A stretch of 64,000 nucleotides of DNA. Source: Escherichia coli (lineage in GTDB: Bacteria > Pseudomonadota > Gammaproteobacteria > Enterobacterales > Enterobacteriaceae). Shown here piece by piece: positions 1-64,000 of this stretch. The position numbers were made by a program, and so were the translations under genes. The notes below the pieces were generated by a model. That model ran no database searches. It saw only the letters and a program-made list of their open reading frames with translations, and was not told the origin of the DNA. Numbering within the stretch: position 1 is the stretch's first letter; every line of letters begins with the position of its first letter. Location: the NCBI RefSeq assembly GCF_003790525.1, contig NZ_CP033635.1; one strand, written 5' to 3'.

Positions 1-1447
1 CAGCCGCGAAGGCGTGGAATACGCGTGGTTCAACAACGTGGAAACCAAGCCGGGCCAGGGCTTCCCGACTGACTGGGAAAACCAGGAAAAATACAAAGGC
101 GGCTGGATCCGTAAAATCAACGGCAAACTGCAGCCGCGCATGGGTAACCGCGCCATGCTGCTGGGTAAAATCTTCGCTAACCCGCATCTGCCGGGGATCG
201 ACGATTATTACGAGCCGTTCGATTTTGACTATCAGAACCTGCATACCGCGCCGGAAGGCAGCAAGTCGCAGCCGATTGCCCGTCCGCGTTCGCTGATTAC
301 CGGCGAACGGATGGCGAAAATCGAAAAAGGGCCGAACTGGGAAGATGACCTGGGCGGTGAGTTCGACAAGCTGGCGAAAGACAAGAACTTCGACAACATC
401 CAGAAGGCGATGTATAGCCAGTTCGAAAACACCTTCATGATGTATTTGCCGCGCCTGTGCGAACACTGCCTGAACCCGGCATGTGTGGCGACCTGCCCGA
501 GCGGTGCGATTTACAAGCGTGAAGAAGATGGCATCGTCCTGATCGACCAGGATAAATGCCGTGGCTGGCGTATGTGCATCACCGGATGCCCGTACAAAAA
601 AATCTATTTCAACTGGAAGAGCGGTAAGTCTGAGAAGTGCATCTTCTGCTATCCGCGTATTGAAGCGGGTCAGCCGACCGTGTGCTCAGAAACCTGTGTC
701 GGTCGTATCCGTTATCTCGGCGTGCTGTTGTACGATGCCGACGCTATTGAACGTGCAGCCAGCACTGAGAACGAGAAAGATCTTTACCAGCGTCAGCTGG
801 ACGTGTTCCTCGATCCGAACGATCCGAAAGTCATCGAGCAGGCGATTAAAGACGGTATTCCGCTGAGCGTTATTGAAGCCGCACAGCAGTCGCCGGTTTA
901 TAAAATGGCGATGGAATGGAAACTGGCGCTGCCGCTGCATCCGGAATATCGCACACTGCCGATGGTCTGGTACGTGCCGCCTCTGTCTCCGATTCAGTCT
1001 GCAGCAGACGCGGGTGAGCTGGGTAGCAACGGCATTCTGCCAGACGTCGAAAGCCTGCGTATTCCGGTGCAGTATCTGGCGAATCTGCTGACCGCCGGTG
1101 ATACCAAACCGGTACTGCGCGCGCTGAAACGTATGCTGGCGATGCGTCATTATAAACGTGCTGAAACCGTTGACGGGAAAGTGGATACCCGTGCGCTGGA
1201 AGAGGTCGGTCTGACCGAAGCCCAGGCACAGGAGATGTACCGTTATCTGGCGATTGCTAACTACGAAGATCGCTTTGTGGTGCCGAGTAGTCATCGTGAA
1301 CTGGCGCGGGAAGCCTTCCCGGAGAAAAATGGCTGCGGCTTTACCTTTGGTGATGGCTGCCACGGTTCAGATACCAAATTCAATCTGTTCAACAGCCGCC
1401 GTATCGATGCCATCGACGTAACCAGCAAAACGGAGCCGCACCCATGA
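1..1447 (+). CDS. narH: respiratory nitrate reductase beta subunit, 5'-partial (gene begins upstream of window)
   Basis: ORF 14..1447 translation carries iron-sulfur Cys clusters (CEHCLNPACVATCPSG, CRGWRMCITGCPYKK, CIFCYPR, CSETCVGRIRY) and is followed by narJ and narI; open frame reaches window edge. Confidence 0.9.
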   Translation, partial: SREGVEYAWFNNVETKPGQGFPTDWENQEKYKGGWIRKINGKLQPRMGNRAMLLGKIFANPHLPGIDDYYEPFDFDYQNLHTAPEGSKSQPIARPRSLITGERMAKIEKGPNWEDDLGGEFDKLAKDKNFDNIQKAMYSQFENTFMMYLPRLCEHCLNPACVATCPSGAIYKREEDGIVLIDQDKCRGWRMCITGCPYKKIYFNWKSGKSEKCIFCYPRIEAGQPTVCSETCVGRIRYLGVLLYDADAIERAASTENEKDLYQRQLDVFLDPNDPKVIEQAIKDGIPLSVIEAAQQSPVYKMAMEWKLALPLHPEYRTLPMVWYVPPLSPIQSAADAGELGSNGILPDVESLRIPVQYLANLLTAGDTKPVLRALKRMLAMRHYKRAETVDGKVDTRALEEVGLTEAQAQEMYRYLAIANYEDRFVVPSSHRELAREAFPEKNGCGFTFGDGCHGSDTKFNLFNSRRIDAIDVTSKTEPHP

Positions 1448-2154
1448 TCGAACTCGTGATTGTATCGCGTCTCCTTGAATATCCGGATGCTGCCTTATGG
1501 CAGCATCAACAAGAGATGTTTGAGGCGATTGCTGCGTCGAAAAATCTGTCGAAAGAAGATGCCCATGCGCTGGGCATTTTCCTGCGCGATTTAACGGCGA
1601 TGGATCCGCTCGATGCTCAGGCCCAGTACAGCGAACTGTTCGACCGTGGTCGTGCCACGTCACTGTTGCTGTTTGAACATGTGCACGGTGAATCCCGCGA
1701 CCGCGGTCAGGCGATGGTAGACCTGCTGGCGCAGTATGAGCAGCACGGTTTGCAGTTAAACAGCCGCGAATTGCCCGACCATCTGCCGCTGTATCTGGAG
1801 TACCTGGCGCAGCTGCCGCAAAGCGAAGCCGTGGAGGGTTTGAAAGATATTGCGCCGATTCTGGCATTGCTGAGTGCGCGTCTGCAACAGCGTGAAAGCC
1901 GTTATGCCGTGCTGTTTGATCTGCTGCTGAAACTGGCGAATACCGCTATCGACAGCGACAAAGTGGCGGAAAAAATTGCCGACGAAGCGCGCGACGATAC
2001 GCCGCAGGCGCTGGATGCCGTCTGGGAAGAAGAGCAGGTTAAATTCTTTGCTGACAAAGGCTGCGGTGATTCAGCAATCACTGCTCATCAGCGTCGCTTT
2101 GCCGGTGCCGTCGCGCCGCAATATCTGAATATCACCACCGGAGGACAGCACTAA
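1444..2154 (+). CDS. narJ: nitrate reductase assembly chaperone
   Basis: 236 aa ORF with 4-bp overlap after narH and immediately before narI; recognised NarJ sequence and synteny. Confidence 0.9.
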
Positions 2155-2831
2155 TGCAATTCCTGAATATGTTCTTCTTTGATATCTACCCGTACATAGC
2201 CGGGGCGGTCTTCCTGATTGGTAGCTGGCTGCGTTATGACTACGGGCAGTACACCTGGCGCGCGGCGTCCAGCCAGATGCTGGATCGCAAAGGGATGAAC
2301 CTGGCGTCGAACCTGTTCCATATCGGTATTCTGGGGATTTTTGTCGGTCACTTCTTCGGTATGCTGACGCCGCACTGGATGTATGAAGCCTGGCTGCCGA
2401 TTGAAGTGAAACAGAAAATGGCGATGTTTGCTGGTGGTGCCAGCGGTGTGCTGTGTCTGATTGGCGGCGTGCTGTTGCTGAAGCGTCGTCTGTTCAGCCC
2501 ACGCGTGCGTGCAACCACTACCGGAGCGGATATCCTGATCCTGTCGCTGCTCGTTATCCAGTGCGCGCTGGGCTTGCTGACCATTCCGTTCTCAGCCCAG
2601 CATATGGACGGTAGCGAGATGATGAAACTGGTTGGCTGGGCGCAGTCGGTAGTGACCTTCCACGGTGGTGCTTCTCAACATCTTGATGGTGTGGCATTTA
2701 TCTTCCGTCTGCACCTGGTGTTGGGGATGACGTTATTCCTGCTGTTCCCGTTCTCGCGTCTGGTGCACATCTGGAGCGTACCGGTGGAGTATCTGACACG
2801 TAAGTATCAGCTGGTGCGCGCCCGTCACTAA
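2154..2831 (+). CDS. narI: respiratory nitrate reductase gamma (cytochrome b) subunit
   Basis: 225 aa multi-TM ORF with His residues, last gene of the nar operon. Confidence 0.9.
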
Positions 2832-2852
2832 GCGAATTTTAGTTCACATAGA

Positions 2853-2877
2853 CCCTGCTTCGGCGGGGTTTTTTTAT
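2853..2877 (+). terminator. rho-independent terminator after narI
   Basis: hairpin ccctgc-ttcg-gcgggg followed by a run of nine T. Confidence 0.7.
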
Positions 2878-3009
2878 GGGCACGGTGCGGGGTGAGTTGT
2901 CGGATGCGCTTCGCTTATCCGAACTTCAGGGGAGGATATTTTAGGTCCGGTAAACGCGGTGCCATCGGGCAGAATTAGCTCGGAGTAACAGGTTTTGAGT
3001 ATTTCAGGA

Positions 3010-3190
3010 AGTAATGGTGGTGGGGGAAGGATTACTAGCGCTGCGCGCTTCACCCTTCGGATCGTTGCCTGCGGCAACGCTTTCTCGCTGGCGCTCGAGT
3101 CGCACCTTGGTCGAAGCTTCTCATCCCTCCCCGCATGGGCAGAATATTTAATTGCGGATTCGTTTGAGAGTTCACGGACTTTTGAAAAGT
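3010..3190 (-). repeat. tyrT operon distal repeat region (rtT/tpr-like) with partial tRNA 3'-end copy
   Basis: partial copy of the tRNA-Tyr 3' end (atggtggtgggggaagg) at about 3013-3031, downstream of the two full tRNA-Tyr copies; rtT/tpr identity is from memory of K-12 organisation. Confidence 0.4.
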
Positions 3191-3192
3191 GA

Positions 3193-3277
<85 letters not shown>

Positions 3278-3311
3278 AGGGGTAATTCAAATTTTGAGGT
3301 AATGCTTGAGA

Positions 3312-3396
<85 letters not shown>

Positions 3397-3439
3397 ACGG
3401 GGTAATGCTTTTTACTGGCCTGCTCCCTTATCGGGAAGC

Positions 3440-3480
3440 GGGGCGCATCATATCAAATGACGCGCCGCTGTAAAGTGTTA
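3440..3480 (-). promoter_or_regulatory. tyrT promoter (-35 TTTACA, -10 TATGAT, GC-rich discriminator)
   Basis: minus-strand sequence tttacagcggcgcgtcatttgatatgatgcgccccgc: hexamers 16 nt apart, followed by GCGCCCCGC discriminator typical of stringently controlled stable-RNA promoters. Confidence 0.75.
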
Positions 3481-3555
3481 CGTTGAGAAAAATGAACTGG
3501 TTGCGTAATTTTCATCCGTAACGGATTAAAGGTAACCAGTTATTTTTGCTGGCGA

Positions 3556-4398
3556 TTAAAGAATAATCGTCCGATTACCGTAAACAAAGACGCGCTGCGC
3601 CAGTACTTTGTAGAGTGCGCGACTTAAGACGTTTTTCTCGACGTCACGACCTGCGCGCATCATATCTTCAGCTGTGTAGGTATGATCGACATGAATAACG
3701 TCCTGCATGATGATTGGACCTTCGTCCAGATTGTCATTCACATAGTGAGCGGTTGCGCCAATAATCTTCACGCCACGTTCATAGGCCTGGTGATAAGGAC
3801 GTGCGCCGATAAACGCTGGCAGGAATGAATGGTGAATATTGATGATCTTATTCGGGAAGCGTGCCACAAATTCTGGCGTTAATACCCGCATATACTTCGC
3901 CAGCACCACGTAGTCAGGCTGATAAGCATCAATGGCATCCGCCATCTTTTGATCGTGCTCGTTGCGACTTAATCCTTCATGACTTACCAGCTCAAACGGA
4001 ATATCAAAACGCTCAACCAGAGAACGTAAAGTATCGTGGTTACCAATAACTGCCGCGATTTCGACATCCAGGCCGCCGTAATTGGCTTTCATCAACAAAT
4101 CGCCAAGGCAATGCGCCTCTTTAGTGACCAGAATCACTATCCGGCGACGACCGGCAGGATTCAGCTCACGTACGGAGCCTTCTGGCAATGCGCTATCGAG
4201 ATCCGCCAGCAGGGTGGAATCATTAAAAATCCCCTCCAGTTCCGTGCGCATAAAAAAGCGCCCGGTACGGTGATCAACAAATTCATTGTTCTGTACGATA
4301 TTTAACTCGTGCTTGTAGCAAATATTGGTGATACGTGCGATCAGACCTTTTTGGTCCGGACAAATAGTACGCAGAACTTTACGTTGGAGTGAATGCAT
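3556..4398 (-). CDS. purU: formyltetrahydrofolate deformylase
   Basis: 280 aa ORF with N-terminal ACT-like domain and C-terminal formyltransferase fold; position next to the tyrT operon. Confidence 0.9.
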   Translation of the reverse strand: MHSLQRKVLRTICPDQKGLIARITNICYKHELNIVQNNEFVDHRTGRFFMRTELEGIFNDSTLLADLDSALPEGSVRELNPAGRRRIVILVTKEAHCLGDLLMKANYGGLDVEIAAVIGNHDTLRSLVERFDIPFELVSHEGLSRNEHDQKMADAIDAYQPDYVVLAKYMRVLTPEFVARFPNKIINIHHSFLPAFIGARPYHQAYERGVKIIGATAHYVNDNLDEGPIIMQDVIHVDHTYTAEDMMRAGRDVEKNVLSRALYKVLAQRVFVYGNRTIIL

Positions 4399-4447
4399 TG
4401 CTGGAAAAACCTTGTTGAGAGTGTTTGCTAAACCGTACCGTCAACCA

Positions 4448-4906
4448 TTATTGGCCGCAGCACTTTTTAAATTTTTTACCTGAACCACAAGGGCAGGGAT
4501 CGTTGCGGCCAAACTGCGGACGTGTACCGTCAATATAGTACCATTGACCGTTTTCTTTCAAAAATCGCGAACGTTCAATGATTGCACCTGTTTTGCCACC
4601 TTCGGTAAATCGAGCAACAAAACTGACAAATCCGATATTGTCGCCGTCCTGCCAACAATGTTCAAATACGGTCAATCCCAACCATTCAGTATGCGCAAAT
4701 CCGGCCATCAATTCGGCACGTAACGCCGCTGCTCCACAAGATGGATGCCAGGTCTTTATTAAATAATCTGCGTCTTGCATCACAAAAGCGCAGTAACGCG
4801 AACGCATGAGATGTTCTGGATCAGGTGCAACCTTTTCACCAGACACATAAGGGTGGCAACATAGGCTATACTCGACAGCACTACCACAGGGACAAAGCTG
4901 AGACAC
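4448..4906 (-). CDS. ychJ: UPF0225 protein with SEC-C metal-binding motifs
   Basis: ORF with CPCGSG motifs at both ends; start placed at in-frame GTG giving 152 aa (MSQLCPCG...). Confidence 0.8.
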
Positions 4907-5018
4907 AAATAATCTCCCTGGAAACAATAACGGCGTATTAACCGCCTGAGTAGCACTATGTTAACCGAGCAGTAGCGATGTGGCTACGATTGCATTCCAG
5001 GGGAATCTTGCGGGAATA

Positions 5019-5924
5019 ATGAGAAAGATAAAAATAGGGCTGGCGCTGGGATCTGGCGCGGCGAGAGGTTGGTCGCATATTGGCGTTATTAATGCGCTAA
5101 AAAAAGTGGGTATTGAAATTGATATCGTTGCAGGATGCTCAATTGGTTCGCTGGTGGGCGCGGCCTATGCATGCGATCGATTATCTGCGCTGGAAGATTG
5201 GGTAACCTCTTTCAGTTATTGGGATGTTTTACGCCTGATGGATCTCTCCTGGCAGCGCGGTGGGTTACTGCGCGGCGAGCGTGTCTTCAATCAATATCGC
5301 GAAATAATGCCGGAAACAGAGATCGAAAATTGTTCCCGTCGCTTCGCGGCTGTTGCCACCAATTTAAGTACTGGGCGCGAATTATGGTTTACTGAAGGCG
5401 ATCTCCATCTTGCTATTCGTGCATCATGCAGTATTCCAGGACTAATGGCACCCGTTGCGCATAACGGCTACTGGCTGGTTGATGGCGCTGTAGTTAACCC
5501 AATTCCTATTTCGCTCACGCGTGCATTGGGTGCTGATATTGTGATAGCGGTCGACCTGCAGCACGATGCTCATTTGATGCAACAAGATCTGCTCTCCTTT
5601 AATGTCAGTGAAGAAAATAGCGAGAATGGTGATTCTCTGCCGTGGCATGCGCGTCTGAAAGAAAGGTTGGGCAGCATAACGACACGTCGGGCGGTGACAG
5701 CGCCAACGGCAACAGAGATTATGACCACTTCTATCCAGGTGCTGGAGAACCGCCTTAAAAGGAACCGCATGGCAGGTGATCCGCCCGATATTCTGATTCA
5801 ACCTGTTTGCCCGCAAATATCTACGCTTGATTTCCATCGCGCGCACGCTGCCATTGCGGCTGGGCAGCTGGCAGTGGAAAAGAAAATGGACGAACTTTTG
5901 CCGTTGGTACGCACCAACATTTGA
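5019..5924 (+). CDS. rssA: patatin-like phospholipase
   Basis: GxGxxRG and GCSIGS patatin motifs; start chosen at MRKIKIG (301 aa), longer ORF begins at 4980. Confidence 0.85.
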   Translation: MRKIKIGLALGSGAARGWSHIGVINALKKVGIEIDIVAGCSIGSLVGAAYACDRLSALEDWVTSFSYWDVLRLMDLSWQRGGLLRGERVFNQYREIMPETEIENCSRRFAAVATNLSTGRELWFTEGDLHLAIRASCSIPGLMAPVAHNGYWLVDGAVVNPIPISLTRALGADIVIAVDLQHDAHLMQQDLLSFNVSEENSENGDSLPWHARLKERLGSITTRRAVTAPTATEIMTTSIQVLENRLKRNRMAGDPPDILIQPVCPQISTLDFHRAHAAIAAGQLAVEKKMDELLPLVRTNI

Positions 5925-6015
5925 CCAGAATTTTTATCTACACTTAAGTTAATTCTGACAGGCGCAGGTGGCAATAGCATGCCACTATTGAGTAAAGCCA
6001 GTCAGGGGAGAGAAC

Positions 6016-7029
6016 ATGACGCAGCCATTGGTCGGAAAACAGATTCTCATTGTTGAAGATGAGCAGGTATTTCGCTCGCTTCTGGATTCGTGGTTTTCCT
6101 CATTGGGAGCGACAACGGTACTGGCGGCTGATGGGGTGGATGCCCTTGAGTTGCTGGGAGGTTTCACTCCAGACCTGATGATATGTGATATCGCGATGCC
6201 CAGAATGAACGGGCTTAAACTGCTGGAACATATACGCAACAGAGGTGACCAGACACCGGTTCTGGTGATATCTGCCACTGAAAATATGGCAGATATTGCC
6301 AAAGCGTTACGTCTGGGCGTTGAAGATGTTTTGCTGAAACCAGTTAAAGATCTGAATCGCTTGCGCGAGATGGTTTTTGCCTGTCTCTATCCCAGCATGT
6401 TTAATTCCCGCGTTGAGGAAGAGGAAAGGCTTTTTCGCGACTGGGATGCAATGGTTGATAACCCTGCCGCAGCGGCGAAATTATTACAGGAATTGCAACC
6501 GCCGGTTCAGCAGGTGATTTCCCATTGCCGGGTTAATTATCGTCAATTGGTTGCCGCGGACAAACCCGGCCTGGTGCTTGATATTGCCGCACTTTCGGAA
6601 AACGATCTGGCATTTTATTGCCTTGATGTCACCCGAGCTGGACATAATGGCGTACTTGCTGCCTTGTTATTACGCGCATTGTTTAACGGATTATTACAGG
6701 AACAGCTTGCACACCAAAATCAACGGTTGCCAGAGTTGGGCGCGTTATTGAAGCAGGTAAACCATTTACTCCGTCAGGCCAATCTGCCGGGGCAGTTTCC
6801 GCTATTAGTTGGCTATTATCATCGCGAACTGAAAAATCTCATTCTGGTTTCTGCGGGTCTGAATGCGACGTTAAATACCGGCGAACACCAGGTACAAATC
6901 AGTAATGGTGTTCCGTTAGGCACTTTAGGTAACGCTTATTTGAATCAATTGAGCCAGCGATGCGATGCCTGGCAATGCCAAATATGGGGAACCGGTGGTC
7001 GGCTGCGCTTGATGTTGTCTGCAGAATGA
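6016..7029 (+). CDS. rssB: RpoS-degradation adaptor response regulator
   Basis: 337 aa, N-terminal receiver domain (ILIVEDE, CDIAMP) and C-terminal PP2C-like domain; follows rssA. Confidence 0.9.
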   Translation: MTQPLVGKQILIVEDEQVFRSLLDSWFSSLGATTVLAADGVDALELLGGFTPDLMICDIAMPRMNGLKLLEHIRNRGDQTPVLVISATENMADIAKALRLGVEDVLLKPVKDLNRLREMVFACLYPSMFNSRVEEEERLFRDWDAMVDNPAAAAKLLQELQPPVQQVISHCRVNYRQLVAADKPGLVLDIAALSENDLAFYCLDVTRAGHNGVLAALLLRALFNGLLQEQLAHQNQRLPELGALLKQVNHLLRQANLPGQFPLLVGYYHRELKNLILVSAGLNATLNTGEHQVQISNGVPLGTLGNAYLNQLSQRCDAWQCQIWGTGGRLRLMLSAE

Positions 7030-7230
7030 GCAAACGATAACGCGGGCTAAATTTGCATTACCTGCTAATGTCGGCTGGTGGTACTATCGTCGCCATTCGT
7101 ATAAGTAATTGTCTTAATTATGCTAACTCGCCTCCTTTTCAGAACTTAGCCCCTTCGGGGTACTGATATACTGGGATGCGATACAGAAATATGAACACGT
7201 TCAAAACACGAACAGTCCAGGAGAATTTAA

Positions 7231-8139
7231 ATGGCTGCCATTAATACGAAAGTCAAAAAAGCCGTTATCCCCGTTGCGGGATTAGGAACCAGGATGTTGC
7301 CGGCGACGAAAGCCATCCCGAAAGAGATGCTGCCACTTGTCGATAAGCCATTAATTCAATACGTCGTGAATGAATGTATTGCGGCTGGCATTACTGAAAT
7401 TGTGCTGGTTACTCACTCATCTAAAAACTCTATTGAAAACCACTTTGATACCAGTTTTGAACTGGAAGCAATGCTGGAAAAACGTGTAAAACGTCAACTG
7501 CTTGATGAAGTGCAGTCTATTTGTCCGCCGCACGTGACTATTATGCAAGTTCGTCAGGGGCTGGCGAAAGGCCTGGGACACGCGGTATTGTGTGCTCACC
7601 CGGTAGTGGGTGATGAACCTGTGGCTGTTATTTTGCCTGACGTTATTCTGGATGAATATGAATCCGATTTGTCACAGGATAACCTGGCAGAGATGATCCG
7701 CCGCTTTGATGAAACGGGTCATAGCCAGATCATGGTTGAACCGGTTGCTGATGTGACCGCATATGGCGTTGTGGATTGCAAAGGCGTTGAATTAGCGCCG
7801 GGTGAAAGCGTACCGATGGTTGGCGTGGTTGAAAAACCAAAAGCGGATGTTGCGCCGTCTAATCTCGCTATTGTGGGTCGTTACGTTCTTAGCGCGGATA
7901 TTTGGCCGTTGCTGGCAAAAACCCCTCCGGGTGCTGGTGATGAAATTCAGCTCACCGACGCAATTGATATGCTGATCGAAAAAGAAACGGTGGAAGCCTA
8001 TCATATGAAAGGGAAGAGCCATGACTGCGGTAATAAATTAGGTTACATGCAGGCCTTCGTTGAATACGGTATTCGTCATAACACCCTTGGCTCGGAATTT
8101 AAAGCCTGGCTTGAAGAAGAGATGGGCATTAAGAAGTAA
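7231..8139 (+). CDS. galU: UTP-glucose-1-phosphate uridylyltransferase
   Basis: 302 aa, nucleotidyltransferase motif [24 protein letters not shown]; RBS ggaga upstream. Confidence 0.92.
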
Positions 8140-8162
8140 CATCCGTATCGGTGTTATCCACG

Positions 8163-8195
8163 AAACGGCGTTGAGCAATCGACGCCGTTTTTTTA
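8163..8195 (+). terminator. rho-independent terminator after galU
   Basis: hairpin aaacggcgt / acgccgttt followed by T run. Confidence 0.65.
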
Positions 8196-8230
8196 TAGCT
8201 TATTCTTATTAAATTGTCTTAAACCGGACA

Positions 8231-8264
8231 ATAAAAAATCCCGCCGATGGCGGGATTTTTAAGC
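8231..8264 (-). terminator. bidirectional hairpin terminator downstream of hns
   Basis: palindrome aatcccgcc-gatg-gcgggatt flanked by A and T runs on both sides. Confidence 0.65.
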
Positions 8265-8283
8265 AAGTGCAATCTACAAAAGA

Positions 8284-8697
8284 TTATTGCTTGATCAGGA
8301 AATCGTCGAGGGATTTACCTTGCTCATCCATTGCTTTTTTGATTACAGCTGGAGTACGGCCCTGGCCAGTCCAGGTTTTAGTTTCGCCGTTTTCGTCAAC
8401 GTAGCTATATTTTGCCGGACGCTGAGCACGTTTAGCTTTGGTGCCAGATTTAACGGCAGCAAGGCTATTCAGCAGTTCGTTCGGGTCAATACCGTCAGCG
8501 ATCAGCATTTCGCGATATTGCTGCAGTTTACGAGTGCGCTCTTCAACTTCAGCAGCAGCCGCGCTTTCTTCTTCGCGACGTTCGTTAACAACAACTTCTA
8601 ATTTTTCCAGCATTTCTTCCAGCGTTTCAAGTGTACATTCTCTTGCCTGCGCACGAAGAGTACGGATGTTGTTCAGAATTTTAAGTGCTTCGCTCAT
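8284..8697 (-). CDS. hns: nucleoid-associated protein H-NS
   Basis: 137 aa, [20 protein letters not shown]... with C-terminal [12 protein letters not shown]-binding motif. Confidence 0.95.
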
Positions 8698-9300
8698 TGT
8701 AGTAATCTCAAACTTATATTGGGGTGGTTTGTTGAGGTAATAATAGAGCCTTAAATTCAGTTGTGCAATAGCCAGGAATGTAAGGAATTCAAAATTGTTC
8801 TTTATTTTGTGCCGCCAATAAATATCTTTTCATAAAATTAGCCAGAAAAGACGCGGCATATAGCCCTATTTGCACCGATGATTTCGCAGCACGTGAGGTT
8901 AAAACTTCCTGATTCATGTCACATTTTATGGGGAGATTATCGTAGGCTGACGACCTTTCAGTCTTCTGTATTAGTCGTGTTTACGAGAATTCCCTATTAA
9001 GCGAATGATGAAAAGTAGAACAGTCGCAATAAGAGCAGGGACTTAGTATTGCACTATCTCCAGGAGGTCAACAGAGGGCTATTACTTGCGCAACAGGTTA
9101 AAGATTGTGAATAGTTACCAGCAGTCATTTACCCGCTTATAACAAGCGAGGCAGTTGTAATGATAGCTCAGAAGGATTATGCAAGGCTTCGTAAGGGAGA
9201 ACGCATATACCACTTCTGTGCATACTGTTGAGCTGAAAAACTGACGAATTATGATAAACTCCAGCCAACTTTAATTCATATCATTGAGGGCCTGTGGCTG

Positions 9301-9918
9301 ATGGCACAGCTATATTTCTACTATTCCGCAATGAATGCGGGTAAGTCTACAGCATTGTTGCAATCTTCATACAATTACCAGGAGCGCGGCATGCGCACTG
9401 TCGTATATACGGCAGAAATTGATGATCGCTTTGGTGCCGGGAAAGTCAGCTCGCGTATAGGTTTGTCATCGCCTGCAAAATTATTTAACCAAAATTCATC
9501 ATTATTTGATGAGATTCGTGCGGAACATGAACAGCAGGCAATTCATTGCGTACTGGTTGATGAATGCCAGTTTTTAACCAGACAACAAGTATATGAATTA
9601 TCGGAGGTTGTCGATCAACTCGATATACCCGTACTTTGTTATGGTTTACGTACCGATTTTCGAGGTGAGTTATTTATTGGCAGCCAATACTTACTGGCAT
9701 GGTCCGACAAACTGGTTGAATTAAAAACCATCTGTTTTTGTGGCCGCAAAGCAAGCATGGTGCTGCGTCTTGATCAAGCAGGCAGACCTTATAACGAAGG
9801 TGAGCAGGTGGTTATTGGTGGTAATGAACGCTACGTTTCTGTATGCCGTAAACACTATAAAGAAGCGTTAGAAGTCGGCTCATTAACGGCTATTCAGGAA
9901 AGGCATCGCCACGATTAA
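9301..9918 (+). CDS. tdk: thymidine kinase
   Basis: 205 aa, P-loop MNAGKST and zinc-binding Cys pairs (CFCG, CRKHY). Confidence 0.92.
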
Positions 9919-10169
9919 TAAGAATTTCTTTACTGACAGGGTGAGCAGGGCGCTTTTATCCTGTCAGTTCATTTTACGCACTTCATCCGGTGTATATACC
10001 CTTCTCGACAGTTCTTTAACGCCACTATACCCCTCACAGATCGCTTTTACAGTGACGTTGACTTGTGACCTGTAAAGTACAATATCGCTGTGTGTAGGCG
10101 TTATACATCGCCGTAAATATGATGAAGGCAAATGCTGTCGGTTTATGGGAAAGTTGCTTTGGGTAAAAC

Positions 10170-10197
10170 AAAAAAACGGCCCCAGAAGGGACCGTTT
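10170..10197 (-). terminator. rho-independent terminator after adhE
   Basis: minus-strand hairpin aacggtccc / ggggccgtt followed by seven T. Confidence 0.65.
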
Positions 10198-10220
10198 ATG
10201 TTGCCAGACAGCGCTACTGA

Positions 10221-12896
10221 TTAAGCGGATTTCTTCGCTTTTTTCTCAGCTTTAGCCGGAGCGGCTTCTTTTTTCGCTGCAGTTTCACCTTCTACATAAT
10301 CACGACCGTAGTAGGTATCCAGCAGAATCTGTTTCAGCTCGGAGATCAGTGGGTAACGCGGGTTAGCGCCGGTGCACTGGTCATCGAATGCATCTTCAGA
10401 CAGTTTATCCACATTCGCCAGGAAGTCTGCTTCCTGAACGCCAGCTTCACGGATAGATTTCGGAATACCCAGTTCAGCTTTCAGCGTTTCCAGCCATGCC
10501 AGCAGTTTCTCGATCTTAGCAGCAGTACGGTCGCCCGGTGCGCTCAGACCCAGGTGGTCAGCAATTTCAGCATAACGACGGCGAGCCTGCGGACGGTCAT
10601 ACTGGCTGAATGCAGTCTGCTTGGTCGGGTTGTCGTTCGCGTTGTAGCGAATAACGTTACAAATCAGCAGGGCGTTTGCCAGACCGTGCGGAATATGGAA
10701 CTGGGAACCCAGTTTGTGCGCCATTGAGTGACATACACCCAGGAAGGCGTTCGCAAACGCGATACCCGCGATAGTTGCTGCACTGTGAACACGTTCACGC
10801 GCTACCGGATTTTTAGAACCTTCGTGGTAGGACGCTGGCAGATATTCTTTCAGCAGTTTCAGTGCCTGCAGTGCCTGACCATCAGAGAACTCAGATGCCA
10901 GTACAGAAACATAAGCTTCCATGGCGTGAGTTACTGCGTCCAGACCACCGAAAGCACACAGAGACTTCGGCATGTCCATAACCAGGTTGGCATCGACAAT
11001 CGCCATATCCGGGGTCAGCGCATAGTCTGCCAGCGGATATTTCTGACCAGTAGCGTCGTCAGTTACAACCGCAAACGGAGTGACTTCAGAACCTGTACCA
11101 GAAGTGGTGGTGACAGCGATCATTTTCGCTTTCACGCCCATTTTCGGGAACTTGTAGATACGTTTACGGATATCCATAAAGCGCAGCGCCAGCTCTTCGA
11201 AGTGAGTTTCCGGATGTTCGTACATAACCCACATGATCTTCGCGGCGTCCATCGGGGAACCACCACCTAGCGCGATAATCACGTCTGGTTTGAAGGAGTT
11301 TGCCAGTTCTGCACCTTTACGAACGATGCTCAGGGTCGGGTCAGCTTCTACTTCGAAGAAGACTTCAGTTTCAACGCCTGCTGCTTTCAGTACGGAAGTG
11401 ATCTGATCAGCATAACCATTGTTGAACAGGAAGCGGTCAGTCACGATGAGCGCACGTTTGTGGCCATCAGTAATCACTTCATCCAGCGCGATTGGCAGGG
11501 AGCCACGGCGGAAGTAGATAGATTTCGGAAGTTTGTGCCACAACATGTTTTCAGCTCGCTTAGCAACGGTTTTCTTGTTGATCAGGTGTTTCGGACCAAC
11601 GTTTTCAGAGATGGAGTTACCACCCCAGGAACCACAACCCAGAGTCAGGGAAGGTGCGAGTTTGAAGTTATACAGGTCACCGATACCACCCTGAGAAGCC
11701 GGGGTGTTAATCAGGATACGAGCCGTTTTCATTTTCTGACCGAAGTAAGAAACGCGAGCCGGTTGGTTATCCTGGTCAGTGTACAGGCAAGAGGTATGAC
11801 CGATACCGCCCATAGCAACCAGTTTCTCTGCTTTTTCTACCGCATCTTCGAAATCTTTAGCACGGTACATTGCCAGAGTCGGGGACAGTTTTTCATGTGC
11901 GAACGGTTCGCTTTCATCAACAACGGTCACTTCACCGATCAGAATCTTGGTGTTTTCTGGTACAGAGAAGCCTGCCAGTTCAGCAATTTTATAGGCTGGC
12001 TGACCAACGATAGCCGCGTTCAGCGCACCGTTTTTCAGGATAACATCCTGAACAGCTTTCAGCTCTTTACCCTGCAACAGATAGCCGCCGTGGGTTGCGA
12101 AACGTTCACGTACTGCGTCATAAACAGAGTCAACAACAACAACAGACTGTTCAGAAGCACAGATTACGCCGTTGTCGAAGGTTTTGGACATCAGCACAGA
12201 TGCAACTGCACGTTTGATATCAGCAGTTTCATCGATAACAACAGGCGTGTTACCCGCGCCTACACCGATAGCTGGTTTACCGGAGCTGTATGCGGCTTTA
12301 ACCATGCCCGGACCACCAGTCGCGAGGATCAGGTTGATGTCTGGGTGGTGCATCAGTGCGTTAGACAGTTCAACCGAAGGTTGATCGATCCAGCCGATCA
12401 GATCTTTCGGAGCACCGGCAGCGATAGCAGCCTGCAGAACGATATCAGCTGCTTTGTTGGTTGCATCTTTTGCACGCGGGTGCGGGGAGAAGATAATAGC
12501 GTTACGGGTCTTCAGGCTGATCAGCGATTTGAAGATAGCAGTTGAAGTCGGGTTAGTGGTCGGAACGATACCGCAAATAATACCGATTGGTTCAGCGATA
12601 GTGATGGTACCAAAAGTGTCGTCTTCAGACAGAACACCACAGGTTTTTTCATCTTTATAGGCGTTGTAGATATATTCAGAAGCAAAGTGGTTTTTGATCA
12701 CTTTATCTTCGACGATACCCATGCCGGATTCGGCAACGGCCATTTTCGCGAGTGGGATTCGAGCATCTGCAGCAGCCAGAGCGGCGGCGCGGAAGATTTT
12801 GTCTACTTGCTCTTGAGTGAAACTGGCATATTCACGCTGGGCTTTTTTTACACGCTCTACGAGTGCGTTAAGTTCAGCGACATTAGTAACAGCCAT
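10221..12896 (-). CDS. adhE: bifunctional aldehyde/alcohol dehydrogenase
   Basis: 891 aa, N-terminal aldehyde dehydrogenase and C-terminal iron-alcohol dehydrogenase domains. Confidence 0.95.
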
Positions 12897-13372
12897 AATG
12901 CTCTCCTGATAATGTTAAACTTTTTTAGTAAATCATCTGCTCGAATACGAGAGTATAGTCAGTGCGGTGATGATTTGCTTAACCGATGGAAATCAAAAGC
13001 TTACTCGCGCTCACACTCACTGTGATTTACTAAAAGAGTTTAAACATTAGAGTTATTATCTCTAATGCGTCACTTCCAGGTGGCGTAAGCAAGATTACTC
13101 ACTTCTGGGTACTGATTACGTGATCTAAATCAAAATTTTGCAAAGCTGACACCTTTCAGCATGGCTTTTCGCCATTATAGCTAACAGTTAATAAATTGTA
13201 GTATGATTTGTTGACTACATTAGCATGTTTTGCACAAATAGATAACAATAACGAATGATAGCAATTTTAAGTAGTTAGGAGGTGAAAAATGCTGTCAAAA
13301 GGCGTATTGTCAGCGCGTCTTTTCAACCTTATTTATGGCTAACATTATCCGGCTTTTGCTTCGGAGCTAACC

Positions 13373-14020
13373 GTGATTCAGACCCTTTTTGATTTTCCCG
13401 TTTACTTCAAATTTTTCATCGGGTTATTTGCGCTGGTCAACCCGGTAGGGATTATTCCCGTCTTTATCAGCATGACCAGTTATCAGACAGCGGCAGCGCG
13501 AAATAAAACTAACCTTACAGCCAACCTGTCTGTGGCCATTATCTTGTGGATCTCGCTTTTTCTCGGCGACACGATTCTACAACTTTTTGGTATATCAATT
13601 GATTCATTCCGTATCGCCGGTGGCATCCTGGTGGTGACAATAGCGATGTCGATGATCAGCGGCAAGCTTGGCGAGGATAAACAGAACAAGCAAGAAAAAT
13701 CAGAAACCGCGGTACGTGAAAGCATTGGTGTGGTGCCGTTGGCGTTGCCGTTGATGGCGGGGCCAGGGGCGATCAGTTCTACCATCGTCTGGGGTACGCG
13801 TTATCACAGCATTAGCTATCTGTTTGGTTTCTTTGTGGCTATTGCTTTGTTCGCTTTATGTTGCTGGGGATTGTTCCGCATGGCACCGTGGCTGGTACGG
13901 GTTTTACGCCAGACCGGCATCAACGTGATTACGCGTATTATGGGGCTATTGCTGATGGCATTGGGGATTGAATTTATCGTTACTGGTATTAAGGGGATTT
14001 TCCCCGGCTTGCTTAATTAA
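13373..14020 (+). CDS. ychE: MarC-family inner membrane protein
   Basis: 215 aa multi-TM ORF between adhE and oppA. Confidence 0.85.
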   Translation: MIQTLFDFPVYFKFFIGLFALVNPVGIIPVFISMTSYQTAAARNKTNLTANLSVAIILWISLFLGDTILQLFGISIDSFRIAGGILVVTIAMSMISGKLGEDKQNKQEKSETAVRESIGVVPLALPLMAGPGAISSTIVWGTRYHSISYLFGFFVAIALFALCCWGLFRMAPWLVRVLRQTGINVITRIMGLLLMALGIEFIVTGIKGIFPGLLN

Positions 14021-14757
14021 TTCCTTTCAAATGAAACGGAGCTGCCATGCTCCGTTTACTTCGTCATTATTTTTACTTTGTTCCGGTGCAGTTATCAAAA
14101 GCAAAAGGAATGGGTAAAAATATTCTTCTTAAATTACAGTTTGTTATAAGGATTTCCTTAACTGCTTCTCGTCACCATCATGTTATTTTCGCCACATCAT
14201 AATCCTGGGCTTGCTGAAGAATAATTGAAATGATATTAGTAATTCCACTGCCTTTGGTAGAGGAAAGTGCTAAATAATAATCAATTGTTAAATTATTGTG
14301 CATTTCACTACTGGAACTGTAATCAGAAAAGATAGACATGCTTAACCCATCTCTATTTGATTGAATTGAAAGATGTTTGTTAAGACATGGATGCAAGCTA
14401 TAGATTCTGATACGGTCAATAAAAGAGAATTGCTTAACAATTTTGCAAAATGTATTGGCGAGTAAGAACCGCATTTGGTACTTTCCGGGCAACCGCCAGG
14501 CGATTCTTTATTGGTAATGAGAATAATTAACAATTAAAGAGCGTCGTGAAAGAATAATGTGTCTCGACAGGGGAGACACAGTACGAATCGACATAAGGTG
14601 ATCGTCTGAATCACCAGAATAAATAAAGTCGGTGATAGCAATCCGTAACGATAAAGTAACCTGACAGCAGAAAGTCTCCGAGCCTGTGCAGGGTCCCAAT
14701 CCGGGATTACACATGCTGGTTAATACCAGTAATTATAATGAGGGAGTCCAAAAAACA

Positions 14758-16389
14758 ATGACCAACATCACCAAGAGAAGTTTAGTAGCAGCTGGCGTTT
14801 TGGCTGCGCTTATGGCAGGGAATGTCGCGCTGGCAGCTGATGTACCCGCAGGTGTCACACTGGCGGAAAAACAAACGCTGGTACGTAACAATGGTTCAGA
14901 AGTTCAGTCATTAGATCCGCACAAAATTGAAGGTGTTCCGGAGTCTAATATCAGCCGAGACCTGTTTGAAGGCTTACTGGTTAGCGATCTTGACGGCCAT
15001 CCGGCACCTGGCGTCGCTGAATCCTGGGATAATAAAGACGCGAAAGTCTGGACCTTCCATTTGCGTAAAGATGCGAAATGGTCTGATGGCACGCCAGTCA
15101 CAGCACAAGACTTTGTGTATAGCTGGCAACGTTCTGTTGATCCAAACACTGCTTCTCCGTATGCCAGTTATCTGCAATATGGGCATATCGCCGGTATTGA
15201 TGAAATTCTTGAAGGGAAAAAACCGATTACCGATCTCGGCGTGAAAGCTATTGATGATCACACATTAGAAGTCACCTTAAGTGAACCTGTTCCGTACTTC
15301 TATAAATTACTTGTTCACCCATCAACTTCACCGGTGCCAAAAGCCGCTATCGAGAAATTCGGCGAAAAATGGACCCAGCCTGGTAATATCGTCACCAACG
15401 GTGCCTATACCTTAAAAGATTGGGTCGTAAACGAACGAATCGTTCTTGAACGCAGCCCGACCTACTGGAACAACGCGAAAACCGTTATTAACCAAGTAAC
15501 CTATTTGCCTATTGCTTCTGAAGTTACCGATGTCAACCGCTACCGTAGTGGTGAAATCGACATGACTTATAACAACATGCCGATCGAATTGTTCCAGAAG
15601 CTGAAAAAAGAGATCCCGGACGAAGTTCACGTTGATCCATACCTGTGCACTTACTATTACGAAATTAACAACCAGAAACCGCCATTTAATGACGTGCGTG
15701 TGCGTACCGCACTGAAATTGGGTATGGACCGCGATATCATTGTTAATAAAGTGAAAGCGCAGGGCGACATGCCCGCCTATGGTTACACTCCACCATATAC
15801 TGATGGCGCAAAATTGACTCAGCCGGAATGGTTTGGCTGGAGTCAGGAAAAACGTAACGAAGAAGCGAAAAAACTGCTGGCTGAAGCGGGTTATACCGCA
15901 GACAAACCGTTGACCATCAACCTGTTGTATAACACCTCCGATCTGCATAAAAAGCTGGCGATTGCTGCCTCTTCATTGTGGAAGAAAAACATTGGTGTAA
16001 ACGTCAAACTGGTTAACCAGGAGTGGAAAACGTTCCTCGACACCCGTCACCAGGGCACTTTTGATGTGGCCCGTGCAGGCTGGTGTGCAGACTACAACGA
16101 ACCAACTTCCTTCCTGAACACCATGCTGTCGAACAGCTCGATGAATACCGCGCATTATAAGAGCCCGGCCTTTGACAGCATTATGGCGGAAACGCTGAAA
16201 GCGACTGACGAGGCGCAGCGCACAGCTCTGTACACTAAAGCAGAACAACAGCTGGATAAGGATTCGGCCATTGTTCCTGTTTATTACTACGTGAATGCGC
16301 GTCTGGTGAAACCGTGGGTTGGTGGCTATACCGGCAAAGATCCGCTGGATAATACCTACACCCGGAATATGTACATTGTGAAGCACTAA
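14758..16389 (+). CDS. oppA: oligopeptide ABC transporter periplasmic binding protein
   Basis: start chosen at MTNITKRSLVAAGVLAALMAGNVALA signal peptide; substrate-binding family 5 fold; first gene of opp operon. Confidence 0.92.
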   Translation: MTNITKRSLVAAGVLAALMAGNVALAADVPAGVTLAEKQTLVRNNGSEVQSLDPHKIEGVPESNISRDLFEGLLVSDLDGHPAPGVAESWDNKDAKVWTFHLRKDAKWSDGTPVTAQDFVYSWQRSVDPNTASPYASYLQYGHIAGIDEILEGKKPITDLGVKAIDDHTLEVTLSEPVPYFYKLLVHPSTSPVPKAAIEKFGEKWTQPGNIVTNGAYTLKDWVVNERIVLERSPTYWNNAKTVINQVTYLPIASEVTDVNRYRSGEIDMTYNNMPIELFQKLKKEIPDEVHVDPYLCTYYYEINNQKPPFNDVRVRTALKLGMDRDIIVNKVKAQGDMPAYGYTPPYTDGAKLTQPEWFGWSQEKRNEEAKKLLAEAGYTADKPLTINLLYNTSDLHKKLAIAASSLWKKNIGVNVKLVNQEWKTFLDTRHQGTFDVARAGWCADYNEPTSFLNTMLSNSSMNTAHYKSPAFDSIMAETLKATDEAQRTALYTKAEQQLDKDSAIVPVYYYVNARLVKPWVGGYTGKDPLDNTYTRNMYIVKH

Positions 16390-16474
16390 TGGCAATACGT
16401 GGGGCAGGAGTGTCCTGCTCCACGGTGTCTGATTTTTATCGCATTACAGAAGGCACAGGCCAGAAGGTAGGGCA

Positions 16475-17395
16475 ATGTTAAAATTTATTCTACGTCGCTG
16501 TCTGGAAGCGATTCCGACGCTATTTATTCTTATTACTATTTCGTTCTTTATGATGCGCCTCGCACCGGGCAGTCCTTTTACCGGCGAACGTACTTTACCA
16601 CCGGAAGTGATGGCCAATATCGAAGCGAAATATCATCTTAATGATCCGATCATGACACAGTATTTCAGCTACCTGAAACAACTGGCGCATGGCGATTTCG
16701 GTCCATCGTTTAAATATAAAGATTATTCGGTCAACGACCTGGTTGCATCCAGTTTTCCCGTTTCTGCCAAACTGGGAGCCGCAGCATTTTTCCTTGCGGT
16801 AATACTGGGTGTTAGTGCTGGCGTTATTGCCGCATTAAAACAAAACACCAAATGGGACTATACCGTGATGGGGCTGGCAATGACCGGGGTTGTTATCCCC
16901 AGTTTTGTGGTTGCGCCATTATTAGTCATGATATTTGCGATCATTTTGCATTGGCTGCCGGGCGGTGGCTGGAATGGTGGTGCGCTTAAATTCATGATAC
17001 TGCCAATGGTGGCGTTGTCACTCGCCTATATCGCCAGTATTGCGCGTATTACCCGTGGCTCTATGATTGAAGTATTACACTCCAACTTTATTCGTACTGC
17101 CCGGGCGAAAGGGTTACCTATGCGGCGGATCATTTTACGCCACGCATTAAAACCTGCTCTGTTACCCGTGCTCTCCTATATGGGCCCTGCATTTGTCGGC
17201 ATTATTACCGGTTCTATGGTCATCGAAACCATTTATGGTTTGCCGGGGATTGGGCAATTGTTCGTTAATGGTGCATTGAACCGTGACTATTCCTTAGTGT
17301 TAAGCCTGACCATCCTGGTTGGTGCTTTAACCATTTTGTTTAATGCCATTGTCGATGTGCTATATGCGGTTATCGACCCGAAAATCCGTTACTGA
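16475..17395 (+). CDS. oppB: oligopeptide ABC transporter permease
   Basis: 306 aa multi-TM permease. Confidence 0.92.
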   Translation: MLKFILRRCLEAIPTLFILITISFFMMRLAPGSPFTGERTLPPEVMANIEAKYHLNDPIMTQYFSYLKQLAHGDFGPSFKYKDYSVNDLVASSFPVSAKLGAAAFFLAVILGVSAGVIAALKQNTKWDYTVMGLAMTGVVIPSFVVAPLLVMIFAIILHWLPGGGWNGGALKFMILPMVALSLAYIASIARITRGSMIEVLHSNFIRTARAKGLPMRRIILRHALKPALLPVLSYMGPAFVGIITGSMVIETIYGLPGIGQLFVNGALNRDYSLVLSLTILVGALTILFNAIVDVLYAVIDPKIRY

Positions 17396-17409
17396 TACTG
17401 GAGCTCGCG

Positions 17410-18318
17410 ATGATGTTAAGTAAGAAAAACAGCGAGACGCTGGAAAATTTCAGTGAAAAGCTGGAGGTCGAAGGGCGCAGCTTGTGGCAGGACGCACGTC
17501 GACGTTTTATGCATAACCGTGCGGCGGTTGCCAGTCTGATAGTGCTGGTGCTGATCGCGTTATTTGTCATCCTGGCACCGATGCTTTCGCAGTTTGCCTA
17601 TGACGATACTGACTGGGCGATGATGTCCAGCGCCCCGGATATGGAGTCCGGTCACTACTTTGGTACTGACTCATCTGGTCGCGACCTGCTTGTGCGCGTT
17701 GCGATTGGCGGGCGTATCTCACTCATGGTCGGTGTTGCTGCGGCACTGGTGGCAGTGGTCGTGGGGACACTTTATGGTTCGCTTTCCGGTTATCTGGGCG
17801 GTAAAGTGGATTCGGTAATGATGCGTCTGCTGGAAATCCTCAACTCCTTCCCATTCATGTTCTTCGTCATTTTGCTGGTGACCTTTTTCGGTCAAAACAT
17901 CCTGCTGATTTTCGTGGCGATTGGCATGGTTTCCTGGCTGGATATGGCTCGTATTGTGCGTGGGCAAACCCTGAGTCTGAAGCGCAAAGAGTTTATTGAG
18001 GCGGCACAAGTTGGCGGTGTATCGACGCCGGGCATTGTTATTCGCCACATTGTGCCGAACGTACTCGGTGTGGTGGTGGTCTACGCATCGCTATTGGTGC
18101 CCAGCATGATCCTCTTTGAATCTTTCCTTAGCTTCCTGGGGTTGGGGACGCAAGAGCCGTTAAGCAGCTGGGGCGCATTGCTGAGTGATGGCGCGAACTC
18201 GATGGAAGTCTCTCCATGGTTACTGTTGTTCCCAGCGGGATTCCTCGTGGTGACGCTATTTTGTTTCAACTTTATCGGCGATGGCTTGCGTGATGCCCTC
18301 GACCCGAAAGATCGTTAA
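17410..18318 (+). CDS. oppC: oligopeptide ABC transporter permease
   Basis: 302 aa multi-TM permease. Confidence 0.92.
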   Translation: MMLSKKNSETLENFSEKLEVEGRSLWQDARRRFMHNRAAVASLIVLVLIALFVILAPMLSQFAYDDTDWAMMSSAPDMESGHYFGTDSSGRDLLVRVAIGGRISLMVGVAAALVAVVVGTLYGSLSGYLGGKVDSVMMRLLEILNSFPFMFFVILLVTFFGQNILLIFVAIGMVSWLDMARIVRGQTLSLKRKEFIEAAQVGGVSTPGIVIRHIVPNVLGVVVVYASLLVPSMILFESFLSFLGLGTQEPLSSWGALLSDGANSMEVSPWLLLFPAGFLVVTLFCFNFIGDGLRDALDPKDR

Positions 18319-18329
18319 GGAGTGCAGCC

Positions 18330-19343
18330 ATGAGCGTAATTGAAACTGCAACTGTGCCGCTCGCACAACAACAGGCTGACGCACTGCTGAACGTGAAAGA
18401 TTTGCGTGTCACCTTTAATACCCCGGACGGCGACGTCACGGCGGTCAATGATCTGAATTTTTCCCTACGTGCCGGAGAAACGCTGGGCATTGTAGGTGAG
18501 TCTGGTTCGGGTAAATCGCAAACTGCATTTGCGTTGATGGGCCTGTTGGCTGCCAACGGACGTATTGGCGGATCGGCAACCTTCAATGGGCGTGAAATCC
18601 TCAATTTGCCAGAGCGTGAACTCAATAAACTGCGCGCTGAACAAATCTCAATGATTTTTCAGGACCCAATGACTTCGTTGAATCCCTATATGCGCGTCGG
18701 TGAGCAGTTGATGGAAGTGCTGATGCTGCATAAGAACATGAGCAAAGCTGAGGCGTTTGAAGAGTCGGTGCGGATGCTCGATGCGGTAAAAATGCCGGAA
18801 GCGCGTAAACGCATGAAAATGTACCCGCACGAATTTTCTGGCGGCATGCGTCAGCGAGTTATGATTGCGATGGCATTGCTATGTCGACCTAAGCTGCTGA
18901 TTGCGGATGAACCCACTACTGCGCTGGACGTCACCGTACAGGCGCAGATCATGACGCTATTGAATGAACTGAAGCGGGAATTTAATACCGCCATCATTAT
19001 GATTACCCACGATCTTGGCGTGGTGGCGGGGATCTGCGACAAAGTGCTGGTAATGTACGCCGGGCGCACGATGGAATATGGCAACGCGCGCGATGTCTTT
19101 TATCAACCCGTTCATCCTTATTCTATCGGTTTGCTCAACGCGGTGCCGCGTCTCGATGCGGAAGGTGAAACAATGTTGACCATCCCTGGTAATCCGCCAA
19201 ACCTGCTGCGATTACCGAAAGGTTGCCCGTTCCAGCCACGTTGTCCGCATGCGATGGAAATTTGTAGTAGCGCACCGCCGCTGGAAGAGTTTACGCCTGG
19301 CCGTCTGCGTGCTTGCTTTAAACCGGTGGAGGAACTGTTATGA
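18330..19343 (+). CDS. oppD: oligopeptide ABC transporter ATP-binding protein
   Basis: Walker A GESGSGKS, signature FSGGMRQR, Walker B LLIADEPTTALD. Confidence 0.92.
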   Translation: MSVIETATVPLAQQQADALLNVKDLRVTFNTPDGDVTAVNDLNFSLRAGETLGIVGESGSGKSQTAFALMGLLAANGRIGGSATFNGREILNLPERELNKLRAEQISMIFQDPMTSLNPYMRVGEQLMEVLMLHKNMSKAEAFEESVRMLDAVKMPEARKRMKMYPHEFSGGMRQRVMIAMALLCRPKLLIADEPTTALDVTVQAQIMTLLNELKREFNTAIIMITHDLGVVAGICDKVLVMYAGRTMEYGNARDVFYQPVHPYSIGLLNAVPRLDAEGETMLTIPGNPPNLLRLPKGCPFQPRCPHAMEICSSAPPLEEFTPGRLRACFKPVEELL

Positions 19344-20344
19344 ATGCTGTAACCGAAGGAAGAAAAGTCCTCCTCGAAATCGCCGATCTGAAAGTGCACT
19401 TTGAAATCAAAGATGGCAAACAGTGGTTCTGGCAACCGCCGAAAACGCTCAAAGCCGTCGATGGTGTAACTCTTCGCCTGTATGAAGGGGAAACATTAGG
19501 TGTGGTAGGGGAATCGGGATGCGGTAAGTCCACCTTTGCTCGCGCCATCATCGGTTTGGTCAAGGCGACCGACGGTCATGTTGCCTGGTTAGGTAAAGAG
19601 TTGCTGGGCATGAAGCCCGATGAATGGCGTGCCGTTCGCAGTGATATTCAGATGATTTTCCAGGATCCGTTGGCATCGCTGAACCCGCGTATGACCATCG
19701 GCGAGATCATCGCTGAACCACTGCGTACTTATCATCCGAAAATGTCACGCCAGGAAGTTCGCGAGCGCGTGAAGGCGATGATGCTGAAAGTCGGGTTATT
19801 GCCTAACCTGATTAACCGCTATCCGCATGAGTTCTCTGGTGGGCAGTGCCAGCGTATCGGGATTGCACGTGCACTTATTCTTGAACCGAAGCTGATTATC
19901 TGTGATGAGCCGGTGTCGGCGCTGGATGTGTCAATTCAGGCGCAGGTGGTCAACCTGCTCCAGCAGTTACAACGTGAGATGGGATTGTCATTAATTTTTA
20001 TCGCTCACGACCTGGCCGTGGTAAAACACATTTCCGATCGTGTGTTGGTGATGTATCTCGGCCATGCGGTAGAACTGGGGACCTATGATGAGGTCTACCA
20101 CAATCCACTACATCCTTACACCAGGGCATTGATGTCGGCAGTCCCCATACCTGATCCGGATCTGGAGAAGAACAAAACCATCCAGTTACTGGAAGGGGAA
20201 TTACCGTCGCCGATCAACCCGCCTTCCGGTTGTGTTTTCCGTACCCGTTGCCCGATTGCCGGTCCGGAGTGCGCCAAAACACGTCCTGTGCTGGAGGGCA
20301 GTTTCAGACACGCCGTTTCTTGCCTGAAAGTCGATCCACTTTAA
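19340..20344 (+). CDS. oppF: oligopeptide ABC transporter ATP-binding protein
   Basis: Walker A GESGCGKST, signature FSGGQCQR, 4-bp overlap with oppD. Confidence 0.92.
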   Translation: MNAVTEGRKVLLEIADLKVHFEIKDGKQWFWQPPKTLKAVDGVTLRLYEGETLGVVGESGCGKSTFARAIIGLVKATDGHVAWLGKELLGMKPDEWRAVRSDIQMIFQDPLASLNPRMTIGEIIAEPLRTYHPKMSRQEVRERVKAMMLKVGLLPNLINRYPHEFSGGQCQRIGIARALILEPKLIICDEPVSALDVSIQAQVVNLLQQLQREMGLSLIFIAHDLAVVKHISDRVLVMYLGHAVELGTYDEVYHNPLHPYTRALMSAVPIPDPDLEKNKTIQLLEGELPSPINPPSGCVFRTRCPIAGPECAKTRPVLEGSFRHAVSCLKVDPL

Positions 20345-20353
20345 ACACAATAA

Positions 20354-20378
20354 GGGCTGACAGTTGTCAGCCCTTTTT
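20354..20378 (+). terminator. rho-independent terminator after oppF
   Basis: hairpin gggctgaca-gt-tgtcagccc followed by TTTTT. Confidence 0.7.
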
Positions 20379-20396
20379 CACGCCGAAAGCGATTAT

Positions 20397-22221
<1,825 letters not shown>

Positions 22222-22591
22222 AGATTAGAAATCCTTTTGAAAGCGCATTGTTATGAGTTTACGCATATGGATTCATCTGGCAAATAAAAACGCGGGAAAA
22301 GCACTGGTCAGCGTCGGGGGGGGGGGTATAATGACCATTCTGTTATTGCATAGAGTAGTTAACATGAAGCGGAGTAGAACGGAAGTGGGGCGCTGGCGCA
22401 TGCAGCGTCAGGCTAGCCGACGTAAATCGCGTTGGCTTGAGGGGCAGTCGCGCCGAAATATGCGTATCCACAGCATCAGGAAGTGCATTCTAAACAAACA
22501 GCGTAACTCGTTATTGTTTGCGATCTACAATATCTAAATGTACTGGGCACCATTGCGGTGCCCAATAAGTTTACTCTTCCGTCTTTAAAGT

Positions 22592-23845
22592 CTATTTTTG
22601 CGCTGATTCTTTATTGTCAGCTTTCGTTTCTTGTTCATCGTTATCGCTGAAAATACCATGACCGGAGTTCAACAACATTGAAACGAGCATATCATTATTA
22701 ATCTCTTCACCATTTAAAACTCGTGCCAGAATTTCGCTGCCAAACAGTTGCGGCGAGAGAATGATATCCGGATGTACCATCTTAATCTTATTCAGGTTTT
22801 TGCTATCACTGACGGCGAGAACTGTTTTGACATCACTGCTCATATCTTTTGCCGAGAGTACAACAAACGCGTTATCTGCATCGTTATCACTCAGCGCCAG
22901 AATGGCCCGGCATCGATCGATTCCTGCTTTCTTTAATACTGAACTGTCATTACTGTCACCGGGGATAACATCAGCGTTATCACCTAAGCGTTGCTCAAGT
23001 TGCTTGATATCATCTTCAGGCAAGTTGCTGATAACCGTTACATTTTGTCCGCGTTGATTCAGTTGCAGAATCGTATTGATGGCGAGAATCGAATGTCCGC
23101 AAACAATAAAATGATCTTTACGATGCATTGTATGATTGTTTCCTTTTACAAGTTTGTTGAATCCCCCGCGGATAAGCGGGCCAAAAATTGAAGTCATGGA
23201 GGTGGCAAAAACGGTAATGCCGGAAATAATGACCGAAATAGTGAACAATCGTGCTGATTCAGAAACAGGGACAATATCGCCGTAGCCGACGGTTGACATG
23301 GTTTCTATCGAAAAATAGAACGCGGTCATCAAACTTTCTATTCGCGGATTAAAACCTTCGCTTAAATAAAGCGCACCGTAGGTGGAGTAAAACAGTAACG
23401 TCGTGAAACTAATAAATGCGAAAATTGTCCCGGCTGCGGCGCTACTGTGGGAGAAGTCTTTGCGCAGTATCAGCAAAAACACCAGCGTAAAAATGCAAAA
23501 TCCAATACTAAATTTCAGCCAGGGATAAAAATGCAGGGTGTAAATTAGCGCTATCAACAACAAAATGATACTGATTGCCCATGCGAGCTTTGCCCGGAAC
23601 AGTAAGCCAATGGAGTTCAGGACAAGAAAGACGCCGAGCATAAATAGAGGGGCGTTTGCCAGCAAGGAGAGATCCAACTCTGAAAATGCTTTGATATGGA
23701 AAATATCTAGCAAATTGACCGACATACCATAGATTGTTTTAAAAATAAGCAATCCATTTAAAAAGACGGCCAGCGCGAGAATGTCGTGCCGTAGGGTCAC
23801 CCATAAATTAGTTGCTGTTTGTTTGAATGTAGCCCAGTGACTCAC
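22592..23845 (-). CDS. kch: voltage-gated potassium channel Kch
   Basis: TM helices, selectivity filter TVGYGD, C-terminal RCK/TrkA-like domain; start placed at GTG giving MSHWATF (417 aa). Confidence 0.88.
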   Translation of the reverse strand: MSHWATFKQTATNLWVTLRHDILALAVFLNGLLIFKTIYGMSVNLLDIFHIKAFSELDLSLLANAPLFMLGVFLVLNSIGLLFRAKLAWAISIILLLIALIYTLHFYPWLKFSIGFCIFTLVFLLILRKDFSHSSAAAGTIFAFISFTTLLFYSTYGALYLSEGFNPRIESLMTAFYFSIETMSTVGYGDIVPVSESARLFTISVIISGITVFATSMTSIFGPLIRGGFNKLVKGNNHTMHRKDHFIVCGHSILAINTILQLNQRGQNVTVISNLPEDDIKQLEQRLGDNADVIPGDSNDSSVLKKAGIDRCRAILALSDNDADNAFVVLSAKDMSSDVKTVLAVSDSKNLNKIKMVHPDIILSPQLFGSEILARVLNGEEINNDMLVSMLLNSGHGIFSDNDEQETKADNKESAQK

Positions 23846-24348
23846 TGATACCTCTGTAACCACAATTTTGTTTAATTATCTCAACGTGCACATTTTCTGA
23901 ACATACATGCAGCGCGTGAATGTGTTAAACAATAGTAGATGACTTTATCCGCAGTAATCAAAGGTTTTGAGTGAGCAACTCTGCGTCAGGAAAGGGCATT
24001 TTCCTGAATATGTTCACATCATATAAAGAAATACAGATAAAGTTATTATCTGCTTGTGGTGGTGAATGCACTGACCGACCTATAAGGAAAGGCCAAACAA
24101 GAACACGGTTGCAAAAACCGTGCCCTTAAATATTGAATTTCTATTCAGAACACTTTCTTAAAATGTCATTCAGACCATTTCGAAGAATTTCGCATAAAAA
24201 CGTTCTGTTACGTTGAACCCTTACGCCATCTGCCTTTCAGCCCCTAAGCCATCACACTTCGAGTACAAGTGTTACATTGCGGGTATCTTTGAGCAACGAG
24301 TTTTGTGTACACTTTTGCGTACTCGCAAGCCAGATGTGTACACATTCA

Positions 24349-25407
<1,059 letters not shown>

Positions 25408-25408
25408 A

Positions 25409-25828
25409 TCAGGGAATATTCAGGTAGCAAACGCAAGCTCAGGAACCACATGGAGCTTTATGAAATCAACTGGTAACGCTGTAGCGCCTGGAGCATGGGT
25501 TCCGAATTCAGATGGCCGCCTGAAAGATGGAGTGTCCAGAATTGGAGACCCGCTCAGTAAGATGGAAATGCTAAAAGGTTGTTCCTGGACGCGAAAAGAT
25601 ACCGGACAATGGGGGATTGGGTTTATCGCGCAGGATGTTAAGAAAATCTTCCCCCAGGCAGTAACTGAGGGAGGTGATCGTCAACTTCCTGATGGAACTA
25701 TGGTGGAAGGAGTACTCTCTCCAGATACTTACGGCGTTGCGGCAGCGTTGCATCATGAAGCGATTCTGGCACTAATGAACGAACTCAGTGAATTACGAGA
25801 AGAAGTGAATGCGCTGAAAAGTGAGTAA
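25409..25828 (+). pseudogene. phage tail fibre/tailspike C-terminal fragment (intramolecular chaperone-like domain)
   Basis: translation ...NSDGRLKDGVSRIGDPLSKMEMLKGCSWTRKD...ELSELREEVNALKSE resembles the self-cleaving chaperone C-terminus of tail fibres; no N-terminal part, starts at the IS boundary. Confidence 0.45.
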
Positions 25829-25916
25829 GGGAATCATTCTTATAATCTGGAAGCCGCAACCACGCCGGATTGTACTTAATCAGTGTGACGGTTCAAGGCG
25901 TTTAATCTGAAAACAG

Positions 25917-26144
25917 CTACATATCAGTCTCTTCAAACATTTCCTGAACAGTACGGCTTATCTGTTCATTCTCATGCTTGTTGGCGTCAGTGTTGATCGC
26001 CGGCAATGTCATCATCGGTTTAACCCGGACATCAGCGCCGGGGAAAATCCGGTGAACCCTCTTGGTCAACTCGCCCAGAATGATATCTTTTGCACCGGGC
26101 AGTCCATCAAAATTCCTTTTGCCATAAACGAGTTCCACGAACAT
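25917..26144 (-). CDS. DinI-family (damage-inducible protein I / MsgA-like) protein
   Basis: 75 aa, MFVELVYGKRNFDGLPGAKDIILGELTKRVHRIFPGADVRVKP... matches DinI family pattern. Confidence 0.65.
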   Translation of the reverse strand: MFVELVYGKRNFDGLPGAKDIILGELTKRVHRIFPGADVRVKPMMTLPAINTDANKHENEQISRTVQEMFEETDM

Positions 26145-26219
26145 TGCTCATTGCCTCTTTACTGGGTGTATATACAGTATTTATACTGTGTTTTTATCCG
26201 GTATTCAAGAGAGGGCGTA

Positions 26220-26573
26220 ATGATGCCACGACGCAGCGATATTGAAATAGCCTGGTATTCTTCGATACAGCAAGAGCCGAATGGCCGGAAGACCGTCACT
26301 ACACAGCGATTTGTTCAGGGGTTGAGCAAAGTTAACTGGGAATTCTCACTCAAAGATGCTAATGCCTGGATCGAATCCAGCGTGAGCACTTTTAAATATT
26401 TATCAATGGTAGAGGGGGAAGAACGCACTTTCATGCTCTATAGCCTTGATTTATGCGATGCACATTTCCACAACCTAGTCAGGACAACCTCTTTTCTAAT
26501 AAAATGTAGATGCCTAATTTTAGGCGTCTACATAATTAATGATGATTTATTACAATTATTTTCTAGATACTAA
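26220..26573 (+). CDS. hypothetical protein
   Basis: ATG at 26220 with gagaggg RBS upstream; earlier part of the listed ORF is antisense to the DinI-like gene; 3' end runs into AT-rich DNA. Confidence 0.3.
   Translation: MMPRRSDIEIAWYSSIQQEPNGRKTVTTQRFVQGLSKVNWEFSLKDANAWIESSVSTFKYLSMVEGEERTFMLYSLDLCDAHFHNLVRTTSFLIKCRCLILGVYIINDDLLQLFSRY
26504..26533 (-). terminator. hairpin terminator downstream of the sulfatase-like gene
   Basis: 12-bp inverted repeat atgtagatgcct-aatttt-aggcgtctacat, T-rich flank on minus strand. Confidence 0.5.
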
Positions 26574-28363
26574 TCGTGAAATAATGACATTGAATAAATC
26601 CACGACGGGGTCATGTTAATTAACTTATCATAATTAAAGTTATCACTGTTTTCACAGACATGCTTTGCGTTGTGATTAAATGATACCAATCCAGATTGAA
26701 TGAAATGTTTATCAACTAATGAAGATACACAGAAAAAAGGTTTTCCATTGGCGTCGGTTATGAATTTTTTAATGGCGTCTTTATCATTTGATTTAATAAG
26801 TACAGGAACATCACCAAAATCGAGTGGGGTTGTGCTCATTTTAAAGACGAAATCTTCATCTTTTTCTTCTCCGATTTTGTTGAAAATATTACTTGGTAGC
26901 ACCCCATTTTCGACGAAATATTTATTTAGTGGTGGTTTATGGTCACCGTAAAAGACGATTACAGCATTTGGATCTATTTTTTCTACTTGCTGTGAAAATT
27001 GAACGAATCTTTTGACTGCCTCATTAATCTCATAGGTATAAACACCTTCACCATAATCATTAATGTGTTGATAAGGACCATGAGTTGACATAGTGATCAA
27101 ATGTACAAAAATATCTTTGTTTCCTGCATTTTGGATGGCTTTTAATGCTGCATTGTAAAGCAGGTAGTCATCAGGTTGCCACTGCCATGGTTTTTTAATA
27201 CTGCTATACTCTGGTGGTAAATCTCCCATATTAATAATGCTATCAAATCTATCAAATCCAAATTTAGGGTAAATTTTATTCCTATACCAAAAGTCTGCTT
27301 GGTAATTATGTGCTGCGAAAGTAATATAGCCTTTGTTTTTCAGGGCATTAGGTAATGCGTCAACTTTTGGTTTGAATGCATCTGAATATTCTTGATAGAT
27401 GATTCCTGATATTTTATCTGAATTACTTGGTAGTCCTGTCAGCATTTCAAATTCGGCATTTGCGGTACCTCCACCGTAAACTGGTGAGATGGCCCGTAAT
27501 TCACTGTAACCTTCATCAATAACAGGTTTGAAATTTTCTCGGAAGTTTTTTTTATCATACCAACATGATTCACATAAAACATAAATAATGGTTTTATTTT
27601 TTATATGAGTGGATACTAAAGATCTTTTTTCATCTAAATATCTTAATTGTTCTGCATCAGTTGCATGTGGTACAGATTTTCTGACACTTGTTTGTATTAT
27701 ATGCATTGGCAAGCCATTAACGCCAATATTTTGAGACCAATTCCAGTAAATATATTTTATATTTAAGTTGTTCGCGCTGGAGTTTATGATTTCAGAAATC
27801 CTATTGTTAGGGCTAAAAATGGTTCCAATATAGGGGTAGAATGAAAAGGGGATCGTAATGATAATTAAAAGAAATAACGATATATAATTTTTTCTTGTTG
27901 TGACCGTTTTTTTGCTAAGTAGGATTGAGATTATTGCGCCAATTAGAATAGCGACAGAGTAAGTAATGGATGATAAGTTGAGGTATTTTCCTGCGACACT
28001 CAAATTGAATCCAGAAACAATGTCATTAAATGATAAAGGCTCACCGGTTAACGCCATTTTAGTACTGTTCACAAACATCAATGTTATAATTGCGATGCCT
28101 GATAAATAAGAACATAGAAAAATTGGAATGTTTATTATTCTAAATAACAAATAAATAAACAAAATGGGGGATGAACGCCAGATGAAATTCAATATTGCAC
28201 CAATTAACTCTTTAGGCGGTTCAATATTTCCTATGATAACTATTGACTGATTTAGAAAACAAAATAAGTACAATAAAAACATAACGTTGACAATGTCGAA
28301 AACATATGATTTCAACTTTAAGTTTTTATATCTTGTAACGACTTTGCTCAAACCGATACTCAT
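26570..28363 (-). CDS. sulfatase/LTA-synthase-like membrane protein (alkaline phosphatase superfamily; possible phosphoglycerol or phosphoethanolamine transferase)
   Basis: 597 aa; N-terminal multi-TM region, C-terminal domain with metal-site-like motifs HLITMSTHGPYQ and VIVFYGDHKPP; visibly AT-rich compared with flanks. Confidence 0.7.
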   Translation of the reverse strand: MSIGLSKVVTRYKNLKLKSYVFDIVNVMFLLYLFCFLNQSIVIIGNIEPPKELIGAILNFIWRSSPILFIYLLFRIINIPIFLCSYLSGIAIITLMFVNSTKMALTGEPLSFNDIVSGFNLSVAGKYLNLSSITYSVAILIGAIISILLSKKTVTTRKNYISLFLLIIITIPFSFYPYIGTIFSPNNRISEIINSSANNLNIKYIYWNWSQNIGVNGLPMHIIQTSVRKSVPHATDAEQLRYLDEKRSLVSTHIKNKTIIYVLCESCWYDKKNFRENFKPVIDEGYSELRAISPVYGGGTANAEFEMLTGLPSNSDKISGIIYQEYSDAFKPKVDALPNALKNKGYITFAAHNYQADFWYRNKIYPKFGFDRFDSIINMGDLPPEYSSIKKPWQWQPDDYLLYNAALKAIQNAGNKDIFVHLITMSTHGPYQHINDYGEGVYTYEINEAVKRFVQFSQQVEKIDPNAVIVFYGDHKPPLNKYFVENGVLPSNIFNKIGEEKDEDFVFKMSTTPLDFGDVPVLIKSNDKDAIKKFITDANGKPFFCVSSLVDKHFIQSGLVSFNHNAKHVCENSDNFNYDKLINMTPSWIYSMSLFHD

Positions 28364-28471
28364 ATTAATGCTCTATCTCTAGAATAATGAACTTTTATGC
28401 AGAATATCACAAAATGACATTTTGGTTAAATAAATCATGGTAGTCTCTCTTACTAATCATGAGTTTAAAAT

Positions 28472-28729
28472 CTAATTAGTAGAGTATCTAATCTGTCTTT
28501 GGTATGTGTAAAAATCCAGGTTTATCCCACCATCCGGGGCGTATCCCCAGAAAACTGGATCAAGATGGAGTTTCTCGTCACGTTCGCTCAGAAGCAGAAC
28601 TTTGGTGCCTGGCGCAACGTTGAAACGTCCGATCGGTTCAGGGTCATATGGAATGTCTTGCTCGACTTCATCTGCGAGAAGGGCGAGATAGTCTTCACGC
28701 GTCATTGACTGTGAAAAGCGTCCGCACAT
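28472..28729 (-). pseudogene. SOS-response-associated peptidase (SRAP/YedK-like), truncated
   Basis: begins MCGRF (Cys2 nucleophile hallmark) but is only 85 aa, far shorter than an intact family member; C-terminus diverges next to the AT-rich insert. Confidence 0.55.
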
Positions 28730-28881
28730 AGAAACCTCCAGCCAGATGTCAGACTGAAAGTATAAGTCGTAGCGAAAAAAAAGGGGCGCTTAGATTAATG
28801 TGTACTTAAATGCGCCCTTTATTATTGATTATGTTGACTGTCTTTCGTTATTGCTTTGAATTTAAATAATATTTAATTTAT

Positions 28882-29178
28882 TCAAAACACTTTCTTAAAT
28901 GGTTTCACTGAAACGTGTTCATAGACTCCTGCCGCTACGTACGGGTCAGCATCGGCCCAGGCCTGAGCTGCTTCCAGCGACTCAAATTCAGCAATAACGG
29001 TTGAGCCAGTAAATCCCGCAGCCCCTGGATCGTTACTGTCTACTGCTGGCATTGGACCGGCGGTCAACAAACGACCTTCATCATGCAGTAACTGTAAACG
29101 TGCTAAATGTGCCGGACGAACGGAAAGGCGTTTTTCGAGGCTATCAGCTTTGTCTTGAGCGTAAATAACATACAACAC
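28882..29178 (-). CDS. yciI: YciI-like protein
   Basis: start placed at in-frame GTG giving 98 aa ([10 protein letters not shown]...); located beside tonB. Confidence 0.8.
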
Positions 29179-29401
29179 AGGCACAACTCCTTGTTCGGGA
29201 AAGTTGTAAAGTACGTTATTTGAAAGGGCGAAGATCTGCAACGGAAAGATGATGTCTTTGTTAAGACCATGCATAAAGTAAGGTCAATTACGCCAAAAAT
29301 GACATTTTCACTGATCCTGATCGTCTTGCCTTATTGAATATGATTGCTATTTGCATTTAAAATCGGGGCCTGGTTTTTCTACTGAAATGATTATGACTTC
29401 A

Positions 29402-30118
29402 ATGACCCTTGATTTACCTCGCCGCTTCCCCTGGCCGACGTTACTTTCGGTCTGCATTCATGGTGCTGTTGTGGCGGGTTTGATCTATACCTCGGTACAT
29501 CAGGTTATTGAACTACCTGCGCCCGCGCAGCCGATTTCTGTCACGATGGTTGCGCCAGCGGATCTCGAACCGCCACAAGCCGTTCAACCACCACCGGAGC
29601 CGGTGGTAGAGCCAGAACCGGAACCTGAGCCGATCCCTGAACCGCCAAAAGAAGCTCCGGTGGTCATTGAAAAGCCGAAGCCGAAACCTAAGCCAAAACC
29701 GAAGCCGGTGAAAAAGGTGGAGCAGCCAAAACGCGATGTCAAACCCGTAGAGTCGCGTCCGGCATCACCGTTTGAAAATACGGCACCCGCGCGCCCGACA
29801 TCAAGTACGGCAACGGCTGCAACCAGCAAGCCGGTTACCAGTGTGGCTTCAGGACCACGCGCATTAAGCCGTAATCAGCCGCAGTATCCGGCACGAGCAC
29901 AGGCATTGCGCATTGAAGGGCAGGTTAAAGTTAAATTTGATGTCACGCCAGATGGTCGCGTGGATAACGTACAAATCCTCTCAGCCAAGCCTGCGAACAT
30001 GTTTGAGCGTGAAGTGAAAAATGCGATGCGCAGATGGCGTTATGAGCCGGGTAAGCCAGGCAGTGGGATTGTGGTGAATATCCTGTTTAAAATTAACGGC
30101 ACTACCGAAATTCAGTAA
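29402..30118 (+). CDS. tonB: energy transducer TonB
   Basis: start at [17 protein letters not shown]; Pro-rich EP/KP repeats; C-terminal domain ...[19 protein letters not shown]... Confidence 0.92.
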
Positions 30119-30157
30119 GCATAAAGTCAAAAGCCTCCGACCGGAGGCTTTTGACTA

Positions 30158-30556
30158 TTACTCAACAGGTAAGGCGCGAGGTTTTCCTTCAGGATCAACC
30201 GCGACATACTTAAATAATGCTTCTGTCGCTTTATAGCGTTGCCCGATGGGTTCAGACGCGACTTTTTTCACCCACACTTCAATATTAATGCTGACCGATG
30301 TCGTCCCTTTCTGGACACAGCGTGCATAGCAGCACACCACATCGCCGACCGCAACCGGTCGTAAGAAAGTCATTCCTTCAACCCGCACGGTCACTACACG
30401 ACCGTGGGCAATTTCTTTCGCCAGAATAGCGCCGCCAATATCCATTTGTGACATTAACCAACCACCAAAGATGTCACCATTGGCATTGGTATCGGCGGGC
30501 ATGGCTAAAGTACGTAAAACAAGATCGCCCTGAGGGACGTTATGTGTTGTAGACAT
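30158..30556 (-). CDS. yciA: acyl-CoA thioester hydrolase (hotdog fold)
   Basis: 132 aa, position after tonB. Confidence 0.88.
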   Translation of the reverse strand: MSTTHNVPQGDLVLRTLAMPADTNANGDIFGGWLMSQMDIGGAILAKEIAHGRVVTVRVEGMTFLRPVAVGDVVCCYARCVQKGTTSVSINIEVWVKKVASEPIGQRYKATEALFKYVAVDPEGKPRALPVE

Positions 30557-30660
30557 GGTAAAACCGACTTAAAAGGAAAATCACAGGCGCGATGCTACTA
30601 TGATTTTCCTGAGGAGAACAGAGGAGATACAGCGCCAGCCCCGAAGGACTGGCAGTCTGG

Positions 30661-31200
30661 TTAGGATTTATCTTCCTGCGGCATGTGGCGGTAGATATAG
30701 ATACCGCTTAACAATGTGAAGATTAAGGTAAGGGCGGTCAGGCCAAAGACTTTAAAGTTGACCCAAATATTTTGCGGCAGCCAGAATGCGATGTAGATGT
30801 TTGCCAGGCCGCAAAGGATAAAGAAAACAGCCCAGGCCAGATTCAGCTTCGACCATACCGATTGCGGCAGGGTGAGTTCTTTACCCAGCATCCGCTGAAT
30901 TAGCGGCTTTTTCATCACCCATTGACTGACTAACAGGGCACCCGCAAACAGGGCATAAATGACAGTAACCTTCCATTTAATAAACTCATCATTGTGGAAG
31001 AACAGCGTTAAGCCACCGAAGACGACCACCAGAACAAAAGTGATCAGGGCCATCTTCTCAACCTTACGAAAGCGAACCCAGCTATAGATAAGCACAATCG
31101 CCGTGGCGACGATGAGCGCCGCAGTAGCCGCATAGATGTCATAAATCTTGTAGAACGCGAAAAAGACAACCAGCGGTAAAAAATCAAGAAACTGCTTCAT
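30661..31200 (-). CDS. yciB: inner membrane protein YciB (intracellular septation protein A family)
   Basis: 179 aa multi-TM. Confidence 0.88.
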
Positions 31201-31229
31201 TTTACGATTCCGTAATCAAATGCTTAAGG

Positions 31230-31973
31230 TTATTGGCGAATCAACATATACAGGCGGAACAGATAGATGAGCAATACGGCTGAAATCAGGTTGCTCAAGG
31301 TGTTCGCCAGTACGGCACCAATTTCCGGGGTTAATGCGGCAAAAGAAGAGGCAAAAAGCAGCAACAGTGTTTTTGCCAGCAACCAGCTCAGTACTGCGGG
31401 TGCCACCAGACGCATATTCGCCCATGTCAGCCGCATACTGCTACGCATCGAGGCAAAAATGCCCATTTTGTCCTGTACCAACATCACCGGTGCCAGAGCC
31501 AGTAAAATGGCCATGATAATTCCCGGAACGACCACCAGCATGATGCCAATCTGTACTAAAAGGGTAGTCAGAAAAATCAGAATAAATAACTTTGGCAATA
31601 TCGGCGCACTGGCACCAATAGCTCGAAGCGCACTGACTCTCTGACCCGCAGACACCAGCTGGATAATTAATATTACGCCTCCGGCTAGAATGGCGTTACC
31701 GATTAATCCTGAAAAAGTGGACGCCGCTGAAGCCTGCAGCAAAATTTGTTGCTGTTCAGGTGACATATTCTGAACCAGGTCGAACAACCCACTACTGCCG
31801 CTAACGGGCACGCCGTCATTGAGCTGAGCAAGCTGTGCATCACTGGGTGAGAAAACATGCCCTAACACCACTGTGATAAACGCACATAGCAACGATACCA
31901 ACAGAATGGTCATAAATTGATTACGGAAGAAATTTCCGGTGTCACGGTATACGGACTGCGCCGTGATAGACAT
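31230..31973 (-). CDS. yciC: inner membrane protein YciC
   Basis: 247 aa multi-TM. Confidence 0.88.
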
Positions 31974-32327
31974 GCACTCTCCTTGAGTTTTATGCAGGTG
32001 TTAATTAGCGGGCAATTGTACCCTGGTTAAGCCTCGGGTGGCAGCATCAGGTCTTGTATGGAAAAGCATATCTTTGTAAAGCGGAGGTAATTGCGGGTCT
32101 AAGCTATGGGCAAACCGCAGCAAGTGGCGAGCGAGTTAATGTTTGCGTAGTGAAATATATAGGAATTGATTTAAATCACATTAACCAGGATTCACAGTGC
32201 AACTTCTAAATTAATCCAGATCAATAAAGGGTGAATTATCATATATAATGTGATCTGTGTAGGATCATTTGTTACTCCAATGTGGGTATATTCGTCACGT
32301 TTTTATAACCATAACGACGGAGCGGAT

Positions 32328-32966
32328 ATGAAAAAGTTAACAGTGGCGGCTTTGGCAGTAACAACTCTTCTCTCTGGCAGTGCCTATGCGCATGAAGCAG
32401 GCGAATTTTTTATGCGTGCAGGGTCTGCAACCGTACGTCCAACAGAAGGTGCTGGTGGTACGTTAGGAAGTCTGGGTGGATTCAGCGTGACCAATAACAC
32501 GCAACTGGGCCTGACGTTTACTTATATGGCGACCGACAACATTGGTGTGGAATTACTGGCTGCGACGCCGTTCCGCCATAAAATCGGCACCCGGGCGACC
32601 GGCGATATTGCAACCGTTCATCATCTGCCGCCAACACTGATGGCGCAGTGGTATTTTGGTGATGCCAGCAGCAAATTCCGTCCTTACGTTGGGGCAGGTA
32701 TTAACTACACCACCTTCTTTGATAATGGATTTAACGATCATGGCAAAGAGGCGGGGCTTTCCGATCTCAGTCTGAAAGATTCCTGGGGAGCTGCCGGGCA
32801 GGTGGGGGTTGATTATCTGATTAACCGTGACTGGTTGGTTAACATGTCAGTGTGGTACATGGATATCGACACCACCGCCAGCTATAAATTTAATGGAACC
32901 CCCGTGAAAGACGCGGTACGACTGGATCCGTGGGTGTTTATGTTCTCTGCCGGATACCGCTTCTAA
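32328..32966 (+). CDS. ompW: outer membrane protein W
   Basis: start at MKKLTVAALAVTTLLSGSAYA signal peptide; beta-barrel ending ...SAGYRF (212 aa). Confidence 0.92.
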   Translation: MKKLTVAALAVTTLLSGSAYAHEAGEFFMRAGSATVRPTEGAGGTLGSLGGFSVTNNTQLGLTFTYMATDNIGVELLAATPFRHKIGTRATGDIATVHHLPPTLMAQWYFGDASSKFRPYVGAGINYTTFFDNGFNDHGKEAGLSDLSLKDSWGAAGQVGVDYLINRDWLVNMSVWYMDIDTTASYKFNGTPVKDAVRLDPWVFMFSAGYRF

Positions 32967-33002
32967 TTTTCTCTGCAAAACCTCTGCAAAACTCTTCTGC
33001 AA

Positions 33003-33029
33003 AACTGGTTATCAAATAACCAGTTTTTT
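33003..33029 (+). terminator. ompW terminator hairpin overlapping the prophage integrase stop codon (probable attL core region)
   Basis: perfect palindrome aactggttat-caa-ataaccagtt followed by TTTTTT; int stop codon lies at 33012-33014 inside the hairpin. Confidence 0.55.
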
Positions 33030-34142
33030 CCACTCTTTACCGCGTGCGTCGTTGTAAATATCGGTCATTTTTTGATTCGAATGGCCCAGCAAAATTTTGG
33101 TATCAATTCCCTGTTCTCTGAACAATCGTTCTGATAAAGATCTTTGCTCATGGAAAGAGGGTGGCGTGCCATTAGCACGCCAGTTGTAATCCACAGAATC
33201 CCGGGCTTTTTTAAATGCGACTGTTAATGTTGCTGGTTTAACCATCCCGCCGCGCTTACCCATCCCCTTAGCGTGATGATGGTGCAATAACCACGGACTA
33301 AGGATGTAATCACGACAGGATGACACCACGTCACCCAGGGTAAGATTTAATTTGTCGCAACGCAGAGCCAGAGGAATGGCTATCCGGGCTCCTGTTTTTT
33401 GCTGTTCGACATGAAGGTAACCATCCCGGATATCCGAAAACTGCATTTTGCAAATATCCGAAAGACGCTGGCCCGTCATCAGTGCCAGCAGCATGCCGCG
33501 CTGTAAAAAGTAACCATCCTTTTCCGCTGCGTTATAAATCATCATCCACTCATCAAAAGTCAGTCGCTGTCTTGATATCCGCACTTGCGGTTTTTTTGCC
33601 GATTCAGCCGGGTTAAAGCCTGGCGGAACATCACCAGTTTGTTGAGCCTCCCGGAAAACATCGATCAATACCTTCCTGAAAATTTGTCCCATTCTGTTAT
33701 GTCCCTTTGCCTTGTATTCTTCCAGCACCGATACCACATCTTTTACGGTTATGGCATCTAGCGGCCTGGCTCCAAAACGTTCATCAAACACCCTGAGAGG
33801 AGCCGCTTTTTGCTTCAGCGTGCTGAGTTTGATCTCTCCGTTCTCATATCTTTCCTGTTGAATTTTTCTGTAATTATTCAGAAAAATGGAAACGGTTGAT
33901 GCGCCGCCGGTATCACTAATAATTTTCTCCTGCAGACTGAGCATTTGCTCCATTTGTTGTCTGGCAAGACGGCTGTTCGCTTCTGCTGAAATGGTTTCCG
34001 CCAGTTTCTGGTCAATACTGCCGAGTCCATGATTTTTACCTGTGATGGGATTCCTGTAACGCCAGTAAACTTTGTTATTTCTTTTGTCAAAATACGGAGA
34101 TAAACCCGGAACATCGGTTTTATATTTTCTCGGGCGCGCCAT
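33012..34142 (-). CDS. int: prophage tyrosine integrase
   Basis: 376 aa, lambda-Int-like catalytic C-terminus (...HEQRSLSERLFREQGIDTKILLGHSNQKMTDIYNDARG) with catalytic Tyr in DIYND. Confidence 0.9.
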   Translation of the reverse strand: MARPRKYKTDVPGLSPYFDKRNNKVYWRYRNPITGKNHGLGSIDQKLAETISAEANSRLARQQMEQMLSLQEKIISDTGGASTVSIFLNNYRKIQQERYENGEIKLSTLKQKAAPLRVFDERFGARPLDAITVKDVVSVLEEYKAKGHNRMGQIFRKVLIDVFREAQQTGDVPPGFNPAESAKKPQVRISRQRLTFDEWMMIYNAAEKDGYFLQRGMLLALMTGQRLSDICKMQFSDIRDGYLHVEQQKTGARIAIPLALRCDKLNLTLGDVVSSCRDYILSPWLLHHHHAKGMGKRGGMVKPATLTVAFKKARDSVDYNWRANGTPPSFHEQRSLSERLFREQGIDTKILLGHSNQKMTDIYNDARGKEWKKLVI

Positions 34143-34368
34143 CTTCCAGTATCCTCTTCAAAGCAGGGTGATCTGTGGCGATCACCTCCGGCTTGTTTAC
34201 CATTCCGACAAAGCGAGCGCGTGGATCCACTCGCCAGTGCCTTCCTACTTTTTTGGGGAGAGGAAATATCATTCCGGCTTTAGCGTATTTACTTAACGTA
34301 CCCGGAGTAGGGACTGGTTCACTGAATTCCTCTTTTGCCCACTCAGTGAGCAGAATAAGTCTTGCCAT
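34120..34368 (-). CDS. xis: excisionase
   Basis: 82 aa ORF overlapping int start; winged-helix motif GMIFPLPKKVGRHWRVDPRARF similar to lambdoid Xis. Confidence 0.65.
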   Translation of the reverse strand: MARLILLTEWAKEEFSEPVPTPGTLSKYAKAGMIFPLPKKVGRHWRVDPRARFVGMVNKPEVIATDHPALKRILEDGAPEKI

Positions 34369-34432
34369 GAGCGTCGTTCGCTAATCATGGTCGCCGCCAC
34401 TATAGCCGGTGGGCGACGACCGGGGTTGAACA

Positions 34433-36886
34433 TTAAAAATCAGCCTGATTCGGGATCAGTTTTTGTATAGTGGCTGTTACGTATTTTGCCTGGTGAAGAG
34501 CGTCATCCAGAGCATTATGGCGCACGCCTTCGAATGGAATTACGCTTCTGGCATTGAAGTCTGTGATTTTCCCCATCTCAACGATTGTGCGTACATCACG
34601 ATCGTTGCTGTAATGCCACGGACAGGGGATGTCCAGACGTTCGTATGAGGTGCGCAAAATTGCGTTATCGAACGTTGCGCCATTACCCCACACCTGAACG
34701 AATTTTTCATCAGAGTGTTCATTGACGAATTCCCGAAAACGCAAAAGGGCATCTTTCATTTTTACCTGGTCAGTTAAAATGGCAGCTCTGGCTTCGCTGG
34801 ACTGCTTCAGCCACCATTCGATGGTGCCACCATCAGGAACAGCCCCTGTATTCATTGCGTCAGTCAGGCTGATAACGATATAAAATACCGGCCCGATTTC
34901 CCCTGTTTCCGGGTCGAAGAAAACCGCACCAATAACTACTATGGGTGCATTGGTGTTGGCTCCCATTGTTTCAAGGTCGACTGACAGGTGATTCCATACT
35001 CTGCTGGTGGATGTGATTTCACGATGACCGTTCATCTTAATTAAGGAATTTTCTGTTTCGCCAGTTTTATTATCGCTGGCGTGGCCCTGAGCGCCGCCAG
35101 TGTTCTCCTTGTGCGGATGCTCAGTGCCTTCCGTTTCCTCCGGATTTTTTTCCTGAGATTCAGCCTGATTTTCTCCATTGAATGTTTCCTGGTATGTTGC
35201 GTCACCCATTACTGAGCCACAATCAGGGCAGTTGCCGCCGCTGGTCTGACCGCAGGCGGTGCAGACTTTTTCCGGTTCCTGTTGCGCTACTGGCTCAGGT
35301 TGTTTCGTTTCTGGCTCGTTTTGTAACGCATTTTGGCTGTTTTGTTCCGCTTTCTGGTCGTTCTGTTCCGTTTCTTGCTGGTTCTGGTTCACTGAATCGC
35401 GAGTCTGGACTCCCTTAACCCATTTCAGATCATTCGGGTCGCTAATCCCTTCAACGAACTCACCACGCGAGGCCGCCAGTAATTTGTCTGCATCGACAGG
35501 ATTTTTGGGCGGAATGTTTTTCCTAGCTTCATGGAGTTCTGCCCGCAGTTTCTGATATTTCGCATCAACAGAATTCACCTGCGGCTGAGCATCCAGCGGC
35601 TGCGTGTCCGGATGATGTTCAGTTGTATCCGGTTCCACTGTTTCAGTCGTTGGCTGTTCATCTGCCATTGCGCCAGACGGTTGCGGTTTTTCTTCATCAT
35701 CCTGTTTTCCTTCTTCTGTTACACGCTGCGGCATTGGGGCAGAGGAACGACCGCAGGCAATATCCACGATTTCCGGATCAGGGTTGGCATGATCGGTTTC
35801 GGTCAGCACTTTATTCAGGTATTCGGTGACGCGCTGGGGCATAGCCTCTATACCAACCGGTGCTTCTTTCACGGAGGCAACCACGATGGCGCGGGAATAA
35901 TCCATCCCGCCTGGCATGTTCAGAAAAGCCTTAAGGAAGACGGAGAAACAGGGATCATTTTCTGCGATAATTTCGTTAACACGTCTGGTATGTGAAGGAT
36001 GCATGTTGTAAATATCCACATCCATCGAACGAGCCAGTTTTCCTGTAGCAACATCGAATGCCATTGACGCATTATCATGCACAAAACCTTCGCCGCGATC
36101 GGTAAGGATACCGCCGCCAGCGTTAGCGCCGGATGGTGTGCGACTGATGCGAGAAACACGATTTCCTTTCATCCACTCTTTTGTAAGCAGACCACGATCA
36201 GTGTAGTCAGCGTCCAGGTATGCTTCGATGAAGGAGGTCATCAGTCCCAGGTCTGAATTTACGGGGGCGGGAAAAACTTTGTCAGTGTCCCGCACCAGTT
36301 TGTACAAATCCCGAATCTCCAGCGGTTCGAGTTGCGCTGCTTTATTTGAGATGGCCAGCGCGGTAACGGCGGGAAGTTTTTCTTCCTGTGCGTTATGTAA
36401 TGAGCGCAGTTCATCCCGCGAAACGTGCGTTACTGGTTTTTCGCCGCCGTGTTGCGCCAGCCAGCGAACAGGCAGAATCTGACCTGAAACCGGCAGAAGC
36501 ATATTCTCCTCAATCTCAGTCATGTCTTCGCCATTAACATTGGTGTTGTCAGTGCTGGCTGGTTTGTCCTGCGCGGATGGCGGGGGCGCGATAAATATCA
36601 TTGTGATGCCATCTTCGCCGCCTTTTTCATACCGGTTACAGAATTCGGTATCAAACACGCCTTCCGGTGGAAGGTCATCAACAACGGGCAAATGGACGCG
36701 AACAGGTTTTTTAAAGTCGTCTTCATCATAATCGTTATCATCCATTGCGGTAATACAGCGGGAGATGGCAACAGATAATTTTTTTGCTGTAGTCCAGTAA
36801 AAACCACCTTTAATCCCAAGGCGTTTTCTGACTTTGTCATTTTTAGCTTCGCAATATAGCGCAAAAGTTTCTTTATCAGTGCTCAT
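34433..36886 (-). CDS. phage exonuclease family protein with C-terminal DEDDh (DnaQ-like) 3'-5' exonuclease domain
   Basis: 817 aa; C-terminus [23 protein letters not shown]...[13 protein letters not shown]...HNALDDA; central zinc-ribbon [16 protein letters not shown]. Confidence 0.75.
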
Positions 36887-37005
36887 TGATAAACCTCATT
36901 GCTGTTTTAAGGTTGTGCGAATCCCTGCCATTGCTGGCATATGAGAATCGACCCTTATGTATTTATTAAGCTGAATGTCGTATTGGGTCAGTTATTTATT
37001 ACAGC

Positions 37006-37227
37006 TCACCATGCCTCCGCCTTTACAGGTAAACCATCACGACCGAGGAAGACTTTAATCATGCGGTCAGTAATGCATGTTTTTGTAGTGAAATCACGGA
37101 TATAAAGTTTTTGCTTTTCGATATTGTTTGCCGATGCAACATATGTCCGGCCTTCGTAAATAACGTAATCGCCGGGAGTGACGCACTGGCGTGGTATTTC
37201 ATCGGTTCCGAAGTGATGAGCAATCAT
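37006..37227 (-). CDS. hypothetical phage protein
   Basis: 73 aa ORF with strong RBS aaggag 7 nt upstream of ATG. Confidence 0.55.
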
Positions 37228-37272
37228 AATAATCTCCTTAATAATTTGTGATATGAAGGAAATTCCAGAAAA

Positions 37273-37818
37273 CTATTTAATACTCAGCAACTGCTCGACG
37301 GTCATATTTTTAATTGCGCCCCGGTTTATGAGAGTCCATCCCTGCTTTTCCAGATAAAAACGGAAAGTATCCAGAGTACAGACCAGTGCGCCATCAGGAA
37401 CGGTTTCGGTGAATTTGATGTAGCCGTGTTCGTCGAAGCGGATAACCAGGGTGTGGTCATCACCCGGGATTATTTTGTCAGCGGGTGTGGTGTTATTCCG
37501 GCGCAGTTCTTCCTCCATGCGGTCGAACTCGGCAATGTAGGCTTCCTTGAATGCAGCGGCTTTTTTGCCGGTGAAGCCCATCACCAGGAAAACGAAGCCG
37601 TTTTTGGTGATTTGGTAGGCATTGTAGGTATTGCCACGGTGCTCGAATTTAACCCGCGAAAAGTTGCTGGTTAAAAAGCGTTCAGAACATTCGAGGGCTT
37701 CTATTTTTTGAACAACATGGTGATGCTGCTTGCCGAAGAATTCTGCGATCGCAATAGACGTAGTGACAGCGCGACCATTTTCAATGGTTACGTCAGGGTG
37801 AGAAAGGGTAGTAGCCAT
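37273..37818 (-). CDS. Rha-family phage regulatory protein (antirepressor-like)
   Basis: start placed at MATTLSHPD (RBS gagga); N-terminal Rha motif GRAVTTSIAIAEFFGKQHHHVVQKIE; frame stays open upstream to 38115. Confidence 0.7.
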   Translation of the reverse strand: MATTLSHPDVTIENGRAVTTSIAIAEFFGKQHHHVVQKIEALECSERFLTSNFSRVKFEHRGNTYNAYQITKNGFVFLVMGFTGKKAAAFKEAYIAEFDRMEEELRRNNTTPADKIIPGDDHTLVIRFDEHGYIKFTETVPDGALVCTLDTFRFYLEKQGWTLINRGAIKNMTVEQLLSIK

Positions 37819-38298
37819 GATGGCATCCTCAAGTGTTAAGTTAATTAACTCACCACCGAGGCTTTCCACGACCATAAGGGTGGCGAGACGTACAGGGGTG
37901 GAAATACCGGTCACTCGAGAACCCGGCCAGCCTTGCAGCTGCCCTGCACGCCCCACCATTATCTGAATGTGGCTGTGCTTAACGCATAAAAAAACCGCTT
38001 CGGCGCGGTTATGCGCTCGAGTAACTTTCGGGTTTCCACGCCCGGCACCCGTTTTATGAGGTGCAGGTGCACTATAATTCCACCCGTACTGGTTTTCAAT
38101 AGCTACATTCAACATTTTCTCTTACCTTTCATCACCGAAGTGAACTTTGTTGATGCGGTGCCAGGTGCCTCCAGGTGACGTTAACCAGTTAACAATTAAC
38201 GCCGGATACAGAGAATCCACCCATAACACTGTTTTTGGTTTTAACTGTTCCGCGTGCGCTGAGCCGCATTCACCACATCACAAAATTCACTTTAAAAA

Positions 38299-38349
38299 GG
38301 GCGGCAGAGCAGTCACGGAGTAAAACTGATACCGCCACGTCACCAGAAA
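38299..38349 (-). ncRNA. dicF: DicF-like small RNA
   Basis: minus strand reads tttctggtgacgtggcggtatcagttttactccgtgactgctctgccgccc, near-identical to the remembered Qin DicF sequence (2-nt difference), followed by a T run. Confidence 0.6.
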
Positions 38350-38540
38350 ATTGATAACAGAGGGCGTTGCAGCGGGGTTGTCACTCAGGCGCATGGTCAA
38401 CCTGACAACCCGGTGTCCTCAAGGGGAAGGGAACCCCGCCATGCTTACCGCCGCGCGCTTTCGTGTTGTGTGCCTGCTTTTAACCACGTCAGGCGAGGTG
38501 GTATCCTCTGAGGGGTCTGTTACCCGAGAGGAAATTGGTT

Positions 38541-38741
38541 ATGAATACAATCAAGTTTTCTTGCCCAGAATGTGGTGGCGAAGTCTTCGACACATCCTTT
38601 AAGCCGCAGGGCTCTGACAGTTTCGCGGGAGCCATCTGCAAAAATTGTGGTCACCTTGTAACTGAAGATGAGTCCTCGCAATTCGATGAGGAAATCGTTG
38701 ACAATATCTTCGGTGTAATCACCGGAGCCTTTCTGAAGTAA
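38541..38741 (+). CDS. small zinc-ribbon protein
   Basis: 66 aa with two CxxC pairs (CPECGG ... CKNCGH) and acidic tail; RBS gagagg; an overlapping minus-strand ORF (38520..38876) is a competing call. Confidence 0.4.
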   Translation: MNTIKFSCPECGGEVFDTSFKPQGSDSFAGAICKNCGHLVTEDESSQFDEEIVDNIFGVITGAFLK

Positions 38742-39060
38742 AGGCACATACCGCTTAGTTACCGCTCTGATAATTCTTACCTGTCCGGCAATGGCGCTGA
38801 TGTCAATATAAAGCGCCATTGCTGCTTCTTTGCCGATCCCGGGATGCCTTCCATTCTGATGTTTGACTTCGCCCACTGAGAAATCCTCTGTTTCCCCTTA
38901 ACGCCGGGGTAGCGGAACAAAAACCTGCTGCATAGTTAAAGTTAAACCCTGCCGTCATGTTCATACGCCTCGGGCTGGCTACTTAACCCCTGACCACTGC
39001 CTGGTAACTCGAAGTATTGCCCTGCGTTCTGTGGGGCGGGGTGGGTTGGTATGAAAGAAA

Positions 39061-39100
39061 GGATACCCATGGGTATCCAAAAAGTAAATACCCATGGGTA
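39061..39100. promoter_or_regulatory. operator palindromes downstream of the repressor gene (OL-like)
   Basis: perfect 18-bp palindrome GGATACCCATGGGTATCC and a second TACCCATGGGTA 11 bp away. Confidence 0.6.
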
Positions 39101-39144
39101 ATTTTTTTTGATGTATCTTAACTGGTGACTGGTTGTTTGGTGAG

Positions 39145-39564
39145 TTATGATGCGTTTTGTGCTTTCTTTTTACGGATTTCTTCGTAGATCATATTGTAAT
39201 ACTGTTTTTTCTCTTCAAGAGTTTTTAATAAGTTATCCGCTTCACTTTCAGGCAGTTCGTCTAAGAGATCTAAAAAAATACGTTGTCGTGGCGTTAGAAC
39301 CCTTGTTTCATAATTGGAGGCTGTGTTCGTTGATGATGAAACGATACCATCCATCCATCCCCGGGGTAACCCAAAGGACTCTTCTATAATCTCCACCATA
39401 TCATCAGCGATCCGTTTTTTTCCTTTTTTCCCCTCTGGGTACAACATTCTTGATACATAAGAAGGCTCGCGACCGATCTTTCTGGCCACGTTAACCGCTT
39501 TACCATCGCATTTCTCATCACGAATTTTGATGAGTTGTTGTCGTCTAAATTCATATTTGTCCAT
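39145..39564 (-). CDS. prophage repressor (HTH, RacR/DicA-like position)
   Basis: start at MDKYEFRRQQL (listed ORF starts further upstream at a TTG inside the operator region); divergent from the cro-like gene. Confidence 0.7.
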   Translation of the reverse strand: MDKYEFRRQQLIKIRDEKCDGKAVNVARKIGREPSYVSRMLYPEGKKGKKRIADDMVEIIEESFGLPRGWMDGIVSSSTNTASNYETRVLTPRQRIFLDLLDELPESEADNLLKTLEEKKQYYNMIYEEIRKKKAQNAS

Positions 39565-39583
39565 AGGTAAATAATAGATGCGA

Positions 39584-39638
39584 TTACCGCAAGGTAAACA
39601 ACCCAAGGGTATTGACTTTTGTTTACCTGTGGGTATTC
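39584..39638. promoter_or_regulatory. divergent promoter/operator region between repressor and cro-like gene
   Basis: three related palindromic sites TTACCgcaaGGTAA, ACCCaaGGGT, TACCtgtgGGTA sharing half-sites with the sites at 39061-39100. Confidence 0.55.
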
Positions 39639-39665
39639 TTTTGCTGTGTTTACTAAGGAGTAGCT

Positions 39666-39947
39666 ATGGAAGAATTAAGAATATTTCTCAATTCTCTTTC
39701 GTCAGATGAACAGCGTATGTTTGCATGTGAGTGTGGTACTAGCATCGGTTATCTAAGAAAGGCATTGAGTAAAGGTCAAATGTTAGGGGCATCGTTATGT
39801 GTCCTTATTGAGCGAGCCAGTAATGGTGAAGTTACACGTCAGCAACTAAGGCCTTTTGATTGGATGAATATTTGGCCCGAGCTGGAAGATACCAAAACGT
39901 TAACACAACCACTTACTAGGAGCTTGATTCATGAAAATCAAGCATGA
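39666..39947 (+). CDS. Cro-like transcriptional regulator (YdaS family)
   Basis: 93 aa, RBS aaggag, divergent from repressor, similar to Rac YdaS. Confidence 0.7.
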   Translation: MEELRIFLNSLSSDEQRMFACECGTSIGYLRKALSKGQMLGASLCVLIERASNGEVTRQQLRPFDWMNIWPELEDTKTLTQPLTRSLIHENQA

Positions 39948-40356
39948 ACACATCCGCATGGCGATGAATGCCTGGGCGCGTCCTGATGGCGAAAAAGTTC
40001 CGGCAGCTGAAATAACCCGGGCTTATTTTGAGCTGGGTATGACGTTCCCGGAACTGTATGACGACAGCCATCCCGAAGCCCTGGCCCGTAATACCCAGAA
40101 AATTTTCCGCTGGGTGGAGAAAGACACCCCTGATGCGGTTGTAAAAATTCAGGCGTTACTACCAGCGATCGAAAAGGCAATGCCGCCTTTGCTGGTGGCC
40201 AGAATGCGTAGCCACAGCTCAGCCTATTTCAGGGAGCTGCTGGAGACACGAGAACGGCTGGTGAGAGACGCTGATGATTTTATCGCAGTGGCAATCGCCG
40301 GTTTCAATCAGATGAATCGTGGTGGCCCGGCGGGTAATGCTGTGGTGATGCACTGA
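39931..40356 (+). CDS. YdaT-like regulatory protein (CII-like position)
   Basis: 141 aa ORF overlapping the cro-like stop; arrangement as in Rac ydaS-ydaT. Confidence 0.6.
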   Translation: MKIKHEHIRMAMNAWARPDGEKVPAAEITRAYFELGMTFPELYDDSHPEALARNTQKIFRWVEKDTPDAVVKIQALLPAIEKAMPPLLVARMRSHSSAYFRELLETRERLVRDADDFIAVAIAGFNQMNRGGPAGNAVVMH

Positions 40357-40426
40357 CTGGCAATAGTTATACCGGATCGCTTTCGGTAGTACGTGATTAA
40401 GGAATTCGGTATCAGAAGAGGCAATT

Positions 40427-41437
40427 ATGGCCGCATTACCATACATGCAACTGTACATCGCTGATTACCTGGCTGACACCATGCATTTATCAGCAGAGGA
40501 GCACGGTGCGTATTTGTTGCTGATGTTCAATTACTGGCAAACAGGAAAGCCAATACCTAAAAACAGGCTGGCAAAAATTGCCCGTCTGACTAATGAGCGA
40601 TGGGCTGATGTGGAGCCATCCTTGCGGGAGTTTTTTCACGATAACGGCGATGAATGGGTGCATCTTCGGATTGAGGAAGATCTGGCATCAGTCAGGGAAA
40701 AATTAACCAAAAAATCAGCCGCCGGAAAAGCATCTGTTCAGGCCAGAAGAAGCAGAAAGGAAGCAGATGTTCAAACAAAACAAGAGAGAGATTTAACAGG
40801 TGTTCAAACAAATGTTGGTGTGGTGTTTGAACATAACGCAAACACAAAGGCAACTAATAAAGATACAGATAAAGAATTAAACCCCACACATAACGCGCGC
40901 GTGCGCGAGAGTGCTCCGACCAGTGAACCGAACGGTACGCCGTTGCAGGTGGCGGAACCTGAATTTCCGGATGGCCTGAGTGAACCCATCGGGAAATTTC
41001 CGATGGCCGATGGCTGGCATCCGTCGCTGGATTTTCGACGACGGGCTGCGTTGTGGGGAGCAGCTTTGCCGGAACCGGAATTTACACCTGCTGAACTTGC
41101 CGCCTTCCGGGATTACTGGATGGCGGAGGGGAAAGTGTTCACACAGGTTCAGTGGGAGCAGAAATTCGCCCGTCACGTAAATCACGTCAGGGCGCAGGTT
41201 AAACCAGTCAGCAAGGGGGTGAACCATGCAGCAGCACCAGGTGGCACCGCATCACGGGCAGTTCAGGAAATTCGGGCAGCACGTGAGCAGTGGGAACGTG
41301 AAAACGGATTTTTCAGCGACGGAAACAGCCTGGAAGCTGTGGGAACTCATGGGGGAGGTTTATTCGGACCGCTGGACCCGGAAGAACGGGACCGCACCTT
41401 CGAAGCTCTGGATTGCACAGATTGGTGCGATGACTGA
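40427..41437 (+). CDS. replication initiation-associated protein (YdaU/DUF1376-like N-terminus)
   Basis: 336 aa; N-terminus MAALPYMQLYIADYLADTMHLSAEEHGAYLLLMFNYWQTGKP typical of DUF1376. Confidence 0.65.
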   Translation: MAALPYMQLYIADYLADTMHLSAEEHGAYLLLMFNYWQTGKPIPKNRLAKIARLTNERWADVEPSLREFFHDNGDEWVHLRIEEDLASVREKLTKKSAAGKASVQARRSRKEADVQTKQERDLTGVQTNVGVVFEHNANTKATNKDTDKELNPTHNARVRESAPTSEPNGTPLQVAEPEFPDGLSEPIGKFPMADGWHPSLDFRRRAALWGAALPEPEFTPAELAAFRDYWMAEGKVFTQVQWEQKFARHVNHVRAQVKPVSKGVNHAAAPGGTASRAVQEIRAAREQWERENGFFSDGNSLEAVGTHGGGLFGPLDPEERDRTFEALDCTDWCDD

Positions 41438-41891
41438 GCAGCAAATCCGGCAGGTCTGCCGCCAGTGCATGGACCGCTGCCGGGCGGGTGAAACATGGCC
41501 TCCTGACCTGGCTGAGTTTGTGGCGCTGATTTCTGAAAGCGGAGCCAATCCATTCGGTCTGACGTTGGATGCCGTGATGGAGGAGTACCGTCGCTGGCGC
41601 AACGAGTCCTGGCGATACGACGGGAGCGATAAATACCCGTGGTCTCAGCCTGTGCTGTATCACATATGCCTCGAGATGCGTTCAAAGGGGATTGAGCGGC
41701 AGATGACCGAAGGGGAGTTAAAACGGCTTGCAGAACGGCAACTGACGAAATGGTCAAAGCATGTTGGTATGGGCCTCAGCGTTCCGCCAGTCCGGCGACA
41801 ACTGGCGGCCCCCAAACGCCCGTCGGGACCAACGCCAATTGAGTTGCTGAAACAGGAGTATGAACGCCGGAAAGCGGCTGGTTTTGTCTGA
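41430..41891 (+). CDS. replication protein P-like (helicase loader-like)
   Basis: ATGA start/stop overlap with upstream gene; alternative in-frame starts at 41226 and 41349 would overlap the upstream gene. Confidence 0.5.
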   Translation: MTEQQIRQVCRQCMDRCRAGETWPPDLAEFVALISESGANPFGLTLDAVMEEYRRWRNESWRYDGSDKYPWSQPVLYHICLEMRSKGIERQMTEGELKRLAERQLTKWSKHVGMGLSVPPVRRQLAAPKRPSGPTPIELLKQEYERRKAAGFV

Positions 41892-41923
41892 GTTGAGAAG
41901 TAATTTTTACCGGGAGGAAATTT

Positions 41924-42688
41924 ATGGAGACTGTTTTTGACGCACTGAAAGCGATGGGAAAAGCCACATCGGTAGAACTGGCTACGCGACTTGATATCAG
42001 TCGTGAAGAAGTGCTGAACGAGCTGTGGGAACTCAAAAGAAATGGCGTCGTTGATAAAACTGGTCACACCTGGTTTCTGGCTGGCGAAGGTGAATCCCGG
42101 GTAACCGAAGAGCGACCAGAAAAATCTGAAGCACAGGATATGCTGACCGGGGAGGTTGAACAAAAAGTTACCGCAGACATGATGATTGAGTTTATCAGTC
42201 AGGAGGGGGCTAAAACGTGTGAGGAACTGGCGGGTAAGTTCGGTGTCAGCACTCGCAAGGTTGCTTCCACACTGGCGGTAGTAACCGCAACGGGGCGGCT
42301 GGCACGCGTTAATCGGAACGGTAAATTTCGTTACTGCATGCCGGGCGGTAATTTACCAGCAGAGCCGAAAGCGGCATCGGTAGCGGAAACTGATGGTAAA
42401 GCCTTTCCTCAGCCTGCATGTGTTGCGTTACCAGTACAGGAAGCTGCAACACAGGAAGATATTAAAACAGAAACTGTGGCGGACATTGTGCAGTCGCTGC
42501 CATCGTTCACCGAAACGCGAGCGGATGACCTGATTTTACCATCGCTGCATATGGCAAACCGCGAACTGCGTCGGGCGAAAAGTCATGTCCAGAAGTGGGA
42601 GCGAGTCTGCGCCGCGCTGCGGGAGCTGAATAAATATCGCGATATTGTCGCCCAGCTTTGCCAGGAGGAAACCAGTGAGCAACATTAA
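41924..42688 (+). CDS. hypothetical phage protein with two winged-helix-like segments
   Basis: 254 aa, RBS ggagga; two similar segments ([15 protein letters not shown] and [17 protein letters not shown]). Confidence 0.6.
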
Positions 42689-43244
42689 TTACCAGGCACT
42701 GCGAATGGCGGCAGAAAATGCAACCCCTGGCGAATGGTGTTCTGATGATTACTATGGGGTAATTGCTGATGCCGGACTGAACGCAAATTACTACATAGCA
42801 TCATGCTCAGGACCAGATAATCGCGCTAATAAGCGATTCATAGCAGCAGCCAATCCGGCTACCGTGCTGGCAGTGCTTGATGAACGGGAAGCCCAAAACA
42901 AACGCATTGCTGAACTGGAAATTAATCTTGCTGCACTTGCGGCGGAGAATGCGGGGCTGAAACACGCAATGGCCGTAACTCTTGAGCATGTGTCGGTCAC
43001 GGATGCAGGGCAGGCCGGAGTTGCTGCGATGATTATTAATGATGCCCTGCACCACAGCGAAACGCCAGCTACCGACGCTTTCCTGGCGGAAGTGCGGGCG
43101 CAGGGGGTGGATATGGCTCGTAACGCGATGATTGATTTTGTTGATGGTGAAGTTGGGCCAAACAAGAACGTTCCGGGGCTGATTAGAGGCGCAGAGATAT
43201 GCGTAAGTATTGCTGAACAGCTTCGCAAAGGAGGCAACCAGTGA
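42675..43244 (+). CDS. Ea22/ead-like protein, paralog 1
   Basis: GTG start after RBS aggagga; N-terminus [13 protein letters not shown]; coiled-coil segment [11 protein letters not shown]. Confidence 0.65.
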
Positions 43245-43870
43245 GCGAAATTAATTACCAGGCACTGCGTGAGGCGGCGGAACGTGCAATTCCAGCAATG
43301 GAACGCCTGTTAATGTTGCCAGCTGATGATGATTTGTTAAGTGAACAGGAACTTAAAGATTACGGTGTGGATATTGATGCGCTCAACGCCTTCAAATTTC
43401 TGACCGGACCAGAAACCGTGCTGGCGCTGCTGGATGAACGGGAAAGAAACCAGCAATACATAAAACGCCGTGACCAGGAGAACGAGGATATTGCGCTAAC
43501 GGTAGGGAAGCTGCGCGTTGAGCTGGAAGCCGCAGAGAAGCGCATTGCAGAGCTGGAGGGTAATTTCACGGTGCTGGCAGTGGAGAATGCCTCAATGAAG
43601 CTGTTTATCAGGGGTTGTTGCTACGTGTTTGATGGTCAGCAGGATGAAATATCTGATGCGTATATCTGCGCAACAGACGGAGGGATGCCGCAAACCTCGA
43701 CTACAGATGCTTTCCTGGCTGATGTACGGGCGGTGGCGTTTAACGAGCTTCGCGCGGCGTTTGTCAGGCACGCAAAAGTTGCAGGACTGGATGATGCCGA
43801 TACCGTAACGCTTAAGGAAGTGACAGAAGCATTGTTGCATTGTGCGGAACAGATTCGCGCGCCTGAATAA
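43241..43870 (+). CDS. Ea22/ead-like protein, paralog 2
   Basis: GTGA overlap with paralog 1; N-terminus [13 protein letters not shown]; coiled-coil EKRIAELE. Confidence 0.65.
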   Translation: MSEINYQALREAAERAIPAMERLLMLPADDDLLSEQELKDYGVDIDALNAFKFLTGPETVLALLDERERNQQYIKRRDQENEDIALTVGKLRVELEAAEKRIAELEGNFTVLAVENASMKLFIRGCCYVFDGQQDEISDAYICATDGGMPQTSTTDAFLADVRAVAFNELRAAFVRHAKVAGLDDADTVTLKEVTEALLHCAEQIRAPE

Positions 43871-43965
43871 TTAAATTTAGTGTTGTAAATAAAATTTAAT
43901 CCTTAACCGGAGGGATTTCTGCACCTTCAGAACAGCAGGAGGCCACCCGAAAGGGCGGTAGTGAA

Positions 43966-44148
43966 ATGCGAAAGTTCAAAATAATTATTGAAACTGGAAT
44001 AGCTGGTGGAGATTTTGAGGATGTATTCGAAGTGGACGATGACGCAACACCTGATGAAATTCATGACGAAGCAAAAGAAATTTTCTTTAACTACTGCAAT
44101 TACTCATATCACGAAATAAAAGACGAAGAGGAAGAACAAAATGGCTGA
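43966..44148 (+). CDS. small acidic phage protein
   Basis: 60 aa highly acidic ORF. Confidence 0.4.
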   Translation: MRKFKIIIETGIAGGDFEDVFEVDDDATPDEIHDEAKEIFFNYCNYSYHEIKDEEEEQNG

Positions 44149-44317
44149 TTTTGGTTCAACTAAATACAACGTCAGTTTTGAAGAATGGCATGAACTGTTA
44201 ATGGATTATGCAGAGTTACGTGGTGGAAGTGCTGCTGATGCTGAAGCCTGGCGTGATGACTACGAAGCAGGAAAAACTCCGGTCGAAGCATATTGTGATG
44301 AGTGGGGCGATGAATGA
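44141..44317 (+). CDS. small phage protein
   Basis: 58 aa ORF (MADFGSTKYNVSFEEWHELL...) found by manual translation, below the ORF-track cutoff; overlaps neighbours at both ends (ATGA at 3' end). Confidence 0.4.
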   Translation: MADFGSTKYNVSFEEWHELLMDYAELRGGSAADAEAWRDDYEAGKTPVEAYCDEWGDE

Positions 44318-44829
44318 GCGAGATTAATTATCAGGAAGGGCATGAAATGGCAGGGCAGGCAAAACCAGTTGCATGGCGATATCGCTACGTGAAAAAAGGC
44401 GTTACGGACTTTCAGGAGAAGATGTGGGTTGGTGACTGGAAATATGTACCGACAAAAGAGGATTGCAACGACAGGCCGAGCTATGAGATTCAGGCCTTAT
44501 TCACTGCCCCGTCAGTCCCGGTGACATCAGAAGGACTGGTTAAAGCCGTGCGCTTTTATGAACAGGTAAAGCGTGAGAATCCACCAGTCGAAACAGGAGC
44601 ATGGAAAGATGCTGTTGATTGGGTGCTCAAAGAGGCCTGCTGTGCTGTCATTCTGAGTAAAGCCGACAATCCACTGGCATCCAGTAATCAGGTTGGCGAA
44701 TTAACAATGTGGGTTAAACGACTGGTCAGTCAACTGAAAAAAGCTCAGCCGGACTGCAAATTACCGGAGAAGGCGATGGATTACCTGAAACGAAATGGAC
44801 TGATAAGCGCGGAGGATATTTTACGATGA
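44314..44829 (+). CDS. Ea22/ead-like protein, paralog 3
   Basis: N-terminus MSEINYQEGHEMAG shares the conserved start of the two upstream paralogs; C-terminal part differs. Confidence 0.6.
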   Translation: MSEINYQEGHEMAGQAKPVAWRYRYVKKGVTDFQEKMWVGDWKYVPTKEDCNDRPSYEIQALFTAPSVPVTSEGLVKAVRFYEQVKRENPPVETGAWKDAVDWVLKEACCAVILSKADNPLASSNQVGELTMWVKRLVSQLKKAQPDCKLPEKAMDYLKRNGLISAEDILR

Positions 44830-45033
44830 CCTGGCCTGAAGCATTCACAACGGCAGGAATTGCAATGGCGGAGGCGCTGGTGATGTATTCTATTTGCGGT
44901 TGGGGATAAATCGTTGAAAAAAGCTCCCGACACAAACATGAGTCGGGAGCTTTGATTTATATGGCTTACGAATCCGCCAGCAAGAGAGCGGGCGGACATT
45001 TTATTCTAACACCGGAATTCTGTGGGGACAAGT

Positions 45034-45333
45034 TTATAAGAAATCGGTTTCATAACTTTGTCCGCCATGATAAACACCTGCGATAAAGACTTTATTGTCA
45101 TCAACGGCAAAAGCAATAATCGTTCTGTGGCGGAAATGAGTTACCCGCATCCCCTGGCGAATATCATCGCGTTTATTGCCCCGATGCGGAAATGCAGAAA
45201 ACCCATCAAGATAATCAAGAAGCGCATTGGCATAATTGTCAGCAATGACGCCTCCTGCTTTCTCCGTTATATATCTGTGCAGGTTTATTATCTGCTGTTC
45301 GGCCTCGGGGGTAATGATGACTTCAAATGTCAT
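45034..45333 (-). CDS. parE: type II toxin, RelE/ParE family
   Basis: 99 aa ParE-like pattern; 5 bp downstream of antitoxin gene. Confidence 0.7.
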   Translation of the reverse strand: MTFEVIITPEAEQQIINLHRYITEKAGGVIADNYANALLDYLDGFSAFPHRGNKRDDIRQGMRVTHFRHRTIIAFAVDDNKVFIAGVYHGGQSYETDFL

Positions 45334-45338
45334 GCAGA

Positions 45339-45596
45339 CTACTTCCCGGATCTAATCGCGGCGCGAACCTGTGAAATGGAGCGTCCGTTGTTTGGGTTTT
45401 CGCGGATAGAATCAAGAGAGGGGGCGACTGAATGCGTTAACCACGCTTCGATTGCTTTATCGCGCTCATTCAGTGCGCGAAGCCCTTCACGAATGACCTC
45501 GCTTTCTGAAGCATAGGCACCGGAAGCCACACGGGAGCGCACCATGTCAGCCATCTCGTTAGTTAATGTAATACTGAATTGTTGGGTTGTACGCAT
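45339..45596 (-). CDS. parD: type II antitoxin, ParD/ribbon-helix-helix family
   Basis: start at MRTTQQFSITL (RBS gtgagg); RHH motif SESEVIREGLRALNERDKAIEAWL. Confidence 0.7.
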   Translation of the reverse strand: MRTTQQFSITLTNEMADMVRSRVASGAYASESEVIREGLRALNERDKAIEAWLTHSVAPSLDSIRENPNNGRSISQVRAAIRSGK

Positions 45597-45731
45597 GGTA
45601 AACCTCACGGAGTAGGATAGAACACCATTCGATGATAGCACGCTGCCTGTTGACGACAACAGAAATCAGAGACAATATTGCCTCCAGCCAGCCTGAACAA
45701 CTGGCACCTGCTGCGCCAGCAGAGACAACGG

Positions 45732-46010
45732 ATGGCGCACGATACCAGATTACACAATTCTGATAATCTCGCCGTCTTTGCCAGCAGGCACGGGCGGCAT
45801 TCACACGCATTCAAATCTGACTGGTTCCGGCATGATCCATGTACTGAAGAACAGGCAGAGTGGCTAATTCAGAACTACCGCAGACGTGGTTACGAGTTTC
45901 AGAAAGACCTAAGTCTTGACCGCCTGTACTGGATCATCTCCGTCAGGCTCCCTTATTCCGAACGCCCACCGCGTCCATCCCGCACGTACCAGCAACGGAT
46001 CTGGAGGTAA
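45732..46010 (+). CDS. hypothetical phage protein (nin-region)
   Basis: ORF preceding DUF968 gene; start uncertain (ATG at 45732 or upstream TTG at 45678). Confidence 0.35.
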   Translation: MAHDTRLHNSDNLAVFASRHGRHSHAFKSDWFRHDPCTEEQAEWLIQNYRRRGYEFQKDLSLDRLYWIISVRLPYSERPPRPSRTYQQRIWR

Positions 46011-46011
46011 C

Positions 46012-47064
46012 GTGAGGGTATTAGTGACACCTGAAATTGCTCACCGTCTGGGGATTGTACTTTTCAGACCCGGTCCTGATGCGATGCCTTTGTTTATGCA
46101 GGGGCGTGTGCTGGTGGAGCCTGAACCGAAAAGCATGCGCGGTCTGCCGTCCGGAGTCGTTCCTGCCGTTCGCCAGCCGTTGGCGGAAGATAAATCATTA
46201 CTCCCATTTTTCAGCAATGAGCGTGTGATTCGTGCTGCCGGCGGCGCTGGTGCACTGTCTGACTGGCTGTTGCGTCATGTCAAATCCTGCCAGTGGCCTC
46301 ATGGTGACTATCATCACAGTGAAACCGTCATACATCGTTACGGTACCGGAGCGATGGTGTTGTGCTGGCACTGCGACAACCAGCTGCGTGACCAGACATC
46401 CGAATCACTTGAGCAACTTGCTCAACAAAACCAGGCAGAATGGATGATTGACGTCATACGCCATGCAATGAACGGCACGCAGGAGCGGGAATTATCGCTG
46501 GCTGAATTATGCTGGTGGGCGGTGTGCAATCAGGTGACGGATGCACTACCCGAGACAGTATTGAGTCGTTCGATGGGATTACCTGCGGAAAAAATACGCT
46601 CTGTATACCGCGAAAGCGACATCATACCAGGAGAAAAGACCGCCACCAGCATACTGAAACAGCGCACAAAAAATCTTGTGCTGCCGACCCACCAGCAACA
46701 GAACCGACCACAGGAAAATAAGGTGGTCACCCTTACCGTTGATCCCGATTCTCCGGCTCAGTATCTCCGGCGCCAGAAACCACAACGGGAAGAGATGCCC
46801 GTATACACGCGCTGGGTAAAAACGCAGAAATGCATGACGTGTGGCAATCAGGCAGATGATCCGCATCACATCATTGGTCATGGACTGGGAGGGATGGGAA
46901 CAAAGGCTGACGATTTATTTGTTATTCCGCTGTGTCGTAAATGCCACAACGAACTGCATGCCGGGGTAAAAGAATTTGAAGAAAAACACGGCAGCCAGCT
47001 GTTGTTGTTGATTTGTTTTTTAATGCACGCGAAAAATTCGGGCGTCCTGAAGTGGAATGCATAA
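46012..47064 (+). CDS. DUF968-like phage protein with C-terminal zinc-finger/HNH-like motif
   Basis: GTG start after ggagg RBS; C-terminal CMTCGNQADDPHHIIGHGLGGMG...CRKCHNELH. Confidence 0.65.
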   Translation: MRVLVTPEIAHRLGIVLFRPGPDAMPLFMQGRVLVEPEPKSMRGLPSGVVPAVRQPLAEDKSLLPFFSNERVIRAAGGAGALSDWLLRHVKSCQWPHGDYHHSETVIHRYGTGAMVLCWHCDNQLRDQTSESLEQLAQQNQAEWMIDVIRHAMNGTQERELSLAELCWWAVCNQVTDALPETVLSRSMGLPAEKIRSVYRESDIIPGEKTATSILKQRTKNLVLPTHQQQNRPQENKVVTLTVDPDSPAQYLRRQKPQREEMPVYTRWVKTQKCMTCGNQADDPHHIIGHGLGGMGTKADDLFVIPLCRKCHNELHAGVKEFEEKHGSQLLLLICFLMHAKNSGVLKWNA

Positions 47065-47430
47065 ATGACTGAACACATAGAATTTGTTTTGCCTTACCCG
47101 CCAACGGTGAATACTTACTGGCGACGTCGTGGCAGCACATATTTTGTATCAAAAGTCGGTGAACGTTATCGCCGGGATGTGGCGTTAATTGTTCGCCAAC
47201 AGCGGTTGAAATTAAACCTGTCCGGAAGGCTGGCAATAAAAATTATTGCAGAGCCACCGGATAAGCGCCGCCGCGACCTGGACAATATCCTGAAGGCACC
47301 ACTGGATGCACTGACGCATGCCGGACTATTCATAGACGACGAGCAGTTTGATGAAATTAATATTGTGCGCGGTCAGCCCGTTCCTGGTGGGCGGCTGGGG
47401 ATAAAAATCACAGAACTGGAGTGCGCATGA
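47065..47430 (+). CDS. rusA: Holliday junction resolvase RusA
   Basis: 121 aa with conserved RRDLDNILKAPLDAL motif. Confidence 0.85.
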   Translation: MTEHIEFVLPYPPTVNTYWRRRGSTYFVSKVGERYRRDVALIVRQQRLKLNLSGRLAIKIIAEPPDKRRRDLDNILKAPLDALTHAGLFIDDEQFDEINIVRGQPVPGGRLGIKITELECA

Positions 47431-48095
47431 ATAACCAGTATTTACAGTTTGTGCGTGAGCAGCTCATTATCGCCACCGCTGATTTGAGTGGGGCAACAAA
47501 AGGTCAGCTTGAAGCCTGGCAGGAGAATGCCATGTTCGATACAGGGCGTTACAGGCGTAAAAAAATCCGGTACCGCGATGAAGTGACTGGAAAAATGATA
47601 ACGCGGGATAATCCACCAATCCCGGGAAAACAATCGCTGGCGAAAGGCTCATCAATTGCCCTGGTCAGCCCGGTTGAGTTTTCGACATCATCATGGCGGC
47701 GGGCGGTTCTGTCTATTGAAGAACATCAGAAAGCCTGGTTGTTGTGGTGTTACAGCGGGAGTATTTGCTGGGAGTATCAGGTCACTATAACCCACTGGGC
47801 ATGGGAAGAGTTTAAGGCCCATTGTGGCAACAGGAAAATTGCAGAGAAAACACGGGAACGCCTGAAAAAATTAATCTGGCTGGCGGCGCAGGCAGTAAAA
47901 GCAGAAATTTTTGGTAAGGAAGGTTACGAATACCAGGATCTGGCATTACTGGCGGGAGTGACAGCCAAAAACTGGTCCAAAACATTTACTGGTCACTGGA
48001 TTGCAATGAAACACATTTTTCACCGGCTGGATAGTGAGGCTTTATTGTTTGTGACGAGAACACGTTCAAAACAAAAGGCGGCATTTTCACAGTAA
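47427..48095 (+). CDS. late-gene antiterminator Q-like protein
   Basis: ATGA overlap with rusA stop; sits before a promoter-terminator pair and the lysis genes, the lambdoid Q position. Confidence 0.6.
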   Translation: MNNQYLQFVREQLIIATADLSGATKGQLEAWQENAMFDTGRYRRKKIRYRDEVTGKMITRDNPPIPGKQSLAKGSSIALVSPVEFSTSSWRRAVLSIEEHQKAWLLWCYSGSICWEYQVTITHWAWEEFKAHCGNRKIAEKTRERLKKLIWLAAQAVKAEIFGKEGYEYQDLALLAGVTAKNWSKTFTGHWIAMKHIFHRLDSEALLFVTRTRSKQKAAFSQ

Positions 48096-48180
48096 AGTAT
48101 TGCAAAAGTAGATTAAAAGGCATATATTTCGTGTGAATTTGATATTCTGCCGATTTTGTACGTAATGGCAAATCAAGCAA

Positions 48181-48205
48181 AACCCGCCGCCGAGTGGGTT
48201 TTTTT
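48181..48205 (+). terminator. tR'-like terminator downstream of Q (late promoter region)
   Basis: hairpin aacccgc-cgccga-gtgggtt followed by seven T. Confidence 0.65.
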
Positions 48206-48345
48206 ATACCTGAAAAAGACACAGAACATTAAATGTGATGGCTATTGTGCTATGAGTTTTTCCTGCTATGAAGCTTCTTGACTACATGGAGCTCCATTTG
48301 TTATGCAATATATTGTTATGTTTTTGAGTTGTTAATGGTGTTGCT

Positions 48346-49059
48346 ATGGATGACAGTACTCTGCTCAGGTACTCTTCACTTTTTGTTGCTTATATGGGAT
48401 GTCTTGGGTGGGGAAGCGCTTACTTTTATGGCTGGGGTACATCCTTTTATTATGGTTTCCCATGGTGGGTGGTTGGGGCTGGTGTCGATGATGTGGCCAG
48501 AAGCCTTTTTTATGCCGTTACAGTCATTGTTATATTCCTGATTGGGTGGGGAGTCGGTGTTGTTTTCTTCCTGGGGATCAAACAAAAAAATAATGTGCAG
48601 GATCTGAGTTTTATCAGACTTTTTCTGGCGATATTGTTGCTTTTTGTTCCGCCTGCTCTGGAGTTTTCAGTAATTCATCGACGCGTTGCGCTAGATGCAT
48701 TGGTTTTATGCGTTATTGCTGCCTTAATAATTACGGTTTTTGTCAGGTCAGGAAGAAGACTTATTTCAGTCAAATGTTTTTCGGAAATGTCTTTTATTCG
48801 TCATCACTGGATTGAGTGTATGATGGTCGGATTCATGATCTATTTCTGGGGATTTTCACTTATTGCCGGTTGGTACAAACCCCAGTTTAAGAAGGAATAT
48901 CAGATGCTCCACTATGATAGTGTCTGGTATTATGTTCTTGCACGCTATGATGACAGGCTGGTGTTGTCGAAATCGTACAGTAATGGGAGTTCTACATTCG
49001 TTATACTTAATAGCGGGCAGATTGATGACTTCGAAGTTAATGTAGTCAGAGTGCGTTAA
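48346..49059 (+). CDS. membrane protein of unknown function (cargo between Q and tRNA genes)
   Basis: 237 aa; Trp/Gly-rich N-terminal TM helices plus hydrophilic C-terminal region; visibly AT-richer than flanking prophage genes. Confidence 0.6.
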   Translation: MDDSTLLRYSSLFVAYMGCLGWGSAYFYGWGTSFYYGFPWWVVGAGVDDVARSLFYAVTVIVIFLIGWGVGVVFFLGIKQKNNVQDLSFIRLFLAILLLFVPPALEFSVIHRRVALDALVLCVIAALIITVFVRSGRRLISVKCFSEMSFIRHHWIECMMVGFMIYFWGFSLIAGWYKPQFKKEYQMLHYDSVWYYVLARYDDRLVLSKSYSNGSSTFVILNSGQIDDFEVNVVRVR

Positions 49060-49181
49060 TATTGCCTGAGTAATTTTCTGTTGACCGCTCAAATTCTTTT
49101 ACCATGTGTAGGCCAATATGCAGGATTTAATCAGGGAAGGGTATTGCAGAGCAAAACTGGCATAAGTATTATTCCGCATAC

Positions 49182-49257
49182 GTCCCTTTAGCTCAGTGGT
49201 GAGAGCGAGCGACTCATAATCGCCAGGTCGCTGGTTCAAATCCAGCAAGGGCCACCA
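49182..49257 (+). tRNA. tRNA with CAU anticodon (Ile2/Met-type, ileZ-like)
   Basis: cloverleaf folds by eye: D stem GCTC/GAGC, anticodon loop CTCATAA, T loop TTCAAAT, CCA encoded; one mismatch at pair 2-71. Confidence 0.8.
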
Positions 49258-49258
49258 A

Positions 49259-49335
49259 CCGCCACTAGCTCATCAGGAGAGAGCATCAGCCTTCTAAGCT
49301 GACTGTGCGGGGTTCGAGTCCCCGGTGGCGGTCCA
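49259..49335 (+). tRNA. tRNA-Arg (UCU)
   Basis: cloverleaf folds by eye: D stem GCTC/GAGC, anticodon stem TCAGC/GCTGA, loop CTTCTAA, T stem CGGGG/CCCCG, CCA encoded. Confidence 0.85.
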
Positions 49336-49336
49336 G

Positions 49337-49410
49337 CGCCGACTTACCTCAGTCGGCAGAACAGTTTAGTTGTAACCATCAGGCCACCACTTCAATTCCG
49401 GTAGTCGGCA
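49337..49410 (+). tRNA. tRNA-like sequence, possibly degenerate third tRNA
   Basis: perfect 7-bp acceptor stem GCCGACT/AGTCGGC and TTCAATT T-loop-like motif, but no canonical D or anticodon arm and no CCA. Confidence 0.25.
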
Positions 49411-49750
49411 CTAAATTTCCAGGCTCGTGCTCACGGCCTGCTTCATATCCGCGCCAGGTCCGTCGCGATTAAACCACAGGGCTTTTCAGGAGGGGCCACA
49501 GAGAGCGTCACACTGACCATTCCCTGTGGCTTGTGCTGAGATCCGGTCAGTGAAATTGTGCAAAGGGAATCTTCGGGAGCTTTGGGCAGAATGTCAGTTA
49601 TTGATGTTGACATCCTCCACACCCTGAAGGTCGGGGTTTTACGGCGCACTGGATAAAATACCTGAACAAACAGCCTCTTCGTGCGGCTTTTTTATAACGA
49701 GATTCTGACTTGCTGCCGTCCGTAATGTCGGATGGCGGAGGTGAGGGACT

Positions 49751-50023
49751 ATGAGAATGGACGAACGATACAGTAACGCTGCATACGGCAGCGCAGGACT
49801 TGTTGCGTTCTTTGCCAGCCTGTCACTGCAGGATTGGGGATTTATTATCGGCGTGGCGTTCAGTATCATTCTTGGTGTTCTTACTTATCGCCTTAACAAA
49901 CGGGAGCAGGAAAAACGAACCCGCATATTGCTCGAAATTCTGGAACGAACTAATGCCGGTAATGTTCCGGCTACGGCACATGCTGTGGCTGAGATTGCGA
50001 AAAAGGCACCAAAAGAAATATGA
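49751..50023 (+). CDS. holin (two-TM, pinholin-like) with dual-start motif
   Basis: 90 aa; MRM dual start, two hydrophobic helices, charged C-terminus; RBS ggaggtgaggg. Confidence 0.7.
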   Translation: MRMDERYSNAAYGSAGLVAFFASLSLQDWGFIIGVAFSIILGVLTYRLNKREQEKRTRILLEILERTNAGNVPATAHAVAEIAKKAPKEI

Positions 50024-50179
50024 CGAATATCCCGGGAGTGAGGGGATAATATACCTTTTAACAAAATCCGGGAACATGAAACGCCCGGAACGTTTCATGA
50101 GACATGCCCCGTGGGGAGCAGGGCATAACTGTGCGGAATAGCTTTCATTGTGATATCAATAATCACGGTATTCAAAATA

Positions 50180-50557
50180 TTACGGGCCTGTGGGATCAGG
50201 TTGTTTTTTGTCTGATTCCAGAGGGAAGGGACGCTGTTTCGGTTCTCTGAACTTTAGTGATAATGAATTGAAAATCCTCATTTTTTGCTGCCATGCATAA
50301 TGTCTGTCCCATGAACAGGGGGGGCTCAATTCTTCATTCACCCATGCGTTAATATCTTGTTTCAGGTGTTGAAGCATATGGGGTGTTAATGCACTCATAA
50401 TAATATCCAGCGTTTTATGCGAGAGTTTACCGTAAGGGTCTGCAAGGATGCTGCTCGTTGCTTCGTTATTATCCACCATAAGTGGAAGTAGCGCTGATTT
50501 AACTTTTTCTGTCATTAGTTGCAAAAATCTACTGCGCAAATTTTCTTTACTGTTCAT
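50180..50557 (-). CDS. hypothetical protein encoded antisense inside the lysis cassette
   Basis: 125 aa hydrophilic ORF with gagg RBS; lies between 11-bp direct repeats at 50087 and 50607. Confidence 0.45.
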   Translation of the reverse strand: MNSKENLRSRFLQLMTEKVKSALLPLMVDNNEATSSILADPYGKLSHKTLDIIMSALTPHMLQHLKQDINAWVNEELSPPCSWDRHYAWQQKMRIFNSLSLKFREPKQRPFPLESDKKQPDPTGP

Positions 50558-50680
50558 TTCTGAAGCCTCATCTGTTGTCGTTTGGTTTTCCTGAACGGGT
50601 ATGTTTATGAGACATGCTGGTACTGGATTATATACCTGATATATCCAGGGCTATAAACCTTTAGATCCTGATAAATATAC

Positions 50681-51214
50681 ATGAACGCAAAAATCAGATA
50701 CGGCCTGTCGGCTGCCGTTCTGGCGCTGATTGGTGCTGGCGCATCTGCTCCTCAGATACTTGATCAGTTTCTGGACGAAAAAGAGGGTAACCACACAACG
50801 GCATACCGCGATGGTTCTGGCATATGGACCATCTGCCGCGGTGCCACGGTGGTGGATGGAAAACACGTTTTTCCCGGAATGAAGCTGTCGAAGGAAAAAT
50901 GCGCTCAGGTTAATGCCATTGAGCGTGATAAGGCGCTGGCATGGGTGGAGCGCAATATTAAAGTTCCACTGACCGAAGCACAGAAAGCGGGTATTGCGTC
51001 ATTCTGTCCCTATAACATTGGCCCCGGTAAGTGTTTCCCGTCGACGTTTTATAAGCGGCTTAATGCCGGTGATCGAAAAGGCGCCTGCGAGGCGATTCGC
51101 TGGTGGATAAAGGATGGTGGGCGCGATTGCCGCATACGTTCAAATAACTGCTATGGACAGGTTATTCGTCGTGACCAGGAAAGCGCATTAGCCTGTTGGG
51201 GGATAGATCAGTGA
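50681..51214 (+). CDS. SAR-type endolysin (phage lysozyme)
   Basis: 177 aa; N-terminal signal-anchor-release-like segment [15 protein letters not shown] followed by lysozyme-like catalytic region; precedes Rz/Rz1. Confidence 0.8.
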
Positions 51215-51678
51215 GCAGAGTCGCCGCGATTATTTATGCTCTGGTTATCTGCATCATCGTCTGCCTGTCGTTGGCGGTCAATCATTACCGTGATAACGCC
51301 ATAGCCTACAAAGAACAGCGTGATAAAAAAGTCAGTGAACTGAAGCAGGCGACCGCCACCATTACTGACATGCAGCAGCGTCAGCGTGATGTTGCTGCGC
51401 TCGATGCAAAGTACTCGAGAGAATTAGCCAATGCGAAAGCTGAAAATGAAACTCTGCGCGCTGATGTTGCCGCTGGCCGTAAGCGCCTGCGGGTCAATGC
51501 CAGTTGCTCCGAAGCCGTGCGTGAAGCCACCGGACCCACCAGCGTGGATAATGCAACCAGCCCCCGACTGGCAGACACCGCTGAACGGGATTATTTCACC
51601 CTCAGAGAACGGTTGATGACGATGCAGAAGCAACTGGAAGGGGCACAGGAGTATATCCGCACTCAGTGCATTAAGTAG
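51211..51678 (+). CDS. i-spanin Rz
   Basis: GTGA overlap with endolysin stop; N-terminal TM helix, coiled-coil periplasmic domain. Confidence 0.8.
51431..51616 (+). CDS. o-spanin Rz1 (lipoprotein embedded in Rz, +1 frame)
   Basis: [22 protein letters not shown] lipobox and Pro-rich [28 protein letters not shown], very similar to lambda Rz1. Confidence 0.8.
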
Positions 51679-51701
51679 CCTTTTTGTTATCAGGAGAATG
51701 T

Positions 51702-51971
51702 ATGAAGAAATTACTGGTAACCGCAAAGCTCTTTAATGGAAGAATCCCGTTCCGGATTTTACAGCGTGGTCGTGTTCTGGCTGAAGGTACATTCAGTGGT
51801 AAATGCACGGAATGTTATTCACGAATATATGAAGTGGATGCCACGGATGAAGATATAATCGTTGAGTGTAATGCCGGGATTGTATCGGCCACATTGCTTC
51901 ATGGGCGAATTGAGTTGTCGCTGGAGGATGCGGCAAATGAATTACCAACTGGCAAAACTTTATCGCGGTAA
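51702..51971 (+). CDS. hypothetical phage protein
   Basis: start MKKLLVTAK with RBS aggaga; overlaps next ORF in another frame. Confidence 0.45.
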   Translation: MKKLLVTAKLFNGRIPFRILQRGRVLAEGTFSGKCTECYSRIYEVDATDEDIIVECNAGIVSATLLHGRIELSLEDAANELPTGKTLSR

Positions 51972-52137
51972 ACATTTCGCAGGGTATGGGATTGCAGTTA
52001 ATGGTGAGTTACTGGAGGGGCAGCTTTCCGCCAGGACAGAGTCACGCGGAGGCGAGCCACCAACAGTCACTGTGACTTTCAGACTGACAGCAGAACATAT
52101 CGAGAATCAGCCCGTCATTCAACTGAACAGGGTGTGA
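51937..52137 (+). CDS. hypothetical phage protein
   Basis: start MNYQLAKLY with RBS ggagga; reading frame is open upstream to 51862. Confidence 0.4.
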   Translation: MNYQLAKLYRGKHFAGYGIAVNGELLEGQLSARTESRGGEPPTVTVTFRLTAEHIENQPVIQLNRV

Positions 52138-52144
52138 GGTATTT

Positions 52145-52231
52145 ATGCCATCACGAATCCCACGTGCCTGCCGTAAGCGTGGATGCGCAGGTACAATCAC
52201 AGACAGTTCTGGTTACTGCGATAAACATCGT
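52145..52231 (+). pseudogene. HNH endonuclease, N-terminal remnant
   Basis: MPSRIPRACRKRGCAGTITDSSGYCDKHR matches the characteristic start of phage HNH endonucleases; downstream sequence is unrelated AT-rich DNA. Confidence 0.45.
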
Positions 52232-52313
52232 GTGCGACCGTGGTTGCTCGGTATCTTTGTCTCTCTTGGTAACTTATTTGTTCGAACCGGTTTACAACTT
52301 ACAGGATATAAAC

Positions 52314-52763
52314 ATGCAAGAAGAAGCAAATAAAATTCTTGTTGATTTATTGACGAAGGCCAGCGATGGAATTGATTCCGCCATTGCATTCAGTCAGGCT
52401 CAGATTCCGGATGTTGTTCATCAGTTGCTGGTATGGAATATGGTTGATAGCCTGATTAAAACATTAATAGCCATTTCAACAATCCCTCTGGTTTTCTGGT
52501 TTATGAAGAAGCAGTGCCAAAGAGTTGAGACAGGTAAAATCGGTGATGAAGGATATTCATGGGAGAAGGGAAATCCCAAATACAGGCCGACAATGGTTTG
52601 GGATAGCAAAGGTGATATTAATCTTCTTATCGTGCCATTGGTTGGAGTTTTGACTATGTGGGGGATTTTTATTATTTGTGCAGTAACCAATATGACATGG
52701 TTAAAAATCTGGCTGGCACCTAAGTTATATCTAATCGAATACGCAGCATCACTAATTAAATAG
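52314..52763 (+). CDS. membrane protein of unknown function (AT-rich moron)
   Basis: start MQEEANKIL with agga RBS; two predicted TM helices; hairpin terminator just downstream. Confidence 0.55.
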   Translation: MQEEANKILVDLLTKASDGIDSAIAFSQAQIPDVVHQLLVWNMVDSLIKTLIAISTIPLVFWFMKKQCQRVETGKIGDEGYSWEKGNPKYRPTMVWDSKGDINLLIVPLVGVLTMWGIFIICAVTNMTWLKIWLAPKLYLIEYAASLIK

Positions 52764-53194
52764 TCCATTACAAAAGCCATTCGCTACAGAGTGGCTTTGA
52801 TAATGGCTTATACCCTGTACGGGATAACTTAATTGATATCCCTTTTAACGGATAAAGGTATTCAAGCCTGACACATCATTCGCTATATAGTCGCCGTATT
52901 CCCGTATGAACAGAAACCGTAGCCCGACGGGGAACTCCTTCTGCGCGAGTGTGCGGGAATAATCAAAAACGATGTACACCGGGTTTTTACCGCGTTAATG
53001 ATTCGCGGGTTTATCCCTCATAGTCGCCTGTCCGGTGCGATGGTGGAAGAAACCGGAAGCTGTATTACAGAAAGTGCTACTACTGTATCCTGATGCGATG
53101 TATGTAATGTGAGTCAGATAATGGCACAGGATGTGGTGATGTGGCAGTCTGGAACACAGGATATATTGTCAGAATAAGACCCGTAGGAATAAAA

Positions 53195-53521
53195 ATGAAA
53201 AGACGCCTTTCACTACTTTTTCTGTTATCTGCCCTGGCAGTGGGATGCTCGCAGCAAAAAGCTGATGAGCCCCGGCAATTAGTGACGGTGTATCCACGAT
53301 ATCCGGAATATGCTGCAGCAAATTATATCAAGGGGCTGGTTGAGGTTAAGTTCGATATTGGTGCTGACGGGACTGTGACACGGATCGTTTTTCTCCGCTC
53401 AGAGCCTCATAATTTGTTTCGTGATGAAGTGGTGAAGGCCATGGCGAAATGGAGATTTGAAAAGAATAGTCCCCGTCAGGGAGTGAAGAGACAATTTATC
53501 TTTACGCCATCACGTCCCTGA
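53195..53521 (+). CDS. lipoprotein consisting of a TonB C-terminal-like domain
   Basis: start MKRRLSLLFLLSALAVGCSQQ (lipobox LAVGC); region YPRYPEYAAANYIKGLVEVKFDIGADGTVTRIVFL...FRDEVVKAMAKWRFE aligns with host TonB C-terminus [32 protein letters not shown]...[15 protein letters not shown] in this window. Confidence 0.7.
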   Translation: MKRRLSLLFLLSALAVGCSQQKADEPRQLVTVYPRYPEYAAANYIKGLVEVKFDIGADGTVTRIVFLRSEPHNLFRDEVVKAMAKWRFEKNSPRQGVKRQFIFTPSRP

Positions 53522-53885
53522 TGCTTCCAGGTAGAGAGGGGCTGGAAGCAGGAGAAAAATGAAAGAGCCAGCGGTTATATTTTTGTCATGGCTGACGAGA
53601 AATGATGGAAGAAGGCGTTGTATGCCACACAACGCCTCACTGTTCATTTCTTCTTTTTCTCTGGTGTAACCCGATGAATAAGAGTTGCACTGGTTTCCGG
53701 TGAGATGGCGATATGCTCGGGCAAAGTATGCTGGCAGTTTTCCAACTGGTCAAAAATATCTGCTCTCGTCTGTTGCAATGCCTGCAGCATGCGGCGGCAA
53801 TGCGCCTTTGCTTTTGCTAACCATCTTTCCTTCCTCTATCAGTCGCTGCGTGAACTCATCATGGAATACCAGGTAAATGCGGATG

Positions 53886-54137
53886 TTATCGGTTTTGGCT
53901 ACGCAGCATAGTACAAAACGGACAGGTGCATCCCGGAATGGGGGAGGCGTCACATGTCCCTGTGATGGTTGTTCCGGGTAATGCACTGTGTGGGGCATAA
54001 AAATGTCCGATAATTTTACTTTCTACCGCAGTTAGTTGATTCGTTGGTCCTGGTAGCACATTGGGCGAGGGTTTAAATGCCAGGCAACTGAAGGATGATG
54101 TTGCAAGGGAGATAGCGAGAATATTTCTGATTTTCAT
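53886..54137 (-). CDS. small secreted Cys-rich protein
   Basis: start MKIRNILAISLATSSFSCLA signal peptide; C-terminal Cys cluster TGTCDASPIPGCTCPFC. Confidence 0.45.
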   Translation of the reverse strand: MKIRNILAISLATSSFSCLAFKPSPNVLPGPTNQLTAVESKIIGHFYAPHSALPGTTITGTCDASPIPGCTCPFCTMLRSQNR

Positions 54138-54287
54138 TTGATGATGCCTCTGTGTGAAATGACGGTAAACGACGCACTTGTGCCGGCACATAATAGCAAG
54201 CATCAGAATAGATCAGATTCGATTCTTGCTGTAAGTGATAATTATTCTCGTTTTTTCGGGTCCTTTCCGGCGATCCAACAGGTTACG

Positions 54288-54299
54288 GGGCGTCGACCT
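54288..54299 (+). other. cos site cohesive-end sequence (cosN), lambda-like
   Basis: ...ccggcgatccaacaggttacg GGGCGTCGACCT cgcgggttttcgctatttatg closely matches the remembered lambda cos junction; about 180 bp upstream of Nu1. Confidence 0.7.
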
Positions 54300-54476
54300 C
54301 GCGGGTTTTCGCTATTTATGAAAATTTTCCGGTTTAAGGCATTTCCGTTCTTCTTCGTCGTAACTTAATGTTTTTATTTAAAATACCCCCTGAAAAGAAA
54401 GGAAACGACAGGTGCTGAAAACGAGCTTTTGGGCCTCTGTCGTTTCCTTTCTCTGTTTTTGGCCGTGGAATGAACA

Positions 54477-55025
54477 ATGGAAGTCAACAAAAAGCAGCTG
54501 GCTGACATTTTCGGTGCGAGTATCCGTACCATTCAGAACTGGCAGGAGCAGGGAATGCCCGTTCTGCGAGGCGGTGGGAAGGGTAATGAGGTGCTTTATG
54601 ACTCTGCCGCCGTCATAAAATGGTATGCCGAAAGGGATGCTGAAATTGAGAACGAAAAGCTGCGCCGGGAGGTTGAAGAACTGCGGCAGGCCAGCGAGAC
54701 AGATCTGCAGCCCGGTACGATTGATTACGAACGCTACCGTCTCACAAAAGCACAGGCAGATGCGCAGGAACTGAAAAATGCTCGTGAAGAAGGGCTGGTT
54801 CTTGAAACGGAATTATTTACCTACATTTTTCAGCGAGTTGCGCAGAATATATCCGGGATCCTTGTTCGTGTTCCGCAGACACTGCAGCGTAAATACCCTG
54901 ATATATCACCAGCACATCTTGATGCTGTGAAAACTGAAATCGCGAAAGCATCCGATGTGGCTTCTGAATCAGGTGAGAATGTGTGGAGGTGGATTGATGA
55001 TTTCAGACGAGCTGAGGGCGGCTAA
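54477..55025 (+). CDS. nu1: terminase small subunit
   Basis: [42 protein letters not shown] matches lambda Nu1 N-terminus. Confidence 0.92.
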
Positions 55026-56925
55026 CTCTACAGGAGCGATAACGACTGGTCTCCTTGCGCTAAAAATTCCTGTACCCCTGACGACAGTTCAGTGGGCAGA
55101 TCAACATTATTACCTGCCGAAAGAGTCGTCTTACACACCAGGGCGGTGGGAAACATTGCCGTTTCAGGTTGCCATAATGAACAGTATGGGTAATGACCTG
55201 ATCCGCACTGTTAATCTGATTAAATCTGCCCGTGTTGGTTATACAAAAATGCTGTTGGGAGTGGAGGCTTATTTTATTGAGCATAAATCCCGCAACAGTC
55301 TGCTTTTTCAGCCCACGGACTCAGCTGCTGAAGATTTTATGAAATCTCATGTTGAGCCAACGATAAGGGATGTTCCTGCATTGCTGGAGCTGGCTCCATG
55401 GTTCGGAAGAAAACACCGCGATAATACGCTCACCCTGAAGCGTTTTTCCTCCGGTGTGGGGTTCTGGTGTCTGGGTGGTGCGGCAGCAAAAAACTACCGT
55501 GAAAAATCCGTGGATGTGGTCTGTTATGACGAGCTTTCCTCGTTCGAACCGGATGTTGAAAAAGAGGGCTCGCCAACCCTGCTGGGGGATAAGCGTATTG
55601 AGGGCTCTGTATGGCCAAAATCCATTCGCGGCTCGACGCCTAAAATCAAAGGCTCCTGCCAGATCGAAAAAGCCGCTAACGAGTCGGCACATTTCATGCG
55701 TTTTTATGTGCCCTGCCCGCACTGTGGGGAGGAGCAGTATCTGAAATTTGGCGATGAATCCACGCCTTTTGGCCTTAAATGGGAGAAGGAAAGCCCCGAA
55801 AGCGTTTTCTACCTTTGTGAGCATCATGGCTGTGTGATCCATCAGTCTGAGCTTGACCAGAGTAACGGGCGGTGGATCTGTGAAAACACGGGCATGTGGA
55901 CCCGTGACGGCCTGATGTTTTTCAGCGCCCGGGGTGATGAAATTCCGCCGCCGCGCTCCATCACTTTCCATATCTGGACGGCGTACAGTCCGTTCACCAC
56001 CTGGGTACAGATTGTCTATGACTGGCTGGATGCACTGAAAGATCCCAACGGCCTGAAAACCTTTGTGAACACCACGCTGGGCGAGACCTGGGAAGAGGCC
56101 GTGGGCGAAAAACTCGATCACCAGGTACTGATGGATAAGGTTGTGCGTTACACGGCGGCGGTGCCTGCCCGGGTGGTTTATCTGACGGCGGGCATTGACT
56201 CGCAGCGAAACCGTTTTGAGATGTATGTCTGGGGATGGGCTCCGGGAGAGGAAGCCTTTCTGGTGGATAAAATCATTATTATGGGGCGTCCCGATGAGGA
56301 AGAGACACTGTTACGTGTGGATGCAGCGATCAACAAAAAATACTGCCATGCAGACGGAACCGAAATGACCATTTCCCGTGTCTGCTGGGACATCGGGGGG
56401 ATCGATGGCGAAATCGTTTATCAGAGGTCAAAAAAACACGGTGTTTTCCGGGTGCTGCCGGTAAAAGGCGCATCTGTCTATGGCAAGCCGGTGATCACCA
56501 TGCCAAAAACCCGCAATCAGCGGGGCGTGTATCTGTGTGAAGTGGGCACGGACACCGCAAAAGAAATTCTCTATGCCCGTATGAAAGCCGCTCCCACGCC
56601 TGCGGATGAATCCACGTCGTATGCCATCCGTTTTCCTGATGATCCGGAGATTTTTTCGCAGACAGAGGCGCAGCAACTGGTCGCGGAAGAGCTTGTGGAG
56701 AAGTGGGAAAAAGGAAAGATGCGTCTGCTGTGGGATAACAAAAAGCGGCGTAACGAAGCGCTGGACTGCCTGGTGTATGCCTACGCGGCATTACGTGTGT
56801 CCGTGCAACGCTGGCAGCTTGATCTGGCTGTACTGGCAAAATCCCGGGAAGAAGAGACGACCCGGCCAACCCTTAAAGAACTGGCAGCGAAGCTGTCCGG
56901 AGGAGTGAATGGTTACAGTCGCTGA
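54997..56925 (+). CDS. A: terminase large subunit
   Basis: start [11 protein letters not shown] overlapping Nu1 3' end; Walker-like ATPase region and close match to lambda gpA. Confidence 0.92.
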
Positions 56926-57115
56926 ACTGCAGGCGCTGCGTCAGGCGCGCCTTGATTTATTAACCGGTAAACGGGTGGTGTCTGTCCAGAAAGATGGTCG
57001 CAGAATTGAATATACGGCGGCTTCTCTGGATGAGCTTAACCGGGCGATCAATGATGCGGAGTCGGTACTGGGGACAACCCGACGTCGCCGTCGTCCGCTG
57101 GGAGTGAGGTTATGA
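56909..57115 (+). CDS. W: head-tail joining protein W
   Basis: 68 aa, ...LTGKRVVSVQKDGRRIEYTAASL... matches lambda gpW. Confidence 0.88.
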   Translation: MVTVAELQALRQARLDLLTGKRVVSVQKDGRRIEYTAASLDELNRAINDAESVLGTTRRRRRPLGVRL

Positions 57116-58704
57116 AAAGAACGCCTGTCCTGATTGATGTGAACGGCGTTCCGCTTCGTGAGAGTCTCAGCTACAACGGGGGCGGCGCAGGATTTGGCGG
57201 GCAAATGGCGGAGTGGTTGCCACCGGCGCAGAGTGTCGATGCGGCCCTGCTGCCCGCGTTGCGTCTGGGGAATGCCCGGGCAGATGATCTGGTGCGCAAT
57301 AACGGAATAGCGGCTAATGCGGTGGCCCTGCATAAGGATCACATAGTCGGGCATATGTTTCTGATCAGCTACCGTCCGAACTGGCGCTGGCTGGGGATGC
57401 GGGAGACCGCAGCAAAAAGCTTTGTCGATGAGGTGGAGGCGGCCTGGTCGGAATACGCCGAAGGGATGTCTGGCGAGATCGACGTGGAAGGAAAACGCAC
57501 GTTCACGGAATTTATCCGGGAAGGCGTGGGCGTTCATGCGTTTAACGGCGAAATCTTTGTGCAGCCGGTCTGGGATGCGGAGACTACGCAGCTGTTTCGT
57601 ACGCGTTTTAAAGCCGTGAGTCCGAAACGGGTGGACACGCCAGGATACGGTTTGGGGAACCGCTTTCTGCGGGCCGGGGTGGAGGTCGATCGGCATGGAC
57701 GGGCCGTTGCGTACCATATCTGTGAGGATGATTTTCCGCTCTCTGGTAGTGGACGATGGGAACGGATCCCGCGTGAACTTCCCACCGGGCGTCCGGCCAT
57801 GCTGCATATTTTCGAGCCGGTTGAGGACGGGCAGACCCGTGGGGCTAATCAGTTTTACAGCGTCATGGAACGGCTGAAAATGCTCGATTCCCTGCAGGCA
57901 ACACAGCTTCAGTCAGCCATAGTGAAGGCGATGTATGCAGCGACGATTGAAAGTGAACTTGATACCGAAAAGGCCTTTGAATATATCGCCGGTGCGCCGC
58001 AGGGGCAGAAGGATAATCCGCTTATTAATATTCTGGAGAAGTTCTCCAGCTGGTATGACACGAATAACGTGACACTGGGCGGTGTCAAAATTCCGCACCT
58101 TTTCCCCGGTGATGATCTGAAACTACAGACTGCGCAGGATTCAGACAATGGATTTTCTGCGCTTGAACAGGCGCTGCTGCGGTATATCGCCGCCGGTCTT
58201 GGCGTTTCCTACGAACAGTTGTCCCGTGATTACTCGAAGGTCAGTTATTCAAGTGCCCGCGCCTCCGCCAATGAGTCGTGGCGCTATTTTATGGGGCGGC
58301 GAAAATTTATTGCGGCCCGGCTGGCCACGCAGATGTTTTCCTGCTGGCTGGAAGAGGCTCTTCTGCGGGGGATTATTCGTCCGCCACGGGCGCGTTTTGA
58401 TTTTTATCAGGCGCGTTCATCCTGGTCACGGGCAGAGTGGATTGGAGACGGAAGAATGGCCATTGACGGGCTCAAGGAGGTCCAGGAATCGGTGATGCGC
58501 ATTGAGGCCGGACTGAGCACGTATGAGAAAGAGCTGGCGCTGATGGGTGAGGATTATCAGGACATTTTCCGCCAGCAGGTCAGGGAATCTGCAGAGCGGG
58601 AAAAAGCCGGACTCTCACGTCCGGTGTGGATAGCGCAGGCGTATCAGCAGCAGATAGCGGCGAGTCGCAGGCCGGAAGAGGAGACAACACCACGTGAGAC
58701 GTAA
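57112..58704 (+). CDS. B: portal protein
   Basis: 530 aa, lambda gpB-like, position after W. Confidence 0.9.
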   Translation: MKRTPVLIDVNGVPLRESLSYNGGGAGFGGQMAEWLPPAQSVDAALLPALRLGNARADDLVRNNGIAANAVALHKDHIVGHMFLISYRPNWRWLGMRETAAKSFVDEVEAAWSEYAEGMSGEIDVEGKRTFTEFIREGVGVHAFNGEIFVQPVWDAETTQLFRTRFKAVSPKRVDTPGYGLGNRFLRAGVEVDRHGRAVAYHICEDDFPLSGSGRWERIPRELPTGRPAMLHIFEPVEDGQTRGANQFYSVMERLKMLDSLQATQLQSAIVKAMYAATIESELDTEKAFEYIAGAPQGQKDNPLINILEKFSSWYDTNNVTLGGVKIPHLFPGDDLKLQTAQDSDNGFSALEQALLRYIAAGLGVSYEQLSRDYSKVSYSSARASANESWRYFMGRRKFIAARLATQMFSCWLEEALLRGIIRPPRARFDFYQARSSWSRAEWIGDGRMAIDGLKEVQESVMRIEAGLSTYEKELALMGEDYQDIFRQQVRESAEREKAGLSRPVWIAQAYQQQIAASRRPEEETTPRET

Positions 58705-60199
58705 TCTTTCACACATTATTGCCGCAGCATTCAATGAACCGCTGCTTCTGGAGCCCGCCTATGCGCGGGTTTTCTTTTGCGCGCTCGGGCGCGAGATGGG
58801 GGCAGCAAGTCTTTCGGTACCACAACAGCAGGTACAGCTTGATGCTCCCGGAATGCTGGCTGAAACGGACGAGTACATGGCCGGAGGTAAACGACCGGCC
58901 CGTGTTTACCGGGTGGTGAACGGTATTGCTGTACTGCCGGTGACCGGCATGCTGGTGCACCGGCTGGGTGGTATGCGGCCATTTTCCGGAATGACAGGCT
59001 ATGACGGCATTGTCGCCTGTCTTCAGCAGGCAATGGCGGACACCGCTGTCCGGGGCGTACTGCTGGACATTGACAGTCCGGGCGGGCAGGCCGCAGGCGC
59101 GTTTGACTGCGCTGACATGATTTACCGCCTCCGTCAGCAGAAGCCGGTCTGGGCAGTGTGCAATGACACGGCCTGTTCTGCAGCCATGCTGCTGGCGTCG
59201 GCCTGCTCCCGACGGCTGGTTACCCAGACATCCCGTATCGGCTCCATTGGCGTGATGATGAGCCATCTCAGCTATGCCGGTCATCTGGCGCAGGCCGGTG
59301 TGGATATCACGCTGATTTATGCCGGGGCGCACAAGGTGGATGGCAATCAGTTTGAAGCCTTACCGGAAGAGGTGCGTCAGGACATGCAGCAGCGCATTGA
59401 TGCGGCACACCGGATGTTTGCCGAAAAAGTGGCGATGTATACCGGGCTGTCTGTGGATGTGGTCACGGGAACAGAGGCCGCCGTTTTTGAAGGTCAGTCC
59501 GGCATTGAGGCCGGGCTGGCGGATGAATTAGTCAATGCGTCGGATGCCATCAGTGTGATGACCACGGCGCTGTACACACATGATACAGGAGGCACTATGC
59601 CGCAATTAACTGCAACGGAAGCCGCCGCGCAGGAGAACCAGCGAGTGATGGGGATCCTGACGAGTAAGGAAGCGAAAGGACGTGAACAGCTTGCCACGAT
59701 GCTGGCGGGACAACAGGGCATGAGCGTTGAACAGGCCCGGGAGATCCTGGCCGCGGCGGCACCACAGCAGCCGGTGGCATCCGCGCAGAGTGAAGCCGAT
59801 CGCATTATGGCGTGTGAAGAGGCGAAAGGTCGTGAACAACTGGCGGCAACGCTGGCGGCGATGCCGGAGATGACGGTGGAAAAAGCCCGCCCGATCCTGG
59901 CAGCTTCACCGCAGGCGGATGCCGGACCATCACTCCGTGATCAGATCATGGCCCTGGATGAGGCAAAAGGGGCTGAGGCGCAGGCTGAACAGCTGGCTGC
60001 CTGCCCGGGAATGACCGTGGAGAACGCCCGGGCTGTGCTGGCTGCGGGATCAGGTAAGGCAGAACCGGTCTCTGCATCCACAACCGCCATGTTTGAACAT
60101 TTCATGGCGAACCATTCACCGGCAGCGGTACAGGGTGGCGTGCCACAGACGTCAGCAGACGGTGATGCGGACGTGAAAATGCTCATGGCCATGCCATGA
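58694..60199 (+). CDS. C: head maturation protease C with nested scaffold (Nu3-like) region, carrying internal tandem repeats
   Basis: GTG start; N-terminal ClpP/S49-like protease region matches lambda gpC; C-terminal part has three copies of an approx 40-aa motif (EAKGREQLA...MTVE.AR.ILAA). Confidence 0.85.
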   Translation: MRRNLSHIIAAAFNEPLLLEPAYARVFFCALGREMGAASLSVPQQQVQLDAPGMLAETDEYMAGGKRPARVYRVVNGIAVLPVTGMLVHRLGGMRPFSGMTGYDGIVACLQQAMADTAVRGVLLDIDSPGGQAAGAFDCADMIYRLRQQKPVWAVCNDTACSAAMLLASACSRRLVTQTSRIGSIGVMMSHLSYAGHLAQAGVDITLIYAGAHKVDGNQFEALPEEVRQDMQQRIDAAHRMFAEKVAMYTGLSVDVVTGTEAAVFEGQSGIEAGLADELVNASDAISVMTTALYTHDTGGTMPQLTATEAAAQENQRVMGILTSKEAKGREQLATMLAGQQGMSVEQAREILAAAAPQQPVASAQSEADRIMACEEAKGREQLAATLAAMPEMTVEKARPILAASPQADAGPSLRDQIMALDEAKGAEAQAEQLAACPGMTVENARAVLAAGSGKAEPVSASTTAMFEHFMANHSPAAVQGGVPQTSADGDADVKMLMAMP

Positions 60200-60235
60200 A
60201 GCCAGTGCTGACCATCAATAGGAGGTTTTGACAAT

Positions 60236-60583
60236 ATGGTAACGAAAACCATCACTGAACAGCGTGCGGAAGTACGTATTTTTGCCGGTAATGATCCGGC
60301 TCACACCGCCACAGGCAGCAGCGGGATTTCCTCGGCAACACCGGCACTGACGCCCCTGATGCTGGATGAAGCCACCGGGAAACTGGTGGTCTGGGACGGA
60401 CAGAAAGCCGGAGGTGCGGTTGGCATACTGGTACTGCCGCTTGAAGGCACAGAGACGGTGCTGACGTATTACAAGTCGGGGACTTTTGCGACGGAGGCAA
60501 TCCGCTGGCCTGACAGTGTGGATGAACACAAAAAGGCCAACGCCTTTGCAGGCAGTGTCCTGAGTCACGCGGCGCTGCCGTAA
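60236..60583 (+). CDS. D: head decoration protein D
   Basis: 115 aa, ...DPAHTATGSSG...TPLMLDEATGKLVVWDG... matches lambda gpD. Confidence 0.88.
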   Translation: MVTKTITEQRAEVRIFAGNDPAHTATGSSGISSATPALTPLMLDEATGKLVVWDGQKAGGAVGILVLPLEGTETVLTYYKSGTFATEAIRWPDSVDEHKKANAFAGSVLSHAALP

Positions 60584-60640
60584 CACGTTATCAGGCCACC
60601 GCGGTGGCCTGACTGATTTCTGAATGAAAGGAACTGATTT

Positions 60641-61669
60641 ATGGGATTGTTTACGACCCGCCAGTTACTCGGTTATACCGAACAAAAAGTGAAATTTCGT
60701 GCGCTGTTTCTGGAGCTGTTTTTCCGTCGTACGGTGAATTTCCATACCGAAGAGGTGATGCTGGACAAAATTACCGGAAAAACGCCGGTGGCGGCCTATG
60801 TCTCCCCGGTTGTTGAAGGAAAAGTGCTGCGTCATCGTGGTGGTGAAACCCGCGTCTTGCGTCCGGGATACGTCAAGCCGAAACACGAATTTAATTCCCG
60901 GCAGGCGGTTGAGCGCCTTCCTGGTGAAGATCCGGCTCAACTGAACGATCCGGCTTACCGCCGTCTGCGTATCATTACCGATAACCTCAAACAGGAAGAG
61001 TACGCGATTGTCCAGGTGGAAGAAATGCAGGCGGTAAATGCCGTGCTGTATGGCAAATACACCATGGAAGGAGACCAGTTCGAGAAAATTGAGGTCGATT
61101 TTGGCAGATCGCCGGCGAATAACATTACGCAGGCCAGTGGTAAAAAATGGTCTGAGCACGATCGTGACACGTTCGATCCTGCGCATGATATTGACCTCTA
61201 CTGCGACCAGGCCAGCGGCCTTGTGAATATTGCCATTATGGACGGTAGCGTCTGGCGTCTGCTGAATGGTTTTAAGCTGTTCCGCGAAAAACTGGATACC
61301 CGTCGCGGTTCAAATTCGCAACTCGAAACGGCAGTGAAAGACCTGGGGGCGGTGGTGTCTTTCAAAGGGTATTACGGTGATCTGGCCATTGTGGTGGCGA
61401 AAACGTCTTATGTGGCAGAGGACGGTACCGAAAAACGTTATCTGCCAGACGGCACGCTGGTCCTGGGGAATACTGCTGCAGATGGGATCCGTTGTTACGG
61501 TGCCATTCAGGATGCACAGGCGTTGTCTGAAGGCGTGGTGGCCTCTTCCCGTTATCCGAAACACTGGCTGACGGTGGGGGATCCCGCCCGTGAATTTACC
61601 ATGACGCAGTCCGCGCCGCTGATGGTGTTGCCGGACCCGGATGAGTTTGTGGTGGTACAGGTGAAATAA
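60641..61669 (+). CDS. E: major capsid protein E
   Basis: 342 aa, ...TPGYVKPKHE..., ...TRRGSNS.LETAVKDLG..., ...YPKHW.TVGDPAREFTM.QSAPLM matches lambda gpE. Confidence 0.92.
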   Translation: MGLFTTRQLLGYTEQKVKFRALFLELFFRRTVNFHTEEVMLDKITGKTPVAAYVSPVVEGKVLRHRGGETRVLRPGYVKPKHEFNSRQAVERLPGEDPAQLNDPAYRRLRIITDNLKQEEYAIVQVEEMQAVNAVLYGKYTMEGDQFEKIEVDFGRSPANNITQASGKKWSEHDRDTFDPAHDIDLYCDQASGLVNIAIMDGSVWRLLNGFKLFREKLDTRRGSNSQLETAVKDLGAVVSFKGYYGDLAIVVAKTSYVAEDGTEKRYLPDGTLVLGNTAADGIRCYGAIQDAQALSEGVVASSRYPKHWLTVGDPAREFTMTQSAPLMVLPDPDEFVVVQVK

Positions 61670-61720
61670 TCCGTGAGCGGGGGCGAAATGCCCCCGTGTC
61701 TTTTTTCACAGAGGCCTGAT

Positions 61721-62083
61721 ATGGCAACGAAAGAGCAAAATCTGAAACGGCTTGATGAACTGGCCCGGATTCTGGGGCGTGAGCCGGATATATCCGGGAG
61801 TGCCGCAGAGATAGCGCAGCGGGTGGCGGAATGGGAAGAGGAAGCAGAGGACAAAAACCAGGAGAGTGATGAGAACGAAAGGCATTTGATGACGTATAGC
61901 TACTCCACTGGCGGGGATGAAATGAGCACTGTTCGTGTACTCAAAACCCTGCATGTGGCGGGAAAACATCCGCATGATGACAGTGATATGGAGATTGTTG
62001 TTACAGGTATGACTGTCAGAGTTGATCCAGTGAATGTTGCGGAACTTGTCCTGGAGGGGCTTGTTACAGATGAAAGTTATTAA
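61721..62083 (+). CDS. FI: DNA packaging protein FI-like
   Basis: start MATKEQNLKRL; position between E and FII; acidic central region. Confidence 0.6.
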   Translation: MATKEQNLKRLDELARILGREPDISGSAAEIAQRVAEWEEEAEDKNQESDENERHLMTYSYSTGGDEMSTVRVLKTLHVAGKHPHDDSDMEIVVTGMTVRVDPVNVAELVLEGLVTDESY

Positions 62084-62432
62084 TATCAGGGATAACGGTT
62101 TTGATACAGCCATTGCCCGGGCTGATGAAACGATACGCGGGCATATGGGAACGTCAGCCACCATTACATCCGGTGAGCAGCCCGGCGCAGTAATACGTGG
62201 TGTTTTTGATGACCCTGAAAATATCAGCTATGCCGGACAGGGCGTGCGCGTTGAAGGCTCCAGCCCGTCCCTGTTTGTCCGGACTGATGATGTGCGGCAA
62301 CTGCGGCGTGGAGACACGCTGACCATCGGTGAGGAAAACTTCTGGATAGACCGGGTTTCGCCGGATGATGGCGGAAGCTGTCATCTCTGGCTTGGGCGTG
62401 GCGTGCCGCCTGCCGTTAACCGTCGTCGCTGA
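62070..62432 (+). CDS. FII: head-tail connector protein FII
   Basis: start MKVINIRDNGFDTAIARADETIRGHMGTSATITSGEQPGAVIRG matches lambda gpFII. Confidence 0.85.
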   Translation: MKVINIRDNGFDTAIARADETIRGHMGTSATITSGEQPGAVIRGVFDDPENISYAGQGVRVEGSSPSLFVRTDDVRQLRRGDTLTIGEENFWIDRVSPDDGGSCHLWLGRGVPPAVNRRR

Positions 62433-62443
62433 AAGGGGGATGT

Positions 62444-63019
62444 ATGGCCATACAGGGTCTTGAGCAGGCCGTTGAAAACCTCAGTCGTATCAGCAGAACG
62501 GCGGTGCCCGGTGCGTCAGCAATGGCCATTAACCGCGTGGCCACAACGGCGATTAATCAGTCTTCGTCTCAGGTCGCCCGTGAAACCCGGGTGCCGAGAA
62601 AACTGGTTAAACAGCGATCCAGACTGAAACGGGCTACGGTCAGAAATCCGAATGCAAAAATTATCGTTAACCGAGGTGATCTCCCTGCTATTAAGCTGGG
62701 GATCAGGATGCTTGGTCATCGCCCGAACAGCATACTCAAAGCCGGTCAGCATCGTTATCAGCGGGCATTCATCCAGCGATTAAATAATGGGCGCTGGCAT
62801 GTTATGCAACGTCTGCCAGAAGCCAGGTATGCGAAGGGCAATGACGATAAGGGAAGGAAAAAGCGTAATCGTCTTCCCATTCAGGTGGTGAAAATTCCGA
62901 TGGCGGTCCCACTGAAACAGGCTTTTGATGAGAACGTTAACCGTATCCGGCGAGAACGTCTGCCAAAAGAACTGAGCTATGCGCTGAAACAACAACTGAG
63001 GATTGTGATAAAGCGATGA
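62444..63019 (+). CDS. Z: tail completion protein Z
   Basis: 191 aa, MAIQGLEQAVENLSRIS...ERLPKEL.YAL...LR.VIKR matches lambda gpZ. Confidence 0.88.
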   Translation: MAIQGLEQAVENLSRISRTAVPGASAMAINRVATTAINQSSSQVARETRVPRKLVKQRSRLKRATVRNPNAKIIVNRGDLPAIKLGIRMLGHRPNSILKAGQHRYQRAFIQRLNNGRWHVMQRLPEARYAKGNDDKGRKKRNRLPIQVVKIPMAVPLKQAFDENVNRIRRERLPKELSYALKQQLRIVIKR

Positions 63020-63411
63020 AACATACTGAACTCCGTGCAGCCGTACTGGATGCACTGGAGAAGCATGACACCGGGGCGACGCTTTTTGATGGTCGCCCCG
63101 CTGTTTTTGATGAGGCGGATTTTCCGGCAATTGCCGTTTATCTCACCGGCGCTGAATACACGGGCGAAGAGCTGGACAGCGATACCTGGCAGGCAGAGCT
63201 GCATATTGAAGTTTTCCTGCCTGCTCAGGTGCCGGATTCAGAGCTGGATTCGTGGATGGAGTCCCGGATTTATCCGGTGATGAGTGATATCCCGGCACTG
63301 TCAGATTTGATCACCAGTATGGTGGCCAGCGGCTATGACTACCGGCGCGACGATGATGCGGGCCTGTGGAGTTCAGCCGATCTGACTTATGTCATTACCT
63401 ATGAAATGTGA
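63016..63411 (+). CDS. U: tail terminator protein U
   Basis: 131 aa, [37 protein letters not shown] matches lambda gpU. Confidence 0.9.
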
Positions 63412-63418
63412 GGACGCT

Positions 63419-64000
63419 ATGCCTGTACCAAATCCTGTAATGCCGGTGAAAGGTGCCGGGACCACACTGTGGGTTTATAAGGGGAACGGTGACCCTTATG
63501 CGAATCCGCTTTCAGACGTTGACTGGTCGCGTCTGGCTAAAGTTAAAGACCTGACGCCCGGCGAACTGACCGCTGAGTCCTATGACGACAGTTATCTCGA
63601 TGATGAAGATGCGGACTGGGCCGCGACCGGACAGGGGCAGAAATCCGCCGGAGATACCAGCTTCACGCTGGCGTGGATGCCCGGAGAGCAGGGGCAGCAG
63701 GCGCTGCTGGCGTGGTTTAATGAAGGTGATACCCGTGCCTATAAAATCCGCTTCCCGAACGGCACGGTCGATGTGTTCCGCGGCTGGGTCAGCAGCATCG
63801 GTAAGGCGGTGACGGCGAAAGAAGTGATCACCCGCACGGTGAAAGTCACTAACGTGGGTAAACCTTCTGTAGCGGAAGAACGCAGCAAAATTACGCCGGT
63901 CAGTGCGATTAAGGTGACGCCGACATCCGGTACGGTGGCAAAAGGGAAAACAACCACCCTGACGGTTTCTTTTGAGCCGGAAAGTGCAACCGACAAGACG
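63419..64000 (+). CDS. V: major tail protein V, 3'-partial (runs off window)
   Basis: frame from ATG 63419 reads [57 protein letters not shown]..., lambda gpV-like; no stop before window end. Confidence 0.85.

What the first reader, a model, noticed from the sequence alone, without database searches (positions are those of the whole stretch)
54281..54300. cos site is lambda-like but the cohesive end differs at one position
The junction ...caacaggttacg / GGGCGTCGACCT / cgcgggttttcgct matches the lambda cos region as I remember it, but the 12-nt cohesive end reads GGGCGTCGACCT rather than lambda GGGCGGCGACCT (G to T at position 6). A changed overhang would affect cos compatibility with lambda packaging extracts and mixed concatemers.
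Basis: partly seen in the sequence, partly recalled or inferred. Interest (0 to 1): 0.3.

Follow-up and report, generated by a model that had tools for sequence, protein, structure and literature searches.

The report
Rare single-base variant of lambda cos
The DNA-cutting site (cos) of a lambda-like prophage in this E. coli window differs from phage lambda's at one central base of the 12-base sticky end. This is a rare but genuine natural allele that is probably harmless, so the finding is real but ordinary.

Summary
Window 54288-54299 reads GGGCGTCGACCT, where lambda and the closest phages read GGGCGGCGACCT; the changed base (G6T) is at 54293. It lies in a complete lambda-type cos (cosQ, cosN, R3-I1-R2-R1) directly upstream of intact terminase and head genes.

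It is not a sequencing error or a private mutation. The same T occurs at 14 places in 11 of 5,426 complete E. coli genomes (canonical G: 7,728 places), at 13 cos sites in IMG/VR and in one Superficieibacter genome, on many different flanks. In 82 cos sites not selected on cosN, positions 1-5 are essentially invariant, position 6 is G78/T3/A1, and positions 7-10 and 12 vary freely.

The prophage's 21-kb left arm is 99.9-100% identical in strains whose chromosomal flanks differ by about 2%. That indicates recent horizontal spread while carrying T, so the site most likely works. No terminase residue tracks the allele.

The predicted effects are small: about 1.3 kcal/mol weaker end annealing, loss of the central symmetric pair, and one mismatch with lambda ends. 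Published work shows a two-base end mismatch costs only about 4-fold in yield. No sequenced virion has these ends, so function is inferred, not shown. Interest is low.

The parts
54258..54264 (+). cosQ (GGGTCCT), the packaging-termination signal, 30 to 24 bp upstream of the cohesive end
   Evidence: Exact match to lambda cosQ at lambda spacing. Its role is taken from Feiss et al. 2015.
54286..54301 (+). cosN, the 16-bp nicking site (CG GGGCGTCGACCT CG), including the conserved CG pairs that flank both nick positions
   Evidence: The 16-bp definition comes from Murialdo & Feiss 2022. Rotationally symmetric base pairs fall from 10 to 8.
54288..54299 (+). Predicted 12-nt 5' cohesive end, GGGCGTCGACCT. 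The left end of the virion DNA would start at 54288 and the top-strand right end would stop at 54287.
   Evidence: Homology to the annotated lambda cos site. The nick positions are inferred, not measured.
54293..54293 (+). The variant base: T where lambda has G (cohesive-end position 6). It creates GTCGAC.
   Evidence: The same T is present in independent assemblies whose prophage arm is 99.9-100% identical.
54337..54352 (+). cosB R3, a TerS binding site (AGGCATTTCCGTTCTT). It has A at 54341 where lambda has G (lambda bp 54).
   Evidence: R3 spans bp 50-65 and the contact segment bp 55-63, per Murialdo & Feiss 2022. The same A occurs in 9 G-type cos sites.
54353..54395 (+). I1 region (the IHF bending site between R3 and R2), assigned by position and homology only
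   Evidence: The alignment to lambda shows 2 substitutions in this interval. A strict WATCAANNNNTTR scan found no match, so the assignment rests on homology to lambda.
54396..54411 (-). cosB R2 (inverted R site), identical to lambda
54437..54452 (+). cosB R1, identical to lambda
54477..55025 (+). terS (Nu1 homologue, 182 aa). It is a natural chimera: residues 1-75 match lambda Nu1 at 74/75 (DNA-binding domain), while residues 111-182 match at 20/72.
   Evidence: PHROG 57, E=9e-67; segment identities
54997..56925 (+). terL (gpA homologue, 642 aa, intact). It is 65.8% identical to lambda gpA and 99.8% identical to TUM1886 WP_103856322.1.
   Evidence: PHROG 15, E=0
54304..54740 (+). Packaging-specificity cassette (cosB plus roughly the first 85 codons of terS). 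Within the stretch compared, it is the only diverged block between the window and TUM1886 prophage a; outside it there are only isolated single-base differences.
   Evidence: Identity profile in 50-nt windows. The boundaries are approximate, to about 25 bp.
56909..63411 (+). Head and neck genes: W, portal, protease/scaffold, decoration, major capsid, FI, FII, Z-like and U-like. All are full length.
   Evidence: PHROG matches; W ORF
33012..54257 (.). Prophage left arm: integrase (33012-34142, minus strand) next to ompW, RecE-like exonuclease, regulators, replication genes, Q and lysis genes. The prophage runs past the end of the window.
   Evidence: PHROG matches. It is 100.0% identical over 21.3 kb to TUM1886 prophage a.

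Best explanation
This is the working cos site of an apparently intact lambda-family prophage, integrated beside ompW in an E. coli chromosome.

Inferred mechanism, from lambda. TerS dimers bind the lambda-type R sites of cosB, with IHF bending the DNA at I1. This positions TerL on cosN. TerL nicks the bottom strand after position 12 and the top strand before position 1, and the ends are then separated. The result is a 12-nt 5' overhang, GGGCGTCGACCT on the left end and its exact complement on the right end. Packaging ends at the next cos, which needs cosQ.

Nature of the variant. The T at position 6 is a rare, inherited natural allele of cosN, not damage. It lies at the centre of the site, 6 bp from either nick, at the inner edge of the zone where lambda-like cosN sequences vary naturally.

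Expected effects are small. The sticky-end duplex is slightly weaker (about +1.3 kcal/mol). The central symmetric base pair is lost. A single T·C or G·A mismatch would form if an end ever pairs with a canonical G-type end.

The allele spreads among phages and satellites by recombination or end joining at cosN itself.
For: Shown:
- The cos architecture is complete and lambda-like, with intact terS, terL and head genes.
- The T is reproduced in independent assemblies. There are 14 places in 11 complete E. coli genomes, 13 real cos sites in IMG/VR and one Superficieibacter genome. These sit on at least 11 left-flank and 13 right-flank haplotypes, several of which also occur with G or A.
- In a sample of 82 sites not selected on cosN, positions 1-5 are essentially invariant (one probably misaligned exception). 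Position 6 is G78/T3/A1. Positions 7-10 and 12 are variable, and position 11 and the flanking CG pairs are fixed.
- The window prophage's 21.3-kb left arm is 99.9-100% identical in TUM1886, F1022 and LR-31, at the same att site.
- The adjacent chromosome differs by 2.1-2.3% right up to the prophage boundary, and at least 3 host backgrounds are involved. This indicates recent transfer as a phage carrying T.
- T-type sites pair with three TerL lineages (about 100%, 93% and 66% identical to the window's). No nuclease-domain residue is specific to T carriers: I466 and T534 also occur with G-type cos, and a G-type relative has a TerL 97.8% identical.

From the literature:
- The terminases tested are not specific for cosN alleles, and ends mismatched at two positions remain viable (PMC4669245).

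Calculated:
- Nearest-neighbour dG37 is -18.19 kcal/mol for lambda and -16.85 for the T allele. Symmetric base pairs fall from 10 to 8 of 16.
Against: - No virion DNA ends have been determined for any T-type element.
- No phage record among the 50,697 in GenBank/INPHARED has the T-type end in the contexts I tested. The two phages with the most divergent cohesive ends I examined (PhiR46_1 and YDC107_1, both GGGCGGAAGGCG) still keep G at position 6.
- G is strongly preferred: about 99.8% of comparable E. coli sites and 95% of the unselected sample. Non-G may therefore carry a small cost.
- Feiss et al. place bp 1-6 in the half of cosN that is under selection, and a left-half mutation (G2C) lowers yield about 10-fold.
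- Some T carriers have broken packaging genes: an IS66-like insertion in terL of strain 24A16 and a truncated portal gene in GF4.
- The window ends before the tail genes and attR, so I could not verify that the prophage is complete.
Confidence: 0.75

Rival explanations
1. The T is a mildly deleterious or inactivating mutation in a prophage lineage that is decaying. Nicking at cosN is impaired, and the element persists mainly as a resident prophage.
For: - Position 6 belongs to the left half of cosN, which is described as being under selection; G2C costs about 10-fold in yield (PMC4669245).
- The allele is very rare.
- No sequenced virion carries it.
- Two T carriers have disrupted terL or portal genes.
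Against: - All visible packaging and head genes in the window are full length.
- A near-identical prophage arm sits in at least 3 divergent host backgrounds. This requires recent mobility.
- The allele occurs on many unrelated flanks, with three TerL lineages and in another genus. That is not the pattern of a dead-end lesion.
- The position is 6 bp from each nick and borders the naturally variable zone.
Confidence: 0.15
2. The T allele is adaptive. It would define a separate cohesive-end compatibility class that keeps co-resident phages and satellites matched to one another, or isolates them from G-type competitors.
For: - Three of the 11 T-carrying genomes have two T-type cos sites. In TUM1886 they are two different prophages.
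- Satellite-like contig L025 has two inverted cos sites, and both are T.
- T-type cos also occurs in the satellite-like PKF11 element.
Against: - Co-occurrence is more simply explained by recombination between co-resident elements. TUM1886 prophages a and b share an identical TerL and portal protein.
- A single central mismatch should be tolerated, since a two-base mismatch costs only about 4-fold.
- No terminase change accompanies the allele.
- The same flank haplotypes occur with G, T and A.
Confidence: 0.06
3. Base 54293 is a sequencing or assembly error in this record.
For: Only one assembly of the window is available to me, and no complete E. coli genome matches the 40-nt cos core exactly.
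Against: Independent assemblies from Japan, Ecuador and France have a prophage arm 99.9-100% identical to the window's and carry the same T. So do many unrelated contigs.
Confidence: 0.01

Closest known systems
Bacteriophage lambda cos (cosQ-cosN-cosB, with TerS = gpNu1 and TerL = gpA)
   Same: - cosQ GGGTCCT is identical.
- The cohesive end matches at 11 of 12 bases, and the CG pairs flanking the nicks are the same.
- R2 and R1 are identical and R3 matches at 15/16, all at lambda spacing.
- The TerS DNA-binding domain matches at 74/75.
- The gene order is the same: terS, terL, W, portal, protease, D, E.
   Different: - There is G6T in the cohesive end.
- R3 has A at lambda bp 54.
- The TerS C-terminal third is only 20/72 identical, and TerL only 65.8% identical, to lambda's.
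- The left flank (lysis-side module) is unrelated to lambda beyond about 60 bp.
Natural cosN variants of lambda-like phages described by the Feiss laboratory (N15 and phiD326 differ at bp 9 and 12; Gifsy-1 at bp 8, 9 and 11; mEp213/LLS at bp 9 and 10)
   Same: Same kind of phenomenon: natural base substitutions inside the 12-nt cohesive end of otherwise conserved cos sites.
   Different: All variants described in the papers I could read lie in the right half (bp 7-12). This one is at bp 6, nominally in the conserved left half, although my survey shows bp 6 is the one left-half position that varies. Vahanian et al. 2017 (Virology 509:140) may already list it, but I could not read that paper.
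Prophages a and b of E. coli TUM1886 (NZ_CP128970.1)
   Same: - Prophage a matches the window at 100.0% over the 21.3-kb left arm, has the same att site and carries the same T.
- Prophage b has an identical cosN, cosB and TerS protein, and its TerL is 99.8% identical.
   Different: - Prophage a has a different cosB/TerS-N-terminal cassette (+17 to about +450).
- Prophage b has a different left flank from -7 outward.
- The window combines the left side of a with the right side of b.

Membership tests
[quoted passage not shown] | 12-bp cohesive-end sequence with significant identity to lambda GGGCGGCGACCT | tested here: met
   11/12 identical. This is the only such site in the window.
[quoted passage not shown] | Conserved 5'-CG-3' base pairs flanking both nick positions | tested here: met
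   The site reads ...TTACG|GGGCGTCGACCT|CGCG.... These positions are about 99-100% conserved in 82 sampled sites.
[quoted passage not shown] | cosQ (GGGTCCT) about 30 bp upstream of the top-strand nick | tested here: met
   54258-54264, an exact match at lambda spacing
[quoted passage not shown] | Complex cosB: R3, then the I1 site, then inverted R2, then R1, at fixed distance from cosN, followed by terS | tested here: met
   R3 is at 54337-52 (15/16), R2 at 54396-411 and R1 at 54437-52 (both 16/16), and terS starts at 54477. I1 is assigned by homology only.
[quoted passage not shown] | Ten of 16 cosN base pairs in two-fold rotational symmetry | tested here: not met
   8 of 16: the central 6/7 pair is lost through G6T. 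This feature describes lambda and is not required for membership. Other natural members, such as GGGCGGAAGGCG in PhiR46_1, also lack it.
[quoted passage not shown] | Terminase actually cuts here, giving 12-nt 5' overhangs on virion DNA | not testable with these tools
   This needs virion DNA end mapping. The only support is indirect: recent horizontal spread.
lambda packaging specificity (as opposed to 21 or N15 specificity) | TerS winged-helix recognition domain and R-site sequences of lambda type | tested here: met
   TerS residues 1-75 match lambda Nu1 at 74/75. R2 and R1 are identical to lambda, and the R3 contact segment (bp 55-63) is identical.
lambda packaging specificity (as opposed to 21 or N15 specificity) | Packaged by lambda terminase in vivo or in vitro | not testable with these tools
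   Requires a helper-packaging or in-vitro packaging experiment.

The most novel reading that the evidence does not exclude
T (or A) at position 6 marks a distinct cohesive-end compatibility group. The group would be shared, under selection, by co-resident lambdoid prophages and capsid-encoding satellites, so that helper and satellite, or recombining phages, keep perfectly matched ends. This would explain why T-type cos sites cluster within genomes: 3 of the 11 carrier genomes have two, and one satellite contig has both of its inverted cos sites T-type.
Probability: 0.06. Interest if true: 0.45.

Novelty: new member of a known kind. Interest (0 to 1): 0.15.

Why it matters
The finding matters only modestly.

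It shows that natural variation in lambda-like cohesive ends reaches bp 6, one position further left than the variants described in the papers I could read. That refines which cosN bases terminase actually needs: bp 1-5, bp 11 and the flanking CG pairs.

In practice, a T-type phage or a cosmid derived from it would carry a SalI/HincII site inside cos. It would also form one mismatch with lambda ends, which is expected to be tolerated.

The context is more instructive than the base change. Near-identical prophages differ only by a cosB/TerS-N-terminal cassette of about 430 bp that begins at cosN. This shows cosN acting as a recombination boundary for swapping packaging specificity.

Tried and rejected
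- **Exact 25-nt variant pattern.** It found nothing in IMG/VR or in GTDB representative genomes. The pattern demanded too much flank. A 19-nt pattern with H at position 6 then found the real sites.
- **GTDB scan.** 31 of its 32 hits were chance matches in high-GC genomes with no cosQ, and I discarded them.
- **TerL co-variation.** Six columns looked T-specific against only 3 G-type comparators. With 52 TerLs, the two nuclease-domain residues (I466, T534) also occur with G-type cos. A third TerL lineage has T-type and G-type partners with the same residues at those columns. What remains (T16, L68) lies in the N-terminal region next to cos, where linkage explains it.
- **Published phenotype of a bp-6 mutant.** Xu & Feiss 1991, Vahanian et al. 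2017 and Higgins & Becker 1994 are not held. The string GGGCGTCGACCT occurs in no searchable paper.
- **A sequenced phage with T at position 6.** Three megablast queries and one blastn query against GenBank phages found none. The two best candidates turned out to read GGGCGGAAGGCG.
- **IHF consensus scan.** It found no strict match in the I1 interval, so I1 is assigned by homology only.

Full report
**1. The observation**

The window reads ...caacaggttacg GGGCGTCGACCT cgcgggttttcgct... The 12-mer lies at 54288-54299 and T is at 54293. In lambda DE3 the feature annotated 'cos site' is GGGCGGCGACCT.

A 12-mer with one mismatch could arise by chance (0.17 expected per window). The surroundings settle the matter:
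- cosQ (GGGTCCT) is at 54258-54264.
- The conserved CG pairs flank both nick positions.
- R3 is at 54337-54352, inverted R2 at 54396-54411 and R1 at 54437-54452, all at lambda spacing.
- Bases +13 to +200 are 96.8% identical to lambda.

**2. The context**

The window is E. coli: the chromosomal flank is 99.6% identical to strain SMS-3-5. A lambdoid prophage begins at the integrase gene (33012-34142, minus strand) beside ompW and runs off the end of the window.

PHROG searches give full-length matches along the whole visible prophage:
- integrase, a RecE-like exonuclease, regulators and a replication protein
- Q and endolysin
- TerS (54477-55025), TerL (54997-56925, 642 aa) and W
- portal, protease/scaffold, decoration protein and major capsid protein
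- FI, FII, and Z-like and U-like proteins

The packaging enzyme is a natural hybrid. TerS residues 1-75, the winged-helix DNA-binding domain, match lambda Nu1 at 74/75, but residues 111-182 match at only 20/72. TerL is 65.8% identical to lambda gpA. The phage should therefore have lambda packaging specificity while using a different TerL lineage.

**3. How common the T is**

I used a 40-nt megablast query centred on the variant, so that every 28-base seed spans it. The results:
- T form: 14 places in 11 of 5,426 complete E. coli genomes
- Canonical G form: 7,728 places in 4,279 genomes

T is thus about 0.2% of comparable sites. GenBank phages contain none.

A 19-nt pattern allowing any non-G base at position 6 found 17 real cos sites in IMG/VR, each with cosQ present: 13 with T, 4 with A and none with C. 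It also found one T-type site in a Superficieibacter genome. The other 31 GTDB hits were chance matches in high-GC genomes.

Across all the loci collected, T sits on at least 11 different left flanks and 13 different right flanks. Several flank haplotypes occur with G, T and A.

To see position 6 in proportion, I collected cos sites anchored only on cosQ and the downstream CTATTTATGA. This gave 82 new sites:

| Position | Result |
|---|---|
| 1-5 | essentially invariant (one probably misaligned exception) |
| 6 | G 78, T 3, A 1 |
| 7 | 3 variant |
| 8 | 5 variant |
| 9 | 15 variant |
| 10 | 6 variant |
| 11 | invariant |
| 12 | 16 variant |
| Flanking CG pairs | invariant or nearly so |

The literature I could read states that natural variation lies in bp 7-12 and that bp 1-6 and cosQ are under selection (PMC4669245; PMC12315714). 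My survey agrees, with one refinement: bp 6 is the single left-half position that varies.

**4. Descent and spread**

The window's left arm (33000-54300, 21.3 kb) compares as follows:
- 100.0% identical to prophage a of strain TUM1886 (Japan)
- 99.9% identical to a prophage of F1022 (France)
- 100% identical, over 87% coverage, to one of LR-31 (Ecuador)

All are integrated beside ompW and all carry T.

The chromosome immediately outside the prophage is only 97.7-97.9% identical between the window and those strains (80-86 mismatches in 4.1 kb). TUM1886 differs from LR-31/F1022 by 1.5%. A prophage arm that is essentially identical across at least three divergent host backgrounds points to recent horizontal transfer. 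That in turn implies packaging from this cos. This is the strongest evidence, although indirect, that the T-type site works.

**5. Mosaic structure at cos**

- Against TUM1886 prophage a, the window is identical up to +16. It then diverges to 44-70% identity until about +450 and is identical again from there, apart from isolated single-base differences. The replaced block is cosB plus roughly the first 85 codons of terS, which is the specificity module.
- That block, and everything to its right, matches TUM1886 prophage b at 99.5-100%. Prophage b also has T, but its left flank differs from -7 outward.
- LR-31 has the same left arm joined to a third cosB type.

The crossover points therefore fall within about 33 bp centred on cosN. 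Possible mechanisms are homologous exchange in this conserved core, recombination stimulated by terminase cutting, or annealing of cohesive ends between co-infecting genomes. I did not test these.

**6. Does the enzyme co-vary with the site?**

No. Six TerL columns separated 10 T carriers from 3 G-type comparators. With 52 full-length TerLs from loci of known allele, the picture changes:
- Both nuclease-domain residues (I466 and T534) also occur with G-type cos.
- T-type sites pair with three TerL lineages (about 100%, 93% and 66% identical to the window's).
- In the 66% lineage, T-type and G-type partners have the same residues at those columns.
- A G-type relative has a TerL 97.8% identical to the window's.

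**7. Expected physical consequences**

- The nearest-neighbour free energy of the 12-bp duplex changes from -18.19 to -16.85 kcal/mol.
- G+C content falls from 10/12 to 9/12.
- Rotationally symmetric base pairs in the 16-bp cosN fall from 10 to 8, because the central pair is lost.
- A GTCGAC palindrome (a SalI site) is created.
- Because both ends of a chromosome derive from the same cosN sequence, self-cyclization stays perfectly matched.
- Pairing with a G-type end would give one central mismatch. Feiss et al. found that a two-position mismatch (lambda/N15) reduced viable yield only about 4-fold. They also found that lambda-specific and N15-specific terminases packaged either cosN allele equally well.

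**8. What remains uncertain**

- No virion ends are known for any T-type element, and no sequenced phage has T at position 6. The two phages with the most divergent ends I examined (PhiR46_1 and YDC107_1, GGGCGGAAGGCG) differ from lambda at five of the six right-half positions yet keep G6.
- The strong excess of G suggests that non-G may carry a small cost.
- I could not read the two papers most likely to report bp-6 data, Xu & Feiss 1991 and Vahanian et al. 2017.
- The window ends before the tail genes and attR.

**9. Verdict**

The feature is real and correctly described. It is a rare, inherited and probably near-neutral allele of an otherwise standard lambda-type cos site, in a prophage that has recently moved between hosts. 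The proposed incompatibility with lambda is at most a modest quantitative effect. Interest is low (0.15), and I class the novelty as a new member of a known kind.

Noticed in passing
window 54304-54740, compared with L008 (TUM1886 prophage a), L011 (LR-31) and L184 (TUM1886 prophage b): Otherwise near-identical prophages carry different cosB/TerS-N-terminal cassettes of about 430 bp. Each cassette starts within about 16 bp of cosN and ends near TerS codon 85. This is natural swapping of the packaging-specificity module with cosN as the left boundary.
   Followed up: partly
window 54477-55025 (terS) and 54997-56925 (terL): TerS is a natural chimera: its lambda-type DNA-binding domain matches lambda Nu1 at 74/75, while its C-terminal third matches at only 20/72. 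It is paired with a TerL only 65.8% identical to lambda gpA.
   Followed up: yes
window 54341 (lambda bp 54, within R3): R3 reads AGGCATTTCC where lambda has AGGCGTTTCC. The change lies one base outside the TerS contact segment (bp 55-63) and is shared by 9 G-type cos sites and TUM1886 prophage b.
   Followed up: partly
L009 (E. coli PKF11, NZ_CP156706.1 2088001-2094032); PKF4 gave a similar match: A T-type cos lies in what looks like a capsid-encoding satellite, not a phage. The gene order is SSB, PerC, major capsid protein, decoration protein, connector, cos, TerS, and then the chromosomal thiM gene.
   Followed up: no
IMG/VR loci L069, L090, L108, L111, L112, L113, L127 (G-type) and L025 (both T-type): These contigs carry two lambda-like cos sites in convergent orientation, roughly 500-870 bp apart. 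In L113 one cos precedes a satellite TerS gene. The other, beyond the 3' end of that gene, has cosQ and a phage-like R3 but no terS after it. Its role is unknown.
   Followed up: partly
E. coli TUM1886, LH50-c and F1022: Three of the 11 T-carrying genomes have two T-type cos sites, far more than a frequency of about 0.2% per site predicts. In TUM1886 the two prophages share an identical TerL and portal protein. This suggests exchange between co-resident prophages.
   Followed up: partly
L272 (phage PhiR46_1, PV340565.1) and L273 (YDC107_1, CP025712.1): These phage records have a lambda-type cosB but the cohesive end GGGCGGAAGGCG. It differs from lambda at positions 7, 8, 9, 10 and 12 while keeping positions 1-6 and 11.
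   Followed up: yes
IMG/VR loci L016, L019, L028, L029: An A allele at position 6 (GGGCGACGACCT) also exists. In L016 it sits on flanks identical to lambda's over the 40 bp upstream and 60 bp downstream that I compared. No real cos site had C at this position.
   Followed up: partly
window 25000-28868: The chromosomal segment beyond yciI has no match in the corresponding flank of TUM1886, LR-31 or F1022, which carry kch and cls there. In E. coli relatives of the window, an 'LTA synthase family protein' is annotated somewhere under the aligned 26000-34200 region.
   Followed up: no
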